From an uncultured Candidatus Saccharibacteria bacterium (GTDB lineage: Bacteria > Patescibacteriota > Minisyncoccia > Phycocordibacterales > SW-6-46-9), in contig CAZHOI010000001.1 in the NCBI GenBank assembly GCA_964534365.1, positions 55,560 to 119,559 on the forward strand: a DNA stretch of 64,000 nucleotides. The letters are read 5' to 3'. The notes under the pieces are model-generated. The model ran no database searches and was not told the origin of the DNA. It saw only the letters and a program-made list of their open reading frames with translations. How positions within the stretch are numbered: the stretch's first letter is position 1; every line of letters begins with the position of its first letter. Shown in pieces: positions 1 to 64,000 of the stretch. The translations under genes were made by a program, and so were the position numbers.

Positions 1-603
1 CACTTTCGCCGTCCTCAATATGACCTTTGGGTAGGGTCCAGCGGCCGAATACATCATGAATCAGCGCAACCTTGATCATCCCATCATCATTAGCGTAAAT
101 TAATGATCCGACCAGCGTCTGAACCGGCATTTTAGAATACGGAATATTTTTGATTTTATTACTAGCTTGATCTTTGCCTGGCTCGCCCAGCTCGCGATAC
201 ACTGATCCCAATACCCCATTAATGAATCTACCCGATGCATCACCACCGAATCCTTTACCCAGCTCGATCGCTTCGTTAATAGCGACTTTAGGCGGTGCTT
301 CATCATGATCGCCAAACAATAGCTCGTAAAGTCCAATCCGCAAAATATTACGATCAACGGTGGCTATTTTTTCCAGTGGCCAGTCGGGGGCGGCTTTTTC
401 GATGACCTGGTTAATTGCCTCTAGATTTTGTAATACCCCAGATAACAACACATCCATATACTCTCTATCGCCAGCGTCGTCGGCAAATTCAGTCGCGTTA
501 TTTGCTAGTGTGGTGGTTATACTAGGTAGTGATTTGTGATTGAAATCCCATTCAAAAAGAGTTTGTAAAACTACTGATCGTGATAAGTGTCGATTAGCCA
601 TAT
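1..603 (-). CDS. nusB: NusB antitermination factor with in-frame C-terminal Nudix-hydrolase domain (partial; C-terminus runs off window start)
   Basis: Reverse-strand translation from ATG at 603-601: MANRHLSRSVVLQTLFEWDF...DRNILRIGLYELLFGD...AINEAIELGKGFGG (NusB fold). The frame stays open across a ~25-aa linker into ...KVALIHDVFGRWTLPKGHIEDGES (beta strand plus start of Nudix box G-x5-E). No stop before position 1, so it is absent from the ORF track. Confidence 0.7.
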
Positions 604-755
604 GGTTTTAAAGAACAAGCCTCGTCCAACTTCTGCTATAGAAATATTGAGGATATGTGGAATCAAGCTCGTTTATCTAGATTATACAAAACAAAATAAA
701 AAAAGCGGGATCTTATCCCCACGTTTAGTTAACAAGTAACAACTAACGATAACAA

Positions 756-1025
756 TTAACTAGCGGCAGCTTCTTTTTCTGCAGACTTAGTCTTGGTCTT
801 TTGATCGTCAGAATTACTTTGTTGTGGGTCGTCGGTTGTAAGTCGTGAGTTTGAATTTACGTTTAATACCTGGCGACCGCGGTACATTCCAGTTTTTAAA
901 TCGATTCGATGCCGTAAATGAGTTGATCCGGTTTCTGAATCGGTCGATAGACGTGGCAATTTCGCATGCAAATGCGCGCGTCGTTGATCACGTTGTGATT
1001 TGTTTTTTCGCATTCGTGAACCCAT
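756..1025 (-). CDS. rpmF: 50S ribosomal protein L32 with low-complexity C-terminal extension
   Basis: N-terminus KNKSQRDQRRAHLHAKLPRLSTDSETGSTHLRHRIDLKTGMYRGRQV matches the bL32 signature (SKSRRDMRRSH...GE.HLRHH....G.YRGR.V). Confidence 0.8.
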   Translation of the reverse strand: MGSRMRKNKSQRDQRRAHLHAKLPRLSTDSETGSTHLRHRIDLKTGMYRGRQVLNVNSNSRLTTDDPQQSNSDDQKTKTKSAEKEAAAS

Positions 1026-2137
1026 AGTGGCGACACTATAACTGGAATCAGGAATAAAAACAACAAAAAAATGACCCCGTCCCTCTCACTAGCGATGCTG
1101 TTGAGAGACGAGGTCGGTTGGAGGCACTGGCGCACTGTATTGTCACGCGAGTCCCTAGAGTCTTAAACCAGGTAGTCACTCCCAATTTAAGTTTCCCTAT
1201 TAGTTAAGGTACGTCTGGGAGGTCATGCCTGCTCGGCGCGAACCTGTATTCCCAGTCCTTTTTACAAATCTCACGGTCGCAGTCATCTACGGTGAGTGCC
1301 TTCCACATCTACTTGCCTGAAACGATGTCAGGTTTCGATTGGAACAACGAGCGAAATCGGTGACTAATCCCGATAGCAGCAGGCTCGTCCATTATTGAGC
1401 TTTAACCAGCGCCACTGGTGTAATCGAGAGGTTGAGAGGGCTCCTGATAGCCCTATCTTATGTTGTACGTAGCAGCCAAAGTGGTAAGCTTTGCTGCTAC
1501 GCCCTCCTTATTGAGGAATTTTGCAGCTACCAAACCAAGCTTTTATACCGTAACTTGGCAAGGTTGTTCGGATCACTTGACTCTTCTCATTGAGCCACTT
1601 TCTCCTTACTACCCACGACCATGGATCCCAGGACGCTCGCCTCAACTCTTTTCACAATTGGATGGCGTTTTCGCTTTCACGTCTCGAATATTAAAGAAAG
1701 CAATCCAGACTCAGAGGGGTTCTATCCCGTCTGGGCATCAACAATATCACCGCTTGGTTCGTGTCATCGCGGTATGATAGCAATTGACTGGCTAGAAGCT
1801 GCTCAAATAATCCTTGAAACCAAAACTTTAAGAGTCGTATTATTAAGCTCTAGTAGATTTGGTTCTGATAAAGGCAGTGCCGCAAATGACACCCTAATGG
1901 ATTCTCTACGGCACACATTTAATAAAGGTGGGGTTGAGATCGGAGGTTTGTTCTATCATTCAAACGATTTTAACTACCTTTGGGAATTACATCTGCTAAC
2001 CATTGACGAAGATCTGGATAACTAAACTGATATCTTGTCGGCGTCGGGGGAAGAACGACATCTTCCCCACCTTATACAGTAATTAAATTATTTGATTGTT
2101 GTTAGGGTAAATCTCATTTAGAGGTCGGATGTCTAAA
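1026..2137. other. About 1.1 kb region with no convincing protein-coding frame and elevated GC; possible structured RNA or decayed gene
   Basis: Only short overlapping ATG-ORFs in different frames (1460..1777, 1621..2025) with no recognisable motifs. GC is visibly higher than in flanking genes. Several stable hairpins, e.g. gggggaagaacgacatcttcccc at ~2047-2069. Confidence 0.4.
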
Positions 2138-2767
2138 TTATTTTATCCAGGTTTTGCGATGCTGATCACACGTTCCATGTTTTCTGATTTGTAATCTGTG
2201 CCACTGCGTGCCGTAGCCAACGTGTTTATCAAAGCCATAGCCAGGAAAGCGTTGATGCACAGTATTCTTCATGTATTTATCCCGTTTCTCTTTAGCATAA
2301 ATACTAGCCAGAGCAATTACCGGGATTGTAGCATCTCCTTTTTTATAACTTTTCCAGTGAATAAAATTATTTGGAATTGGTATACCATAATCCATTAAAA
2401 ATATGGTTTTGGCTGGATCATACTGTTTAACTACTCGGTTCATCATTGTTAGGTAAGATTGCCTAATTCTGATGCGATCAACTACAGCTGCCGATATTCG
2501 TGTTGACCATATTTCTATAGAAATATGGTCTGGAAATGACTTTATATTCGATAGAATCTTTTGCCTAGAGTTTGCGGTAAGTTTTTTTGAATCATCTAGG
2601 TTTTTCATTCGTTCTAGTTCAAGTTCATCTCCTCGTCTTATGGCACAAATTCCTAATACCATCGGCCCAGCGATTGCCCCCCGCCCTACTTCGTCAATCC
2701 CCACCACCCATTTGACCGATTCAGGCAGACGTTTTATTTCGCTCAAAATGTCTTGAGGCCACTTCAT
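2138..2767 (-). CDS. rnhB: Ribonuclease HII
   Basis: VVGIDEVGRGAIAGPMVLG ... LDDSKKL ... catalytic motifs of RNase HII; 209 aa. Confidence 0.9.
   Translation of the reverse strand: MKWPQDILSEIKRLPESVKWVVGIDEVGRGAIAGPMVLGICAIRRGDELELERMKNLDDSKKLTANSRQKILSNIKSFPDHISIEIWSTRISAAVVDRIRIRQSYLTMMNRVVKQYDPAKTIFLMDYGIPIPNNFIHWKSYKKGDATIPVIALASIYAKEKRDKYMKNTVHQRFPGYGFDKHVGYGTQWHRLQIRKHGTCDQHRKTWIK
2505..2530. repeat. Perfect 26-bp palindrome GACCATATTTCTATAGAAATATGGTC inside the rnhB coding sequence (copy 1 of a shared 22-bp core)
   Basis: Self-complementary by inspection. The core CCATATTTCTATAGAAATATGG is identical to the copy at 7961-7982. Both strands translate to HISIEIW, which explains the antisense ORF 2472..2756. 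Confidence 0.85.
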
Positions 2768-2788
2768 TATCCGCTACAATAACATCAA

Positions 2789-5700
2789 ATGGCCATTCAA
2801 CAGCGCGATTTTGTTCACCTGCACACTCATTCGCACTATTCCCTATTGCAGGCCGTACCCAATATTCCTGATTTGGTAGCAGCCGCAAAGTCCGATGGGC
2901 AAAGATCCCTGGCATTAACTGACGCTGGATCAATGTATGGCGCGGTCGAATTCTATCAGGAGGCCAAAAAAAATAATATTAAACCAATCATTGGCGTAGA
3001 TTTTTACGTCGCCACTGGATCACGACAAGATTCAGACACCGAAGAAGACAAACGATTCTACCGTCTAGTATTGCTGGCTAAAAATACTGAAGGCTATAAA
3101 GATTTGATGCGATTGACTAGCCAGGGATTTTTAAGCGGGTTTTATCAACATCCCAGAATCGACCATGACCTGATTTCGAAACATTCCAAACATTTAATAA
3201 CTATTTTACCGGCTAAAACCAGCGAAGTTGCTTGGCACATTGACCGCGGCAATACCAGTAAAGCCCGGCAGGTCCTTGATTTCTATCGGGAAGTCTTTGG
3301 GGATAGCGTTTATCATGAAATAACCCTTCATCCAGAAATAAATGGCCATGATCAGTTGCAGCGAAAGGTTTATTCTTTTGCCAAGGAACACAATCTAGAA
3401 CTGGTGGCCGCTAATGATGTCTATTATTTAAAGCCCGAGGATCGCGAAGTTAGGCGAATCGCCGAAACCATTGCCAGGGGTTACTATCAATTAGAAGCAG
3501 CTAGCGAGGACTATTCGTTTTTGACTACCGAGCAAATTAATAAAAAATTCAAAGACATGCCAGCGGCTATTGATAATACAATCAAAATTGCCGATGCTTG
3601 CAATGTCGAGATTGAGTTAGGTACCTTTTATTTTCCAGATTTTGAATTACCCGAAAACTCTACCGCTCAAAAAGAACTGCGAAAATTATGTTATGGAGGG
3701 TTTAATAGACGCGGATTTGAAACTGATAACCAAGAGGTAATTGATCGTCTAGAATACGAGCTTAAAATAATAAATGACAAAGGATATGACGCCTATTTTT
3801 TGATTGTTCAGGATTTACTGCATTATGCCCACCAAAATGATATTCCCACTACTATTCGTGGGTCAGTGGCTGGATCAATGGTCACCTATTTATCTGGAAT
3901 CACCAATCTAGATCCGCTGTATTACGGATTGCGATTCGAACGATTCCTAAACCCTGATCGACCCTCCGCCCCCGACATTGATATGGATTTTGCTGATAAC
4001 CGCCGGGATGAGGTAATTGAATATACCAGGGAAAAATACGGACATGACAAGGTCGCCCAAATCGGAACCTTTGGCACTATGCTAGCCAGAGGTGTAGTTC
4101 GCGATGTGGCACGGGCCATGTCATTTCCTTATGCTCTAGGAGATCAAATCGCCAAATTAATACCTCCACCTAAACAAGGTTTTCCCATGCCGATTGCCAA
4201 GGCGCTAAAAGAGGTTCCGGAACTGCAGGAGGTATATCAAAACAATCCTTCAGTAAAACAGGTTATTGATATGGGCCAACGACTGGAAGGCAACGCCCGA
4301 CATATCTCGGTTCATGCGGCTGGTGTTGTGATTGCCCCCACCACTCTAAATGACTTTACACCGATTCAACGTGATCCCAAAGGCGGTAAATTGATTACCC
4401 AATATGATATGCACGCCGTTGGCGAGGACGGGGCGGGATTAACCAAATTTGATTTCCTAGGACTAAAGAATCTGGCAATCCTGGCTGATACCGTAAAACG
4501 AATCGAATGGCGACATGATAAAAAAATTGATATCGAATCGATTCCTATTGATGACGAAAATACTTTTCAGATGTTAGCCGAGGGCAAAACCCATGGTACG
4601 TTTCAATTAAATGGATCAGGAATGACCGCATTTTTAAAAGATCTGAAACCAACCGATATATTTGATATTAATGCTATGGTTGCCCTGTATCGACCAGGTC
4701 CAATGGAGTTTATTCCTGAATACATTGCCCGTAAACATAATCCTGAATTAGTTGAATATCCCCATGAAATGTTAAAAGACGCCCTGCAGCAATCATACGG
4801 TCTACTGATATATCAAGAAGATGTTATGTATACCGCAATTCGCCTAGCTGGTTATTCATGGCTGGATGCTGATAAATTTCGAAAAGCGATGGGTAAGAAG
4901 ATCCCTGCCCTGATGGACGAGCAAGAAAAGAAGTTCAAATCAGGTTGTGTTGATAATGGAATTGATCCTAATCTAGCGAATGAATTATGGGAAAGAATCA
5001 AACCATTTGCCGCCTATGCGTTTAATAAATCCCACTCGGCCTCGTATGGTCGGGTTGCCTATCAAACCTCATACTTCAAAGCTAATTATCCAGCTGAATA
5101 CATGGCGGCTGTTTTGACTGCTGATGCTGGTAATACGGACAAGATTGCGGAATCGGTAGCCGAATGCAGCAATATGAATTTGGAAGTCTTGCCCCCTGAT
5201 ATAAATGAATCTTTTGCCAGTTTTACGGTAATTGATCAAGATAATGAAGTTCAGGTCATCCGATTTGGTTTGTATTCAATTAAAAATTTCGGCGAAGGAA
5301 TCGCTGATCAAATTATAGTTGAGCGCAAATCAAATGGTAGATTTAAATCAATTGCCGATTTGATTGAACGAGTTGGTGGAAGAGCTCTTAATCGTAAATC
5401 GCTAGAGGCGCTAATATTTTCCGGAGCTCTTGACAATCTAGAACCAGCACCAAAAACTGACGTGGTTAGGTGGCGGGCGGATTTATTTGGCAACCTTAGT
5501 GATTTGCTATTGCATCATAAACAAGTGCACTCTCAGGCTGATAATCAGGGTTCACTATTTGCTTCGACCGAATTACAATTACCTGAATTTTGCCTTAAAC
5601 GCGACATTGCTACTTTTACCAAAGAAGAAATCCTAAATAATGAAAAAGAGCTGCTGGGTGTTTATATATCCGGTCACCCCTTGGATAAATTTAAACACAA

Positions 5701-6004
5701 GTTGGATAATCGCAATCAAAATATTACTCACATAAAAACTGACGATACTTTTTTGGATCGCCAAGTGAATGTGGTAGGAATATTACAGGACCTCAGGCCC
5801 ATTCAGACTAAAAAATCTAATCGGGCAATGGCTTTTGGCGTAATGGCTGATCTGGATGACATGATAGAAGTAGTATTTTTCCCAGATACCTGGGATGAAT
5901 TAAAAGATAAACTGGAGATTGATTCCGTATACAAAATGGAGGGAAAATTGACCGAGCGCAACAGCGATCGATCAGTGCTAGTAGATCGAATATCAAAGCT
6001 ATAA
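2789..6004 (+). CDS. dnaE: DNA polymerase III alpha subunit
   Basis: PHP-domain start FVHLHTHSHYSLLQA, 1071 aa, polymerase core motifs (GLLKFDFLGLKNL, NKSHSASY). Confidence 0.95.
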   Translation: MAIQQRDFVHLHTHSHYSLLQAVPNIPDLVAAAKSDGQRSLALTDAGSMYGAVEFYQEAKKNNIKPIIGVDFYVATGSRQDSDTEEDKRFYRLVLLAKNTEGYKDLMRLTSQGFLSGFYQHPRIDHDLISKHSKHLITILPAKTSEVAWHIDRGNTSKARQVLDFYREVFGDSVYHEITLHPEINGHDQLQRKVYSFAKEHNLELVAANDVYYLKPEDREVRRIAETIARGYYQLEAASEDYSFLTTEQINKKFKDMPAAIDNTIKIADACNVEIELGTFYFPDFELPENSTAQKELRKLCYGGFNRRGFETDNQEVIDRLEYELKIINDKGYDAYFLIVQDLLHYAHQNDIPTTIRGSVAGSMVTYLSGITNLDPLYYGLRFERFLNPDRPSAPDIDMDFADNRRDEVIEYTREKYGHDKVAQIGTFGTMLARGVVRDVARAMSFPYALGDQIAKLIPPPKQGFPMPIAKALKEVPELQEVYQNNPSVKQVIDMGQRLEGNARHISVHAAGVVIAPTTLNDFTPIQRDPKGGKLITQYDMHAVGEDGAGLTKFDFLGLKNLAILADTVKRIEWRHDKKIDIESIPIDDENTFQMLAEGKTHGTFQLNGSGMTAFLKDLKPTDIFDINAMVALYRPGPMEFIPEYIARKHNPELVEYPHEMLKDALQQSYGLLIYQEDVMYTAIRLAGYSWLDADKFRKAMGKKIPALMDEQEKKFKSGCVDNGIDPNLANELWERIKPFAAYAFNKSHSASYGRVAYQTSYFKANYPAEYMAAVLTADAGNTDKIAESVAECSNMNLEVLPPDINESFASFTVIDQDNEVQVIRFGLYSIKNFGEGIADQIIVERKSNGRFKSIADLIERVGGRALNRKSLEALIFSGALDNLEPAPKTDVVRWRADLFGNLSDLLLHHKQVHSQADNQGSLFASTELQLPEFCLKRDIATFTKEEILNNEKELLGVYISGHPLDKFKHKLDNRNQNITHIKTDDTFLDRQVNVVGILQDLRPIQTKKSNRAMAFGVMADLDDMIEVVFFPDTWDELKDKLEIDSVYKMEGKLTERNSDRSVLVDRISKL

Positions 6005-6081
6005 ATTATAGTTTTTTTAATTCGAGGCAGCTGACATTCAGCTAGCTTTAAACATTTAACTATTAGAGTTAAACTAATCTC

Positions 6082-7920
6082 ATGAAACAAGTTGATTACC
6101 CAGCCGATAAACTTTATAAAATCAGACATTCGCTGACACATTTACTAGCCAAAGCGGTTACCGATTTGTGGCCTGAAGCAAAACCAACCATTGGCCCGCC
6201 GACTGATAATGGATTTTATTATGACTTTGATTTTGCTGCGTCCTCGGAAGCCTCTGGCGAAGGAGGGGCGATTTCCATTTCAAAATCAGATTTAAAAAAG
6301 ATTCAAAAACAAATGCGAAAACTCTTGGGTAAGTGGCAGCAATTTCAAGCAGTAACCGTAACTGCGGATGAAGCCAGAGCTATTTTTGCTGATAATGAGT
6401 ACAAATTAGAACTAATAGATACCATCGAAACAGAAGAATCTGATATTACAATTTACTATTCGGGCCCTGATCTACCGGAACAGCTTTCAATAGAAAACCT
6501 AGCAACTATTCCCAAGGAAGGCTTCATCGATTTGTGTCGTGGTGGTCACGTAGACAGTCCAGCCGCTGAAATTGATCCCAAAGCGTTCAAGCTAGACAGT
6601 TTGGCTGGTGCCTATTGGCGTGGTGATCAGAGCAATCAGCAATTGACAAGAATCTATGGCTTGGCGTTTGAATCCGCAGCTGGATTAGACAAATATTTAA
6701 TGCAACGTGAAGAGGCCAAGAAACGCGATCATCGCAAACTAGGGCAAAAGATGGGACTATTTACATTTTCAGATAAAGTCGGTAAAGGTTTACCAATGTT
6801 TTTACCATCTGGCAATTTAATAAGAGAGATACTTACTAAATATATTACTGATAAAAAAACCGCGTTAGGTTATCAATTTGTTCATATCCCCCACATTGCC
6901 AAGCGCGATCTGTATGAAACATCAGGTCATATGGGAAAATATGATGCCATGATGCCGGTCATGACTGACGAAGATGGCGATGAATACGTTATGAAAGCAA
7001 TGAATTGTCCACATCATTTTGAACTGTATAATTCCCTACCTCACTCGTATCGCGACCTTCCTTTGCGTTACGCTGAGAATACTACCGTATATCGAAATGA
7101 AAAATCAGGCGAGCTCCATGGCCTTACCCGAGTCAAAGCCTTAACCCAGGATGATACCCATCATTTTATTCGTCACAGCCAAATAAAAAGCGAGATAGAA
7201 ATGGTATTAAGTTTGGTAAAAGACGTATACGATTTATTTGACTTTAATTCATACAAAGTAGAAATATCGGTCCGTGATCAAGATAATAAAGACAAGTATT
7301 TTGGTGAAAACAGTATATGGACTAAAACTGAAAGCATCCTGGAAGAATCAGTTAAATTTTGGGGTGCTGACTATACCATCGAAGAAGGTGAAGCCGCTTT
7401 CTATGGTCCTAAAATAGATATTAAGGTCAAGGATTCACTAGGTCGACAATGGCAAGTAGCCACCGTACAGCTAGATTTTATTCAACCTGAGAATTTTGAT
7501 ATGATTTATATCGATGAAAATGGCGATAAACAGCGCCCGGCGGTATTACATGTAGCTGTTTTCGGATCAATCGAGCGGTTTATGGGAATTTTGATCGAGC
7601 ACTATGCCGGTAAATTTCCGTTTTGGCTATCCCCTGAACAGGTCCGTATCCTGCCAATCGCTGAAAACCATATAAACTACGCTAATAAAATAAATGATCA
7701 GCTGATTGAACAAAGCATTCGATCAACCATAATTACCAATGATTCTCTGGGTAAAAGGATTCGAGGTGCTAAAACCGATTTACTGCCATATTTTATAGTA
7801 GTCGGCGATGATGAAGTGAAAAACAATACGGCTACTTTGGAAGGGCGAAATGGTTCCGAGAACTTGACCGTCTCTGACCTGATACACAAGTTAGCTACCG
7901 AAAACACCCCTTCAGTCTAA
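6082..7920 (+). CDS. thrS: Threonyl-tRNA synthetase
   Basis: Class II aaRS motifs with zinc site ...MNCPHHFELY..., HDDTHHF, GPKIDI; 612 aa. Confidence 0.9.
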   Translation: MKQVDYPADKLYKIRHSLTHLLAKAVTDLWPEAKPTIGPPTDNGFYYDFDFAASSEASGEGGAISISKSDLKKIQKQMRKLLGKWQQFQAVTVTADEARAIFADNEYKLELIDTIETEESDITIYYSGPDLPEQLSIENLATIPKEGFIDLCRGGHVDSPAAEIDPKAFKLDSLAGAYWRGDQSNQQLTRIYGLAFESAAGLDKYLMQREEAKKRDHRKLGQKMGLFTFSDKVGKGLPMFLPSGNLIREILTKYITDKKTALGYQFVHIPHIAKRDLYETSGHMGKYDAMMPVMTDEDGDEYVMKAMNCPHHFELYNSLPHSYRDLPLRYAENTTVYRNEKSGELHGLTRVKALTQDDTHHFIRHSQIKSEIEMVLSLVKDVYDLFDFNSYKVEISVRDQDNKDKYFGENSIWTKTESILEESVKFWGADYTIEEGEAAFYGPKIDIKVKDSLGRQWQVATVQLDFIQPENFDMIYIDENGDKQRPAVLHVAVFGSIERFMGILIEHYAGKFPFWLSPEQVRILPIAENHINYANKINDQLIEQSIRSTIITNDSLGKRIRGAKTDLLPYFIVVGDDEVKNNTATLEGRNGSENLTVSDLIHKLATENTPSV

Positions 7921-7957
7921 ATTTTACTAAATTTAATTATACTCACTCGAATTTTCC

Positions 7958-7985
7958 TTACCATATTTCTATAGAAATATGGTAA
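7958..7985. repeat. Perfect 28-bp palindrome TTACCATATTTCTATAGAAATATGGTAA downstream of thrS (copy 2 of the shared 22-bp core)
   Basis: Self-complementary. The 22-bp core is identical to the copy at 2507-2528. Confidence 0.85.
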
Positions 7986-8135
7986 TATATTAATGTCATT
8001 TGAACAATTGTAACTATGTAGCTATCAATTTTCGGATCGGAACTATTTACCTAAGAAAAAACCTCATTCGCGCATGAGGTTTTATTCTGTACGATAATTA
8101 TATCAACTATCGCTACATTGTAATAATTACAATGA

Positions 8136-8402
8136 TTAGTCTTCGACTACGTTGACTGATGTGTCGGTTTCTACACGATCACCAAATTCGTCTTCGTCCA
8201 CAAATTCTTCATCGAACTCTCGTTCAACGTTAACTGCGGCATCCTCAACTTCTTCAGCTGCTTGATCTAATTCGTCAGCAACTTCAACAGCTAGGTCTTG
8301 TCCAGCGCGATTGTATGCGCTCCATGCAAGGATAAGAGCTAGGATAGCGACAACTAGTGCCAACCATGCTACTCCACTTGCAGTATTGTTATGATGTTCC
8401 AT
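8136..8402 (-). CDS. Small membrane-anchored protein with acidic C-terminal tail (hypothetical)
   Basis: One predicted TM helix (WLALVVAILALILAWSAY) followed by a D/E-rich tail; 88 aa. Confidence 0.5.
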   Translation of the reverse strand: MEHHNNTASGVAWLALVVAILALILAWSAYNRAGQDLAVEVADELDQAAEEVEDAAVNVEREFDEEFVDEDEFGDRVETDTSVNVVED

Positions 8403-8523
8403 AAACTTAAGCTTAAATTTATTCTTTTAATTTGTTCGACAGTAAAAACTGTCTTGCTGCAGTATAACCCAACCTGTACAAATCGTAAAACAATTTGTGT
8501 GGATGACAAAAGTCAATAATCTG

Positions 8524-8596
8524 TGGACCTTAGCGGATTTGAACCGCTGACCTCTTGTATGCCATACAAGCGCTCTACCAGCTGAGCTAAAGGCCC
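8524..8596 (-). tRNA. tRNA-Ala (anticodon GGC)
   Basis: Reverse complement GGGCCTTTAGCTCAGCTGGTAGAGCGCTTGTATGGCATACAAGAGGTCAGCGGTTCAAATCCGCTAAGGTCCA folds as a cloverleaf. Anticodon loop is AT-GGC-AT. The G3:U70 alanine identity pair and the GGTTCAAATCC T-loop are present. Confidence 0.85.
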
Positions 8597-8700
8597 TGTT
8601 TACGCTCAGTAGTCCCTTAACTAGGGATTACTGAACTATGGCATAGATTTTACAAAAATCTATTAGCATTAATATACAGACTTTAAATAACTTTTAAAAG

Positions 8701-8735
8701 AAAAATGCCGCGGGCCTTACGGGGCCCGGCGGCAT
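8701..8735 (-). terminator. Rho-independent terminator (minus strand)
   Basis: GC hairpin gccgcgggcc-ttac-ggggcccggcggc, followed on the minus strand by a T-run (plus-strand aaaaa at 8701-8705). Confidence 0.6.
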
Positions 8736-8749
8736 GACATGAGGGTTGC

Positions 8750-8896
8750 TCAGGTTCGTCGACTAACACTTCGCTGAGGTTCGACGTGAACCTGACGCCC
8801 AAGGTATGACTTGTGGTTCTTTCCTCGCATCATCCTTACGGCAATGATCGCTGAAGCCACAAGCAGAAAGAGCAAACCAATGGGTACGAGAGACAT
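8750..8896 (-). CDS. Possible 48-aa single-TM peptide between zupT and the terminator
   Basis: MSLVPIGLLFLLVASAIIAVRMMRGKNHKSYLGRQVHVEPQRSVSRRT (hydrophobic helix then basic tail). Not in ORF track because it is under 60 aa. Ends immediately upstream of the terminator. Confidence 0.3.
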   Translation of the reverse strand: MSLVPIGLLFLLVASAIIAVRMMRGKNHKSYLGRQVHVEPQRSVSRRT

Positions 8897-8972
8897 GACA
8901 AATGGGGGTTGGTGCTATTTAAATATGCCAGACCTAGTGGCTAACCGTCAAATACTTGTCCACATTTATTTT

Positions 8973-9728
8973 TTAAATGAGACTTGTCAGCAGAATTTGG
9001 AAGCCAATCATTAGAATAAAAGATAAGGTGGCTGCCACGGCCATCGCATCAGCGCCGATATCATCCAATGATTCTGGAATCAATTCAGCAAATACTAGCC
9101 AAATCATTGCCCCAGCTGCAAACCCCAACCCAAACGGCAATAATGGTAAAAACAAGGTTACGAAAATAAACGCCGGAATTGCTACCAGCGGTTGAGGCAA
9201 GCTGGTCAAAAATGCATACCAGGCGCTCTTGCCAGCGCTTACCCCCTTTGGCATCAAACTTAAACCTACGGCTAGGCCTTCTGGGATGTTGTGTATTGCC
9301 AGCGCTATTGTAATAAATAGTCCAAACGCTAGTCCATCACCGAATGCCACCCCAATACCGACCCCCTCGGCGAAAGAATGAATCGTTAGGATACCAATTA
9401 TCGTAACTGCCCTAACCGCATCAGCCCCTACCAGATTGCCAACTGATACCTGATCTGATCGCTTTTCAAGCCACCGATGACCCAGGGTAATAAACACTAA
9501 TCCAATGATTGCCCCTGTCAAAGTCTGCCATGATCCGTACGCAAAGCCTTCGTATGCCAATCCAACTGAAGCTGCTAACATCAAACCCCCGGCAATCGCA
9601 ACACCATATCCCTGAAATTTTTTTGATTGTCGATCTTTCAAAAACAGAATTGGCAATACTCCAATAGATGTAGCAATAGCTGTTATCAAGGCGAATAATC
9701 CAACATTAATAATTTCCATGTTTTGCAA
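8973..9728 (-). CDS. zupT: ZIP-family zinc transporter (ZupT-like)
   Basis: Multi-pass membrane protein with the HNIPEGLAVG and HSFAEGVGIG ZIP signatures; 251 aa. Confidence 0.85.
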   Translation of the reverse strand: MQNMEIINVGLFALITAIATSIGVLPILFLKDRQSKKFQGYGVAIAGGLMLAASVGLAYEGFAYGSWQTLTGAIIGLVFITLGHRWLEKRSDQVSVGNLVGADAVRAVTIIGILTIHSFAEGVGIGVAFGDGLAFGLFITIALAIHNIPEGLAVGLSLMPKGVSAGKSAWYAFLTSLPQPLVAIPAFIFVTLFLPLLPFGLGFAAGAMIWLVFAELIPESLDDIGADAMAVAATLSFILMIGFQILLTSLI

Positions 9729-9873
9729 TACTAACTACAAATACACGATAAGTCTATAATTTATTAACATCTAGATATTTCAACAAACTATTGTTATATT
9801 TACGCAAATAGATTTTATAAAATCTATGCCATAGCGAAGCAATTCCGCAATTCGGGATTTCTGAGCGTAACTA

Positions 9874-9947
9874 GGGCCCGTAGCTCATCTGGCTAGAGCG
9901 CCGGTTTTGCATACCGGAGGTGGCAGGTTCGAGTCCTGTCGGGTCCA
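9874..9947 (+). tRNA. tRNA-Ala (anticodon TGC)
   Basis: GGGCCCGTAGCTCATCTGGCTAGAGCGCCGGTTTTGCATACCGGAGGTGGCAGGTTCGAGTCCTGTCGGGTCCA. Anticodon loop is TT-TGC-AT. G3:U70 pair present. Confidence 0.9.
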
Positions 9948-9960
9948 CATATAAATTTAG

Positions 9961-9992
9961 CCCGAACACAAATGTGTTTGGGTTTTAATTTT
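9961..9992 (+). terminator. Rho-independent terminator after tRNA-Ala(TGC)
   Basis: Hairpin cccgaacaca-aa-tgtgtttggg followed by ttttaatttt. Confidence 0.6.
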
Positions 9993-10207
9993 GACGACAC
10001 TTCAGGGCTCGAAAGACGGAACACACAAAGTCGACCAAAGGTCGTGCGCAAGTCCGGCCAGGAGCCGCTTGTGATCCTGATTTATCGAGAGAACTAGCGA
10101 ACTGACACTGCGAACGGTGCCAAGAAAAGTCGCTTGTGCTCCATGAGAACTCTTTGTCTTCATAACTCTCAGCCAAAATGAAAACTATCGTTTTCAAACT
10201 TTCCGTA

Positions 10208-11470
10208 TCACGTGAATCGTTCTTTACGTTGCTTTGAACGGTGCCAAGTAATGGCAAAACGATGGGCTTCGGCATTTGATCGCAGGATTAAATCTTCGTG
10301 GTTCTGAATAATTTCATTGTCTCCAACATATCCCTTTGGTTTATGACCGACCCCTTTGGTTACTGCCACCACCGGAATAGTTACCCCATTTTTATATAAA
10401 ACTTTTGTAAAAGCGTTAAATTGCGCTTTGCCACCATCAACAACGAATAAATTTGGTAGTGGCCATTCCGTGTGATTAAGCCGTCTTTCAAGCATTTCGC
10501 GCAGTGCTCCAGGATCATTAGATTTTTTAAAACGTTTGATTTTGAATTTGCGGTAACGTGATTTATTAAACAATTGACCTTCCATAACAATCATTACCCC
10601 CACCATATTCTCGCCCATCGTATGCGCGACATCATATGATTCAATACTAAAACTATTATCGGCTTCTGTTGTGGCCTGGATAAAATCATCGTTAATCAGC
10701 GTAGTGTCGTTAATATGATTTAGCGCCCCAATTGTGTTTCGCAATTTCGCTGCTTGTTCAAAATTCATTTCTTTGGCCAGCTGTTTCATATCACGCTCAA
10801 GGCCTTTGATTAGTTTTGATTTTTTACCTTCGAAAAATAAACGCAGGTTATTAATCAGTCGCTGATATTCAGCCTTTTCAATGTCTTTGAAACTGGGGAC
10901 CAGGCCCATCTGTTCATTTAATGGGGAATGGATGCGTTTGCGCTGAACTGGGTCTTTTTTGGCCCGAAATGGAAAGATCTTACGGATCAAGCGCAATGCT
11001 CGTTTTAGGGAATTACCCGAGGTATAGGGACCAAATACATACTTGAATTCATCGGGATCAAATTTGGTAGTCAATTCCTGACCCCGAACCGTAAAAACGC
11101 GGGGAAATTCTTCATCAGTAAAAACTATGTAATTATATGATTTATCATCAACCTGCGAAGTATTACCAACTGGGCGATATTTTTTGATCAAATTTGCTTC
11201 CAGAATCAGAGCTTCCAGAGCTGAATCAGTACCCCGCCATTCTATTACATCAGCATCATCAACCGCCTTTTGCACCAGGGGGGTCCGGGTTTGCCGCAAA
11301 TCACTATTAAAATACGACCTAACCCGATCCCGCAATGATGTAGCCTTGCCAATATAGAGGGGTGATTCTTTTTGTAGGAATAAATACACCCCTGGACTAT
11401 CAGGTAATTTATTAAGTCCGTCCTTTTGCTTTTTTATTTTTCCACATTTATCTGTATGGTCAGTTGACAT
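10208..11470 (-). CDS. uvrC: Excinuclease ABC subunit C, short form lacking C-terminal (HhH)2
   Basis: N-terminal GIY-YIG (PGVYLFL...LYIGKATSLRDRVRSYF), RNase-H-like region (VVDGGKAQF), C-terminal ...AHRFAITWHRSKQRK matching the UvrC ...H.HAIGGHRKKR segment; 420 aa. Confidence 0.85.
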   Translation of the reverse strand: MSTDHTDKCGKIKKQKDGLNKLPDSPGVYLFLQKESPLYIGKATSLRDRVRSYFNSDLRQTRTPLVQKAVDDADVIEWRGTDSALEALILEANLIKKYRPVGNTSQVDDKSYNYIVFTDEEFPRVFTVRGQELTTKFDPDEFKYVFGPYTSGNSLKRALRLIRKIFPFRAKKDPVQRKRIHSPLNEQMGLVPSFKDIEKAEYQRLINNLRLFFEGKKSKLIKGLERDMKQLAKEMNFEQAAKLRNTIGALNHINDTTLINDDFIQATTEADNSFSIESYDVAHTMGENMVGVMIVMEGQLFNKSRYRKFKIKRFKKSNDPGALREMLERRLNHTEWPLPNLFVVDGGKAQFNAFTKVLYKNGVTIPVVAVTKGVGHKPKGYVGDNEIIQNHEDLILRSNAEAHRFAITWHRSKQRKERFT

Positions 11471-11499
11471 ATATAAATTTAATACCTATTATAACTTTT

Positions 11500-12110
11500 A
11501 CACCGAGAAGGGACAGTTGACCAATCCGAGGTCAATGCTCCACTCCGGAGCGTCCTTTCTCATCATCTACCCCCTCTATCCTAATGGCTTCTCAAGCCAA
11601 ACGCTCACGCTCCGCTACTGACCATCGCGTCCTTCGTCAGCAGAGGAAACTGCGTCGAAGGCGTGCCCGACAGCTGATCCGAGAAGGGATCGAGCTGTAC
11701 TTCAGCAAAAACGACACTTCTGCGACCTACTCAAGTGGCGCGTCTTCCGTACTCGTCTACTGCGAGTGTCGCTCGGGCGGGCTGTGCATTGGTGACGAAG
11801 AGTGCAGAGGCGCAGCTGAGCTCATGGCCCTCCAAGGTGAGATGGAGCTCACTGACGTTCTCTTGGAGGACGTCGATGTCGATCTCTACATTCTCGCCAC
11901 CGAAGACACCGAGCTCGATCATGCCTAAAGGAAAGGCTCGATCGCAGCTCAAGCGGAGCAAAAAGCTCAGGAAGCGCAAACGACGCGAAGCCGCGCAACG
12001 CTCTGCTAGTCATAACAAAAAGCGCTGATCCCACCAGCTGAGGGTCGGAGGTCAATTGCGTCTAACGCGATGCCTCCGGCCCTTGGCGGCCCTCCCTCCC
12101 TAGGAATAAA
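11500..12110. other. About 0.6 kb GC-rich compositional island between uvrC and uvrA
   Basis: Abrupt GC rise. Multiple overlapping ORFs on both strands typical of GC-rich DNA. Stable hairpin cggaggtca...tgcctccg near 12040-12075. Confidence 0.5.
11584..11928 (+). CDS. Hypothetical protein in GC-rich island, followed by an overlapping 35-aa highly basic peptide (11921..12028)
   Basis: 114-aa ORF with an Arg-rich N-terminus and acidic C-terminus. Downstream ATG at 11921 gives MPKGKARSQLKRSKKLRKRKRREAAQRSASHNKKR. No recognisable family; coding status uncertain. Confidence 0.25.
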   Translation: MASQAKRSRSATDHRVLRQQRKLRRRRARQLIREGIELYFSKNDTSATYSSGASSVLVYCECRSGGLCIGDEECRGAAELMALQGEMELTDVLLEDVDVDLYILATEDTELDHA

Positions 12111-12141
12111 GATGACGAACCTAACCCATCTACGGATGCGG

Positions 12142-14793
12142 TTATTTTTTTGCTTTGATTTTCCGTGATTTAGATTTGGAAAGCATTTTGGACAAGTATT
12201 TACCGGTATAACTACCATCAGTATCTGCCACTTCCTCGGGAGTCCCAGTGGCAATTACCTGGCCGCCGTTTTTACCACCTTCCGGCCCCATATCAATTAC
12301 GTAATCAGCGCATTTAATCAAATCAAGGTTGTGCTCGATCACAACTACCGTATTACCCTGCTGGACTAGCTTGTCCAAAATTTGAATTAGTTTTCGAACG
12401 TCTTCGTAATGTAATCCAACCGTAGGCTCGTCAAGTAAATAGATAGTTTTTTCAGTATGACGACGATATAACTCGGACGATATTTTTATTCGCTGGGCTT
12501 CCCCACCAGATAGTGTTGTAGCCGACTGACCTAGCTTCAAATAACCCAATCCGGTTTGATCCAATACACGCAGGCGATCATGAATTGCCGGAATATCATT
12601 AAAGAATTCAAGGGCTTCTTCGATAGTCATTTCTAATACATCGTAGATATTTTTATTCTTATAGGTCACTTCTAATGTTTCGGATTGGTAGCGCTTTCCT
12701 CCACATACATCACACGGTACATAAACTGTCGGTAAAAAATGCATTTCAATTGCTTGAACCCCTTTTCCTTGACACGCTTCACATCTTCCGCCTTTGACAT
12801 TAAATGAAAATCGGCCAACAGACCAACCACGCACCTTGGCTTCACTAGTTGAGGCAAATAAATCGCGAATGTGATTGAAAGCACCCGTATAGGTAGCTGG
12901 ATTTGATCGACTAGTTCGACCAATTGGAGATTGATCAATTGTGACCATCCGTGACATATATTCCGAACCACTAAACTTTGCTGCGTTAATGACTTCGGTA
13001 GATTTATCACGACGATCAAGCGAACGCTTTAAATTTTTCTCGACCACGTCATAAAGCATGGTAGATTTTCCTGACCCTGATACCCCAGTGACACAAACAA
13101 ATCGGCCCAACGGAATTTCTAGATTGACATTCTCTAGGTTATGTTTATTAGCTCCAACCACTTTAATTGCGCCTTTGGTAGAACTACGACGTTTGTCAGG
13201 GATAGGTATTTCAACTTCACCCCGTAAGTAAGATAATGTAAGTGAATCTGAAGTATTAGTTTCAGCGTCCATTAGTTTGTTCAAGTCATCAGCCACAATA
13301 ACTTCTCCACCATGTCGTCCGGCACCAGGTCCGATATCAATCAAATAGTCGGCGGCCGCAATGGTGTCTTCATCGTGCTCAACCACTAAAATTGTATTAC
13401 CCAAATCTCGTAGATCCAGCAGAGTTTTAATTAACCGATCGTTATCGCGTTGATGCAGGCCAATGGTTGGTTCGTCCAAAACATATAATGCACCTACCAG
13501 TTTAGACCCCAATTGTGATGCCAGTCTAATTCGTTGAGCCTCGCCGCCAGATAAGGTATTAGCCCTACGATCCAGGGTTAAGTATTCAATGCCGACATTC
13601 GACATAAATTTCAGACGTTCTTCGATTTCTCGCAAAATAGGTTCAGCAATTTCTGCGTTTTTTTCATTTAGTTTCAGACCTATCAACCATTCTTCGGCGT
13701 CTTCGACCGACATCGCCACAAAATCCGCGATGTTTGATCGACCGCCTTTTTCGTGATGCAGGAATACGTATAGCGCTTCTTCGCGCAATCTGGCACCCCC
13801 ACAGGTAGCACAAGGTTCTGTTCCCTTGAAGTGTTTGGTTCCTAAACCACGGCAAATTGGACACGCACCATATGGTGAATTGAATGAGAACAACCTTGGT
13901 TCGACCTCAGGAAACGAGTACCCTGAATAAGGGTCGGTAAAGCTAGTCGAGAACAACGAACCATATCGGGCCTGTTCCGGTCCTTTTTCATCATCTGACA
14001 GCTCTTCACCTTCCCGGGCTGTGCGTTGGGGCATTTCGTCACCGGGAAATACTACCCGCACTAACCCATCTGCTTCGTTCAATGCGTTTTCGATTGCTTC
14101 GGACAGTCGTTCTTCAGCAAATTTTTGGTCAGAATGAAATTCTGACACATCTACTGCGTCGATAAATAAATCAATATTATGAGTTTTTTTCTTGTCGAGG
14201 ATAATTTGGTCGCGCAGAGACTGCTCGTGACCATCAATCAACACGTTCGAATAGCCTTTACCCAACAGGTCATATAGCATTTGATAATATTCACCCTTAC
14301 GACCCCTTACGATCGGAGCATATATTTTTACCAAGCCGTCATCTTTGTTATCCAGCTGGGTGATTTTATCAATAATGATATTTTTGATTTCCTCGTTAGT
14401 CAGTCTAACTATTGGTTCACCAGACACGGGTGAATAAGGCGTCCCTACCCTGGCATATAGAACCCGCAAATAGTCATAAATTTCTGTAATCGTGGCTACA
14501 GTTGATCGGGGATTTCGAGAGCCGGTTTTTTGATCAATCGATATCGCTGGTGATAGTCCAGTAATTTCGTCCACATCAGGTTTTTGCATTTGATCCAAAA
14601 ATTGCCGGGCATATGATGACAGTGATTCAACATAACGACGTTGACCTTCGGCAAATATAGTATCAAAGGCCAGTGATGATTTGCCAGAACCAGATAGACC
14701 GGTAACAACTACCATTTTGTTTCGTGGCATCTCGACTGAAATATTTTTTAAATTGTGAGTGCGTGCCCCGGTTACTTTGATTTTATCTTCCAT
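12142..14793 (-). CDS. uvrA: Excinuclease ABC subunit A
   Basis: Tandem ABC ATPase with two Walker A sites ([12 protein letters not shown]; [10 protein letters not shown]), zinc-finger cysteines, LSGGEAQR signatures; 883 aa. Confidence 0.95.
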
Positions 14794-14849
14794 AATACAA
14801 AAAGTGCAGAAATTTGATTATAATGCGAACGATCAGACACTTCAATCGA

Positions 14850-16922
14850 CTATTTATTTTTTCGTCGTGGTCCTCCTTTTTCTAGTCGGTCCATTTCTTT
14901 CTTTAGCGCTATTAATTCGTCGCGCAATACCGCCGCTGTTTCAAAGTCTAATTCCTTGACCGCTTCAGACATCTGTTTTTCTTTTTGTCGAATAAACTTC
15001 AGCGGATTTTTTGCAAATAAAGCATTATCGACAGTCAGTAATTCTTGAACCGCTTTATCGTGACGAGACTGCAACTGTTGAGTAATATCAGATATTTTCT
15101 TGGCAATTGTTTTTGGCGTAATGCCGTGTTTTTTGTTGTAAGCTAACTGAATTTCACGCCGGCGTTCTGTTTCCTCGATAGCAGCTTTCAAAGATGTGTC
15201 TTCGCCTACCGTATCGGCATATAACAGAACACGCCCATTCGCGTTACGGGCTGCCCGTCCGATGGTTTGAATTAGTGACGTTTCAGATCGCAGAAATCCT
15301 TCTTTATCAGCATCCAATATACCGATCAAAGCAACCTCGGGTAGATCGAGGCCTTCACGAAGCAAGTTTACACCTACCAATACATCAAAATCGCCTTTAC
15401 GCAATTCAGTCAGGATTTCGATCCGTTCCAATGTATCAATTTCGGAATGTAAATATTTAGTATTCATGCCCCGTTCATTTAAAAATTCAGACATGTCTTC
15501 AGCCATGCGTTTAGTTAAAGTAGTAGCCAAGACTCGATAACCAGCATCAATTGTTTTTTTCGCTTCGGCAATAAAATGCTTGACCTGTCCTGGATAATCA
15601 TCACCTTTCTGTTCGTTCACAGGCAGAACATCGATGACTGGGTCTACTAATCCAGTTGGCCTGATGATTTGCTCGACTACTTGAGTTGATTTTTCCTTCT
15701 CGTAATCTTTTGGAGTAGCAGAAACATAGATAGTCTGGCCAGTACGTTCAATAAATTCATCATAAGTTAATGGTCGGTTATCTAGCGCTGACGGCAGCCG
15801 GAAACCATGATCTACCAGGGTCTCCTTGCGAGCCCGATCACCTGCATACATTCCGCCAATTTGCGGAACGGTTACGTGCGATTCATCAATAACAGTCAAA
15901 AAATCAGGTTGACCATTTTTCTTTCTATTTTTTTTGGGAAAAAAAGACAATAATGAATTTGACGGCTCTCCAGCGACCCTGCCATCAAAGTGTCGTGAAT
16001 AATTTTCAATCCCGTTACAAAAACCAATTTCGCGAATTAGTGCTAAATCATATTGAGTTCGCCGTTTTAGTCGTTGATATTCCAAAATGGCTCCTTCTTC
16101 TTCTAATTCTTTGAGTCGCTCTTGCAATTCATGTTCGATATCTTTTAATGCCCGCTGACGATCGTCTTCGGAAGTCACATAGTGTTTTGCGGGAAAGAAA
16201 AATAAGGCGTCACGTTCACCAATCTCCTCACGAGTTATCGCATTGATTTCGATAATTTTATCAATTGTACCGACGCCAAATTCCATTCGAAAAACTGTTT
16301 TTTCATTTACTGGCATGATTTCAACTGCGTTTCCTACCGCTCGAAATAATCCTGGCTTCAAATCAGCGTTGGTGCGCTCGTAATATATATCAACTAATTT
16401 TCTAATAAATAGTCCTCGTGTAAGTTTTTCGCCAACCACTGCTTTGATATTTTGTCGCTCGTACTCTTCGGGTGATCCCAGACCATAAATACATGATACT
16501 GATGCTACAATTATTACATCTTTACGAGTAAGTAGAGCCTGAGTGGAAGCATGACGTAGGCGCTCGATTTCTTCGTTAATTTGCGATTCCTTTTCAATAT
16601 AAGTATCGCTGGTTGGTACATACGCTTCGGGTTGGTAGTAATCGTAATAAGATACAAAGTAATGCACTGCATTATTGGGAAATAACTCGCGAAACTCCTG
16701 GGCCAATTGCGCGGCCAAGGTTTTATTGTGCGCAATCACCAAAGTCGGTTTTTGTACTTTTTGAATTACATTAGCTATCGTAAAGGTTTTACCGGTACCG
16801 GTAGCCCCCAGCAAGGTTTGATAATCGTCCCCTCGCCGCAATCCTTTAACTAAATTTTCAATTGCCTTTGGTTGATCACCAGCTGGTGAAAATTCTGTTT
16901 TTAGTTCAAATTTTTTTGACAT
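14850..16922 (-). CDS. uvrB: Excinuclease ABC subunit B
   Basis: GATGTGKTFT Walker A, helicase motifs, C-terminal UVR coiled-coil domain; 690 aa. Confidence 0.95.
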   Translation of the reverse strand: MSKKFELKTEFSPAGDQPKAIENLVKGLRRGDDYQTLLGATGTGKTFTIANVIQKVQKPTLVIAHNKTLAAQLAQEFRELFPNNAVHYFVSYYDYYQPEAYVPTSDTYIEKESQINEEIERLRHASTQALLTRKDVIIVASVSCIYGLGSPEEYERQNIKAVVGEKLTRGLFIRKLVDIYYERTNADLKPGLFRAVGNAVEIMPVNEKTVFRMEFGVGTIDKIIEINAITREEIGERDALFFFPAKHYVTSEDDRQRALKDIEHELQERLKELEEEGAILEYQRLKRRTQYDLALIREIGFCNGIENYSRHFDGRVAGEPSNSLLSFFPKKNRKKNGQPDFLTVIDESHVTVPQIGGMYAGDRARKETLVDHGFRLPSALDNRPLTYDEFIERTGQTIYVSATPKDYEKEKSTQVVEQIIRPTGLVDPVIDVLPVNEQKGDDYPGQVKHFIAEAKKTIDAGYRVLATTLTKRMAEDMSEFLNERGMNTKYLHSEIDTLERIEILTELRKGDFDVLVGVNLLREGLDLPEVALIGILDADKEGFLRSETSLIQTIGRAARNANGRVLLYADTVGEDTSLKAAIEETERRREIQLAYNKKHGITPKTIAKKISDITQQLQSRHDKAVQELLTVDNALFAKNPLKFIRQKEKQMSEAVKELDFETAAVLRDELIALKKEMDRLEKGGPRRKNK

Positions 16923-17050
16923 TTAATTTTATGATGAGGTTTTACTCAATTATTAAAAATTTACCAAGACATAAATATGATTTCAGCCTCCTTGCGACAC
17001 CTGGCCGATCATAATGAAATTGTTAGTTATTTACTGTCAATGCAATTCGT

Positions 17051-17275
17051 TTAATCTACGTCTGATTTTTCACTTGTTATTTTTACCTCGCCTTCGGTTG
17101 GTAATACCCAAGCCAGTATCAAATACAATAGTAATCCTGGGAAAAAGCTAGTTATTAAAATAAATAAAAACCAGATGATTCGCGAAATTGTTACGTCAAT
17201 TCCTAAATAATTAGCAGTTCCAGCAGCAACTCCAAAAATTTTTTTATCGCTAGTTGATTTATACAGTTTTTTCAT
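17051..17275 (-). CDS. PspC-domain membrane protein
   Basis: DKKIFGVAAGTANYLGIDVTISRIIWFLF matches the PspC N-terminal domain; 74 aa. Confidence 0.7.
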   Translation of the reverse strand: MKKLYKSTSDKKIFGVAAGTANYLGIDVTISRIIWFLFILITSFFPGLLLYLILAWVLPTEGEVKITSEKSDVD

Positions 17276-17421
17276 CCTCGTTATTTTAACAAATATTGAT
17301 CGATATTATAAGTCGTAAATCTACCAGGAACATTTAAATCTTCTTGTCTAATGATCTTTTACAATAATAATGTATTGATGAGGAAGTTGGTGTTGTGAAA
17401 GGTCCACTATTTTAGTAATTA

Positions 17422-18651
17422 CTAGCTAGTATATTTATTCAGAAATCCGTCTCTAAAGTCTTTGTAAATGTTGTTATTAATTGAATCACGAATATTTTTA
17501 GTCAATTTCAGCAGAAAGTAAACATTGGCTTCAGATAACAGCATTGAACCTAATATTTCGCGGGCTTTGAATAAATGGTGAATATAACCGGCGGTATAGG
17601 TTGTATTTTTAAACCAATTATTGTGCTTGGACATTGGGTCAGTGCTACCTTTAGCCCAAGATTTGGTAAAGTCCATTTTGCCTTGATCAGTGTATAAAGT
17701 ACCGACGCGACCCAATCTGGTCGGTGCCACACAATCAAATGTATCAATTCCCTGCTCGACGGCCGCAAAAATATCCTCGGGCTCGCCAATTCCTAGTAAA
17801 TGTCGCGGTTTATTATCTGGCAAAATTTCATTCACTACCCGCAAACTTTCACCTAAGTCTTCTTTAGAAAATGATCCACCAATGCCATAACCAGCAAATC
17901 CTTTAGCTGCAAAGTAACTTGCGGATTTTTGCCGCAGGTCTGCAAAACGACCACCTTGTATTACTCCATATAAGCCTTGTTTTTGCGAAGCTTTTACATT
18001 CTGTAAATGAGCCTTCAGTGATCGATCGGCCCAATTATGGGTTCTCTCTAATGCTTCTAGCTGATAGTCGTACTTGGCAGTAGGTGATGTGCATTCGTCA
18101 AAAGCGACTATAATATCCGCCCCTAATTCATGCTGAATCTCGACTGATCGCTCGGCACTAAATCTATGCAGCGAGCCATCGATGTGCGACGTAAAGGTTA
18201 CACCTTCGTTATCGACAATACATAACTGTCCGTGCTGGGCTGCTTGTTCCCTTGCATATACGTTTAAACCTGTGCGCTGATCTGAATTATTTACATCACC
18301 CTTGGCAAATTTTGTAACTCCTTTGCCAAACGCTGCCCCCAAGGAAAAAACTTGGAATCCTCCTGAATCTGTCATGATGGGACCATCAAAATTCATAAAA
18401 TTATGCAACCCACCATGCTCGGCTACAATTTTTGATCCCGGTTGTAAAAATAAGTGGTAAGTATTAGATAGCAAACCTTGTAAGCCTAGATTACTGAATT
18501 TATCGGATCCAATTCCCTTTAAAGTTGCTTTGGTTCCAACTGGTAAAAAAGCTGGTGTTTCGATTTTGCCATGTGGGGTATGTAAAATACCGGACCTTCC
18601 CAGTCCGGTATTAATCCGATTTATAATCTCAAATTTTATAGGGTCAATCAC
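17422..18651 (-). CDS. tgt: Queuine tRNA-ribosyltransferase (tRNA-guanine transglycosylase)
   Basis: TPHGKIETPAFLPVGTKATLKG, DCV/zinc-site region, 409 aa. Confidence 0.9.
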   Translation of the reverse strand: MIDPIKFEIINRINTGLGRSGILHTPHGKIETPAFLPVGTKATLKGIGSDKFSNLGLQGLLSNTYHLFLQPGSKIVAEHGGLHNFMNFDGPIMTDSGGFQVFSLGAAFGKGVTKFAKGDVNNSDQRTGLNVYAREQAAQHGQLCIVDNEGVTFTSHIDGSLHRFSAERSVEIQHELGADIIVAFDECTSPTAKYDYQLEALERTHNWADRSLKAHLQNVKASQKQGLYGVIQGGRFADLRQKSASYFAAKGFAGYGIGGSFSKEDLGESLRVVNEILPDNKPRHLLGIGEPEDIFAAVEQGIDTFDCVAPTRLGRVGTLYTDQGKMDFTKSWAKGSTDPMSKHNNWFKNTTYTAGYIHHLFKAREILGSMLLSEANVYFLLKLTKNIRDSINNNIYKDFRDGFLNKYTS

Positions 18652-19193
18652 TATTGTTGCGGTAAAGCCTGGAGTTGCTCGGCGGTAATTACTTCTACTA
18701 CCTCGACCCCAAATACCAAATCAGCGTTGGCGGGAATCGGACCGCCAGGCGTACCTACTTCTCCGTATGCCAAATCAGATGGAATTACTAGCAAACGCAG
18801 CTCGCCTGGTTGGACACCAATTAATCCTTGCTCCCAACCTTGAATAACTTGTCCTTGTCCTAACTGAACCGGAAATGGTTGACCGCGATCGTATGAAGTG
18901 TCGAATTGCTCGCCAGTTTCTTGCAACCAGCCACGATAATGAACAATTACTACATCACCGACCTCGGCAGCTTCGCCCTCACCTGGCTCCAAGGTAATAA
19001 CTTGTAGTTCATCGCTAGCCTCAACGGCTGGTATATCTTCATCAATTCTGGTTTCATCAGTCATTGGTTCTTGATTATTAGTAACTTCATCCGTTTGTAA
19101 TAAACCGCCTGTTAGTCCGTAAAATAGCGCTGCCACTACTAGTGCAAGACCAACCACTACGGCTACCCACTCTTCTGTTTGTAATTTTTTCAT
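18651..19193 (-). CDS. Membrane-anchored FKBP-type peptidyl-prolyl cis-trans isomerase
   Basis: N-terminal TM helix then GDVVIVHYRGWL...GQPFPVQLGQGQVIQGWEQGL...LVIPSDLAYG FKBP fold. Confidence 0.85.
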   Translation of the reverse strand: MKKLQTEEWVAVVVGLALVVAALFYGLTGGLLQTDEVTNNQEPMTDETRIDEDIPAVEASDELQVITLEPGEGEAAEVGDVVIVHYRGWLQETGEQFDTSYDRGQPFPVQLGQGQVIQGWEQGLIGVQPGELRLLVIPSDLAYGEVGTPGGPIPANADLVFGVEVVEVITAEQLQALPQQ

Positions 19194-19227
19194 ACTGTTG
19201 TTAAGTGTAACCTAAAAGCTCGGTATT

Positions 19228-19761
19228 CTACAACTGATTGTGTCGAATCCAGTTTTGCTTCATTGCCAGGATAAATTCTTTATTCTTGATTGGATTAGGA
19301 GTTAAGGGAAAAATGAACTCTTGCTCGGTTCCAGCGGTTTGCACGGTAATAGTGCCAAAATTAAGCAGTGTCGCAACTACCCCCACGCTCTCGACAGTTG
19401 CATCTTGTATTTTTGGGTACCTGGCTGATGAGACTTCACGCGAAAAGAAATCTCGCTGATCAACATCGATAATGCGTTTATTTGTAATAACCCATTTATC
19501 TAAATAATAATCAGTAAATCTGGTGAATAAAATAATCCACAAAAATAATAGCCATAACAGATACCAAAAAGCCTGCAAATTGGGGTCAAAAGTGAAGTTA
19601 AAATCAAAATTGGCCGGTAGCAAGTTAAAAACCCAATCCATCAAAATGAGAATTAAATTAGGCGAGATAGCCAATATTAAAATTAAGGTGGCTTGTAAAA
19701 TAATATAAAACGGATGTTTTCGAATCACTTTAATAATCTGCTCGCCATTCTCTAATTTCAT
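19228..19761 (-). CDS. Membrane protein with bacterial PH-like (YdbS/YdbT-type) domain
   Basis: Two TM helices followed by WVITNKRIIDVDQR...GTITVQTAG, as in bPH_2 proteins. Confidence 0.5.
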   Translation of the reverse strand: MKLENGEQIIKVIRKHPFYIILQATLILILAISPNLILILMDWVFNLLPANFDFNFTFDPNLQAFWYLLWLLFLWIILFTRFTDYYLDKWVITNKRIIDVDQRDFFSREVSSARYPKIQDATVESVGVVATLLNFGTITVQTAGTEQEFIFPLTPNPIKNKEFILAMKQNWIRHNQL

Positions 19762-19767
19762 AATAGT

Positions 19768-20028
19768 TTAAGCCGTTATTAGGTAATTGCTCAGCAAATT
19801 TGCCGCACCTCCAATTAATAAAGTTAATACTATTGCATTGACTGATATTATAATCGGGGTTAATTTGTTTTGAGTTTCATAACGCAGCCAATGATAGCTG
19901 ATGGTTAGAAAAAAAATGGCGGCTATAATTCCTAAACCAGCTAATAAATACCATAAAAAACCCTCCATCCCGGGCCAAGTAATAAATTGATTATTCGAAA
20001 GTGAATTTGGTAATTCAATTGGATTCAT
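19768..20028 (-). CDS. Small membrane protein (hypothetical)
   Basis: 86 aa, two hydrophobic helices; in an operon context with neighbours. Confidence 0.4.
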   Translation of the reverse strand: MNPIELPNSLSNNQFITWPGMEGFLWYLLAGLGIIAAIFFLTISYHWLRYETQNKLTPIIISVNAIVLTLLIGGAANLLSNYLITA

Positions 20029-20309
20029 GATCGGTTATGATGTCGTCCCCCGACCAACATTTCAGCCGCTGTTTTCAAAGCCCGACGCCGTCCCACCAGT
20101 CCTAGCATTAGCATAAATAACGAGCTCTTACCCTTTAGTTTTGTTTTAACAACATCATAGTCGGATCGTAATTTATCGATGTCATAATGTAGTGACTCCA
20201 TAAAGGCGCGAAGTTCACGAAAAAATCGGTAGGCAATAAATAGTGCTGCCACTAGAATAATGTTTAAAATCAGTAGCAGTCCTATTAATACCATCAACAA
20301 GGTTTCCAT
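20025..20309 (-). CDS. Small membrane protein (hypothetical)
   Basis: 94 aa, N-terminal TM; 4-nt overlap with the downstream gene. Confidence 0.4.
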   Translation of the reverse strand: METLLMVLIGLLLILNIILVAALFIAYRFFRELRAFMESLHYDIDKLRSDYDVVKTKLKGKSSLFMLMLGLVGRRRALKTAAEMLVGGRHHNRS

Positions 20310-20323
20310 AAATATATTATAAC

Positions 20324-21217
20324 TTAATTTTTTAGAACTTCTTTTATCGCCTTTTCAATTGAACCGTATTTAAATTTGAAATTTGATGACAACATTTTAG
20401 ACTTTACACACTGGCTAAGAGATAATTCTGAAACAAAGTCGCCTAAAAAAAGTTTGGATACCTCAACTGGGACCGGAATAACTTTTGATTTAGTTTGACG
20501 AGCAATTTCGCGGCTAAACTCTCCATAAGTAGAGATTCGGGGAGCAACGGCATTGATAACCGGCGGCGCCAGCGGTTCTGCCATCGCTTCCAGATAAATT
20601 TTTACAGCATCATATTGATGAATCCAAGAAAAACACACTTGTCCATTTATTGGTCGAGGCACAATACGTAAACCAGTAGTCGATTTAAAAACTTTCATCA
20701 AGCCGCCCAAACCTATGATGTGGCCATTTCGAATGATAGTTGTTCTAACTCCATATGACTCGGCCTCGCGAGCGGAAGCTTCCCAATCTCGAGCCACTCG
20801 AGCCAAGAAATTGTCGCCTAGGTCAGAGCGTTCATCAACGTTAACCGTTCCGGAATCGCCATAAATTCCAATTGCCGAGGCTGATACCAAGGCTTCAGGT
20901 CGAAATATGGGATTTTTGAAAAACTTTACTAGATTTCTGGTACCGTCAATTCGTGAATTGTAAATAAGCTCTTTTTTACTGGTATTCCAACGTCCAAATA
21001 TTGGCTCGCCAGCCAGATTGATTACATAATTTGGTTTTTCTAAATAGTGATGTTCAGGAATACCCTCTGCCAAATCAGCCTCGACAAACATCATCTGACC
21101 ACGTTGAGGTGGCGCAATGTCTAGCGAAACTACATCAAAGCCAGAACTTAGTAACTGCTCGCCAATTAACGTCCCTAAAAATCCAGATCCGCCTGTTATT
21201 ACTACCTTTTTATTCAT
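20324..21217 (-). CDS. NAD-dependent epimerase/dehydratase-like SDR (YfcH/TIGR01777 type)
   Basis: VVITGGSGFLGTLIGEQL Rossmann motif; 297 aa with a DUF1731-like C-terminal part. Confidence 0.7.
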   Translation of the reverse strand: MNKKVVITGGSGFLGTLIGEQLLSSGFDVVSLDIAPPQRGQMMFVEADLAEGIPEHHYLEKPNYVINLAGEPIFGRWNTSKKELIYNSRIDGTRNLVKFFKNPIFRPEALVSASAIGIYGDSGTVNVDERSDLGDNFLARVARDWEASAREAESYGVRTTIIRNGHIIGLGGLMKVFKSTTGLRIVPRPINGQVCFSWIHQYDAVKIYLEAMAEPLAPPVINAVAPRISTYGEFSREIARQTKSKVIPVPVEVSKLFLGDFVSELSLSQCVKSKMLSSNFKFKYGSIEKAIKEVLKN

Positions 21218-21291
21218 TTAAATCAGTATAACAAATAGTTTAGCGCCTAAATCTAGCAGCGAAATACATTATTTATTGCTAATCTAGATCA

Positions 21292-22140
21292 ATGAGAATA
21301 TCCAGACTATTAAAAATAAGTCGACCAAGATTTTGGTTATATGAATTTGGTACTTATTTAGTTGGGTTGGTAATTGGCGCTAGCTTTATAAATTCAAATG
21401 ACTATATAGCTCTGTTTATATTTGGATTATTTTTTTTAATTCCAGCAAATATTTACATTTACGCAATTAACGATATCTATGATTATGAAACGGATAAGCT
21501 TAATGTAAAAAAGGGCGATTATGAAGCTTTGGTAACTCCCATTGAACAGTCAAAATTATGGCAATGGATCTTAGCGACTAATTTACCGTTTGTGATTGCA
21601 GGATTTATGCTAGAGCTAAGTCTACCAGCTTGGTTTTGGCTAATAGCATTTTGGTTTTTTGCCGGCTTTTATTCTGCGCCCCCAATACGAGCTAAAACTA
21701 AACCAATTATTGATTCGTTATTTTCAGGAGCCCATTATGTAGCGACGGGTGTTTTTGCCTATGTCCTAGTCTCTGGTCTGGATCCAAACTGGCTTGCTAT
21801 TACTGGCGCGATGCTGTGGACGACAGCAATGCATATTTATTCAGCTATCCCCGATATTCAGGCTGACAAAGAGGCAGGGATGAAAACTTTTGCCATTTTA
21901 CTGGGGGCAAGAAATACTATATTACTGTGTACTATTTGCTATGGTTTATCGGCCGCGATATTAGCACTGTTCACCCATCCAGTTATCGGTATCATTTTAT
22001 TCTTGCCATATGTATGGTTAATGTATCAATCTGATTTAGCCAGATCTGATTATAAAAAACTGTTCGCCCTGTATAAAAAATTCCCTTTACTTAATGCAAT
22101 CGTTGGTATGACCCTTTTCTTTATATTCCTTTTATACTGA
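21292..22140 (+). CDS. UbiA-family prenyltransferase (possibly carotenoid/isoprenoid modifying)
   Basis: Polytopic membrane protein with the NDIYDYETDKLN (NDxxDxxxD) motif. Located next to crtI/crtB. Confidence 0.7.
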   Translation: MRISRLLKISRPRFWLYEFGTYLVGLVIGASFINSNDYIALFIFGLFFLIPANIYIYAINDIYDYETDKLNVKKGDYEALVTPIEQSKLWQWILATNLPFVIAGFMLELSLPAWFWLIAFWFFAGFYSAPPIRAKTKPIIDSLFSGAHYVATGVFAYVLVSGLDPNWLAITGAMLWTTAMHIYSAIPDIQADKEAGMKTFAILLGARNTILLCTICYGLSAAILALFTHPVIGIILFLPYVWLMYQSDLARSDYKKLFALYKKFPLLNAIVGMTLFFIFLLY

Positions 22141-22366
22141 TTACACCACAGATTTAACAACCCATTGGGTAACTGTCACCCACCCCACCATAGTATTCAT
22201 TATGGCGATATATCACCATACAATCTCCGCGGTGTAAAGCTATCTATCATTTAGTGATTCTAGTCCTTTGTGGCTATAAACTTGCTTTATCATCTATCAT
22301 TAAACTCTCTTCCCTTTGTAGTCCCATCCATTACTTTTGGTATTATATATAACACTAGAGTTGTCT

Positions 22367-22410
22367 TATTGAATGTAGAATGTAGATGTAAATTGAATGT
22401 AGAATGTCAA
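22367..22410. repeat. Direct repeat TTGAATGTAGAATGT x2 in non-coding region
   Basis: ttgaatgtagaatgt agatgtaaa ttgaatgtagaatgt, read from the sequence. Confidence 0.7.
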
Positions 22411-22525
22411 TTAATAAATTGGTTACTGCAAAGTCTTCCAACATAACAGAAAATCCCATCGTAAAACAGAATTTTCTGCGAGGGATTACGTTTATTTCAA
22501 CACCCTTATTTGTAAAATGCCAAGC

Positions 22526-22971
22526 CTACTCCCCGGCCAATGTTTTTAAGAGGCTTGGACCAACAATTGCGTTGGGGACCTCAAAACTTAGGACCATTTG
22601 CGCTAGCTGATAATCATTGCCATAAGAGCCTTTACGCCAAATTACCAGCCCAGAGCTGCGGAAGCGTCCATAAGCCTCGCTATTTAGCATCTGGAAAAAA
22701 GTGTAGAAGCACCTTTGACCAGGTACCAAATGCTCTATCACTGACGTGCAACGATCTGGCTCAATTTCCATCCAGAATCAGATTCACGCAGAAGTTTTCG
22801 CACCTCTTGAATGTCCCACACTTCACCCTCGTCGGTTCCAATCCATTCTGCATACGGTTCAGATATATAATTCAGCATTAAATCATCCTTTTCTGCGAGG
22901 ATTTGCCAGTGCCATTTTAGAAATCTATTCACGTCTTGAAAAGCCTTATCAACAGGAGTAAGGTGCTTCAT
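22526..22971 (-). pseudogene. Possible frameshifted remnant gene (two adjacent minus-strand ORFs in different frames)
   Basis: ORFs 22738..22971 and 22526..22771 abut in different frames. No recognisable family. Sits within a ~0.9 kb poorly coding stretch downstream of crtI. Confidence 0.2.
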
Positions 22972-23082
22972 TTTATTAAGGGCTTGGAAGAACCTGGGCG
23001 ATCCAGGCTTCCGTTTATTGTCATGAATTTATGAAAACAAACAGAAACCTAGCAGCATCTATTTTGTTTTATACAACAAATC

Positions 23083-24633
23083 TTATCGATTAACGAGATC
23101 CGAAACCTTTAAGGGTCTAGGATGATTGATGTTTCGAATGCGTTTATAAGCGTTCTGTCCGGATATGGCAGCAATTGACGTGCCGATACCAGGATTGGTT
23201 CCCGCACCACAAAAATACAAATTGGAGATGTTTTTGTGAACGTTATTGGGACGAAATACGGTTGATTGCATCATGGTATGCGCCAATCCCAACCCAGTTC
23301 CCTGCGGGGCGTGATAGCGAGCTTTGAAATCGGAATAGGTAAAAACCCTTTCGAATTCAATTCTTTTTTTAAAATTCTCTATACCCATTTCAGCTTCGAT
23401 CAACTGATAAATTCTATCTTTAAACTCTTCCTTAAATTCGGGCGTCATCGATAATCCAGGAGCCACAGGACATAATATGTATAGATTCTCCTTGCCCGGC
23501 GGTGCCACATCGGGATCGGTTTTCGAAGTAACACATACATAAAAAGACGGGTCTTCTGGCCAAATTCGCTCTGTAAAAATTTCCGAAAATCCTTTTTCCC
23601 AATCTTTTTGAAATCGAAAATTATGATGGATTAATTCAGGGACATCGCCATCTATACCTAGATAGATTAGGAATGCACTAGGGGCATAAACTCGTTTGTC
23701 CCAGTACTTATCAGAATATTGCTGATATTTTTTCGGTAGTAATTGCTGGTCAGTCCAAGTGATATCAGCGTTCGAGATTACATTTTTGGCCTGGATCACT
23801 TCCCCATTAATTAGTCGTACTCCAGTAGCCTGGTGGTTTTTAATCAAGATTTCCCCTACTTCGCTGTTAACAAGATATTTAGCGCCATAACTTTCTCCAA
23901 TTTTTTTATATAGTTTTATTAGCTCGTAGTAACCACCTTGTGGGTAGTACACTCCACCAGCAAAATCTATGTGATTCATCAACGTGTAGAGCGCGGGGGT
24001 GTTTTTTGGGTCTGAACCAATAAAAATCAAAACGTACTCTAGAATCTTGATTAGTTCTGGGGAATTAAATTCCCGCTTTACAACAGAATGAACTGATTTT
24101 ACTAAATCGCTCAGATTACCCAGGTTTTTACCACGATTGACTAGGTCGCGGTTGAAAAAGTCGCCAAGACCCTGATAATTTCGGTACATAAATAAATCAT
24201 AACCAAGCTGATATTTTTCTTTTGCTTCTTCAAGCCAGGTTTTTAATTTATTACTTGATCCTGGTTCCAGTTCTTCAAATAGTTCATATATTCGGTTCAG
24301 ATCACCACTAGGGACATCGATAAATTCTCGATCTGATCCAGCGTCAAATACTCGATAAGCAGGGTCAAGCGGTACCAAATTCAGTTCATTATGTATATCA
24401 ACATCAAACAACTTAAAAGTTTGTTCCCATACATCCAATTGCATAAACCAACTAGGCCCCATGTCAAAAAAATACCCGTCAGTTTCAAAATAACTAGCCC
24501 GACCGCCAACATGGTCATTTTTCTCGAGCACTAAAACCGAATCCCCATTACGAGCCAGTAAATTGGCCAAAGTTAATCCGGCGATACCTGAACCAATAAT
24601 TAAGTGATCATAGACTAGTTTATAATCGGTCAT
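23083..24633 (-). CDS. crtI: Phytoene desaturase family protein (CrtI/CrtN-like)
   Basis: FAD-binding N-terminus HLIIGSGIAGLTLANLLARNGDSVLVLEKNDHVGGRA; 516 aa; typical CrtI-family length and C-terminal region. Confidence 0.8.
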   Translation of the reverse strand: MTDYKLVYDHLIIGSGIAGLTLANLLARNGDSVLVLEKNDHVGGRASYFETDGYFFDMGPSWFMQLDVWEQTFKLFDVDIHNELNLVPLDPAYRVFDAGSDREFIDVPSGDLNRIYELFEELEPGSSNKLKTWLEEAKEKYQLGYDLFMYRNYQGLGDFFNRDLVNRGKNLGNLSDLVKSVHSVVKREFNSPELIKILEYVLIFIGSDPKNTPALYTLMNHIDFAGGVYYPQGGYYELIKLYKKIGESYGAKYLVNSEVGEILIKNHQATGVRLINGEVIQAKNVISNADITWTDQQLLPKKYQQYSDKYWDKRVYAPSAFLIYLGIDGDVPELIHHNFRFQKDWEKGFSEIFTERIWPEDPSFYVCVTSKTDPDVAPPGKENLYILCPVAPGLSMTPEFKEEFKDRIYQLIEAEMGIENFKKRIEFERVFTYSDFKARYHAPQGTGLGLAHTMMQSTVFRPNNVHKNISNLYFCGAGTNPGIGTSIAAISGQNAYKRIRNINHPRPLKVSDLVNR

Positions 24634-25504
24634 ATTTGCGGTTGTAATACCAAACGTTTTTCATGGTTTTGATTTTTTCCAGCTTGGCAGGTTCAAATTG
24701 CGGTGCGGTAAAAACATCATAATCATTCCTCTCTATTTGACCTAGAATATCCTCGTATATTTCGGCCGCCATTCTGATTGGCAATCGTGACGAATGTGGC
24801 AAGAAATTAATATACGGTATCGCCTCTTCATACCACGTATGAGCAATTTCTATATAGTATTTGATTAATGCCCTAATATTTTCAGTGGTTCTCAGTTCAA
24901 GCAAATCCTCCTCGTTAACACCAAACTTTTTCATATCCTCATTAGCCAAATAGATACGATTACGAATTGTAATATCCTCGCGCACGTCACGTATGAAATT
25001 TGTTAACTGCATTGCATCACCTAATAATTTGGCGCCCCGCAATGTTTCGTCACCGCCTCGATACCCAACAATATGCGAGACTATCAACCCGATGACCGAA
25101 GCTGATCCATACATATAATCTTTTAATTCAGCAAATGTTTCATATCGGGGTTTCTCTAAATCTTGAGCCATCGCGGCTAAAAAATCCTCGGAATAGGAAA
25201 AAGGAATATTATATCGTTGCCACACATGTGCCGCTGCTCGCAGAACTGGCGAATCAGATGGCTGACCCTGATACGTATCAATCCAATCTTGTGCCCATTG
25301 CCCTAGTTTTAAAATAGGTTTTTCTACAGTTGGATCATCTACAATTTGATCAGAAACTCTGACAAAAGCATAAATTATCCATATTGCTTTGCGAATTTCG
25401 CGCGGGTAAAATCTTGAGGCATTGTAATAATTAAAACTATACTGTTTGACTATATTACGACAATATTCGACATCTTGATCTTTAAATTCGCTAATAAAAT
25501 CCAT
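24620..25504 (-). CDS. crtB: Phytoene/squalene (dehydrosqualene) synthase (CrtB/CrtM-like)
   Basis: Trans-isoprenyl diphosphate synthase head-to-head family: YAFVRVSDQIVDD (DxxxD) and a second aspartate-rich region; 294 aa. Overlaps crtI by 14 nt. Confidence 0.8.
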   Translation of the reverse strand: MDFISEFKDQDVEYCRNIVKQYSFNYYNASRFYPREIRKAIWIIYAFVRVSDQIVDDPTVEKPILKLGQWAQDWIDTYQGQPSDSPVLRAAAHVWQRYNIPFSYSEDFLAAMAQDLEKPRYETFAELKDYMYGSASVIGLIVSHIVGYRGGDETLRGAKLLGDAMQLTNFIRDVREDITIRNRIYLANEDMKKFGVNEEDLLELRTTENIRALIKYYIEIAHTWYEEAIPYINFLPHSSRLPIRMAAEIYEDILGQIERNDYDVFTAPQFEPAKLEKIKTMKNVWYYNRKYDRL

Positions 25505-25615
25505 TTGAAATAGTATAACAATTATTTTGTTTAATTAGGTAGTTTTTATTGATTTGCAGATAACTAGTACTAGAACTAATTTATTGACCGTTACTAAATG
25601 ATGAATTTGTCATAA

Positions 25616-27169
25616 TCAAGTGTGGCGACACAAAATTTCGTTTTTATCGTTCGCAGAATAATAAGGCTGCAATTTTGTCAGTCGCGATAATTCTGCTGTA
25701 GCCAAAGCCAATTTTTGGTCCAAGCCAGACATTCGATCCAAGTGTGATGTGGTACGTGACATACGAGCGTTTTGTTCCATAAAATCTCGATGCAGGTGCA
25801 TAAATCGCCAGTACATCGCATCCCATTTGGCTGACCAATGATCAGGATCACTTTGATCACGGCGATAATTGCTCATCTTGGCAATATAATTCGAGCTAGA
25901 GATATATGGTTTGGTAGCCATGATTCCTCCATCTGCAAATAGTCCCATTGAATAAACATTTGGCACCATCACCCAATCATAGGCATCTATAAACATTTCC
26001 ATAAACCACCCGTACACGTGATCTGGATCAAATTCTGCCAAAACACAAAAATTAGCAACTATCATCAAACGCTCAATATGATGAGTATAGGCAGTTTTTC
26101 TAACTTTTTTTATTACTTGATCAATTGGTTTAATTCCAATCTTCTCGCCATTCCAAAAATTAATTGGTAGTGGTTGAGAATGTTTGAAAAAGTTTTTATT
26201 CCTCATCTCAACCCCGCGGTGTAAATACAACCCGTGCATAAATTCGCGCCAACCAATCAATTGCCTAATAAACCCCTCGACTGAATTGATCGGTATATTA
26301 TTTGTTTCCGCATATTGTAGAGATCGATTAATAACATATTTTACTTCTAATAATCCGGTGTTGATTAATGGCGACAAGGCTGAATGAAATAAAATAGATT
26401 CTGATTCCTTTTGAATCGCATCTTCATAAGGGCCAAAATCTTGAAATCGGTTACTAAGGAATTCTTCAAACCAATTAATAGCTGCAACATGATCGGCTGG
26501 AAACCAAAACTGATCAGCTTGACCTGGATGATCCGAGAATTCAGCCCTTACATAATTTATCGCTTGCTTGACGTATTCGCTAGAATTTGATTTTGGATTG
26601 TTGGGCAAAATTATATTTTTGGGTAGAGGTTTACGATTAAGTTGATCGTAATTCCATTGATTACCAACAGGCTGATTATCATCAGTCATTAAAAACCCGC
26701 GCTTAATTCGTTCACTGCGGTACCAGCTCTCCATTCGGAAATTCTTGACGTCTCGATTGAAATAATCTGCTAGTTCTGACCTAGTATTCAAGAATAATGG
26801 AGATTCAAGCCATTTAAAGTTGCAATGATTATCACTTTTAACCCAGGCGTTAATTCTTCTTTCAAGTAAATAATCAGATGGATAATAGGCTTTTATATCA
26901 GTGTACCCAGCCTTTATAGCCTGGTCGAGTACGGTGATACTATTATCCAGTTCACTATGATTTAAATAGCGAACCTGATAGGTTCCATAATCATTCAATT
27001 TGTCATACAAGGCCTTCATAGACGCTCGATGTAAAACTAGTTTTTGCTGATGATATTTAAAATGAGAGAAAAATAAAGGCTCCTCGACAAACCAAATAGC
27101 CGACACTCCCTGGTAATGCCGTTTATCAAAAAATACTGAATTTGGATAAACCAGATGCAGCGTTGACAT
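25616..27169 (-). CDS. Cryptochrome/photolyase-family protein of the FeS-BCP / (6-4) photolyase-related (COG3046) type
   Basis: C-terminal FAD-binding photolyase helical domain (WREFMHGLY, FMEMFIDAYDWVMVPNVY...MATKPYISSSNYI). ORF track start 27217 overlaps cls; the Met at 27169 (MSTLHLVYPNS...) is the more likely start. Confidence 0.7.
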   Translation of the reverse strand: MSTLHLVYPNSVFFDKRHYQGVSAIWFVEEPLFFSHFKYHQQKLVLHRASMKALYDKLNDYGTYQVRYLNHSELDNSITVLDQAIKAGYTDIKAYYPSDYLLERRINAWVKSDNHCNFKWLESPLFLNTRSELADYFNRDVKNFRMESWYRSERIKRGFLMTDDNQPVGNQWNYDQLNRKPLPKNIILPNNPKSNSSEYVKQAINYVRAEFSDHPGQADQFWFPADHVAAINWFEEFLSNRFQDFGPYEDAIQKESESILFHSALSPLINTGLLEVKYVINRSLQYAETNNIPINSVEGFIRQLIGWREFMHGLYLHRGVEMRNKNFFKHSQPLPINFWNGEKIGIKPIDQVIKKVRKTAYTHHIERLMIVANFCVLAEFDPDHVYGWFMEMFIDAYDWVMVPNVYSMGLFADGGIMATKPYISSSNYIAKMSNYRRDQSDPDHWSAKWDAMYWRFMHLHRDFMEQNARMSRTTSHLDRMSGLDQKLALATAELSRLTKLQPYYSANDKNEILCRHT

Positions 27170-27171
27170 AT

Positions 27172-28260
27172 TTAGGTAATGAACACTAAAATCCGACCCA
27201 GGAATCGCTGCCACCAAGACGGGCGAACATCTTGCAGCATCTCTTCATCAACATAATAATAATCACCCCCCAACCATCGATTCACTTGTGAATTTATTAA
27301 CTCGACTTTGGAACCTTCTTCAAAGTCAATATTAAGTTCGTGATTAAATACCAGGCTAAGGTAATCAAGGTTGGTAGAACCAAAACTGGCCCAATTATCA
27401 GCCGTAACAATTTTGGCGTGGTTCATATGATCGGTGAAATAGATTTTGAGTCCCAGGGGTTGAAGCTGTTTTAAATACCACCACCGAGCCCAATCAGCCA
27501 AGCCATGATCGGTTTGTTTAGGAGTCAGTAATTTTATCTCTAATCCATCCTTTAATTTTTCTTTTAATACTCGATACAAACGAAGCGGAGGGGTAAAATA
27601 TGGTGTAACTAAGCATACTTTATTTTTGGCTACTAAAATATGTTCTGATATTTGCTCATAAACATGTCGATTACCAATACCTGGCGAGTTACCAACCAGC
27701 CTAATTTCAGGTGATAATTTGGAAAACGGTGCAATAGACCTTTTTCCGGTGACCAAGCGTTCATGCTGTTTAATTAATTCAGAATGCAGCTCTTCTCCAA
27801 ACTGATTTGAATCAATCCGCCAGTTATAATCTTGCCAATCACGAAACTCTTCTTTCATTACCGTACCACCAATCCAGCTAATTTGCTGATCAATTAATAG
27901 AACTTTGCGGTGATTCCTTACAAAAAAACGGATTGGAGTAGTGGCATTTCGCAACGGAATAGTTTGATAAAAATTCAGCTCTACTCCACTGTTTCGGAGC
28001 CGCTTTTTCAAACCTTTATTTTTCAACAAAGAAATACTGCCTACCGCGTCCAGATTAAGCGCCACATCTACTCCCTTTTCGGCCGCGGCGATAAATGCCT
28101 TCACAAATTCTAAACCAATTTGACCTTCACTAAATGACAAGAAAATAAATTGCTCGAACACTATTGATTTATTGGCTGCATTAATATCATCAAGCATTTT
28201 TTGCCAAGTTTCTTCAGCAAGATTAAAAACTTTTATTTGTGAATTAAGTAACTCGGACAT
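27172..28260 (-). CDS. cls: Phospholipase D-family protein (cardiolipin synthase-like)
   Basis: Two HKD motifs: HRKVLLID and HAKIVTADNWASFGSTNLD; 362 aa. Confidence 0.8.
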   Translation of the reverse strand: MSELLNSQIKVFNLAEETWQKMLDDINAANKSIVFEQFIFLSFSEGQIGLEFVKAFIAAAEKGVDVALNLDAVGSISLLKNKGLKKRLRNSGVELNFYQTIPLRNATTPIRFFVRNHRKVLLIDQQISWIGGTVMKEEFRDWQDYNWRIDSNQFGEELHSELIKQHERLVTGKRSIAPFSKLSPEIRLVGNSPGIGNRHVYEQISEHILVAKNKVCLVTPYFTPPLRLYRVLKEKLKDGLEIKLLTPKQTDHGLADWARWWYLKQLQPLGLKIYFTDHMNHAKIVTADNWASFGSTNLDYLSLVFNHELNIDFEEGSKVELINSQVNRWLGGDYYYVDEEMLQDVRPSWWQRFLGRILVFIT

Positions 28261-28261
28261 A

Positions 28262-29665
28262 TTAATTAATTAGTCTAAACCAACGAGCTATGATGGATTT
28301 TACGCGTGGAGTTAAGGATTGCTCGCTTTGGTCGTGTAGTAAAACTGACTGCCACACCTGACCCATGGTGGGATAAGCATAAAATTTATTGCGCAAACTA
28401 GCAATAGATAAATTATTTTCCTGGGCCAGCATTAACTCCTGAATTAATTCTCCAGCCTTGGGGGCTACTACCGTACCACCGCACATTCGCTCTCTGCGTG
28501 AGTAGGGTTTTTTAGCGACTAACAACTGGTAAGCGGCGTCTTGATAATCATCAGTCATAGCTCGATCATTATCAGCAAAATCACCTTTAATGATTCTAAA
28601 CTTAACACCTTGTTTGCGCAGTTGCTTGATCGAATAACCGAACGTGGCTACTTCATAATTTGTAAAAGTAATCCAAGGTACTATTTTTTTACGCGGTTGG
28701 CAGGTTTTAAATGGGTTCAGCCAGTTGCGTAAATTGGTACGAGCGTGCTCTTCGGCCATGTGCGAAAACAAAGGGTCACGACTGGCATCTCCGGCAAATA
28801 TAATTGAGCTATTAGATTCGGACCGTCGAGCTGAATCTAAAATCGGCTGACCCTGATTATCAGTTTTTATTTGTGCAGCTGCTAAATTTAATTCTTTATA
28901 ATCATAAACCCGACCTACCGCCATTAGTAGATGACTTACTGATTCAGAAAGTTTGGTGGTTTCATTTTTATCAGCTTGTTTAATATGCAGCCGGTTGCCG
29001 TAATCAATTTTTTCAACCTCACTATTCAAACATACTACTACCCCAGCCTGGGCAAGCTTTTTGCAAATTAAATTACCCGCAAAATCTGGATCTTTGTCCA
29101 GCAAATGAGGACCTCGCTCTAACAGAGTCACTTTGATACCTAGATTTATAAATGCCTGCGCCATTTCGCAACCAATGGGACCACCGCCAATAATTGCCAA
29201 ATGAGTTGGATTTTTAATATCAAACAGCTGTTCATTAGTAACTACTATCGTACTACCATGATTTTCAACCTCGATCGTTCGCGGCCGAGATCCAGTGGCA
29301 ACTACAATTTTGTGACTAGTATATTCATTACCAGCCACTTTAATCTGATTTCTGCCAATAAATTGGGCAGTTCCAAATATTAAATCAACTCCTTTGGCTT
29401 GAAGTTGACCAGGTGATTCCTGGAGCAATACCTTCTGCTGCACGCTCTTAACATATTTAATTGCCTGATCAAATTTAGAATAATTGCGCGAGGCATATAA
29501 TAATGCCTTCGAAGGAATGCAGCCAGTATGCACACACTCACCACCAATTTTATTTTTGTTTTTATCTATAATTAAAACCTTTAAACCCAGTTCAGCGGCT
29601 GCCAATCCGGTAGCCAAACCGCCCGAGCCCGCTCCTATGCAGATAACATCGTAGCGGTTTTTCAT
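28262..29665 (-). CDS. FAD-dependent pyridine nucleotide-disulfide oxidoreductase (dihydrolipoamide dehydrogenase-like)
   Basis: ICIGAGSGGLATG FAD site, redox CVHTGCIPSK disulfide motif, NAD site IIGGGPIGCEMA; 467 aa. Confidence 0.75.
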   Translation of the reverse strand: MKNRYDVICIGAGSGGLATGLAAAELGLKVLIIDKNKNKIGGECVHTGCIPSKALLYASRNYSKFDQAIKYVKSVQQKVLLQESPGQLQAKGVDLIFGTAQFIGRNQIKVAGNEYTSHKIVVATGSRPRTIEVENHGSTIVVTNEQLFDIKNPTHLAIIGGGPIGCEMAQAFINLGIKVTLLERGPHLLDKDPDFAGNLICKKLAQAGVVVCLNSEVEKIDYGNRLHIKQADKNETTKLSESVSHLLMAVGRVYDYKELNLAAAQIKTDNQGQPILDSARRSESNSSIIFAGDASRDPLFSHMAEEHARTNLRNWLNPFKTCQPRKKIVPWITFTNYEVATFGYSIKQLRKQGVKFRIIKGDFADNDRAMTDDYQDAAYQLLVAKKPYSRRERMCGGTVVAPKAGELIQELMLAQENNLSIASLRNKFYAYPTMGQVWQSVLLHDQSEQSLTPRVKSIIARWFRLIN

Positions 29666-29732
29666 CCTTAATATTATAGCCTAGATTAACTAATTCTAAA
29701 TATTACCAATTTGTTATATAATTTAATTTGTA

Positions 29733-30710
29733 ATGGTTTTCGAAATACTAAAAAGTATCAAGGGTAAAAACCCTGCCCCACATCAATTAGATAGCAACTC
29801 TCAGTTGAAAGTTTCTGATTGTCAAAATGTTAAAGGAATTAAATTGCATTTCGAGGGAGTTCCAAATAATCGCGATGTCTACAACATTAGTGCCCCGTTT
29901 AATTATCAAGGGCGAACTTACTTAGCCGGTCGAGTTGAATCCCGCCAGGCCCAAGATTCAATATCAGGATTTTTTCGTCGAACTCAGCCTGGTATTTATA
30001 ATTTTTGTTCCGAGTTCCCCTTTTATAAATTAGAAGACCCATTTTTTACCTGGGTTGGTGATACGTTTATATTCGGCGGCGTAGAAATTGAAAAAAAGGG
30101 CGAGAGCTTGTCTTATCGCACCTTATTTCACCGCGGTTCTGGGCCTGATGATTTAGAAGACGAGCCGTTTGCTAAAGGTCCTGAAAATATGAAAGACATC
30201 CGAATCAAGCAGTTGCCTGACGGTCACATAATTGTGTTTACCAGACCACAAGGATTTATTGGCGGTCGCGGCAAAATTGGTATCACGATGCTTGACTCGC
30301 TAGAAGAATTAAAACCTGGAGTATTAGACAATGCCACTTTGCTCTATACAGGAATTGGCCAAGACGATTGGGGTGGCGTAAATGAAATCCATGTACTAGA
30401 CGATCAGTGGTTAGGACTGTTGGCCCATCAGGCAGAATTCAGAGATTGCAATAATGATGGCAATGACGATTGTCGGCGTTATGTAGCGACTACCTTTAAA
30501 TACAATTGGAAAACCGGACAGGTTACCCAGATGAAGAAAATTGCCAGTCGTGAACAATTTCCTACTGGACCTTCAAAACGACCAGATTTAGAAGACGTTA
30601 TTTTTGCCGGGGGGATAGTTAGACGCGATGATGGCATGGCGGAATTGTATTGTGGATTATCTGATACCGAAGCAGGCTATTTAGTTATTCCAGACCCTTT
30701 CAACGATTAG
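29733..30710 (+). CDS. Hypothetical protein, possibly GH130-like beta-propeller (DUF1861-type)
   Basis: 325 aa, no catalytic motif recognisable by eye. The family call is a weak similarity impression only. Confidence 0.35.
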   Translation: MVFEILKSIKGKNPAPHQLDSNSQLKVSDCQNVKGIKLHFEGVPNNRDVYNISAPFNYQGRTYLAGRVESRQAQDSISGFFRRTQPGIYNFCSEFPFYKLEDPFFTWVGDTFIFGGVEIEKKGESLSYRTLFHRGSGPDDLEDEPFAKGPENMKDIRIKQLPDGHIIVFTRPQGFIGGRGKIGITMLDSLEELKPGVLDNATLLYTGIGQDDWGGVNEIHVLDDQWLGLLAHQAEFRDCNNDGNDDCRRYVATTFKYNWKTGQVTQMKKIASREQFPTGPSKRPDLEDVIFAGGIVRRDDGMAELYCGLSDTEAGYLVIPDPFND

Positions 30711-30726
30711 CTGCTGGTAAATCTTT

Positions 30727-32979
30727 ATGTTAAAAACTCTATATCTAGTTTCCACCGCCCCTCCAACATCTTGTGGGTTAGCCACCTTTTCTAATCACGT
30801 TAAAAAATCACTTGAAACGGTATGGAATCAAAATCAAATGCAAGTCTCGCGAATAATTGTTCACGATGAATCAGATCAAGAGCTATTTGCTGATTCAGAT
30901 GAATTAAAAATTAGAAAAAACGTGGCCCATGATTATATACAAGTGGCCCAGACTATAAATTCAGACCCAGATTGTATTGGTGTATTATTACAACACGAAT
31001 TTGGTATATTTGGGGGTCGAAATGGTGAAATGGTAGCTAGTTTAGTTGAAACATTATCAAAGCCTTTATTTACTACCCTGCATACGGTACTTGAAACCCC
31101 TCAATCTAATCAAATAAAAATTGTCCAGGATCTAGCTAGTCGATCAGAAAAAATAATTGTTATGATCGATAGTGCCAAACAAATATTGCAAGACGTATAC
31201 CAAATATCACCGCGTCAGATCGAGGTTGTTCCTCACGGAATTCCTTTTGTCGAATTCGAGACCCCTTATGAGATTAGGTCGTTACTAAAATTGCCCAAAG
31301 AGGCTAAAATTATGTGCACATTTGGATTGCTTGGGCCAGGTAAAGGACTGGAGTATGGAATCAAAGCGCTAGCCGAGGCCCTCAAGCAGATAAAGGACCT
31401 TCATTATTTTATTATTGGGAGAACTCATCCAAATGAGTCAAGGCAAAATGGCGAAAATTATCGTAGGCATTTGCAAGAGCTAGCTAATGAATTAGAAGTG
31501 TCAGAACAAGTCCACTTTGTCGATAAATTTTTACCGGAATCAGAGCTACTACAATGGTTACAAAGCGCTGACTTATATATTTGTCCGCCGCAGAATCCTG
31601 AACAAGCCTCGTCGGGAACACTCTCATATGCACTGGGGTCGGGTCGGGCGGTTGTTGCTACCGAATTCTTGCACGCCAAAGACGTTATAAATGATGATAT
31701 CGGGTGGTTGATTCCCTTTGAAGATCATAATCACCTAGCCACCATTTTAATTAAAGCTTTTGCAGAACCTCATAGCCTTTATCGCAAGGGTAAAAACGCT
31801 TACTATCAAACACGTGAATGGTTATGGGATAATACCGCCCTTAAATTAGGTGAGATTATTGGCCTTGACAGTGTTCTATCACACCCCTATCGACTACCTG
31901 ATCCTTCTATAGAGCCGCTATTTAAACGTAGTGATGAATTTGGATTATGGCAATTTGGCACCTTGCACCAACCTGATGTTGTCAATGGATATACCCTTGA
32001 CGACAACGCCCGAGCGTTAATATTAATTACCAAATTATTACAAAACGAAACAGATATTCAGACTTTGACCCTGGACTCAATGCAGCAAACCTATCTTAAA
32101 TTGGTAATACGTTCATACACCAGCCCAAATCATGTCCATAATTATTTTAACCTTCATCATGAACCAGATCACGAACAGAATTCTATCGAGGAATTATCAG
32201 ATGCCAGGGCACGCGGTATTTGGGCGCTAGGCACTTATTTAGGATCTACCAAAACCGATCATAATGAATTAAAGGAAAAAGCGATAAACTTGTGGCAGGA
32301 GATCATTAATTCCAGCAGCTTTAATACTGCCGAGCTCTCGCCACGGGCATGTTCATTTGTAGGATTAGGTATCCTTCAACGGTTGAAGCTACCTGATTTA
32401 ATAAAATCCGAAAAACACTGTCTACATATTGCATTGCAAAATCGCCTAACTTATATTTCGGATCTGTTAACTAATACCAGCGATGAAAGCTGGTATTGGT
32501 ATGAAGATATTCTGGCATATGCTAATGGAATGTTGCCAGAATTTCATTTGTATGCAAGCGCTTATTTCAAAAACAATCCAGAGACCTCGCGCGCTTTACA
32601 GACTTTAGAATTTCTGTACCAACAATCAATTCTGGTATCGAATAATGAAACAACCATAATACCGATTGGCCAGAACGGATGGTTTAAAAAAGGGCATGAA
32701 AAAGCGCTGTTTGACCAGCAGCCTGAAGAACCAGCGCATTTGGTTTTAGCTTGTGCGGCAGCGGCCAAGATTAACAAAGATAGTATCTGGCAGGATCGAG
32801 CTTATGACGTCCTGAGCTGGTTTTACGGTAACAATGTTCATAATATGCACGTATACAACCGCCAAACCAATTCAACCTATGATGGATTACACGAATCCAG
32901 TGTTAACCTCAATAGTGGTGCAGAATCATTGATAATGCATGAATTAGCACTATTAGCCTATAAGAATTTAGAAGCATGA
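30727..32979 (+). CDS. Family-1/GT4-type glycosyltransferase fused to a large C-terminal domain of unknown function
   Basis: N-terminal half has a GT-B fold with ...LGSGRAVVATEF...; the C-terminal ~350 aa is alpha-helical-rich. 750 aa. Confidence 0.55.
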   Translation: MLKTLYLVSTAPPTSCGLATFSNHVKKSLETVWNQNQMQVSRIIVHDESDQELFADSDELKIRKNVAHDYIQVAQTINSDPDCIGVLLQHEFGIFGGRNGEMVASLVETLSKPLFTTLHTVLETPQSNQIKIVQDLASRSEKIIVMIDSAKQILQDVYQISPRQIEVVPHGIPFVEFETPYEIRSLLKLPKEAKIMCTFGLLGPGKGLEYGIKALAEALKQIKDLHYFIIGRTHPNESRQNGENYRRHLQELANELEVSEQVHFVDKFLPESELLQWLQSADLYICPPQNPEQASSGTLSYALGSGRAVVATEFLHAKDVINDDIGWLIPFEDHNHLATILIKAFAEPHSLYRKGKNAYYQTREWLWDNTALKLGEIIGLDSVLSHPYRLPDPSIEPLFKRSDEFGLWQFGTLHQPDVVNGYTLDDNARALILITKLLQNETDIQTLTLDSMQQTYLKLVIRSYTSPNHVHNYFNLHHEPDHEQNSIEELSDARARGIWALGTYLGSTKTDHNELKEKAINLWQEIINSSSFNTAELSPRACSFVGLGILQRLKLPDLIKSEKHCLHIALQNRLTYISDLLTNTSDESWYWYEDILAYANGMLPEFHLYASAYFKNNPETSRALQTLEFLYQQSILVSNNETTIIPIGQNGWFKKGHEKALFDQQPEEPAHLVLACAAAAKINKDSIWQDRAYDVLSWFYGNNVHNMHVYNRQTNSTYDGLHESSVNLNSGAESLIMHELALLAYKNLEA

Positions 32980-34016
32980 AGTTTTTAATCCTCGCCGGTG
33001 GTTCGGGTACTAGACTTTGGCCCCTAAGTACCGCTAAAAAGCCAAAACAATTTCAAACTTTTTTAGGTAATCGAACCCTATTGCAAATGGCATATGATCG
33101 ATTATCATTTTGTAATCCAGGCAATATATATATTTCTACCAATCAAACCTATCGCAGAATTGTTAAAGAACAGCTGCCCGAACTAGCGGATAAAAATATT
33201 ATTGCTGAACCAGCTCGAAGAGACACGGGCCCTGGTATTGCCTATGCGATGAAATATATTGCTTCTACTAGCAGCGATCTAAATGAAGTAGTAACCATAA
33301 TCAATGCAGATCAGCTAATCACCTATAATGACGAGTTCGAAAATGTAGTTAAAGCGGCCCAAAAAATTGCGTCCGAGGATGAAAAGTTTGTTTTGGTAGC
33401 AGTTAAAACCAAATCCCCTAACCCAAATTTGGGATATATAAAAGTTGATTCGTTGATAAAAAGAATAGATAATATTCAGGTATATCAACTTGATAAATTT
33501 GTTGAAAAACCTAATAAACAATTAGCCAAAACATTTCATAATTCATATAAATTCCTGTGGAACACAGCTATTTTCACCTGGCAAATCAAAACTTTCTTCG
33601 AGAAATTAGAAACTCACGCCAAAGAGTTGGCTGATAATCTATTACAAGTTAATGACTTTAATAATTCCCAGACTATATATAATAATTTCCCCAAAATTTC
33701 ATTAGATTATGCCCTGATCGAGAAAATTCCCGTAGGTGATGTATTAGTTATTGCTACTGATTTGGGTTGGAGCGATATTGGAACTTGGAAAACCTTGTAT
33801 GAAGAGTTAGACAAAGACGATAATGACAACGTAATTCAGGGCCATTTTAAAATTCATAATGTTCAACACTGTTTGCTGGTTAATAAAACCAGCTCAGAAG
33901 CGATTTTATATAATTTAAATAATAAAGTGGTTATTAAAACTGCCGAGCAATTACTGGTTGGCGACCTTAATGATTCAGCGACCCTGAAATCTTTAGTTAA
34001 TAAACTGGGCAACTAA
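32976..34016 (+). CDS. Sugar-phosphate nucleotidyltransferase (mannose-1-phosphate guanylyltransferase-like)
   Basis: MKFLILAGGSGTRLWPLS N-terminal NTP-transferase motif; 346 aa. 4-nt overlap with the upstream GT gene. Confidence 0.75.
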   Translation: MKFLILAGGSGTRLWPLSTAKKPKQFQTFLGNRTLLQMAYDRLSFCNPGNIYISTNQTYRRIVKEQLPELADKNIIAEPARRDTGPGIAYAMKYIASTSSDLNEVVTIINADQLITYNDEFENVVKAAQKIASEDEKFVLVAVKTKSPNPNLGYIKVDSLIKRIDNIQVYQLDKFVEKPNKQLAKTFHNSYKFLWNTAIFTWQIKTFFEKLETHAKELADNLLQVNDFNNSQTIYNNFPKISLDYALIEKIPVGDVLVIATDLGWSDIGTWKTLYEELDKDDNDNVIQGHFKIHNVQHCLLVNKTSSEAILYNLNNKVVIKTAEQLLVGDLNDSATLKSLVNKLGN

Positions 34017-34780
34017 TTTAAGTGCTCGCGTAAGATTTTTTCAGTTTCGTGATGAGATCTAACTGCCACCGTGTCCAGACCAGCAATATTTTTAACAACT
34101 TCATCATTACCACCAGGTTCTAATGAATCACCAAAATAAACTGCATTATCAGAATCTTTTTTTAAATACTCTAACACATTTCGAACGCCAAACTCTTTAT
34201 TAATCCCTTTTTTAGTAATATCAATCGAGGTCGAGCCACCGACCTTAACATCAAATTTTGGTAGCTGTGGTCGCAACCATAATGCCATTTTTTGTCGTTT
34301 ATCCCTGGTCGGGTCCCAAGCAACTTTTTCATTTCGTGGAGCTTGTTGTCCTAATGCTGACAAAGTGATTTGACCAACACGATTTTCAATTTGACCTGAG
34401 TATACTTTTTTTGGTTTTTCACTGTCATTTAATCTGGTAAAAGAATCTAAAAGTAGTTTTTTGATTGTCTCGAAATTCTGTTGATCTATCGAGTGATCAT
34501 AAAGTTGATTGTATTTGCCATTTTGAAAGTTAAACATCTGACTGCCACTAGCTGGCAGAAAAAACCATTTAGATAGATTAGTATTCTCGGGTGATAAATA
34601 TTGTAAAATTTGATCCTCGAATATGTACCAGGCAGAACCGGAAATAATCACAATATAATTATCTGCGGAAAGACTTTCTAATAACCGGCTCATTTCTGCC
34701 GTTATTGCAGTTTTAGTGTCCGTGATAGTATCGTCTTTATCAAAGATAAAAACTGATTTTTGGTCCAGGTCTATATTCAT
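34013..34780 (-). CDS. HAD-superfamily phosphatase
   Basis: Motif I FIFDKDDTITD (DxDxT); 255 aa. Adjacent to sugar-nucleotide genes. Confidence 0.6.
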   Translation of the reverse strand: MNIDLDQKSVFIFDKDDTITDTKTAITAEMSRLLESLSADNYIVIISGSAWYIFEDQILQYLSPENTNLSKWFFLPASGSQMFNFQNGKYNQLYDHSIDQQNFETIKKLLLDSFTRLNDSEKPKKVYSGQIENRVGQITLSALGQQAPRNEKVAWDPTRDKRQKMALWLRPQLPKFDVKVGGSTSIDITKKGINKEFGVRNVLEYLKKDSDNAVYFGDSLEPGGNDEVVKNIAGLDTVAVRSHHETEKILREHLN

Positions 34781-35382
34781 GATTGTAGCAGTTTATCCGG
34801 TACCGGATATTGGGCGTAATCCGGCAGCAAGTTTTTACCATAAAGCAATCGGCTAAAGCACTCGGCCTCCCATTTAGCATCAGTCAAAGCATTATGCGGT
34901 TTAGGAATGGTTGGTAATCCACAGTATTTTTGAATGAAGTTACCGTAAATATCAGTGTGATTATTTTTAATTGTATAAAGATCACGATTATATACATGAA
35001 GGTGGGCAAAAACTAAACTATGTAGATCAACCGATCGTTTACCTAATGGCCAAGCTAGATTCTCGCGATTTGCCGCGATCTCCAAAAATTGCAAATCAAA
35101 CCCGCCGATATGCAGACCAGCAGGAGTGTGATCCTCTATTGAGGCAAACCAGTCAATAAATGATTTAAGCAAAATATATTGACTTTCTTTGGTTTTGTCA
35201 GTGATTTCAGCGATGGAAAATCCATGAATTGGCAGTGACTCTTCGTCAATTTTTGCCCCCTCCCAAACCTTGGCTTCAGAATAAAATTGATTGTCTGGAT
35301 TCTCAAACTCGATAGCACCAATTGTGATAATGGCATGTTGTCTGGGATTAGTACCGGTGGTTTCAATATCAATTACAATCAT
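34777..35382 (-). CDS. DnaQ-like 3'-5' exonuclease (DEDDh family)
   Basis: Exo I motif VIDIETTGT, Exo III H...D (HNALTDAKWE); 201 aa. Confidence 0.75.
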   Translation of the reverse strand: MIVIDIETTGTNPRQHAIITIGAIEFENPDNQFYSEAKVWEGAKIDEESLPIHGFSIAEITDKTKESQYILLKSFIDWFASIEDHTPAGLHIGGFDLQFLEIAANRENLAWPLGKRSVDLHSLVFAHLHVYNRDLYTIKNNHTDIYGNFIQKYCGLPTIPKPHNALTDAKWEAECFSRLLYGKNLLPDYAQYPVPDKLLQS

Positions 35383-35384
35383 AG

Positions 35385-35837
35385 TTAAAAATTACAATTT
35401 TTGGCTGGTTCATAACCTGCCTGTTGAGCAATATCAGTTGATTCAAAGTAAATTCGGTTTTCTAACTTTATCCGATCACCACTTTTGCAACCATGATTAT
35501 AATACTTGGTACCATTAACCGATCCGAATACAATCGACTGATTCTCATTCGGGTGTGATTCGACTGGTAAATTATTTGTATTAATTACTGGTTCACTGAT
35601 TACCCCAATAGCTTGGCTGTTAATACTAGCTAAACTAGCCTCTAGTCGAGCTAACTCACGATTTAAATTACCCTCTTTTGTCTGGCTTGTCTGGACCAAG
35701 GTTGCATTTAATGGTTCGGCTTGATCGGACAGCGCCGACTGCTTGCCCAATTCATAGCCGGTCGAGCCCGATACTAGTATTAAAAGTAATATCAAGCTAG
35801 CTTCAAGCCAGTTATTTTTGAGTGTTGCGATTAACAT
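35385..35837 (-). CDS. Membrane-anchored hypothetical protein
   Basis: N-terminal TM, coiled-coil segment, conserved-looking C-terminal FGSVNGTKYYNHGC...C region; 150 aa. Confidence 0.4.
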   Translation of the reverse strand: MLIATLKNNWLEASLILLLILVSGSTGYELGKQSALSDQAEPLNATLVQTSQTKEGNLNRELARLEASLASINSQAIGVISEPVINTNNLPVESHPNENQSIVFGSVNGTKYYNHGCKSGDRIKLENRIYFESTDIAQQAGYEPAKNCNF

Positions 35838-35916
35838 AGTTATAAACTATAATCTGCGGGTATCAGGCGCAAGCCATCTACAACAAAATTATAGCAAAAA
35901 ATATCTCTAGATTACT

Positions 35917-36195
35917 ATGGCAAAAAGAAAAGCAGCTGGTAAAGCTTCCAATTTAACTGATTCCAATCCTAAATATTTAGGCATTAAAGCCAATCAAGGC
36001 CAAGAGGTTACAACAGGCTCAATTATCGTGCGACAACGTGGTTCAAAATACCTACCAGGCAGTAATGTTGGTGTTGGCAAAGATTATACTTTATTTGCCA
36101 TGGTGGACGGCGTAGTTTCATTTACCGAAAAGCGCAAAAAGAGTTTCACCGGTTCAACTTCAAAAAAGAAGGTAGTAAACGTTACTACTAGATAG
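35917..36195 (+). CDS. rpmA: 50S ribosomal protein L27
   Basis: ...[36 protein letters not shown] matches the bL27 core ([25 protein letters not shown]). Confidence 0.9.
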
Positions 36196-36219
36196 ATAAA
36201 TAATTTATTTATAAAATTT

Positions 36220-36250
36220 AAAAAACCTCTAAATGTAGAGGCTTTTTTTA
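36220..36250. terminator. Bidirectional rho-independent terminator between rpmA and rplI
   Basis: aaaaaa-cctctaaatgtagagg-cttttttt: hairpin flanked by an A-run and a T-run. Confidence 0.7.
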
Positions 36251-36261
36251 TTATAAAATTC

Positions 36262-36741
36262 CTAGATTTGATTAGCAGTGACATTAAGCATTGCTGAACC
36301 GACTACTTCATCATTATGTTGCAGTGACACCTCGTATTCACCAGTTTGTTTAATAGATCCTTCTGAGAGAGCTAGCTCGGCTGGTTGTAGTTCTTTACCA
36401 GTAATCAAGCTAATCATTCGTGATAACTTTTCCTCGTTCAAACTAGCAAATAAAACTCCGGAATCATTTGCCTCTACCGGTAAGTTAAATTGCTGGCCTG
36501 TCAATTCTTTCAGAGCAGTTACACGATCAGCGGCATCTTTGGCTTTGTTAGAGGCACTAGATTCTACCTTGGCAATTAATTGCTGACCCTGTGGTGAATC
36601 AGATTTATAAGCCAAACCATGGGGAATTAAAAAGTTTATTCCATAACCATTGGACACTTGTACTACGTCACCTTTTTGCCCAACATGAGCAACATCTTGT
36701 GTTAATACTATTTGCATATGGACTATATTACCAAGTCCCAA
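36262..36741 (-). CDS. rplI: 50S ribosomal protein L9
   Basis: MQIVLTQDVAHVGQKGDVVQVSNGYGINFLIPHGLA matches the bL9 N-terminus; 159 aa. Confidence 0.9.
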   Translation of the reverse strand: MGLGNIVHMQIVLTQDVAHVGQKGDVVQVSNGYGINFLIPHGLAYKSDSPQGQQLIAKVESSASNKAKDAADRVTALKELTGQQFNLPVEANDSGVLFASLNEEKLSRMISLITGKELQPAELALSEGSIKQTGEYEVSLQHNDEVVGSAMLNVTANQI

Positions 36742-36750
36742 TCTTGATTG

Positions 36751-38109
36751 CTAGTTAGATTTTAGTAGATCCAAGGCTTTATCCAGCTGCTCATCAATTT
36801 CAACGGTTTCTTGATCATCCTCGATTATAACATCAGGTTCTAGCCCTCCATCAGAGATTGACCGACCATTAGGCGTTAGCCATCTAGCGGTTGTAATCTT
36901 GATAGCAGTATCGCCGCGTAATGGAATCAGTTCTTGGACTGACCCCTTTCCAAAAGTGTTTTCACCAATTACTACGCCCAGATCATAATCTTGAATAATA
37001 CCGGCAAATATCTCGGAAGCTGAAGCTGAACCCTGATTGACCAATACCGCCAGTGGTTCAGTGCGAAGTTTTTCTAGATAATATCCTTTACTGCGATACA
37101 ATCTATTGTCTTGCGAGGAACTACTACCCAGTCTTTCGCGAACCAAAACCTCTCCGGCATCAGCAAACCAAGAACCCAGCTCAACTGCCGACATCAAATA
37201 ACCGCCGGGATTATTACGTAAATCAATAATCAAACTGTCTGCACTACTGTCCTGATATTCGCGCAATGCACCCCTAAAACGATCATCTAGATCAGCGCTA
37301 AATGAATAGATCGAGATAATAAAGACACCATCTTCCACTTTAGTTCGTAAAACTGGTATGTCGATTTCGGCTCGTTCTACCGATATTTCCAAAGTTTCTT
37401 CAGCTGATTCGCGCGCAACTTGCAACTGAACAATAGTTCCTGATTCTCCTCTGATCAAACTAAGGGCTTGATTTAGACTGATGTCCAGGGTGGAAGTATC
37501 ATCGATTTTTAAAATTATATCCCCTGATTTAATGCCAGCAGCCTCGGCAGGAGATTCTTTGAGTGGCGCTACCACCCGCAATAAACCATCTTTGCTTAGA
37601 CCAATCTCCATGCCTACTCCGCTAAATGAACCCCCTTCAACACTTTCATTAAAACGCTCTAATTCGGTTGGCGTAAAGAATTCCGTATAAGGATCGTCAT
37701 AACTCTCGGCTAAACCTTCGATCAAACCATATAATTTCATCTGATTAGTGACAGCTTCGCTATCAGAAACAAATTTTGATTCTAAAAGCGACCAGGCTTC
37801 CCATAGCGGTTTCAAGTCAATCCCCTGATCTATATTAGTGTCAGATTCAACTCCAGGATTAATATTTTGCATTATTGGAGCCGCTGATATGTCCCGATAA
37901 TTAGCTAGTACAAAACCAAGGGAAAAAGCTAATAATAGCGTTATTGAATTAAGGATTAATCGACGGGACTGATTAGGCTTCTGATCATGTTGGATAGCAG
38001 GAATTGATTTAGACAAATTATTGCTCGCGCGTAAACTGCTTTGTCTGTGATTTGCAGTTTTATTTACCGAGCTATTTATATCTTGATTATTAGAGGATTT
38101 TGAGTGCAT
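36751..38109 (-). CDS. ctpA: Carboxyl-terminal processing protease (S41 family) with PDZ domain
   Basis: PDZ (GVGMEIGL...AGIKSGDIILKIDD) and S41 catalytic region (GSASASEIFAG, ...K); 452 aa. Confidence 0.85.
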   Translation of the reverse strand: MHSKSSNNQDINSSVNKTANHRQSSLRASNNLSKSIPAIQHDQKPNQSRRLILNSITLLLAFSLGFVLANYRDISAAPIMQNINPGVESDTNIDQGIDLKPLWEAWSLLESKFVSDSEAVTNQMKLYGLIEGLAESYDDPYTEFFTPTELERFNESVEGGSFSGVGMEIGLSKDGLLRVVAPLKESPAEAAGIKSGDIILKIDDTSTLDISLNQALSLIRGESGTIVQLQVARESAEETLEISVERAEIDIPVLRTKVEDGVFIISIYSFSADLDDRFRGALREYQDSSADSLIIDLRNNPGGYLMSAVELGSWFADAGEVLVRERLGSSSSQDNRLYRSKGYYLEKLRTEPLAVLVNQGSASASEIFAGIIQDYDLGVVIGENTFGKGSVQELIPLRGDTAIKITTARWLTPNGRSISDGGLEPDVIIEDDQETVEIDEQLDKALDLLKSN

Positions 38110-39084
38110 AACTACTATTTTATATTATACACTTTTATTAATAGCTACGAAACAATTAGGAGGTCAATTTGCTACAATAAACCAGTGATTGTTCAGTACG
38201 AATTTAAACAGTTTCAATGGTTAGATGTCCAAAAACCGACCAAAGACGAGCTAATGTTGTTGCAAACTAATTATGGTATTGATAGCCAGATAATTAACGA
38301 TCTGATCCAACCACTATCCGATACACGAGTCACCCAAATATCGGATCAAATTTATTTTACTTTTCACACGGTCACAAGTTTATCGCTGAACTCCCAGCCG
38401 AGCTGGTATGAACTTGATGTCATTATAACTGACCAAACTATTATCACTGTTATCTACGAACCTCTTAACGCCATAAATGAATTGCGTGACGAACTAGAGA
38501 TTGAAACAAGCCTTAACAGACAGAAAAAAATCACTTCGGCCGATTTCCTGGGCGGTTTGATGATGAAAGTTCATCAAGACCTTCGAAATTTATTGGCAGT
38601 TATCAATTCAGAACAACAAAAAATCGATGAGCGAATATTTGGCGGGTCTGAACGAGCAATGGTGCGATCAATTTCGAATATTGGTCGCAATTTGTTTCGT
38701 TTAAACCAAACAATCGCCGAACAAAGGCACGTCTTGAAATTCTTCCCCACCACAGATCAACCACTTGAAAAATTTCTACATTTCTGGGATCGAGAACTTG
38801 ACCACACCACCGATCAAACATCTGCTCAATATCAGTTGTACCATGATCTGCGCAAAACTAACGAGGAGTTGTTAGCGACAAAACAAAATGAGGTGATGCG
38901 AAAATTGACCTTGGTCGCCTTTATTACCTCCCCCCTTACAATTTTGGCGGGTATTTTTGGAATGAACACTCAATCAGTACCTTTTGTTGGCAGCGCAAAT
39001 GATTTCTGGGTAGTTTTGGGAATTATGGCTGCAGTGGTAGTAATAACGGTAGTAATCCTTAATATAAAGGGGTGGTTTGAATAA
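38104..39084 (+). CDS. corA: CorA-family magnesium/cobalt transporter
   Basis: C-terminal two TM helices with the GMN signature (IFGMNTQSVPF); 326 aa. Confidence 0.8.
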   Translation: MHNYYFILYTFINSYETIRRSICYNKPVIVQYEFKQFQWLDVQKPTKDELMLLQTNYGIDSQIINDLIQPLSDTRVTQISDQIYFTFHTVTSLSLNSQPSWYELDVIITDQTIITVIYEPLNAINELRDELEIETSLNRQKKITSADFLGGLMMKVHQDLRNLLAVINSEQQKIDERIFGGSERAMVRSISNIGRNLFRLNQTIAEQRHVLKFFPTTDQPLEKFLHFWDRELDHTTDQTSAQYQLYHDLRKTNEELLATKQNEVMRKLTLVAFITSPLTILAGIFGMNTQSVPFVGSANDFWVVLGIMAAVVVITVVILNIKGWFE

Positions 39085-40519
39085 TATGAAACTTTATTTC
39101 CACAACACGAAAACCAGAGTCTTGGAACCCTTTAATCCGATCTCGCCAAACCAGGTGGGTATATATCATTGCGGACCTACGGTTTATGATAACGCTCATG
39201 TCGGAAATTTATGCCCTTATATATATTGGGACGTCATGCGACGCCAATTTGAGGTCTGGGGATATCAGGTAACGCAGGTAATGAATTTTACGGACATTGG
39301 CCACATTTTTGCGGATCAAGATCAAGGAGACGACAAAATGGTATCAGCCCTGCAGAATGAGGGTTTGAAATTGACAATTGAAAACCTTCACATACTAGGA
39401 AAAAAATATGCGCGCAGTTATTTAAATGATTTAGCCGCTCTAAATATCAAACAACCACATCATTTGCCATACGCATCAAAGCATATCGAAGAAGATATTA
39501 AAATCATAAAACGATTAATCGAGCGCGGCTTTGCTTATGTAATTGAACATGATGCTATTTATTTTGATACCGGAAAGCTTAAAAATTATGATTATTTTGA
39601 TATCCATGGTGATTTAGATGTTACCCATGCGCGTGTAAAAAATAATACTCAGAAGCGCTCGCCTCGGGACTTTTCGTTATGGAAATTTGCTGATTCAGGC
39701 AGCTCAATCGGCTGGGAAAGTCCTTGGGGGATCGGTTTTCCCGGGTGGCATATTGAATGTTCGGCCATGGCCTGGCGTTATTTAGGCGAGAGTTTTGACA
39801 TTCATACCGGTGGAATCGAACATATAGCGGTTCACCACACCAATGAAATAGCTCAATCAGAAACAGCCTTTGATTCGGCAATGGCCAACTATTGGCTTCA
39901 CAATAATCACCTGCATTTAAACGGACAAAAAATTTCTAAATCAGTGGGTAACGTGATGTATCTAGATGAACTAGAAGCTAATGGTTATCATCCGGCTGAT
40001 TTTCGATACTTAATCTTGACTTCGCATTATCGCAGCGAACAAAATTTAACCACGCAAAGTTTAAACGCATCACGATCGGCCCGGCGCAGCTTATGGGAAA
40101 AATTTAAAAATCTGGATTCTAGTACGCCAGGCAATCAAAGCAATAACTCAAATATTGACTTAAATATCGACACTGGCAACACAATCATTGCCGATTTATT
40201 AGAAACCTTGTCCAAAGACCTCGATACCCCAAATACTCTAGCGGGGCTTAGAAAGACACTTAACTCGCCCGACTTATCAACTGATGAACTAAAACAACTA
40301 TATATATTTAGTACCGATATATTGGGAATTGATTTTAGTGATTTAGAAGCTGCTGCAGAGGACATTCCGGCTGCTATTATGGCCCTAGTCGCCCAGCGCG
40401 ATACTGCTAAAAAATCTCGAAATTATGACCAAGCTGATGAAATTCGCAAGCAAATATACCAGCACGGATTTAATATCATAGATACGCCAGATGGCACCAA
40501 ACTGCACAAGCGAACCTAG
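39077..40519 (+). CDS. cysS: Cysteinyl-tRNA synthetase
   Basis: HIGH-type motif [14 protein letters not shown], zinc-site cysteines, KMSKS-type KISKSVGN; 480 aa. Confidence 0.9.
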
Positions 40520-40599
40520 TTTATACACAGGTTCTCCAGCAATCTTTAACCAAATCACAGCCGGATTTAATTTATAAGTGATACAATCTAGATAGAAAG

Positions 40600-42054
40600 A
40601 TGTCAGATAACCATAAAAAAAATAAAGCCGGCAGCACCAAAAAAACACCGGCCGGATCTAATAGTATTCCCTCGCCAATATCCGACCTGAGGGTTCCCCC
40701 ACAATCAATTCATGCCGAACAAGCACTACTGGGATCAATTATGATCCGACCGGATTGTTTGCACGACATTATTGATTTAGTCCGACCTGAATCGTTTTAC
40801 TTGCCCAAACATGAATGGATATATTCTGCGGTTCTAAATTTATTTTCCAAATCCGAGCCTATTGATGCCCTAACCTTGACCAACTGCCTGACTGAACGCA
40901 AACATCTGGATAAATGCGGCGGCATTGACTATATTGCCGATTTATCCCAAGCAGTTCCATCATCAGCCAATGCCATCTACTATGCCGAAATTATACAGAA
41001 AAAACACATTGCTCGATCTTTGATTAAAGCGGCTCATGATATCGCCAGTAATTCGTATGAAGAGTTGCTGGAAATTGCCGATTTAATAGATTCGGCAGAA
41101 AAAAGGTTGTTCGAAGTTTCTGGACTAATGAAAACATCTGATGTGACCTCACTACCTGATGAACTGTCAGGTGCATTCGAGCGGCTAGAGCAATTATCTA
41201 ATTCTGATAAATCTCTGAGAGGCGTATCAACTGGCTTTAAATCGCTGGACAACAAACTATCTGGCCTACAGCGGTCAGATCTAGTTATTTTGGCAGCTCG
41301 ACCATCGGTCGGAAAGACGGCCCTTGCCCTTGATATTGCCCGACAAACTGCGCTACAACACGATTCCAGCGTCTTAATATTCTCGCTAGAAATGAGTTCG
41401 GGACAATTGGTAGATCGAATGTTGGCTGCTGAATCACGAGTTGACGCCTGGCGTTTGCGAACCGGAAAAGTCCAAGCCGATTCTGATTTTGCCAAATTGC
41501 GCGAGGCACTAGGGCGATTGTCTAAAGCCCAAATTAATATTGATGACCAAGCCGGTAATACCGTTCTGAATATGCGATCGGTAGCTAGGCGGGTGAAACG
41601 TGAATCAGGACTGGATTTAGTAATTGTTGATTATTTGCAATTAATGTCGCCGTCTGGTCGCTTTAAAAATTCGGACAATATGGTTCAACAGGTATCAGAA
41701 ATCTCTCGATCGCTAAAAATTCTGGCCCGTGAATTAGATGTACCTGTATTGGCCCTATCACAGCTATCACGTGCGGTCGAACAACGCGGTGGCAAACCCA
41801 GGTTGTCTGATTTGCGCGATTCTGGATCAATCGAGCAAGATGCTGATGTAGTAATGTTTATTCATCGCGAACGCGAAGAAGTTGGCCGATCTCAAAATGC
41901 GGAAATCTTAATCGAAAAACACCGTAATGGTCCGGTTGGACGAGTTGAGCTGATGTTTGATCCCGACAAATCATGCTATTTGGATATTGAACAAAGTGAT
42001 TATGACACCTTTGCCAATGGGCCCGAGAGCCAGTATGATGGCAATTTTGAATAA
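40600..42054 (+). CDS. dnaB: Replicative DNA helicase
   Basis: DnaB N-terminal domain (HAEQALLGSIM), Walker A ARPSVGKTALAL, RecA-like C-terminus; 484 aa. Confidence 0.9.
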   Translation: MSDNHKKNKAGSTKKTPAGSNSIPSPISDLRVPPQSIHAEQALLGSIMIRPDCLHDIIDLVRPESFYLPKHEWIYSAVLNLFSKSEPIDALTLTNCLTERKHLDKCGGIDYIADLSQAVPSSANAIYYAEIIQKKHIARSLIKAAHDIASNSYEELLEIADLIDSAEKRLFEVSGLMKTSDVTSLPDELSGAFERLEQLSNSDKSLRGVSTGFKSLDNKLSGLQRSDLVILAARPSVGKTALALDIARQTALQHDSSVLIFSLEMSSGQLVDRMLAAESRVDAWRLRTGKVQADSDFAKLREALGRLSKAQINIDDQAGNTVLNMRSVARRVKRESGLDLVIVDYLQLMSPSGRFKNSDNMVQQVSEISRSLKILARELDVPVLALSQLSRAVEQRGGKPRLSDLRDSGSIEQDADVVMFIHREREEVGRSQNAEILIEKHRNGPVGRVELMFDPDKSCYLDIEQSDYDTFANGPESQYDGNFE

Positions 42055-42690
42055 ATGGACCAAAATCAAGAACTACAGCGCTATCTATCATCATTGCCCG
42101 GTATCGGACCTCGTCAGGCTCGCCGAATAGTGTATTACTTATTGCGAAAAGAACCGAGCTACAGTCGCCGATTAGGAGAATTATTATTAACTGTTAGGTC
42201 AAACACTAAATTATGCCAGGAAACCTTTCATTATTTTTACAGCGATGATGGTCAATCACTATCCCCTATTGCTAGTGATCAAAATCGTGATCATAGCAAA
42301 ATTTTGGTAGTAGAAACTGATTCCGACTTAGAAAATGTTGAATCCCTGGGTCAATGGCAAGGTACCTATTTTGTCTTGGGTGGTGTATTGCGCCCTGATT
42401 TGGATCAGATTAAATATGAATCTTATATCAAATTATCAGATTTTAAACGATTAATTCAAAGAAAGGTCTCCGAGAACAAATTAACTGAAGTCATCTTTGC
42501 CCTTAGTCCCACTGTTAATGGTGATTTTACTACTGAAATTCTAGAAGAAACCTTGGTTAACCTATTAAGTGAATCAATTCATAATATCGCTATCTCTAGA
42601 CTAGCGAGAGGTCTATCTACCGGGTCATCGCTAGAATACATTGACGGCAGTACTTTCTCCCAAGCCCTTAGTCATCGAGATAAAAAGTAG
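42055..42690 (+). CDS. recR: Recombination protein RecR
   Basis: LSSLPGIGPRQARRIVYYLL HhH motif, Toprim domain; 211 aa. Start abuts the dnaB stop. Confidence 0.85.
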   Translation: MDQNQELQRYLSSLPGIGPRQARRIVYYLLRKEPSYSRRLGELLLTVRSNTKLCQETFHYFYSDDGQSLSPIASDQNRDHSKILVVETDSDLENVESLGQWQGTYFVLGGVLRPDLDQIKYESYIKLSDFKRLIQRKVSENKLTEVIFALSPTVNGDFTTEILEETLVNLLSESIHNIAISRLARGLSTGSSLEYIDGSTFSQALSHRDKK

Positions 42691-42714
42691 ATTAAAAAAA
42701 CTCCCTAAGGGGTT

Positions 42715-43068
42715 TTACAACGATGTAATTTGAAGAGTAGTATGGGGTTGGCGGTGTCCGGTTTTTTTGCGATAGTTTGATTTTGGTTTGAAACGCAGAA
42801 CAGTTATTTTTTTATCTTTACCGTGATCCAATACTTGAGCCTCGACTTGTTTGCCGCTGACAGTTGGTGTCCCGACTGAGACCTTATCACCATCCGAGTG
42901 CATCAAAATTTCATCAAATACCACCTTGTCACCTTCGTTAACATTGGCAATCTTTTCCACTTTTAATATTTGGTCTTTGGCAACTTTGTATTGTTTGCCT
43001 CCGGTTTTAATTACTGCAAAACTAGACATAGTGTTCTGCATTCTGCCAGAAGTTAGGCTTTTTTTCAA
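42715..43068 (-). CDS. rplU: 50S ribosomal protein L21 (true start possibly at Met 43029)
   Basis: MSSFAVIKTGGKQYKVAKDQILKVEK matches the bL21 N-terminus (AVIKTGGKQY.V). Confidence 0.85.
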   Translation of the reverse strand: MKKSLTSGRMQNTMSSFAVIKTGGKQYKVAKDQILKVEKIANVNEGDKVVFDEILMHSDGDKVSVGTPTVSGKQVEAQVLDHGKDKKITVLRFKPKSNYRKKTGHRQPHTTLQITSL

Positions 43069-43177
43069 CCATATTAACAGTACTGGTAATTTTCAAGATA
43101 TTGTTCCTTTGAATCATAATCATATTTTTCAAAAAATTCATTCTCTGGCATATAGTAAGTTACATGACATGTTCCTT

Positions 43178-43768
43178 TTAAATACCAATTTCCATCCCGT
43201 TTGTTAGAACCTGTCCCATGTAACCTATCTCAATTTTTAAATCATCAGTTCCTAAAGGAATAGGTTTAGATCCATCGTATATATTGCCATTGTATAGACC
43301 AAATACGGCAGTTTTTTGAGGTTCAGTCCTAGATTCTTCTGAATAATACTTAGTTTTTGTTTTTTCAACCTCAATAAAACCAAACCCTTCGGGAGACACA
43401 CCCTCCAGTACTCTACCATGGTAATAAATTCCATTTTTGTCTCTAGCCCAAGCTCCATCAATAATCTCAAAAGATTCTTGGTCTAAGTGATCATAAAATT
43501 CAGGACTTGCTATTGGTTCAATCACGTACCACTTATCATCATAATTCCAGTAATATCTATTATTATACGGGCCGCTACTTTGATAGATCGAAGCTAATTC
43601 ATAATTTTCATGTATTACCACATCATTTGGCTTTTCAATAATCTGATTGTTTCGATCAGTTGAGACAAAACCAATACTAGCTGTAATTATTAATAGTATA
43701 ACTAATAAGACAGTTAGGAGTATGGATTTGGTTTTCATAATTAACACAGGCAATAATACCACACACAC
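43178..43768 (-). CDS. Membrane-anchored DKNYY-repeat protein (hypothetical)
   Basis: N-terminal TM, repeated DKNGIYY / KW(Y) motifs characteristic of DKNYY-family proteins; 196 aa. Confidence 0.5.
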   Translation of the reverse strand: MCVVLLPVLIMKTKSILLTVLLVILLIITASIGFVSTDRNNQIIEKPNDVVIHENYELASIYQSSGPYNNRYYWNYDDKWYVIEPIASPEFYDHLDQESFEIIDGAWARDKNGIYYHGRVLEGVSPEGFGFIEVEKTKTKYYSEESRTEPQKTAVFGLYNGNIYDGSKPIPLGTDDLKIEIGYMGQVLTNGMEIGI

Positions 43769-43893
43769 TATTAGTGTTAGGCATTTTAAATCTATACCAC
43801 TACGTTAAACTTCGGGGCACCGTCACTTTGCACACTTCTTGTGCTGCGCGCCGCGAAGCTAAAACAACCCGCAAGGCGAGTTGTTTAGCGAAG

Positions 43894-43914
43894 TGGTGAC
43901 CCTACGGGGAATCG
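43894..43914. repeat. attL-like direct repeat: 21-bp copy of the tRNA-Glu 3' end (TGGTGACCCTACGGGGAATCG)
   Basis: Identical to 56866-56886, which is the 3' end of the intact tRNA-Glu; flanking sequence diverges immediately on both sides. Confidence 0.8.
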
Positions 43915-44236
43915 GTGTCAGCTCACTAATTCGCTAGGCTCATAAGTGGCTCCTACCCGGTCTCGAAAGCTGGGCTTTCTCCGACTTTTGATTATTACCA
44001 CTGGTAATTCACTTAAAACTAAAACAGCTTCAGATAAACTGAAACTGTTGTTAGCTTTTGTGAGCCTATAGCAGGTAGAACTTATTGTTCACCTTGTCAG
44101 GTAAGGCTATTTTAGCACCAAAACATAGATCATATACAACCCTTCAACAGCCCTAGTAAAAAGTGACAAAAGTTACACATATCGCGCTTGTGTCACAAAG
44201 TTACACAGCCCTGTAACAAACGAGTCTTTTTGCCAA

Positions 44237-47200
44237 TTATTTTTTAGCCTTACGAACAGTTCCTTTGACCACTTTCTTGACAGCAGTCTTTTTAGCGACA
44301 GCTTCCTTGGACTTATTTGTTGAGGTAGCTGGAATGTACTTTGTACAGTCAAGAGAAATCGCTGAGACACCATCTATCTTCATGAATGTATACTTAACAG
44401 TATCAAGTGTTTTTAGTTCTTCATTTACAATAATAAGAAAAATCCCGTGGGATGCACCATATCCATCCATGTACCTCTGTAAACTTTTGTATGATTTTGA
44501 TTCTTCAACTTTTCGTCCTCTGATGTCTTTGTTTGAAGTTAATTTTATTTCAACAATAACTGGACCTACAAATCCATATCGAATGATGAGATCCACACGT
44601 TTGTCGTCGAGTAAATCAGGTTCTCTTAAAACTTCAGATTCTATACCTCTTTTGAGAAGCGCATTTTCAATCTGAGTCGTTATTGTTTTTTGTATTAGCT
44701 TTTCGTATTCTTGCTTTTTAGAATCAAGAACTCTACCACCCAGTATCAATTCATAAGCACCTTCTCCTTCAATCCACTTTCGTAAGTCAGAGTCAAAAAC
44801 ATCTTGCAGCTCTCTAGTCAAATCAGCTGATGTTGTTATGCGTGAGTCTACATACTTTCGAGCAGCATTGTATCTCCGTATAGCCTCAGCATATCGAATT
44901 GGTTTTCCTATAGCGTTCAGATAAGCAAGTCGTAGCTTCACAATGTGTCCAGCAAGCCAATTTGCACCTTTCTTCTTTGTACCAATTGCTGCAATTTTTT
45001 CCTCTAAAATCTTTAATGGCTTATAGTCACCAAATTCTTTCAGGTTTTCAAAGTAGGCAAATGTAATCTCCCATAGGTATTGAGCATATGAACGATGGTT
45101 CTCTCCCATGGCCCAAACCTCCAGTGCTCTGTCCAATAATAATAAGTATTCATCTTCGAAACCTTGGTATTTCAAGTCCATAAGTGGCTTTGCAAACTCT
45201 TTACCAAATCGAATTTCATCCTCCATAGGTGTGACAGTATGTGCAAATCTTGACCTTCGTCTCGTCGGGGTAGCTGCCACTCTTGATTTAACTTGATCTA
45301 GCCTCCAATTAACAGCATCACGATTAGCATGTTTAGTGATAAGAAGTGAATTGGCTGCAATAGCAATCTCTCTTTCATCTTCCTGAGTACTCTCTTTGTA
45401 CATTCCAAACACACTCATTAAATAGTTTTCGTCTGAATGTAGGGTTTCTGAAACATTTAGTGCCTTAATTCGGTCTCGTGAGCGAAAGTCGCTTTGATGA
45501 ATAAAGTCTTTTAAAATAGGCAACGCCTTGGTCAGACTGTATTGTTCAACTGAGTCGACAAACGCATCAGGTTGCCATTTCCATAAATCATTATCTCTAG
45601 AAGAATAAATCTCAACTACTGGATCAAGTTCTTCCTCAGTAAAATCAGGAATCAGTTCAAATACCGTTTGTAGCTGTTCGGTGTGAGCAAAAGGTATGAA
45701 CTTAGCGATGTTAGATCTATAAGGGGTGATTTCTATCTTTCTAAGCTGAGCTGATTTTAGAGCATCTCCAAATATTATTGCTGCGCCACTAGCAGTATAG
45801 TTGCGACTTGCACCATCGTCAGTTTCTGAGTTTATGGTGAGGCCGTGTGAAGAAGGATCATGTCGCAAAGCTTCCTGTATTATCAAAGTATCAAATCGAT
45901 ATTTGTCATCGGAACTCATAAGTTTTTCAAGCTTTTCTGCATTTGAGTTGTAATCGTAAAACACTCGATTCATGTACATGTTTTCTGCTGGACAAAGAGA
46001 AGTTTTGAATGCCTCTAAAATCCGATCATCGTTAGCATCATCATGATTTACTTGCTGTTGACTCCTTGCTTCTTCATATTCCTGATATAAGGTTGGCAAT
46101 TTACTTCTACCTGCTTCGTATATCAATTCTGCGTCTTGACCACCCTTTAGTTTAATGCGCGTAAGTGTATGCATTACAACATTTTGCTGTTCGTCAGCAG
46201 CCAACATTGCATCTATAAAGGTTGCAACATCTTCTACTCTCAATAAATCTTCAAAGAAGTCCTGAGCAAAATATAATCCGTGGGCACCTTCCTCATCGCT
46301 GTTGAGCTGATTAATAAGTACAACAAAGAAGTCATCATTTTTATCTCGCAATAACTTCATTATTCCTCTTACAAAAGTCGATTTGCCTCTAGTAGAAGAT
46401 ACGGAGTAGTGGACGGATTTAACAATTGCTTGAAATAACAAATCTTGCATCTCATCGTCAAAACCGTCTTTGATATGATCAACGATTTTCAAGTCTTTAT
46501 CCTTAAAAATTGAAGTATCGTCTAAAAATTCTTTACGGAACTGCTCATCTTCAATATATATTTGCAAGAATTTTTTAATTGCTTGTGGCTCGGTGATTTC
46601 ATATATGCCGTACCGTCCGTGTAAATCATTAGCTCTAATCAGCTTTACAAACGCATTAATACTCCTGTCACTATTAGGATCAAGTGAAGTGCATAGTGAA
46701 ACATACTCGCGCATCACGAGTTCATCAGGAGTGTCTGTGATGTCAGGAAGATCATTAACAATAGTTTTATCACCAAACTCAGCTAGAGCGTACAATGCAT
46801 GTCGAGGCAAAACACCATTCTCATACGCATCTGATGAGTAACTTATTAGTTTTTCCCTCCAGTATTCTTTATCGATTGATACTTTTGATTTCAATAAATA
46901 TGCCAAAATATATGACACGTTTCCTAAGGGTACATAATATTTTGTTGAATCTTTCTGTTCTGTTTCAGCTTTCTCAACAATCTGCTTAAGGAACTTTTCG
47001 AGATCTGAACTAAAGAAAGCAGGTAGTGCCGATGTTAGCTGTCCAGGTATCCACTGAAGCCTATTGTTGTGATAATTTATTACGTCTTTAAACAATCTTT
47101 TTTTAACTTCTAGAGGAGTAAGACTTGGATTAATCCTGCCCAAAAAATTAATAAAAGATTCGTCAACAATTTTGAATGCTGTTCCGCTTATTCCAGAAAA

Positions 47201-48340
47201 GTCGATTAGTTGACCGAGCATCTCAGTGTCCATATCTGTGTAAAAACTAAGAGTATTATACCAAGCCGGATATATCTCTTTCATAACTGGATCAGTGGCG
47301 AATTCAAATATAGCTTTTCGGGGTTCAGCTAAACGAGTTATCTCTTTAGCGGCAAGATATTCTTGAAACTCTACGTTTTCAAACTCAATCTTACCCGTAT
47401 CGTATTTGCTAGTTTGGAGCACTGTGTTCTCTAATAAAATATCTATACCAACTTGAGCAAGTACCATCAGTTTCAGATCGGAACAAATCTCGTCAAAAAA
47501 TGTCACTAGTTCATCACGAGTAATATTATTACTCTGATAAATTTCCATAGTCAGCGCTAGTTTCTCAAGCAATCTTTTTATAACAGGCTCTAAATCACGA
47601 ATTTGTTCATTTCGTCCTGACTCAAGAGATAACTTTGAATAGATAAAGTGTTCAAACAGATCATTACGAGAGAAGTTGGAAATATTTGTAACCCCTTTTG
47701 CTTTAACAAAATCTTCAAATAAAAATAGATAGCGTGGAATTTGGATTATACTCTGGCCATGAAAACGTAACGATCTATTAAGTAAATCTTCGACTTCACC
47801 CTCACTTAGACCGCCTTTTTCAAGGTATTCACTGATTTGACCAGGCGTAAATGGTTTAATTATTATAAATCTGTATGTAGGGAAAGAGCTTGCGTACTTA
47901 TCCATAAACACCCACCGACTTGATATATAGATATTGATTTTTGGATATTTCTCAGATATTTCTTGTATTTTTTTCAGCACGGAATTGAATTCTGAGCGAG
48001 GTACTTCATCTAAAGCATCTAGAAAAAGTGACTTGGTCTTTTTTGATGATTTACCAACAAACTTATCAATTTCATTAATAGCAGTGCGAGAGCTTAAAGG
48101 AATAAAACTTGTTGTATGTCCATCATGCTTAAGATGATTCTCCATCTTTTTAACCAATTCAGTTTTTCCTATACCTGGCTCACCAACCACAACAGTTCTC
48201 CTACCTTGAGCCAAACTACCTATAGGAGTTGGTTTTGCATCATAAAAAACAAAGTGGCCAAACTTATTGTATTGCTCTTTTGCCTCCCTAAAGGAAGATG
48301 AAACTTCAGTGATAGGAATTATGTATCTGTTGTCACTCAT
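44237..48340 (-). CDS. 1367-aa STAND/NACHT-like P-loop NTPase with C-terminal PD-(D/E)xK nuclease-like domain (candidate defence protein)
   Basis: Walker A VVVGEPGIGKTEL (aa ~50-62), Walker B SLFLDALDEV, followed by IYISSRW (the hhhSR element seen in NACHT NTPases). ~900-aa helical middle. C-terminal ...KRVDLIIRYGFVGPVIVEIKL... fits D-x12-E-x-K. Lys-rich tail. Confidence 0.6.
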   Translation of the reverse strand: MSDNRYIIPITEVSSSFREAKEQYNKFGHFVFYDAKPTPIGSLAQGRRTVVVGEPGIGKTELVKKMENHLKHDGHTTSFIPLSSRTAINEIDKFVGKSSKKTKSLFLDALDEVPRSEFNSVLKKIQEISEKYPKINIYISSRWVFMDKYASSFPTYRFIIIKPFTPGQISEYLEKGGLSEGEVEDLLNRSLRFHGQSIIQIPRYLFLFEDFVKAKGVTNISNFSRNDLFEHFIYSKLSLESGRNEQIRDLEPVIKRLLEKLALTMEIYQSNNITRDELVTFFDEICSDLKLMVLAQVGIDILLENTVLQTSKYDTGKIEFENVEFQEYLAAKEITRLAEPRKAIFEFATDPVMKEIYPAWYNTLSFYTDMDTEMLGQLIDFSGISGTAFKIVDESFINFLGRINPSLTPLEVKKRLFKDVINYHNNRLQWIPGQLTSALPAFFSSDLEKFLKQIVEKAETEQKDSTKYYVPLGNVSYILAYLLKSKVSIDKEYWREKLISYSSDAYENGVLPRHALYALAEFGDKTIVNDLPDITDTPDELVMREYVSLCTSLDPNSDRSINAFVKLIRANDLHGRYGIYEITEPQAIKKFLQIYIEDEQFRKEFLDDTSIFKDKDLKIVDHIKDGFDDEMQDLLFQAIVKSVHYSVSSTRGKSTFVRGIMKLLRDKNDDFFVVLINQLNSDEEGAHGLYFAQDFFEDLLRVEDVATFIDAMLAADEQQNVVMHTLTRIKLKGGQDAELIYEAGRSKLPTLYQEYEEARSQQQVNHDDANDDRILEAFKTSLCPAENMYMNRVFYDYNSNAEKLEKLMSSDDKYRFDTLIIQEALRHDPSSHGLTINSETDDGASRNYTASGAAIIFGDALKSAQLRKIEITPYRSNIAKFIPFAHTEQLQTVFELIPDFTEEELDPVVEIYSSRDNDLWKWQPDAFVDSVEQYSLTKALPILKDFIHQSDFRSRDRIKALNVSETLHSDENYLMSVFGMYKESTQEDEREIAIAANSLLITKHANRDAVNWRLDQVKSRVAATPTRRRSRFAHTVTPMEDEIRFGKEFAKPLMDLKYQGFEDEYLLLLDRALEVWAMGENHRSYAQYLWEITFAYFENLKEFGDYKPLKILEEKIAAIGTKKKGANWLAGHIVKLRLAYLNAIGKPIRYAEAIRRYNAARKYVDSRITTSADLTRELQDVFDSDLRKWIEGEGAYELILGGRVLDSKKQEYEKLIQKTITTQIENALLKRGIESEVLREPDLLDDKRVDLIIRYGFVGPVIVEIKLTSNKDIRGRKVEESKSYKSLQRYMDGYGASHGIFLIIVNEELKTLDTVKYTFMKIDGVSAISLDCTKYIPATSTNKSKEAVAKKTAVKKVVKGTVRKAKK

Positions 48341-48349
48341 GTATGCAAG

Positions 48350-48380
48350 TATACTAAAATCCCATGTTTTATACTAAAAT
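48350..48380. promoter_or_regulatory. Divergent promoter/operator region with 11-bp direct repeat TATACTAAAAT x2 (20-bp spacing)
   Basis: The 49-bp gap between the NTPase gene (minus) and the 146-aa gene (plus) contains tatactaaaat at 48350-48360 and 48370-48380. Confidence 0.45.
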
Positions 48381-48389
48381 AAGCTTGTT

Positions 48390-48830
48390 ATGGACATTAA
48401 ACTCTTTGATTTAGAACTCAATCAAGTCAATCCAGCTGATATGGATAAAAATGTTAAGTACGAAGTACTTCGTATCACTGATATAAACCTGCACGGTAAC
48501 CAAAAGCGCCCGACCCAGAACCAAGGCAAGAAAATTGTAAAAGCACTCGAACGATCTGAACCAGTCAGAACCTACCATAAACATAAAAATATTACCCAGG
48601 TAGACGAGAATACCATCACGTCAACACTAGATATGCTGGGTTTTTTGCATAATGATCCGCACTTTGATGCGTATATTAAAAAAGCTCAAGCAGCTGGTAA
48701 AGAAGTGCTGCTCGCATTCCCAGCAGACGGCGTACCCATCTTTCTTGGTAAAGATGCTGCTGAATTTATGGAGGGTACACCTGCTTATAGAAAAACTAGG
48801 TTTGCACAAAAGAAAGACAATGATGTATAA
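48390..48830 (+). CDS. Hypothetical 146-aa protein divergently transcribed from the NTPase-nuclease
   Basis: No recognisable motifs; mixed-charge soluble protein. Position suggests a partner or regulator of the neighbouring gene. Confidence 0.45.
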   Translation: MDIKLFDLELNQVNPADMDKNVKYEVLRITDINLHGNQKRPTQNQGKKIVKALERSEPVRTYHKHKNITQVDENTITSTLDMLGFLHNDPHFDAYIKKAQAAGKEVLLAFPADGVPIFLGKDAAEFMEGTPAYRKTRFAQKKDNDV

Positions 48831-48905
48831 TTGGGGCATCAATCAATAGATTGCTTGTGTACAAAAGCAAGTAGTGTATCGTCTCACGACCATGCCTATT
48901 TCGCA

Positions 48906-48977
48906 CAAGAAATAGTTAACCAATTCGGTTCTGCTATTTCGTGTGTGAGATAGGTATTTTCTATTTCATGCATTTTA
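48906..48977. promoter_or_regulatory. Three CTATTTC boxes (one perfect palindrome CTATTTCGCACAAGAAATAG) upstream of the ParB-methyltransferase operon
   Basis: ctatttcgcacaagaaatag (48906-48925), ctatttcgtgtgtgagatag (48944-48963, imperfect inverted), ctatttc (48971-48977). Confidence 0.45.
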
Positions 48978-48997
48978 TAACTTAAACAAGTTTTAAA

Positions 48998-50281
48998 ATG
49001 ACGAAAAAACTAATATGGCACAACGCCACCAAAACAGTGGATGAACTCATTCCGCAAACTATCAACCCTCGCACCATTACCAACAAACAAATGGACGATC
49101 TCAAGAAGAGTCTAAAGAAATTTGGACTGGCTGAGATACCAGCGATTGATGCCGACGGTACTATACTGGCTGGACATCAGAGAATTAAGGCACTTCAGCT
49201 TCTTGGTCGGGGTAGCGAAGAAATCGACATTCGTGTCCCTAATCGTAAGCTCACCAAAGCTGAAGCAAAGCAGTATCTCATTTCATCAAACAAGCTGGGC
49301 GGTGACTGGGATTTTGAAGCTCTTAAAAGCTTCGATATCGACCTGCTTGCCAACTCTGGCTTCGATGATCTTGAGTTAGCTGAATTTTGGGATAAGGACT
49401 TATCAACTGAAGACGACGAATTTGACGAAGATAAAGAAGTAGATAAAGCCAAGGATACCGATATTGAATCTGGTGATCTTTTGGTACTTGGGAAACATAA
49501 GTTGTTATGCGCAGATTGCACTGATACAAGTGCCGTACAAGCTCTCTTTGGTGATGACCGCACCAGCTTCATCTATTCAGACCCACCGTACAACATCAAC
49601 CTCGACTATGACAAAGGCGTTGGTAACAAAAGCTCGTACGGCGGTAAGGTCGACGACGACAAAAAACCAGAACAATACAAAATGTTTATCAAGCAGACAC
49701 TCGAGGCTGCCTTGTCTGTATCGACCAAAGATACTCATGTGATGTATTGGTGCGATGAAGCGTGGGTTTGGGTATTTCAGACACTGTATAACGAACTTGG
49801 AATTAAAAATCGACGCCTGAACCTATGGTTAAAAAATAATGCCAGCCCGACACCTCAAGTAGCATTTAACAAAGTCGTTGAATTTTGTGTATATGGCACA
49901 CTCGGCAGTCCATATCTATCCAAACAAACCAGAGACGTGACTGAGGTGCAAAACAAAGAACTGGGTACTGGCAATCAGCTACTCGAAGATGTATCTAATG
50001 TCTGGACAGCCAAGCGGCTAAAAGCCAGTGAATACGAACACCCAACTTCTAAGCCGCCGACACTGCATGAAAAAGCAATCAAACGTTGCACAAAATCAAA
50101 TGACATTATTTTCGATTCGTTTGCTGGTTCGGGCAGTACTTTGATTGCCGCTGAAGCACTTAAACGTCGAGTGTATACCATCGAGCAAAGTCCGATATTT
50201 TGTGAAGTTGTTCGTCGGCGATATGAGAAATTAACTGGGAAAAAGGTGCAGCTAATCAAACACTTCTATGAAAAAACCTAG
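48998..50281 (+). CDS. ParB-like nuclease domain fused to beta-class N6-adenine (DPPY) DNA methyltransferase
   Basis: N-terminal ParB/Srx motif ILAGHQRIKAL. MTase motif IV SDPPYNI precedes motif I FDSFAGSGST (beta-class permutation); 427 aa. Confidence 0.8.
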   Translation: MTKKLIWHNATKTVDELIPQTINPRTITNKQMDDLKKSLKKFGLAEIPAIDADGTILAGHQRIKALQLLGRGSEEIDIRVPNRKLTKAEAKQYLISSNKLGGDWDFEALKSFDIDLLANSGFDDLELAEFWDKDLSTEDDEFDEDKEVDKAKDTDIESGDLLVLGKHKLLCADCTDTSAVQALFGDDRTSFIYSDPPYNINLDYDKGVGNKSSYGGKVDDDKKPEQYKMFIKQTLEAALSVSTKDTHVMYWCDEAWVWVFQTLYNELGIKNRRLNLWLKNNASPTPQVAFNKVVEFCVYGTLGSPYLSKQTRDVTEVQNKELGTGNQLLEDVSNVWTAKRLKASEYEHPTSKPPTLHEKAIKRCTKSNDIIFDSFAGSGSTLIAAEALKRRVYTIEQSPIFCEVVRRRYEKLTGKKVQLIKHFYEKT

Positions 50282-50654
50282 ATATTCCAAACAGTTCCTT
50301 GAGGAACTAAAGAAGGTGCCAATTGTGCAAGTGGCGTGCGAGAAGACTGGAGTCTCTAGAAATACTGTCTATCGCTGGAAACGGGACGACAAAGACTTTG
50401 CCGCTGAATTTGATGACGCTTTAGCTGAAGGAGTTAATTACGTCAACGATATGAGTGAAAGTCAGCTATTACAGCTGATCAAAGATCAAAACTTCTCAGC
50501 GGTGCGTTTTTGGCTCAATAAACGCCATCCAGCATACAAGGAGAAGCTTGAAGTAGTGAACAAACATGAGGTTATTGAACTAACAGATAGTCAGAAGAAA
50601 ACTATCAAACAAGCTTTGCAATTAACCAATCCTAAGACAAAAGAACATGACTAA
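50268..50654 (+). CDS. Terminase small-subunit-like HTH protein
   Basis: HTH VACEKTGVSRNTVYRWKRDD near the N-terminus; 128 aa. Overlaps upstream gene by 14 nt and the terminase large subunit by 8 nt (coupled operon). Confidence 0.6.
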   Translation: MKKPRYSKQFLEELKKVPIVQVACEKTGVSRNTVYRWKRDDKDFAAEFDDALAEGVNYVNDMSESQLLQLIKDQNFSAVRFWLNKRHPAYKEKLEVVNKHEVIELTDSQKKTIKQALQLTNPKTKEHD

Positions 50655-52083
50655 CATTCCTAATCATCTCATAGAAAAGATTACTAATGACATCGCCGTT
50701 CGTCGTGAAATCACTAAAGACAGCCATCGGTACTTTATGGCGATTTATCTGCATGAATACATCAAGTATCCAAGTGCTTCATTTCACTCGGAAATGATTG
50801 AATTCACCGAGCGGACAGATGAAAAGCTGTTTGCAGTAGTGTCATTTCGAGGCTCTGCCAAATCAACCATCTTTTCACTGTCGTATCCAATTTGGGCTAT
50901 TCTCGGCAAACAACAGAAAAAGTTTGTGTTGATTATTTCTCGTACCCAAGTGCAAGCTCGACAATTGCTTCACAACATTAAGGTTGAACTAGAACGCAAC
51001 GATCTACTTAAACAAGACCTCGGACCATTTGAAGAACCACAAGATGAATGGCGCGCGGCTTCTATTGTGATACCGAAGTACGATGCTCGTATCATGGTGC
51101 TATCCGCTGATCAAAGTATGCGTGGACTGCGTCATAAGAGTCATCGTCCTGACCTTATTATCTGTGACGATATCGAAGATATCGCTTCAACCAAGACTCA
51201 AGATAATCGAGACAAGACATTCAATTGGTTTACCGGAGAAATCATCCCAGCTGGTGACTTGCATACAAAGATCATCTTGATTGGAAACCTTGTTCATGAC
51301 GACTCACTTATGGTGCGCCTACGTGAAAAAATTGAAAACAATGAAGTGTCAGGAGTGTTTAAAGCTTATCCGCTGATCAACAGTCACGGCGAGTGTTTGT
51401 GGCCAGAGAAATTTCCAGATGAAGCATCACTTGAAGCGTTACGAAAAGAGGTTATGAGCAAACAAGCATGGGAACGTGAGTATTTGCTCAAGATTATTCC
51501 AGACGATGAGCAGATCATAGATCCACTCTGGATTCGTACCTATCACGAGATACCAGCTGATATGAAGCGTCTTGGTGTATTTGTTGGCGTTGATCTAGCA
51601 ATTTCAGAGAAAACTACCGCTGATTATACCGCGATGGTTCCAGTACTAGCTTGTTCACGAAATAGTGAGTTGTATCTGTACGTCTTGCCTGAAATCGTAC
51701 ACGCTCGGATGAGTTTTCCAAAAACGTGTGAGCAGATACAGTATCTTGATCTCAAGCTTAACTCAAAATACAAAATGAATCCGGAGTTTATTATTGAGAA
51801 CGTGGCGTATCAAGATGCAGTGGTGCAGCACTTCGATAAAACATCGATTGATGTTGAGGGTGTGCGTCCGCTTGGTGACAAGCGAGAAAGACTGAACCTT
51901 GCTGCTACAGCTTTGAGTGATAAGCGAGTGTTCTTCCCGCATGAAGCTAGCGATAAACTCATTCAAGAGTTAGTCCACTTTGGCTCAGAAAAGCATGACG
52001 ACCTAGCAGATGCATTTTCGCTAGTGACACTAGAGGTGATGGTTAATAAGAAACCAGAGCGACCGGTAGTGTTTTTTGCGTAG
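50647..52083 (+). CDS. Phage terminase large subunit
   Basis: ATPase Walker A VVSFRGSAKST and Walker B DLIICDDIED, C-terminal RNase-H-like nuclease region (GVDLAISEKTTADYTA ... D residues); 478 aa. Confidence 0.8.
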   Translation: MTNIPNHLIEKITNDIAVRREITKDSHRYFMAIYLHEYIKYPSASFHSEMIEFTERTDEKLFAVVSFRGSAKSTIFSLSYPIWAILGKQQKKFVLIISRTQVQARQLLHNIKVELERNDLLKQDLGPFEEPQDEWRAASIVIPKYDARIMVLSADQSMRGLRHKSHRPDLIICDDIEDIASTKTQDNRDKTFNWFTGEIIPAGDLHTKIILIGNLVHDDSLMVRLREKIENNEVSGVFKAYPLINSHGECLWPEKFPDEASLEALRKEVMSKQAWEREYLLKIIPDDEQIIDPLWIRTYHEIPADMKRLGVFVGVDLAISEKTTADYTAMVPVLACSRNSELYLYVLPEIVHARMSFPKTCEQIQYLDLKLNSKYKMNPEFIIENVAYQDAVVQHFDKTSIDVEGVRPLGDKRERLNLAATALSDKRVFFPHEASDKLIQELVHFGSEKHDDLADAFSLVTLEVMVNKKPERPVVFFA

Positions 52084-52151
52084 CGAGTATGTGACGCTTT
52101 TAATACCCTGCATAGCTATGCAGGGTATTTTGGTCTGTCATTAATATAGAT

Positions 52152-53447
52152 ATGGAAGGAGATATATCTCTATCAGAAGCAAGAGTCAGATACTGTCTAT
52201 ACGCTAGAAAATCGACCGAATCAGACGAACAACAGGCGCTGTCGATAGATTCCCAGATTAAAGAAATGCAGGCCATTGCAGAGCGCTTGAAACTCAATGT
52301 GGTGGATGTGAAGCGTGAGTCACACTCTGCTAAAGAGTCTGGCAAGCGACCAGTCTTTAAAGAGTTGCTCGGAGATATCGCAAACGAAAAATACAACGGT
52401 ATTCTCACCTGGGCACCAGATCGTCTGTCTCGAAACGCTGGTGACCTTGGTACTGTGGTTGACCTCATGGACGCAGGGAAACTGATTCATATTCAAACGT
52501 ATGGACAAACCTTCTCAAACTCACCAAACGAGAAGTTCTTACTGATGATTTTGTGCTCCCAAGCCAAGCTCGAAAACGACAACAAGAGCATTAATGTGAA
52601 GCGTGGTATGCGAGCTAGGGTTGAAATGGGCCTATGGCCCTGCAAGCCACCGACTGGCTATACTAGATTTAAACGCATTGACCAGAAGTGCGAAGCAATC
52701 CTTGATCCTGAACGCGCACCAATGATTAAACAAATGTTTGAGAAGATAGGCTATGATGGCTGGACAGGAAGAAAGCTACACTTATGGCTGAGAGATGAGA
52801 TTGATTTTAGAACTGAAAACGGCAAACATCTTTGCCTCGGCAACCTCTATCGCATAATCCAAAACCACTTTTACTACGGCAGATTTGAGTATCCCAAGAA
52901 TTCTGGCAACTGGTATGACGGTGTCCATGAACCAATCATCACCAAGGAGCTGTTTAATATCGTGCAAGAACAGATCAAAAGCCAAATCCTCGAACCACGT
53001 TCAGCCCAAAAAGAGTTCGCTTTCACTAAAACCATGACCTGCGGTCTCTGTGGCTCAGGCATTACCGCTGATGAGAAGTTTAAAAAGCAAAAGAATGGCA
53101 ATATCCACCGCTACGTTTACTACAAATGTACCCGCACCCGCGATCCTCACTGTGACTGTGGGTTTATCAATGAAAATGACCTGATAACCCAACTACAAGC
53201 CCTCTTGGATGATATAGATATCAAAGTGGTACCGATGCGAGACAAGATCACCAACGAAGTTCGCCGCTACAAGCAATTTCAGCAGATGCTCTTAGGAAAT
53301 GAGACCAAGATTTCGGTCAAAGATATTGATATCCGCAATTACTGTAAGTTTATCTTGCAAGAAGGAGACCTAGAAGAAAAGCGTGATTTTCTTAGATGTT
53401 TGAAGAGTAACGTCTATCTAAACAAAAAAGTAATCAAACTTCAGTAG
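52152..53447 (+). CDS. Large serine recombinase (integrase)
   Basis: Resolvase catalytic domain YARKSTESDEQQALSIDSQ with the nucleophile Ser, recombinase domain, C-terminal zinc ribbon CGLCGSG...YYKCTRTRDPHCDC; 431 aa. Confidence 0.85.
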   Translation: MEGDISLSEARVRYCLYARKSTESDEQQALSIDSQIKEMQAIAERLKLNVVDVKRESHSAKESGKRPVFKELLGDIANEKYNGILTWAPDRLSRNAGDLGTVVDLMDAGKLIHIQTYGQTFSNSPNEKFLLMILCSQAKLENDNKSINVKRGMRARVEMGLWPCKPPTGYTRFKRIDQKCEAILDPERAPMIKQMFEKIGYDGWTGRKLHLWLRDEIDFRTENGKHLCLGNLYRIIQNHFYYGRFEYPKNSGNWYDGVHEPIITKELFNIVQEQIKSQILEPRSAQKEFAFTKTMTCGLCGSGITADEKFKKQKNGNIHRYVYYKCTRTRDPHCDCGFINENDLITQLQALLDDIDIKVVPMRDKITNEVRRYKQFQQMLLGNETKISVKDIDIRNYCKFILQEGDLEEKRDFLRCLKSNVYLNKKVIKLQ

Positions 53448-53482
53448 TTGCGACAAAGAGTAAGTATGATATATTCAACTAT

Positions 53483-53806
53483 ATGGTTGAACAAAGTATT
53501 AATTTAGACACTGTCTTTCAGGCTCTCGCCGACCAAACACGGCGGGATATCTTAAAGCGGGTGTCACAAGCCGAGCTTTCCATAAGCAAGCTCGCTGAAC
53601 CATACAAAATGTCCTTTGCAGCAATTGCTAAACATGTGGGTGTGCTCGAGCGTGCCAATTTGGTTGCTAAACGTCGTGAAGGCAAACAACAAATTATCAG
53701 TGTTGTGCCAAAGACCGTTGCCGTCGCCACGACCCATCTTGAGTTGTATGAAAAGATGTGGAATGAACGCTTCAATGCATTGGAGGTACTCCTTAATGAA
53801 AAATAA
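53483..53806 (+). CDS. ArsR-family transcriptional regulator
   Basis: ALADQTRRDILKRVSQAELSISKLAEPYKMSFAAIAKHVGVLERANLV = ArsR/SmtB winged HTH; 107 aa. Confidence 0.85.
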   Translation: MVEQSINLDTVFQALADQTRRDILKRVSQAELSISKLAEPYKMSFAAIAKHVGVLERANLVAKRREGKQQIISVVPKTVAVATTHLELYEKMWNERFNALEVLLNEK

Positions 53807-54251
53807 TATGAAAACACTTACCTATTCAATTCAAATCAACAAACCACAAGAGTTTGTTTTTAATAAGCTTATAGACAAGTCTGTATATCCAGGCTGGTCC
53901 AAAGCCTGGGGTGAAGGAATGATTTACGATGGTGACTGGAAAGAGGGCGGTCACATTTCCTTTTTTGATAAAGAAAGAGGCGGTACGAAGGTAGTGATAG
54001 AAGAATATAAACCATACCAGTGTATCAAAACCAAGCACATAGCGATGGTCAATCCTCAAAACGAAGAAATATCTCTAACTGACGATATGATGAAGAAATG
54101 GATGGGTACGCGAGAGGATTACTATTTTATAGCCAACGACGATAGAACCACCACATTTGAAGTCATTATGGTTACCGATGAGGCTTTTGAAGAGATGATG
54201 AATGCGTGGTCACAAGCGCTCGTGTATTTCAAAGAAATTTGTGAAGCCTAA
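53796..54251 (+). CDS. SRPBCC (AHSA1/Aha1-like) domain protein
   Basis: Track ORF 53616..54251 overlaps arsR; the in-frame Met at 53796 (MKNNMKTLTYSIQINKPQEFVFNKL...) gives a ~151-aa SRPBCC-sized protein. Confidence 0.6.
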   Translation: MKNNMKTLTYSIQINKPQEFVFNKLIDKSVYPGWSKAWGEGMIYDGDWKEGGHISFFDKERGGTKVVIEEYKPYQCIKTKHIAMVNPQNEEISLTDDMMKKWMGTREDYYFIANDDRTTTFEVIMVTDEAFEEMMNAWSQALVYFKEICEA

Positions 54252-54289
54252 AGTAAAAATTATTAAACCCTAAGTTAAGTACAAAATAT

Positions 54290-54766
54290 ATGGCAACACT
54301 AAAAGTAACTGCTCCAGAACACTCACAAGACATTATTGGTGAGGTCGAAATTAACGCCCCTTTAGAGAAAGTATTTGAAGCCTTTATTAACAAAGATTTA
54401 TTCATTAAATGGTTTTGTCGTGGCAACACTGTCACAGTTAACCAGTTTGAAGGTAAGGACGGTGGCACGTGGGATATTGCTGAGCGAGACCCTGAAGGAA
54501 ATGAATGGGGCTTCTACGGTGTTTTTCACGAAATTGCTCCAAGTGAACGAATCATTTGGACGTTTGAGTTTATGGGTATACAAGAGCGAGGTCATGTCTC
54601 ACTCGAACGTATGGAGTTCACCGACGCCGGTGACGGCACGACTAAAATGAAAAGTATTTCTACCTTCCTCACCAAAGAAGACCGTGATGGCATGGTCGCC
54701 AGTGGTATGGAGGCTGGCTGGCGACAGTCAATTGAAGCCTTAGAAGAGGTGGTAAATGAGAAATAA
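54290..54766 (+). CDS. SRPBCC (AHSA1-like) domain protein
   Basis: INAPLEKVFEAFINKDLFIKWF... typical Aha1/SRPBCC start; 158 aa. Confidence 0.65.
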   Translation: MATLKVTAPEHSQDIIGEVEINAPLEKVFEAFINKDLFIKWFCRGNTVTVNQFEGKDGGTWDIAERDPEGNEWGFYGVFHEIAPSERIIWTFEFMGIQERGHVSLERMEFTDAGDGTTKMKSISTFLTKEDRDGMVASGMEAGWRQSIEALEEVVNEK

Positions 54767-55244
54767 TAAATCTATGAAAAAACTAACTATCGAACGAACC
54801 TTTAATCATCCAATTGAAAAAGTCTGGGCAGCCTGGACAACTCCTGAGCTACTAGCACAGTGGTTCACCCCAACCGGAATGACCAATACGCTTGCTACCG
54901 CTGACGTGGAAGTCGGCGGCCTCTTTCGGTACTGCTTTAAGAGCGTTGAAGATGGGAAAGAGTACTATGGTCGTGGACGTTACCACACCATCACACCGAT
55001 GACGCGCCTCTCATACTACGACTCATTTACTGATGAGACCGGTGCTGACGTGCCAGCTTCACATTATGGAGCGGGTAGCGACCAGATTGAAGAGACGTTG
55101 GTAGATATTAGGTTTGAAGATTTAGGTGAACAAACTAAGATGACGATTGAGATGGAAAATCCATATGCTGACAACCCAGAAATGGCTGCACAAATGATGG
55201 CTGGCTGGAACAGTATGTTTGATAAGCTTGCAAACCTTCAATAA
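54756..55244 (+). CDS. SRPBCC (AHSA1-like) domain protein
   Basis: ERTFNHPIEKVWAAWTTPELLAQWF; 162 aa. Confidence 0.65.
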   Translation: MRNNKSMKKLTIERTFNHPIEKVWAAWTTPELLAQWFTPTGMTNTLATADVEVGGLFRYCFKSVEDGKEYYGRGRYHTITPMTRLSYYDSFTDETGADVPASHYGAGSDQIEETLVDIRFEDLGEQTKMTIEMENPYADNPEMAAQMMAGWNSMFDKLANLQ

Positions 55245-55743
55245 TATGTTTTTGTTCGGGAAAGAAAAAACTCTGCAATTTGAAAGAGAGTTTAATGCTC
55301 CAGTTGAAAAGGTCTGGGATGCCTTTACTATCCCGACAATCCTAACACAGTGGTGGGGACCAGAAGGAACGACGATTCCAGAGTGCGAGATGGATGTAAA
55401 AGTTGGAGGTAAAATTAGAATTGTAATGGAAGCTGGTAAAAGTATGGGTTCGTATGCTGGTACCCGCTGGCCACTTGAGGGTCACTTCACGTTAGTAAAG
55501 CAACATGAACAATTACAATATGAAGCACTCGCTTGGACTGAAGGAAGGAAAGACACTACTACGATAGATCAAATAAATGATGTAACTCTTACAATAAATG
55601 GCGAAAAAACTAATATGGTTTTCATTGTCACTATTAAGAAGACGGGTATTAAAGCCAGTATGGCAGCTTTTGGTATGAAAATGGGGTATGCATCGCAATT
55701 CAAGAAATTAGAGCAATTATTTAATGCAGACAATAATCAATAA
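55219..55743 (+). CDS. SRPBCC (AHSA1-like) domain protein
   Basis: EREFNAPVEKVWDAFTIPTILTQWW; 174 aa (start possibly at internal Met). Confidence 0.65.
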   Translation: MISLQTFNNMFLFGKEKTLQFEREFNAPVEKVWDAFTIPTILTQWWGPEGTTIPECEMDVKVGGKIRIVMEAGKSMGSYAGTRWPLEGHFTLVKQHEQLQYEALAWTEGRKDTTTIDQINDVTLTINGEKTNMVFIVTIKKTGIKASMAAFGMKMGYASQFKKLEQLFNADNNQ

Positions 55744-55746
55744 TAT

Positions 55747-56103
55747 ATGAAAATTACTACAAAAATTATTCAGATACTTCTTGCGCTGTGGTTTATAGCT
55801 GGAGCGATGTATATGATGGGAAATTTCGAGTTCTTAGCCAGTGAAGCCGCCAGTACCTGGTCACAGTTGTTTTGGGTAACGCTTGGTGTGGTTCAAATAT
55901 TACTCGCACTCACTTTACTAATTGGAGCATTTTGGAAGAAAGCGCAGTCGTATGTTCCTGTGGTTGGACTGGGACTGATAATCATTACGCTTGGTGGATT
56001 ATATTGGTACAGTGCGTATAAAGGCTTTTCAGGGTCACTCTGGGCAATAGTTCCAGCCTTACTACTAGGTTGGGTAGTATACTTTTATAAAGCTAAATCA
56101 TAA
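55747..56103 (+). CDS. DoxX-like membrane protein
   Basis: Four hydrophobic helices, 118 aa, typical DoxX size and pattern. Confidence 0.55.
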   Translation: MKITTKIIQILLALWFIAGAMYMMGNFEFLASEAASTWSQLFWVTLGVVQILLALTLLIGAFWKKAQSYVPVVGLGLIIITLGGLYWYSAYKGFSGSLWAIVPALLLGWVVYFYKAKS

Positions 56104-56390
56104 TGACAAAGACAATCACTAAAACCACCGCCTATCACGACGTTCCAAAAACTGTGTTAGCTGTACTGAAGAAAGATATGCAGCTCACTGAGATTTGGAA
56201 CGGTTTGACCGATATCCAACGCAACGAGTGGTGTTGTTACGCTGAGACTGGCAAGAAAGAAGAAACTCGAGCAGAACACCTCCGCCGGTTTGAGAGCGAC
56301 ATGAAAGCCGGTAAAAAGACGCCATGTTGTTGGCCTGGTTGTCCACATCGCAGGCCGAAAGCCGCTAAGTGGTTTGGTACTAAAAAATAA
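56103..56390 (+). CDS. YdeI/OmpD-associated family protein
   Basis: LTDIQRNEWCCYAETGKKEETRAEHLRRFESDMKAGKK resembles the YdeI-family conserved core; 95 aa. Confidence 0.55.
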   Translation: MTKTITKTTAYHDVPKTVLAVLKKDMQLTEIWNGLTDIQRNEWCCYAETGKKEETRAEHLRRFESDMKAGKKTPCCWPGCPHRRPKAAKWFGTKK

Positions 56391-56392
56391 CT

Positions 56393-56758
56393 ATGACAAA
56401 TCACAATGTAAAGACTGTAAATGAGTTTATAAAAGAATCTGCAAAAGATGCACGACCTCACCTCAAAGAGCTTCAAGCGCTAATACAAGCAACAGTGAAG
56501 GGTGTTGAAGAGACAATTAGTTATGGTAAGCCTTACTACAAACTAAACGGTCATTTGGTTGGTTTTGATGCCTATAAGCAACATATTGGTTTTGAAATAT
56601 ATGAAGGTCAACTCGATGAGGAACATAGGTCTAAACTCGAAGAGAAAGGGTATAAAACCGGGAGCAAAGGATTTCAGATAAGTTTTGATCAAAAGGTGCC
56701 AGTTGCTATAGTAAAGAAAGTCGTTAAGCGTCAGGTCTCTGTAAATAAAAACAAATAA
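56393..56758 (+). CDS. DUF1801 (YdhG-like) domain protein
   Basis: VNEFIKESAKDARPHLKELQALIQATVKGVEETISYGKPYYKLNGHLVGFDAYKQHIGF pattern of DUF1801; 121 aa. Confidence 0.6.
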   Translation: MTNHNVKTVNEFIKESAKDARPHLKELQALIQATVKGVEETISYGKPYYKLNGHLVGFDAYKQHIGFEIYEGQLDEEHRSKLEEKGYKTGSKGFQISFDQKVPVAIVKKVVKRQVSVNKNK

Positions 56759-56777
56759 CAACATTTTCACCCAACAC

Positions 56778-56808
56778 AAAAAACAGCCTCAAGTGAGGCT
56801 GTTTTTTG
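56778..56808 (+). terminator. Rho-independent terminator ending the island operon
   Basis: aaaaa-cagcctca-agtg-aggctg-tttttt. Confidence 0.75.
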
Positions 56809-56865
56809 TGTTGTTTGAGCTAGTGTTTTTGAGTCTAATTACGACCCATAAACAGCTAGCTGTCA

Positions 56866-56940
56866 ATGGTGACCCTACGGGGAATCGAACCCCGGTTTTC
56901 GCCGTGAGAGGGCGATGTCCTAGCCGCTAGACGATAGGGC
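56866..56940 (-). tRNA. tRNA-Glu (anticodon CTC), with encoded CCA
   Basis: Reverse complement GGCCCTATCGTCTAGCGGCTAGGACATCGCCCTCTCACGGCGAAAACCGGGGTTCGATTCCCCGTAGGGTCACCA. Anticodon stem TCGCC/GGCGA, loop CT-CTC-AC, T-loop GGTTCGATTCC. Confidence 0.85.
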
Positions 56941-57080
56941 CGTCTTTTATCATAAATAATTTTAGAAAATTATTTATTTTGGGCATAGATTTGCCACCAA
57001 ATCTATTAGCCTTGTGTAGAAATTTTAGTTTACCAAAGTATAAATATCAAATATTAAACACTGAAAGTTTGTGGCAATAC

Positions 57081-57122
57081 CAAATACCAAATACCAAATA
57101 CCAAATACCAAATACCAAATAC
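57081..57122. repeat. Heptanucleotide microsatellite (CAAATAC)6 with degenerate flanking copies
   Basis: caaatac repeated six times exactly, preceded by caatac and followed by caataaa. Intergenic between tRNA-Glu and the ftsI stop. Confidence 0.9.
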
Positions 57123-57136
57123 CAAATACCAATAAA

Positions 57137-58882
57137 TTATCGATCTGGTTCGATGTTTTGATAATTAATCATAAATTTGGTTAATGACATAAACGGGTCG
57201 GTCAGAGTTTCGGACGCATATCGGGCACCTACTGGTTCTTCGTTCATTAAAAATACTACATATTTAGGTTGATAGGCTGGAAAATAACCAAAGAACGTGT
57301 GTAAATAGGCGTCTTCGCGATACGATCCGGTTGAATTGGCAATCTGAGCCGTTCCGGTTTTTGCTGCAATCGAATAATTACGCAATGACTCATCACCATT
57401 ACGCAATGCTTCATCCACTACCTTTACCAGCATATCGGTAGTGGTATTGGCAGCCTCGGCCGAAATAACTTGCACTTGATTTTGTCGCCGGGAATCTGAC
57501 CAGGTCCCTAATTCGTGCTGGACCCGCTCGACAATATAAGGTTGGGTTAATTTACCTTGATTGGCCAATATTCCTAGTGCGCGCGTTACTGCAATGGGCG
57601 ATACAGCAAATCCCTGGCCAAATGATGCGGTCACATATTCAATTTGACGCGGGGATGATAGCAATGAATTAGTCAGCGGTATTGCCTCGTTTGGTAATTC
57701 AATATTGGTCAGTTGATCTAATTGTGATTTAATAAAATAATCTTTGAAACTATCACTACCCATTTTAGTTAATAAAAATGCTGTGCCGACGTTCAGCGAT
57801 TGACTCAAAATTTCTTGCACCGCAACATTACCTCTGGCTCTACCATCGAAATTTGAAATGGTTGATTTATCAACCGTTAATTTTCCCGTATCCTCATAAT
57901 GGGTATTTTTTGTCACGACCCCTTTATCCAGCGCATATGCCATCGTCAGAGGCTTGATAATTGACCCCATTTCATAGACATTCTCGACCAGTGGATTTAC
58001 ATACACTGATGAATCAGAAACGTTGCCAAAATTATTTAGGTCAAATTTAGGGGTTGAGGCCATCGCGACAATTGCACCGGTACTGGCTTCCATCACAATT
58101 CCAGCACTACTCTTTGTAGACCAATAATTAGATGTTTGTTGAATTATCTTTTCCAACTCCGCTTGGGCTGATCGGTCAATGGTCAGATATAGATCTGACG
58201 CCAAACTGTCAGCCACTGCGTCTTTGGCTGTCATAAAGGCTTCGGCAAAAAAGTTAGTGAAAATTGAAGTTTCGCCGCGACTAAGGCTGCTTTCAAATTC
58301 TCGCTCTAGACCATAAGTTCCCACAATTTCGTCATCACTATTATAGGAAGTAAACCCAATTACGTGGGCCAGCAGATCATCGGCCGGGTAATTTCGCCAA
58401 CGCTGAGCATATACCTGGAGCCCAGCTATGCCTAGATCCTGAATCTCAATTGCTGCTGATTCAGGTAGATGCTGCAACACTTCTTCATAAGTGTCTTCCG
58501 AATCAGATATTTTATCTTTGAATCTTTCACTAAATCTAGCAAAATCTAGTTTTTGTTTCGTACCTTTGTCCAGAGCTTGGTAAATTAATTCAATATCAGA
58601 ATCAGTAATATTATTATTCAAAATACTGGGATTAACAATCAGCACATAACCTGAAGCCACATTAGCTACCGGAAAGGATTGATTGTTGCGATCGGTTACA
58701 TAAATTGAGCCCCGATCATATTCCACTACACTGGTTCGCACATATTGTGATCCGGCTTGATGGCGCAATTCGTCTCCATTTACAATTTGTACCTGATACA
58801 GCCGATAACTAATTAAAATTAAGCAGATGCTGAATACGGTAGCTAGTAATTTTATTCTTCTAGCCGACTCTCGCCTAGTCAT
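57137..58882 (-). CDS. ftsI: Penicillin-binding protein 2/3-type transpeptidase
   Basis: N-terminal TM, dimerisation domain, transpeptidase motifs (SIIKP = SxxK, SLN = SxN, KTGTA = KTG); 581 aa. dcw-cluster context. Confidence 0.85.
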   Translation of the reverse strand: MTRRESARRIKLLATVFSICLILISYRLYQVQIVNGDELRHQAGSQYVRTSVVEYDRGSIYVTDRNNQSFPVANVASGYVLIVNPSILNNNITDSDIELIYQALDKGTKQKLDFARFSERFKDKISDSEDTYEEVLQHLPESAAIEIQDLGIAGLQVYAQRWRNYPADDLLAHVIGFTSYNSDDEIVGTYGLEREFESSLSRGETSIFTNFFAEAFMTAKDAVADSLASDLYLTIDRSAQAELEKIIQQTSNYWSTKSSAGIVMEASTGAIVAMASTPKFDLNNFGNVSDSSVYVNPLVENVYEMGSIIKPLTMAYALDKGVVTKNTHYEDTGKLTVDKSTISNFDGRARGNVAVQEILSQSLNVGTAFLLTKMGSDSFKDYFIKSQLDQLTNIELPNEAIPLTNSLLSSPRQIEYVTASFGQGFAVSPIAVTRALGILANQGKLTQPYIVERVQHELGTWSDSRRQNQVQVISAEAANTTTDMLVKVVDEALRNGDESLRNYSIAAKTGTAQIANSTGSYREDAYLHTFFGYFPAYQPKYVVFLMNEEPVGARYASETLTDPFMSLTKFMINYQNIEPDR

Positions 58883-59325
58883 TAGTCGGTTTGATAACTA
58901 AGTACGGTGCTAACATCACGCGATACAAATCCAGTCGGTTCGGTTTCCTGCAGGGTTTGACCTTGGTACTGCCCAACACTGTTGCGTAATTGTTCTTCGA
59001 TATTGGTAATTCTGGTGGTTACTGACGATAGTTTATTGTTAGCTTGAATCAGATCACTTTCCAGCTGTGAATACTCGGCCGTGACCGAAACCGTTTTATT
59101 AACTAAAAATCCATAGGTAAAAGCTAACATCAACACCATAGCGACTGATAATTTCAGATAAAAATTAAACTTTTTGGGTATAGCCAAATTAATTGCATGA
59201 TAGCCTTGAACCCAGTTTCTAGATAACCACTGACTATAATTATTGGCCAAATAACTGGCCTGCGCCGACGTCCTGGTCCGGGGCTGTCGTGATGTTCTAG
59301 AAACTGTTTTCAAATTTTTGTTCAT
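58882..59325 (-). CDS. ftsL: Cell-division protein FtsL-like (septum formation initiator family)
   Basis: Single TM plus coiled coil; position between rsmH and ftsI; 147 aa. Confidence 0.55.
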   Translation of the reverse strand: MNKNLKTVSRTSRQPRTRTSAQASYLANNYSQWLSRNWVQGYHAINLAIPKKFNFYLKLSVAMVLMLAFTYGFLVNKTVSVTAEYSQLESDLIQANNKLSSVTTRITNIEEQLRNSVGQYQGQTLQETEPTGFVSRDVSTVLSYQTD

Positions 59326-59328
59326 TTT

Positions 59329-60255
59329 TTAATTTTTTATTACGGTACGCAACGTCGCACTGCGTGATAGTCGATTGTTAATAATTTCTTTGCGACTGGG
59401 TTTGGTGGGTTTTTTATTTAGTCTTGTCAGCAAACTACGGCGTTCTAATTGGCGAAATTGCTGTTTGACCTGTCGATCTTCTATTGAATGAAAGGTTATG
59501 ACAGAGATTCGCCCCCCGGCCGGTAGTAGCTCTAGCCCTGTGTTTATTGCACGATCCAGAACTTCCAATTCCTGGTTAACTGTCATTCGCAGGGCTTGAA
59601 ATACTTTGGTAGCGGATGATTTTTCAGGTCGTTTAGCGCGTTTAGGAGTCGCTGCCTCAATTATCTGAACCAAATCGGCAACAGTGCTAAATTCTTGTTT
59701 GTCTCGATGGACCACAATTGCCCTCGCATATCGTCTTGATAATCGCTCGTCGGCCAGATGGTAGAAAATATCGGCCAACACTTCTTCCGAGAAACTGTTA
59801 AGGATCTGAGCCGCGGTTAGGGTATTTGCCTGATTGGGATCAAATCGCATGTCCAGCGGTTCGTTTAACTGCTGAAACGAGAATCCCCGGCCGCTATCTT
59901 CTAATGAACCACGTCGCAGACCTAGATCCAGCAAAATTCTATCTATTTGATCGATTCCTTGTTCCTGCACTATAGATCGAATTTGACCAAAATTTGCCTG
60001 AACTAATGTAGTTCTAGTTTGCAGATTTAGTCTCTCGAGTATTTCCCTGGATTCAGTAATTGCTAGCGGGTCAGCATCCAAGCCGATTAAGTGACCTGTG
60101 GGCGAAATTGCTTTCAAAATCGCTTGTGCATGGCCAGCATTTCCTACCGTACCGTCGACCACTATGTTTCCAGGTTTCGGATCTAGTTCGGCCACTACTT
60201 CGTCTAACAGAACTGGTTGGTGACGATTGCTCTTAGTGTCAATTGAATCAACCAT
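59329..60255 (-). CDS. rsmH: 16S rRNA (cytosine1402-N4)-methyltransferase
   Basis: HQPVLLDEVVAEL...VDGTVGNAGHAQAIL matches the RsmH/MraW start; 308 aa. Confidence 0.9.
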   Translation of the reverse strand: MVDSIDTKSNRHQPVLLDEVVAELDPKPGNIVVDGTVGNAGHAQAILKAISPTGHLIGLDADPLAITESREILERLNLQTRTTLVQANFGQIRSIVQEQGIDQIDRILLDLGLRRGSLEDSGRGFSFQQLNEPLDMRFDPNQANTLTAAQILNSFSEEVLADIFYHLADERLSRRYARAIVVHRDKQEFSTVADLVQIIEAATPKRAKRPEKSSATKVFQALRMTVNQELEVLDRAINTGLELLPAGGRISVITFHSIEDRQVKQQFRQLERRSLLTRLNKKPTKPSRKEIINNRLSRSATLRTVIKN

Positions 60256-60389
60256 TAATTTCTCCTGGTTTGAACCGCATGATCAGGGTCGGACAATAAT
60301 GCGTTCGCGCAAGTCTTCTTTGGTAATTGGTGACACCCGAGGTACGTATGGTGATGGTTTTAATTTACGATCAAACATATGAATATAGT

Positions 60390-60830
60390 TTATATAGCCC
60401 CCAAATCAGATAGCTGCTCTGCCATCTGATCAACACTGTCATCCAGCTGTTGCAGTTGATTTTGCCAAGTTGCCGGCTGCCATAATTCCAGATGATTGCC
60501 CACCCCAGCGATAATTACCTCGGAATCAATGTCTGTATGATTGCGCAGATTCTCGGGCAGTAAAATGCGTCCAGATTTATCCACTGTTATTTCAGTGGCA
60601 CTAGATTGTACAAATCGGTTAAATGCCCGCGCTGATCGACTACCTAATGATAAAGAGCTTAATTTGGCAGTAATTTCTTCCCAGGCTGGTTGTGAATATA
60701 CATAAGAACATCCATCCAAACCCTTGGTGACTATTACCACTTCCCCAATTGTGGCGCGGATTTTACTGGGCAGCGAAAATCGATTTTTACTATCGAGCTT
60801 ATGCTGATATTCGCCAATAAATTGATCCAT
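60390..60830 (-). CDS. mraZ: Transcriptional regulator MraZ
   Basis: Two SpoVT/AbrB-like repeats with DSKNRFSLPSKIR and DKSGRILLPENLR; 146 aa. Confidence 0.9.
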   Translation of the reverse strand: MDQFIGEYQHKLDSKNRFSLPSKIRATIGEVVIVTKGLDGCSYVYSQPAWEEITAKLSSLSLGSRSARAFNRFVQSSATEITVDKSGRILLPENLRNHTDIDSEVIIAGVGNHLELWQPATWQNQLQQLDDSVDQMAEQLSDLGAI

Positions 60831-60990
60831 AATTGGTTACCAATTAGGATTTACTGGTAGTTATCCACATTTCCTACAGTTGTGAATTCATCCCACTTTA
60901 TCCCACTTGGTATTCATATTGTAGCACTAGGGTTAATAGCGATGCATTAGTTATCCCCTTTTATAAGTTTAGTTATGAAAAACCGCCGCA

Positions 60991-61125
60991 TCAGGAGATA
61001 CGGCGATTGGTGGGTGGCGGCGGGTTCTCGCTCTCGCAGCTCTCGTCCCGGCGGGCAAAGCCCATCACAAGCATGAGAAGCAGAAAAAGAACAATTACCA
61101 ACACGAGGAGGATTTCGGGGATCAT
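60991..61125 (-). CDS. 44-aa single-TM peptide (GC-rich block)
   Basis: MIPEILLVLVIVLFLLLMLVMGFARRDESCESENPPPPTNRRIS; below the ORF-track size cutoff. Confidence 0.3.
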   Translation of the reverse strand: MIPEILLVLVIVLFLLLMLVMGFARRDESCESENPPPPTNRRIS

Positions 61126-61185
61126 CGCGGTTGGGGTCTAGTGTAGTTTTAATCTAGCATACTTCTAAAGGATTTATTTTTGTTG

Positions 61186-61230
61186 AAAAAGAAAAACCCG
61201 CCGGTTGCTGGAGTGGCAACACGACGGGTA
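61186..61230 (-). terminator. Rho-independent terminator (minus strand) after the 41-aa peptide gene
   Basis: Minus-strand acccgtcg-tgttgccactccagcaac-cggcgggt followed by tttttc. Confidence 0.5.
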
Positions 61231-61248
61231 GGTGGTAGGAAGGAAGAA

Positions 61249-61374
61249 TCATTCGTACATTCTTCCGGTCGGATCCAACTCATCCAATGCTCTATTGGTG
61301 TGGTGGATCACTATACTCCACATGGTTAGGAACGCTCCCACGGCAAGGGTGCCAATAACAGTGGCTAATTTCAT
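61249..61374 (-). CDS. 41-aa single-TM peptide (GC-rich block)
   Basis: MKLATVIGTLAVGAFLTMWSIVIHHTNRALDELDPTGRMYE. Confidence 0.3.
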   Translation of the reverse strand: MKLATVIGTLAVGAFLTMWSIVIHHTNRALDELDPTGRMYE

Positions 61375-61530
61375 AGCGAGGGTCAGGTTGTGAAGCTTAA
61401 TTATGCCATAAATTGTATAGTATGTAAAAAAAACCCCGGCGGCGCTGTGCGTCGTCGGGGACCGTGGCAGTTCGTAAACTCCAAGGTATTACGTGATTTT
61501 ACGCTCACGTTAAGCGTTTTCAGTTGCGGA

Positions 61531-62619
61531 CTACTGTCTCCAAGGAAAGAACGTCGCTCCCACCTGCACATACGGTCCACCAGTGGGGGCGGCGTAGTAC
61601 AGCGAAGTGACGTGGCGGTACCCCGCCCCAATTGTGAAGTCCACGTCAGGCAGGGTTTCTACACCAACTTGCCCTCCGAGAGAGAAACTCACGTGGGTAC
61701 GACCGATGCCGTCACGAACGGACTCGGTACGGGTTCCGCCGATGCCGACGCTCGGTCCAGCGCTAATCTCGGAGTTGGCGAAGTGGTCGAGCAAATCGTA
61801 GGTGAGATTCACCTCAACGCTCAACAACTCCTCTGCGAACTCTGTGTTGCACTGTCCCGCAGAGGCGGGGTATGCACCCAGCTCGCCGCCGCAGGTTTCG
61901 GCGTAACCGATACCTACGGCATCGTATGCCAGGGACTTGAGCCCGCCATATCCGAACTGGACACCGCCGCCGAAGTTGTTGTACCACGGGGCAACCTCTT
62001 TCGCCTCTTGCGGCTTGGGAGCCGGCGGAGGCGGGGTCGGACGCGGCTGGCGACGCTCGGCGACAAGCGCCGGGCGAACCATCACAAGGTCGCAGTCTTC
62101 TCTCGCACAGGTCTGGGGGATCAAATCCACCCGACGTTGCCTAGCGTGCTCGAATTGAAACCCTTCGCGGTCCTTGGCGATTTTAGCGTCCTCAGGCTCG
62201 AGGAAGCCGGTGACCGGCTCGTCGACGTTTACGTCGACGTTGCAGTTACGCACGCCGAGCTTGTACAGCTCGTTGCGCACGAACTCGGCGCGGTCGCGGG
62301 CCAGCTGCTGAGCGTTTACGCTACGCAGCTCAACCTCCGACAGGCGGGGCGAGATGATGTAGCTGGTCTGGGGGCAAGCCCGCAAGATCTCAGCCACATC
62401 CTCAAGAACGTATGGGTTCTCTGCTGTGGAGTTTCCTTCGCTGAAGAAAAGCTCCTCCAGCTCGATGATCTGCCGGCATTGTGCCGAAGTCATCACAACG
62501 TTCTCGATCACGTCAGCCTGAGGCTGGCGCGGGACTATCTGGTCCGTCTGCGCCGTCGCAGGAACGGCGGTCAGGAGGACGGCGCAGAGCGCCAGGAAAA
62601 ACAGGTTGAGGTGGTTCAT
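61531..62619 (-). CDS. Secreted OmpA-like domain protein with Gly-rich C-terminal beta-rich region
   Basis: Signal peptide MNHLNLFFLALCAVLLTAVPATAQT. OmpA-family peptidoglycan-binding motif NAQQLARDRAEFVRNELYKLGV (N..LS..RA..V...L...G). Pro-rich linker, then a G/alternating-hydrophobic C-terminus ending in F-P-W. The antisense 419-aa ORF is Arg-rich nonsense. Confidence 0.5.
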   Translation of the reverse strand: MNHLNLFFLALCAVLLTAVPATAQTDQIVPRQPQADVIENVVMTSAQCRQIIELEELFFSEGNSTAENPYVLEDVAEILRACPQTSYIISPRLSEVELRSVNAQQLARDRAEFVRNELYKLGVRNCNVDVNVDEPVTGFLEPEDAKIAKDREGFQFEHARQRRVDLIPQTCAREDCDLVMVRPALVAERRQPRPTPPPPAPKPQEAKEVAPWYNNFGGGVQFGYGGLKSLAYDAVGIGYAETCGGELGAYPASAGQCNTEFAEELLSVEVNLTYDLLDHFANSEISAGPSVGIGGTRTESVRDGIGRTHVSFSLGGQVGVETLPDVDFTIGAGYRHVTSLYYAAPTGGPYVQVGATFFPWRQ

Positions 62620-62991
62620 GAGGGGGCGCCGCGGGGGCGCGGGGTATGAGTGATGACGAGGTTAGGCCAGTCACAAGTGACGAGCCGACCCTGGTTCACT
62701 GACCTCTAGCACTAGTCTATTTCTAGACAGCAACTGAAAAGTCAAAGAACTGGGGTCGAGTTGCATTATTGCAACCGACTCTATCCATAATAATACATTA
62801 GAATCTGTATTTTGTCAAATAGCTTTACCTCTTTTATTACCACTATTACTACGTTAATGAAGTATGAGAAAAGCCTGCTGGAACGTGTATCGAAAACCAG
62901 GCAGGCTAGAATCCGCAGTGTTCACCGCGAATCAGAAGGAACATTATTTTCGACTTTAGTTTCCCTCTTCTCTGGGCGCCTTACAGGACGC

Positions 62992-63462
62992 CTAATCGGT
63001 GATGATCTGGATTCCCCAGACCTTATCACCTATCTTAATCCGGCCGATCTCCTCACCAGGCTGTGCCCGGTGAGTGCGAGTAGCGGTCCAGTAGTAGAGC
63101 TGGTCATCCTTGGAGGTTGACCAGTTACCGATCCCATAGAGAGTTACCTCTCCGGTGAGGCCGGTAATCTTCTGGACGGCATCGCGGCTGAGCTCCACGT
63201 ACTGAGGGTCGCCCAGCGGTTGGGCCACTTTGATGTTGCCCTCAGTCACTGCCGGAGGGCCGTCAGGCGGAGGCGTATCAGTCGAGTCGGTCGGAGCCGG
63301 CTCGTCGTCACAGCACTGCTGCATGTCCGGCCCAGCGATGGTGTCGCTGCAGCCGGTCAGAAGGCCGCCGAGGGCGAGCATCCACCAGAAAGCGCCGAAA
63401 GCGATCACCCGGTAGATGGTGCGGCTTCCGAAGAGGCCTTTTTTGTCGATGACGTGTGCCAT
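62992..63462 (-). CDS. Predicted lipoprotein (GC-rich block)
   Basis: Signal peptide with lipobox LLTGC, Pro/Asp-rich linker; 156 aa. Confidence 0.45.
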   Translation of the reverse strand: MAHVIDKKGLFGSRTIYRVIAFGAFWWMLALGGLLTGCSDTIAGPDMQQCCDDEPAPTDSTDTPPPDGPPAVTEGNIKVAQPLGDPQYVELSRDAVQKITGLTGEVTLYGIGNWSTSKDDQLYYWTATRTHRAQPGEEIGRIKIGDKVWGIQIITD

Positions 63463-63723
63463 GATCGTATATGCCGGCTTTGTCTGAAGAGACTATCCGG
63501 CAGCGTATGAGAAAAGAGAGACTTGTCGAGGTGCGTTTGCACTTGATGGGCCACTATGGATGGCGGGCTGTAGACAGCGGTTTAACGGCTATCTAGAGCG
63601 TGCCACCAGTGGTCACCTCTAACTACTAATATACCAGATTTAGAATATTTGTCAAGTTATTTAGTATTAAAAAACCACCATTGCTGGCAGCTTTTTAAAG
63701 GTTCTTTTATTAAATAACCTTGT

Positions 63724-63999
63724 TTAATTGGTTTTTGTAGGTACCGCTGGTTCATCAGCTACTACTACAACATCCGTTTCATCCTTTTTAGCCTTGCGAT
63801 CCTTGATTACTTCATAAATCAACAGCAATACTAGCAATCCAAGAACGGTAAGCAGAAACGGTAGCGAGAAGATAAAGGACAGGATTCCGCCAGCCGCGCT
63901 AGCAGCCAGTGATTTCTGTGCTATTTCGGCTTCGGCAGACAATTCATCGTCTGATACTGTATCCAGGAAGAATTCGTCATCGGCAATAGTCTCACCCAC
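63724..63999 (-). CDS. Membrane-anchored hypothetical protein (N-terminus may extend beyond the window)
   Basis: Acidic N-terminus, one TM helix, Lys-rich tail. The Met at 63999 is at the window edge. Confidence 0.35.
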   Translation of the reverse strand: MGETIADDEFFLDTVSDDELSAEAEIAQKSLAASAAGGILSFIFSLPFLLTVLGLLVLLLIYEVIKDRKAKKDETDVVVVADEPAVPTKTN

Positions 64000-64000
64000 A

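Follow-up and report, generated by a model that had tools for sequence, protein, structure and literature searches.

In a 64,000-nucleotide stretch of DNA (the window) lies a GC-rich block of ~2.7 kb (60975-63660), between the gene of a 1006-aa surface adhesin and the mraZ promoter of the dcw (cell-division) cluster. The GC-richness of this block looks like a conserved property of the locus and not like a relic of recent transfer, and tight predicted mRNA folding may explain its odd composition. On balance, we think it probable that the block represents a native locus of envelope-protein genes, restricted to its lineage, whose GC content is kept by selection on RNA structure.

Composition and layout of the block

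Consistently with an earlier note on this DNA, which had claimed a switch to high GC right after mraZ, windowed GC and GC3 both set the block apart. GC is ~0.60-0.65 in the gene bodies against a background of 0.35-0.46; in 300-nt windows it reaches 0.53-0.66 in one sub-block (61400-62750) and 0.53-0.63 in the other (62900-63650), falling to 0.43-0.45 between them (62600-63050), and all 1-kb windows in the rest of the 64 kb stay at or below 0.48. Base composition and codon usage are thus atypical, with a GC of 0.61 and a GC3 of 0.73-0.74 for the block against ~0.40 and ~0.35 for the host, and GC3 values of 0.25-0.49 across 40 host ORFs. High GC is limited to the coding bodies, and the promoters between them are AT-rich. 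The block holds four minus-strand units (the lipoprotein gene, the gene of a 362-aa secreted protein and two tiny hydrophobic ORFs). Three of them are each served by a separate near-consensus sigma-70 promoter, AT-rich and of host type, and a terminator-like hairpin closes three. Its features are:

63628..63655, minus strand: near-consensus sigma-70 promoter of the lipoprotein gene, TTGACA-16-TATATT with TG extension (11/12 matches)
62992..63462, minus strand: ORF of a putative 156-aa lipoprotein, its long signal peptide closing with the lipobox LLTGC (GC 0.605, GC3 0.739)
62790..62818, minus strand: near-consensus sigma-70 promoter of the 362-aa gene, TTGACA-17-TATTAT (11/12 matches)
62620..62783, minus strand: ~164-nt 5' leader of the 362-aa gene, conserved with the related locus L033 over the first ~65 nt
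62755..62779, minus strand: 5'-proximal stem-loop in this leader, starting ~4 nt past the inferred transcription start
61531..62619, minus strand: ORF of the 362-aa secreted protein (GC 0.612, GC3 0.733)
62220..62239, no strand: perfect palindrome CGTCGACGTTTACGTCGACG within the 362-aa coding sequence, end point of two independent assemblies
61426..61460, minus strand: GC-rich, imperfect terminator-like hairpin and run of 8 T, downstream of the 362-aa gene
61400..61428, minus strand: promoter-like site in front of the 41-aa ORF, TTTACA-17-CATAAT with TG (10/12 matches)
61249..61374, minus strand: putative 41-aa hydrophobic small ORF MKLATVIGTLAVGAFLTMWSIVIH...
61185..61228, minus strand: terminator-like hairpin and T-run after the 41-aa ORF, read off the sequence
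60991..61125, minus strand: 44-aa hydrophobic small ORF MIPEILLVLVIVLFLLLMLVMGFARRDES... (GC3 0.71), a gene call in JGI assemblies
60977..61005, minus strand: terminator-like hairpin (9-bp stem) and T-run overlapping the end of the 44-aa ORF, read off the sequence
60831..60976, minus strand: AT-rich mraZ promoter region with repeated GTGGGAT / GTGGATAA / GGGGATAA boxes

The promoter at 63628..63655 coincides with the second of two similar motifs pointed out earlier (TTAGAAT...ATTTGTCAA). Both tiny hydrophobic ORFs proposed before are present, each followed, by eye, by a GC-rich hairpin and T-run; a simple terminator scan flagged neither of these hairpins, nor the one at 61426..61460, which was likewise read off the sequence. 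In the related locus L035, a 37-aa transmembrane ORF occupies the place equivalent to that of the 41-aa ORF. The hairpin at 60977..61005 forms the mraZ-side edge of the block. The adjoining mraZ promoter region is conserved in three related loci (L033, L034 and L035), with an alignment score of 49 where shuffled sequences average 18, and marks the native boundary of the block.

Conservation and predicted folding of the transcripts

When 1.84 billion representatives were searched exhaustively with HMMER, the sole homolog of the 362-aa protein was the 349-aa protein P0005 (29% identity), and a profile search found nothing beyond it; by these searches, the family is a two-member orphan. The homolog's locus (L033) comes from a related, AT-rich organism whose MraZ is 65% identical, and runs GC-rich ORF, AT spacer, 349-aa gene, AT spacer, mraZ, rsmH, with GC3 values of 0.75 and 0.70 for the two GC-rich genes against 0.46 for mraZ and 0.35 for rsmH. 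Finding the same genes in relatives had been named beforehand as what would speak for native genes, and indeed the only homolog lies directly upstream of mraZ and is equally GC-rich. The second GC-rich genes, encoding the 156-aa lipoprotein and, in L033, a partial 99-aa ORF, share no detectable homology, and conservation in the lineage rests on two species, being traced through one 3.3-kb orthologous locus and a pair of very short relatives. Where residues are conserved, third bases at fourfold sites agreed about as often as by chance, in 9, 7 and 12 cases against 6.7, 8.6 and 11.9 expected, a comparison of 26-45 sites per gene that sets a lower bound on divergence only. Because synonymous sites are saturated between the species, the high GC seems to be kept up and not to be a remnant.

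Regulatory sequence is conserved as well. The two TTAGAAT...TTTGTCAA motifs reported near the sub-block edges are present and, read on the minus strand, are near-consensus sigma-70 promoters; that of the 362-aa gene is kept in L033, where it aligns to positions 521-549, and the promoter together with ~65 nt of leader is conserved between the species with z = 9.5. The near-palindrome GTCGAGTTGCATTATTGCAACCGAC described earlier is found at 62755-62779, just past the transcription start as placed from the position of the -10 element, and folds as a stem-loop at -14 kcal/mol (z = -3.2). Its ortholog in L033 has the same layout of stem, bulge and loop, with four of the six inner pairs changed on both sides, that is, in a compensatory manner. 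The leader shows no Shine-Dalgarno sequence and no Rfam family, and is C-rich directly before the ATG.

The coding sequences of the block were predicted to fold far more stably than their synonymous or dinucleotide shuffles, with z from -4 to -6.5 in both species, an excess that, as a prediction of minimum free energy (MFE), appears to be a new observation of this analysis. Synonymous shuffles gave z of -6.5/-6.05 for the 362-aa gene, -5.2/-5.9 for the 156-aa gene and -4.2/-4.0 for the 349-aa gene of L033; shuffling within local 40-codon bins gave -6.2, -3.5 and -3.9, and dinucleotide shuffling -6.1, -5.5 and -6.5, respectively, against -1.1 for rsmH. By comparison, 16 host genes averaged ~-0.4 (SD ~1.1, minimum -2.07), and 10 GC-rich genes of GC-rich genomes ranged from +0.3 to -2.3, with one at -4.0. 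Predicted structure was greater in the sense than in the antisense direction in all four genes (4/4); the antisense values were also strongly negative, which leaves a DNA-level cause or a self-complementary origin as alternatives.

These data suggest a mechanism in which selection for highly structured transcripts would hold the genes GC-rich against the AT-biased mutation of the host, GC-richness being accompanied in both species by a large predicted excess of intramolecular pairing at synonymous sites. Such transcripts would probably be stable or under translational regulation, and the covarying 5'-terminal stem-loop and long leader would fit control at the mRNA level. The C-rich, structured region around the start codon argues against simple high expression. 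The ompA mRNA of E. coli is said, in the work of Emory and Belasco, to have a long 5' UTR whose 5'-terminal stem-loop stabilises the transcript; the block resembles it in its ~160 nt leader and in a stable stem-loop with compensatory changes a few nucleotides past the inferred start, and differs from it in that there is no sequence relationship and that the whole coding region is predicted to be hyper-structured and GC-rich.

The encoded proteins and their host

The proteins of the block had been described in the earlier note as envelope features of diderm bacteria. The envelope part stands, in view of the signal peptide and lipobox, the OmpA-like domain and the beta-rich C-terminal domain; as for diderms, neither lipoproteins nor OmpA-like domains are restricted to them. 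Among the features proposed, a beta-barrel would be the sole diderm-specific one, and the block weakly suggests it. The lipobox LLTGC is present in the 156-aa ORF, where inspection shows ...WWMLALGGLLTGC-SDT, fitting the pattern [LVI][ASTVI][GAS]C, behind a basic n-region (KK, R). This protein is an orphan, with a self-match only among 5.8 billion clusters and no Pfam, NCBIfam, PHROG or PADLOC family.

The 362-aa protein comprises a signal peptide (residues 1-24), a Cys-containing OmpA-like domain (~50-170), a proline-rich linker (~188-205) and a Gly/aromatic-rich beta domain (~206-362). With respect to the proposed OmpA-type motif, matches were consistently OmpA-like, and all of them fell under the Pfam gathering cut-off (PF00691, 27.2 bits), at 15.0 bits (E=0.031) for the 362-aa protein and 23.1 bits (E=9.6e-5) for its ortholog. 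In a PDB profile search, OmpA-like domains made up 15 of the 16 best matches (E = 0.005-0.4), the best being Rv0899 (E=0.0047), with a common K/R-A-C-P-D/E motif. Both AF2 models were unusable (pLDDT 37-38); in one of them (pLDDT 38, too poor for a fold search), residues 52-130 follow the order E-H-E-H-H-E, compatible with the beta/alpha/beta/alpha/beta-beta fold sought. OmpA contacts peptidoglycan through the Asp of G-x-T-D, which binds diaminopimelate, and the Arg of L-S-x-x-R-A. Residues ~55-150 align to the OmpA family and keep the Arg-bearing helix (LARDRAE in both orthologs), while the T-D position has no aligned Asp (SPRLSE / QGQRAE), acidic residues coming after it. Compared with the C-domain of E. 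coli OmpA, Pal and M. tuberculosis ArfA/Rv0899, both orthologs share the L-A/S-x-x-R-A helix and a final R-x-R-V-like strand, and differ in their sub-threshold scores, in the lack of a clear Asp counterpart and in six conserved cysteines. The domain order is also the reverse of that in E. coli OmpA, since here the OmpA-like module comes first and the beta domain second.

Gly and aromatic residues abound in the C-terminal ~155 positions, which contain 7-8 alternating hydrophobic/polar stretches, as in small outer-membrane beta-barrels (PF13505 OMP_b-brl; OmpA N-domain, OmpX/OmpW type). The match to that family is below its cut-off (17.7 against 28.7 bits, E=0.0043), as is that of the ortholog to the Autotransporter beta-domain (E=0.031), and a PDB sequence search with this domain gave no match. 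Such barrels are expected to close with a beta-signal whose last residue is aromatic. The 362-aa protein, described before as ending in aromatic residues, terminates in ...GATFFPWRQ, where aromatics come close to the end without forming it; in the ortholog (...GLTLGRRF), the final residue is Phe. A probably monoderm host also sets the protein apart from them. By description, it can be likened to the OmpM/SlpA-type tethers of Terrabacteria, with the same module order of signal peptide, wall-binding domain, linker and beta-rich C-domain. OmpM has an N-terminal cell-wall-binding module followed by a C-terminal beta-barrel (PMC10628300; bioRxiv 10.1101/2021.05.31.446380); there, an SLH domain precedes a larger porin barrel, while here an OmpA-like module precedes a C-domain of ~155 residues. 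The Chloroflexi/CPR clade has reportedly lost the OmpM system (bioRxiv 10.1101/2021.05.31.446380). We infer that the 362-aa protein would be exported by Sec, form disulfides from its six conserved Cys, associate with the cell wall through its divergent OmpA-like module and present its beta-rich C-terminal domain at the surface.

FtsI and RsmH have their best matches in Saccharibacteria and Paceibacterota, and the host probably belongs to the CPR/Patescibacteria group, which has been described as a monoderm clade (bioRxiv 10.1101/2021.05.31.446380). A scan of ~40 ORFs of the window and of the 8.6 kb lying past it (72 kb) showed no outer-membrane or BAM genes.

Alternative origins and significance

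The choice offered by the earlier note, a transferred islet or a mis-joined contig, finds no support, the locus being syntenic in a relative and the assembly reproducible. A refined version of the former still deserves weight, namely that the block came from an unsampled, possibly diderm donor of ~60% GC, either by transfer before the species split with slow amelioration or by repeated transfer upstream of mraZ, its mRNA structure being incidental. It would account for a GC3 of 0.73 in a host at ~0.35 and for amino-acid usage of the GC-rich type: both orthologs are rich in Gly, Ala, Arg and Pro, with R:K ~4:1 against ~1:1 in host proteins, and such GC- and arginine-rich proteins are also expected as the remnant of a GC-rich donor. 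Weak similarity to OmpA and outer-membrane barrels, not expected in a monoderm host whose nearest sampled relatives are CPR, and a second gene that differs between species, as in a variable region, fit as well. Against it, no donor-side homolog appears among ~15 billion proteins, those of the same mat metagenomes being part of the set, and a search of 1.84 billion representatives and of phages, plasmids and viral contigs found a homolog only at the same site in L033. Classical genomic islands and islets share the abrupt local shift in GC and codon usage and the orphan genes; unlike them, the block has no integrase, att-like repeats, inverted repeats, tRNA target (no tRNA within 4 kb) or direct or inverted repeats at its borders, the nearest recombinase lies at 52152-53447, beyond the dcw genes, and the block has no phage, plasmid or defence match. 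Host-type promoters stand between its genes, promoter and regulatory leader are orthologous across species, and a passive GC3 relic should have decayed at synonymous sites that are saturated. Its GC-normalised dinucleotide signature (delta* 104) lies inside the range of host windows (66 ± 29, maximum 146), and its excess folding is peculiar to these genes, unlike ordinary GC-rich genes. The block therefore does not look like a recent transfer, and an old one from an unsampled donor, although rather unlikely in our judgement, keeps an appreciable share of probability.

GC-biased gene conversion at a recombination hot spot of a fast-evolving surface-protein locus, acting without selection on RNA structure, seems distinctly improbable. 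It is consistent with the divergence of the OmpA-like protein (29% identical, against 65% for MraZ), typical of diversifying surface proteins, and with GC being raised at codon positions 1, 2 and 3 in both species. It predicts neither the excess of synonymous-site self-complementarity over composition-keeping shuffles nor the sharp confinement of GC to coding bodies with AT-rich promoters between them, and no population variation is visible, all contigs covering the locus being 100% identical. A GC3 shift of +0.38 is also larger than the effect usually attributed to gene conversion in bacteria.

An assembly chimera, in which GC-rich reads of another organism were mis-joined into an AT-rich contig, is suggested by the abrupt shift in composition and by several assemblies that break inside the GC-rich gene (at 61662, 61921, 61940, 62049 and, twice, 62223), and we reject it as extremely unlikely because both AT/GC junctions recur base-for-base in at least five independent assemblies (different assemblers and samples), the 362-aa ORF runs uninterrupted through every break point and a second species has the same two-domain protein adjoining mraZ. 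Six assemblies have an identical mraZ-side junction and five an identical far-side one (JGI 3300040788, 3300040789 and 3300040798, co-assembly 3300040801, and Logan SRR7428105 and SRR7428122; per-sample and co-assembly status from PMC8605020). No contig found carries an alternative continuation. The break points fall at the highest GC and at the perfect 20-nt palindrome, and high GC and palindromes are known trouble spots in short-read assembly.

Thus, selection on RNA structure within a native locus is the reading we prefer. The broader proposition, that such selection and not foreign origin makes and keeps a gene-sized GC "island" in an AT-rich genome, is a tentative one; on this view, a CPR-like, presumably monoderm host would retain orphan envelope genes as GC-rich, hyper-structured mRNAs with a covarying 5' hairpin, one of the genes encoding an OmpA-like module fused to an outer-membrane-type beta domain. 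Local GC anomalies are routinely put down to horizontal transfer or contamination, and trimming them from metagenome-assembled genomes is common; the block points to gene-specific selection on transcript structure as a further source of compositional islands, and would serve as a warning for GC-reliant binning and detectors of horizontal transfer. The pairing of an OmpA-like module with what may be an outer-membrane-type beta domain, in a lineage near the CPR, is relevant to the way in which reduced, probably monoderm bacteria make or use cell envelopes. If truly a barrel, the beta domain would act without an outer membrane of the cell's own; it could, for instance, insert into that of a host or partner cell, or be the vestige of a lost one.

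Gene layout and base composition of the block

GC content was 0.35-0.48 in 1-kb windows up to position 61000 and 0.52-0.56 in the last three, and 300-nt windows resolved two GC-rich sub-blocks (61400-62750, maximum 0.66; 62900-63650, maximum 0.63) separated by a dip to 0.43-0.45, which bears out the switch to high GC in two sub-blocks with an AT-rich spacer described in the earlier note. Since the intergenic segments within the block reached only 0.43-0.47 GC, the GC-richness is limited to gene bodies. Codon-position GC (positions 1/2/3) was 0.66/0.44/0.73 for the 362-aa ORF and 0.60/0.48/0.74 for the 156-aa ORF, by which both minus-strand frames are coding; GC3 was 0.25-0.49 in 40 host ORFs. 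After normalisation for GC, the block's dinucleotide signature (delta* = 104) lay inside the host spread (66 +/- 29 in host windows, maximum 146).

All genes of the block run on the minus strand, as do mraZ-rsmH-ftsL-ftsI (60830 down to 57137). Past the window end comes the gene for a Big_9/cadherin-type surface protein of 1006 aa, followed by aspS, greA, pbp2 and mreDCB. The sequence details noted earlier were all present (near-palindrome, TTAGAAT...TTTGTCAA pair, small ORFs, signal peptide and lipobox), and the two TTAGAAT...TTTGTCAA motifs, read on the minus strand, supply the -35 and -10 hexamers of near-consensus sigma-70 promoters. In the list below, L033 is a 3.3-kb ENA contig of a related AT-rich organism, L034 and L035 are shorter contigs of further relatives, and the hairpins were read by eye from the sequence.

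Features of the block and of the mraZ promoter region
63655-63628, minus strand: sigma-70 promoter TTGACA-16-TATATT, ahead of the lipoprotein gene
62992-63462, minus strand: 156-aa putative lipoprotein gene
62818-62790, minus strand: sigma-70 promoter TTGACA-17-TATTAT, ahead of the 362-aa gene
61531-62619, minus strand: 362-aa gene
61426-61460, minus strand: GC-rich hairpin and T-run, 3' of the 362-aa gene
61428-61400, minus strand: promoter-like site TTTACA-17-CATAAT, ahead of the 41-aa ORF
61249-61374, minus strand: 41-aa ORF
61185-61228, minus strand: GC-rich hairpin and T-run, 3' of the 41-aa ORF
60991-61125, minus strand: 44-aa ORF
60977-61005, minus strand: GC-rich hairpin and T-run, 3' of the 44-aa ORF
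60831-60976, minus strand: mraZ promoter region with repeated boxes (L033 2040-2190; L034 260-390; L035 235-320), containing the next four entries
60951-60958, minus strand: GGGGATAA, one copy
60918-60923: TACAAT, -10 element
60900-60906 and 60890-60896, minus strand: GTGGGAT, two copies (plus-strand ATCCCAC)
60861-60868, minus strand: GTGGATAA, one copy (plus-strand TTATCCAC)

The mraZ promoter boxes were kept in all three relatives and are probably MraZ operator repeats; the plus-strand TTATCCAC at 60861-60868 fits the DnaA-box consensus TTATCCACA too. The near-palindrome (62755-62779) lies about 4 nt past the point where transcription of the 362-aa gene is inferred to begin and is predicted to form a stem-loop of -14 kcal/mol; Rfam searches, at the gathering threshold and at E <= 1, gave no credible match for the block or for L033-L035.

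The two small hydrophobic ORFs, each followed by a separate terminator, stand directly upstream of the mraZ promoter. They are plausible membrane peptides, and their form (transmembrane helix and charged tail) resembles that of type I toxin-like membrane peptides. Small-ORF content at this place differs among the relatives: L035 carries a 37-aa transmembrane ORF (63-176), L034 a non-transmembrane 45-aa ORF (53-190), and L033 none. An antisense 419-aa ORF spanning the entire 362-aa gene (61390-62649, plus strand) was rejected as a spurious by-product of the GC-rich coding sequence, because the GC3 pattern of its frame is a mirror image of the sense pattern and the ORF is unconserved in L033; it may be the reason why the 362-aa protein is recorded only by JGI and is absent from the NCBI copy of the genome.

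Encoded proteins and their relatives

A word-indexed protein search of 5.8 billion clusters matched the 362-aa and 156-aa queries only to themselves, and when 1.84 billion representatives were scanned exhaustively with HMMER, the 362-aa protein had a sole relative, P0005 (349 aa, E=1e-4; pairwise BLASTP 1e-12, overall identity 29%), which is encoded on L033 immediately upstream of mraZ and then rsmH. A profile built from both orthologs recovered no further homologs. The two proteins share a signal peptide, six invariant cysteines, a Gly/aromatic-rich C-terminal domain and the motifs LRACP-T and LARDRAE; both are rich in Gly, Ala, Arg and Pro, with R:K of ~4:1 vs ~1:1 in host proteins.

Family matches of the N-terminal region (residues ~55-150) were all sub-threshold yet consistent: Pfam OmpA gave E=0.031 for the 362-aa protein and 9.6e-5 for P0005, and 15 of the 16 best matches of a PDB profile search were OmpA-like domains (top, M. 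tuberculosis Rv0899, E=0.0047). The Arg-bearing helix of OmpA-like domains is conserved in both proteins, whereas the canonical Asp position has no evident counterpart. The C-terminal ~155 residues gave sub-threshold matches to OMP_b-brl (Pfam, E=0.0043, 362-aa protein) and to the Autotransporter beta-domain (E=0.031, P0005) and, by inspection, contain 7-8 stretches alternating between hydrophobic and polar residues; P0005 ends in Phe and the 362-aa protein in WRQ. Searching PDB sequences with a profile of the C-domain found no match, and AlphaFold2 confidence was too low for use (pLDDT 38 for the full 362-aa protein, 37 for the C-domain). Given this uneven match strength, we rate an OmpA-like identity of the N-terminal domain as probable and an outer-membrane barrel as only possible. 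The diderm envelope features proposed earlier thus stand in part: the lipobox (LLTGC) of the 156-aa ORF is clear and the OmpA-like domain probable, but lipoproteins are found in all bacteria and the barrel is weakly supported.

Gene order on L033 is a partial ORF (GC3 0.75), an AT-rich spacer, the 349-aa gene (GC3 0.70), a second AT-rich spacer and mraZ, with GC3 of 0.46 in mraZ and 0.35 in rsmH; no similarity was detected between the partial ORF and the 156-aa lipoprotein. A MraZ scan of metagenomes yielded only two short further relatives, L034 and L035, whose length reveals no more than a small GC-richer ORF and a terminator ahead of the conserved mraZ promoter (MraZ identity to that of the window: L033 65%, L034 62%, L035 59%). 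Between the 362- and 349-aa genes, the promoter and first ~65 nt of leader aligned at z = 9.5 against shuffles, and the 5' stem-loop has the same stem, bulge and loop layout in both, with four of six inner pairs changed on both sides (GTTGCA/TGCAAC in the window, GATCGC/GCGATC in L033).

These data bear on an old transfer of the block from an unsampled donor, the main rival to a native origin; a horizontally transferred islet was one of two explanations offered in the earlier note. The BLASTP affinity check it proposed, here run as a homolog search, revealed no donor, only P0005 in an AT-rich relative. Where the two species share a residue with a fourfold-degenerate third position, third-base agreement (observed vs expected) was 9 vs 6.7 for mraZ, 7 vs 8.6 for rsmH and 12 vs 11.9 for the OmpA-like gene, that is, at chance level, and synonymous sites are therefore saturated. 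By the standard amelioration argument, GC3 passively retained since an ancestral transfer should then have drifted toward the host value of ~0.35, yet GC3 of both orthologous copies remains 0.70-0.73. Neither flanking repeats nor a recombinase were found at the block, and phage/plasmid tblastn, a viral-contig scan, PHROGs and PADLOC gave no match for it. Conserved synteny in L033, an orthologous promoter/leader region, no sign of donor or mobility and GC-richness retained through saturation all weaken the islet reading, and we regard an old transfer as less likely than a native origin. A diversity-generating retroelement was also considered and rejected, as sensitive blastn of the block against all DNA sequences used in the analysis found no paralogous or template-like repeats.

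Host chromosome and assembly

The other explanation offered, a mis-joined contig, is excluded, both junctions being reproduced across at least five assemblies: the mraZ-side junction is base-for-base identical in six (JGI 3300040788, 3300040789 and 3300040798; co-assembly 3300040801; Logan SRR7428105 and SRR7428122) and the far-side junction in five. Brackish microbial mats (PMC8605020) are the source of the JGI sets, which MEGAHIT assembled per sample and as a co-assembly; the Logan assemblies are independent of them. Contigs from six independent assemblies had their ends grouped inside the 362-aa gene, at 61662, 61921, 61940, 62049 and 62223 (twice), with 62955 as a further end point. Those ending in the gene were 100% identical to the window through the last base, which argues for GC- or structure-related fragmentation in short-read assembly rather than strain variants; no contig held an alternative continuation, and the end at 62223, found in two assemblies, falls at a perfect 20-nt palindrome (62220-62239).

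Ordinary chromosomal genes in the window include dnaE, dnaB, uvrABC, tgt, aminoacyl-tRNA synthetases, carotenoid genes and a photolyase-related gene. Among compared loci, FtsI (327 bits) and RsmH (205 bits) matched Saccharibacteria best, with Paceibacterota second for FtsI; among the GTDB species representatives that an RsmH scan reached, the best identity was 41-43%, and none is closely related. CPR and Chloroflexi have been described as a monoderm clade (bioRxiv 10.1101/2021.05.31.446380). No outer-membrane genes were seen in 72 kb, too little sequence to settle envelope type. A light-related cluster at 20324-27217 (phytoene synthase, phytoene-desaturase-like amine oxidase, photolyase-related protein and UbiA prenyltransferase, with uvrABC nearby) fits a microbial-mat origin; should the host belong to the CPR, carotenoid synthesis would be unusual for it.

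A probable integrated element or defence island (44237-56941) adjoins tRNA-Glu (56867-56941). It has slightly raised GC3 (0.41-0.49), the dcw genes stand between it and the GC-rich block, and its content includes:
1367-aa AAA-type protein
48998-50281: DNA methylase
52152-53447: large serine recombinase
three AHSA1-domain genes and an HTH regulator

Immediately 3' of ftsI lies a heptamer tandem repeat, (GGTATTT)n (~57040-57076), which is longer by 28 nt (four units) in a co-assembly contig (L001); in three other contigs the match to the window ends at 57076, two continuing for ~50 nt and one for 22 nt. These differences indicate either that the number of repeat units varies or that the site is hard to assemble.

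Folding of the coding sequences

The excess RNA folding of the block genes, measured as predicted MFE against synonymous-codon shuffles with protein and codon usage held constant, is a new finding here.

Predicted folding of native coding sequences against synonymous-codon shuffles (MFE in kcal/mol)
362-aa gene: z -6.5 / -6.05 (two runs); native -498.5, shuffle mean ~-440
156-aa gene: z -5.2 / -5.9 (two runs); native -207.3, shuffle mean -175.4
L033 349-aa gene: z -4.2 / -4.0 (two runs); native -487.9, shuffle mean ~-449.5
L033 partial ORF: z -2.5 (one run); native -137.7, shuffle mean -119.3

For the 362-aa, 156-aa and L033 349-aa genes, respectively, z was -6.2, -3.5 and -3.9 when shuffles were confined to 40-codon bins, holding local GC3, and -6.1, -5.5 and -6.5 with dinucleotide-preserving shuffles (rsmH -1.1). 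Host genes averaged ~-0.4 (SD ~1.1, minimum -2.07, n=16), and ten GC-rich controls from GC-rich genomes (GC 0.58-0.65) ranged from +0.3 to -2.3 against synonymous shuffles, except for one of the ten at -4.0, the rsmH of an Anaerolineaceae MAG (contig L021, 9997-10933); strong coding-sequence structure is therefore not exclusive to the block. The excess was distributed along the genes rather than due to a few perfect hairpins: short perfect hairpins numbered 3 vs 1.3 expected, which is not above chance, and the excess is therefore diffuse and not the product of REP-like elements. The sense strand was somewhat more structured than the antisense strand in all four genes.

With native coding sequences so far below their shuffles, GC-richness is coupled, in both species, to predicted self-complementarity at synonymous sites. 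A DNA-level cause behind the folding excess is possible; selection on transcript structure is the simplest reading of the predicted energies.

The GC-rich envelope-gene block is confirmed as an observation. On balance, we consider it moderately probable that the block is a native envelope locus, restricted to its lineage, in which gene bodies stay GC-rich alongside mRNA self-complementarity of unusual strength, and selection on transcript structure, for stability or translation control, may be what holds them so.
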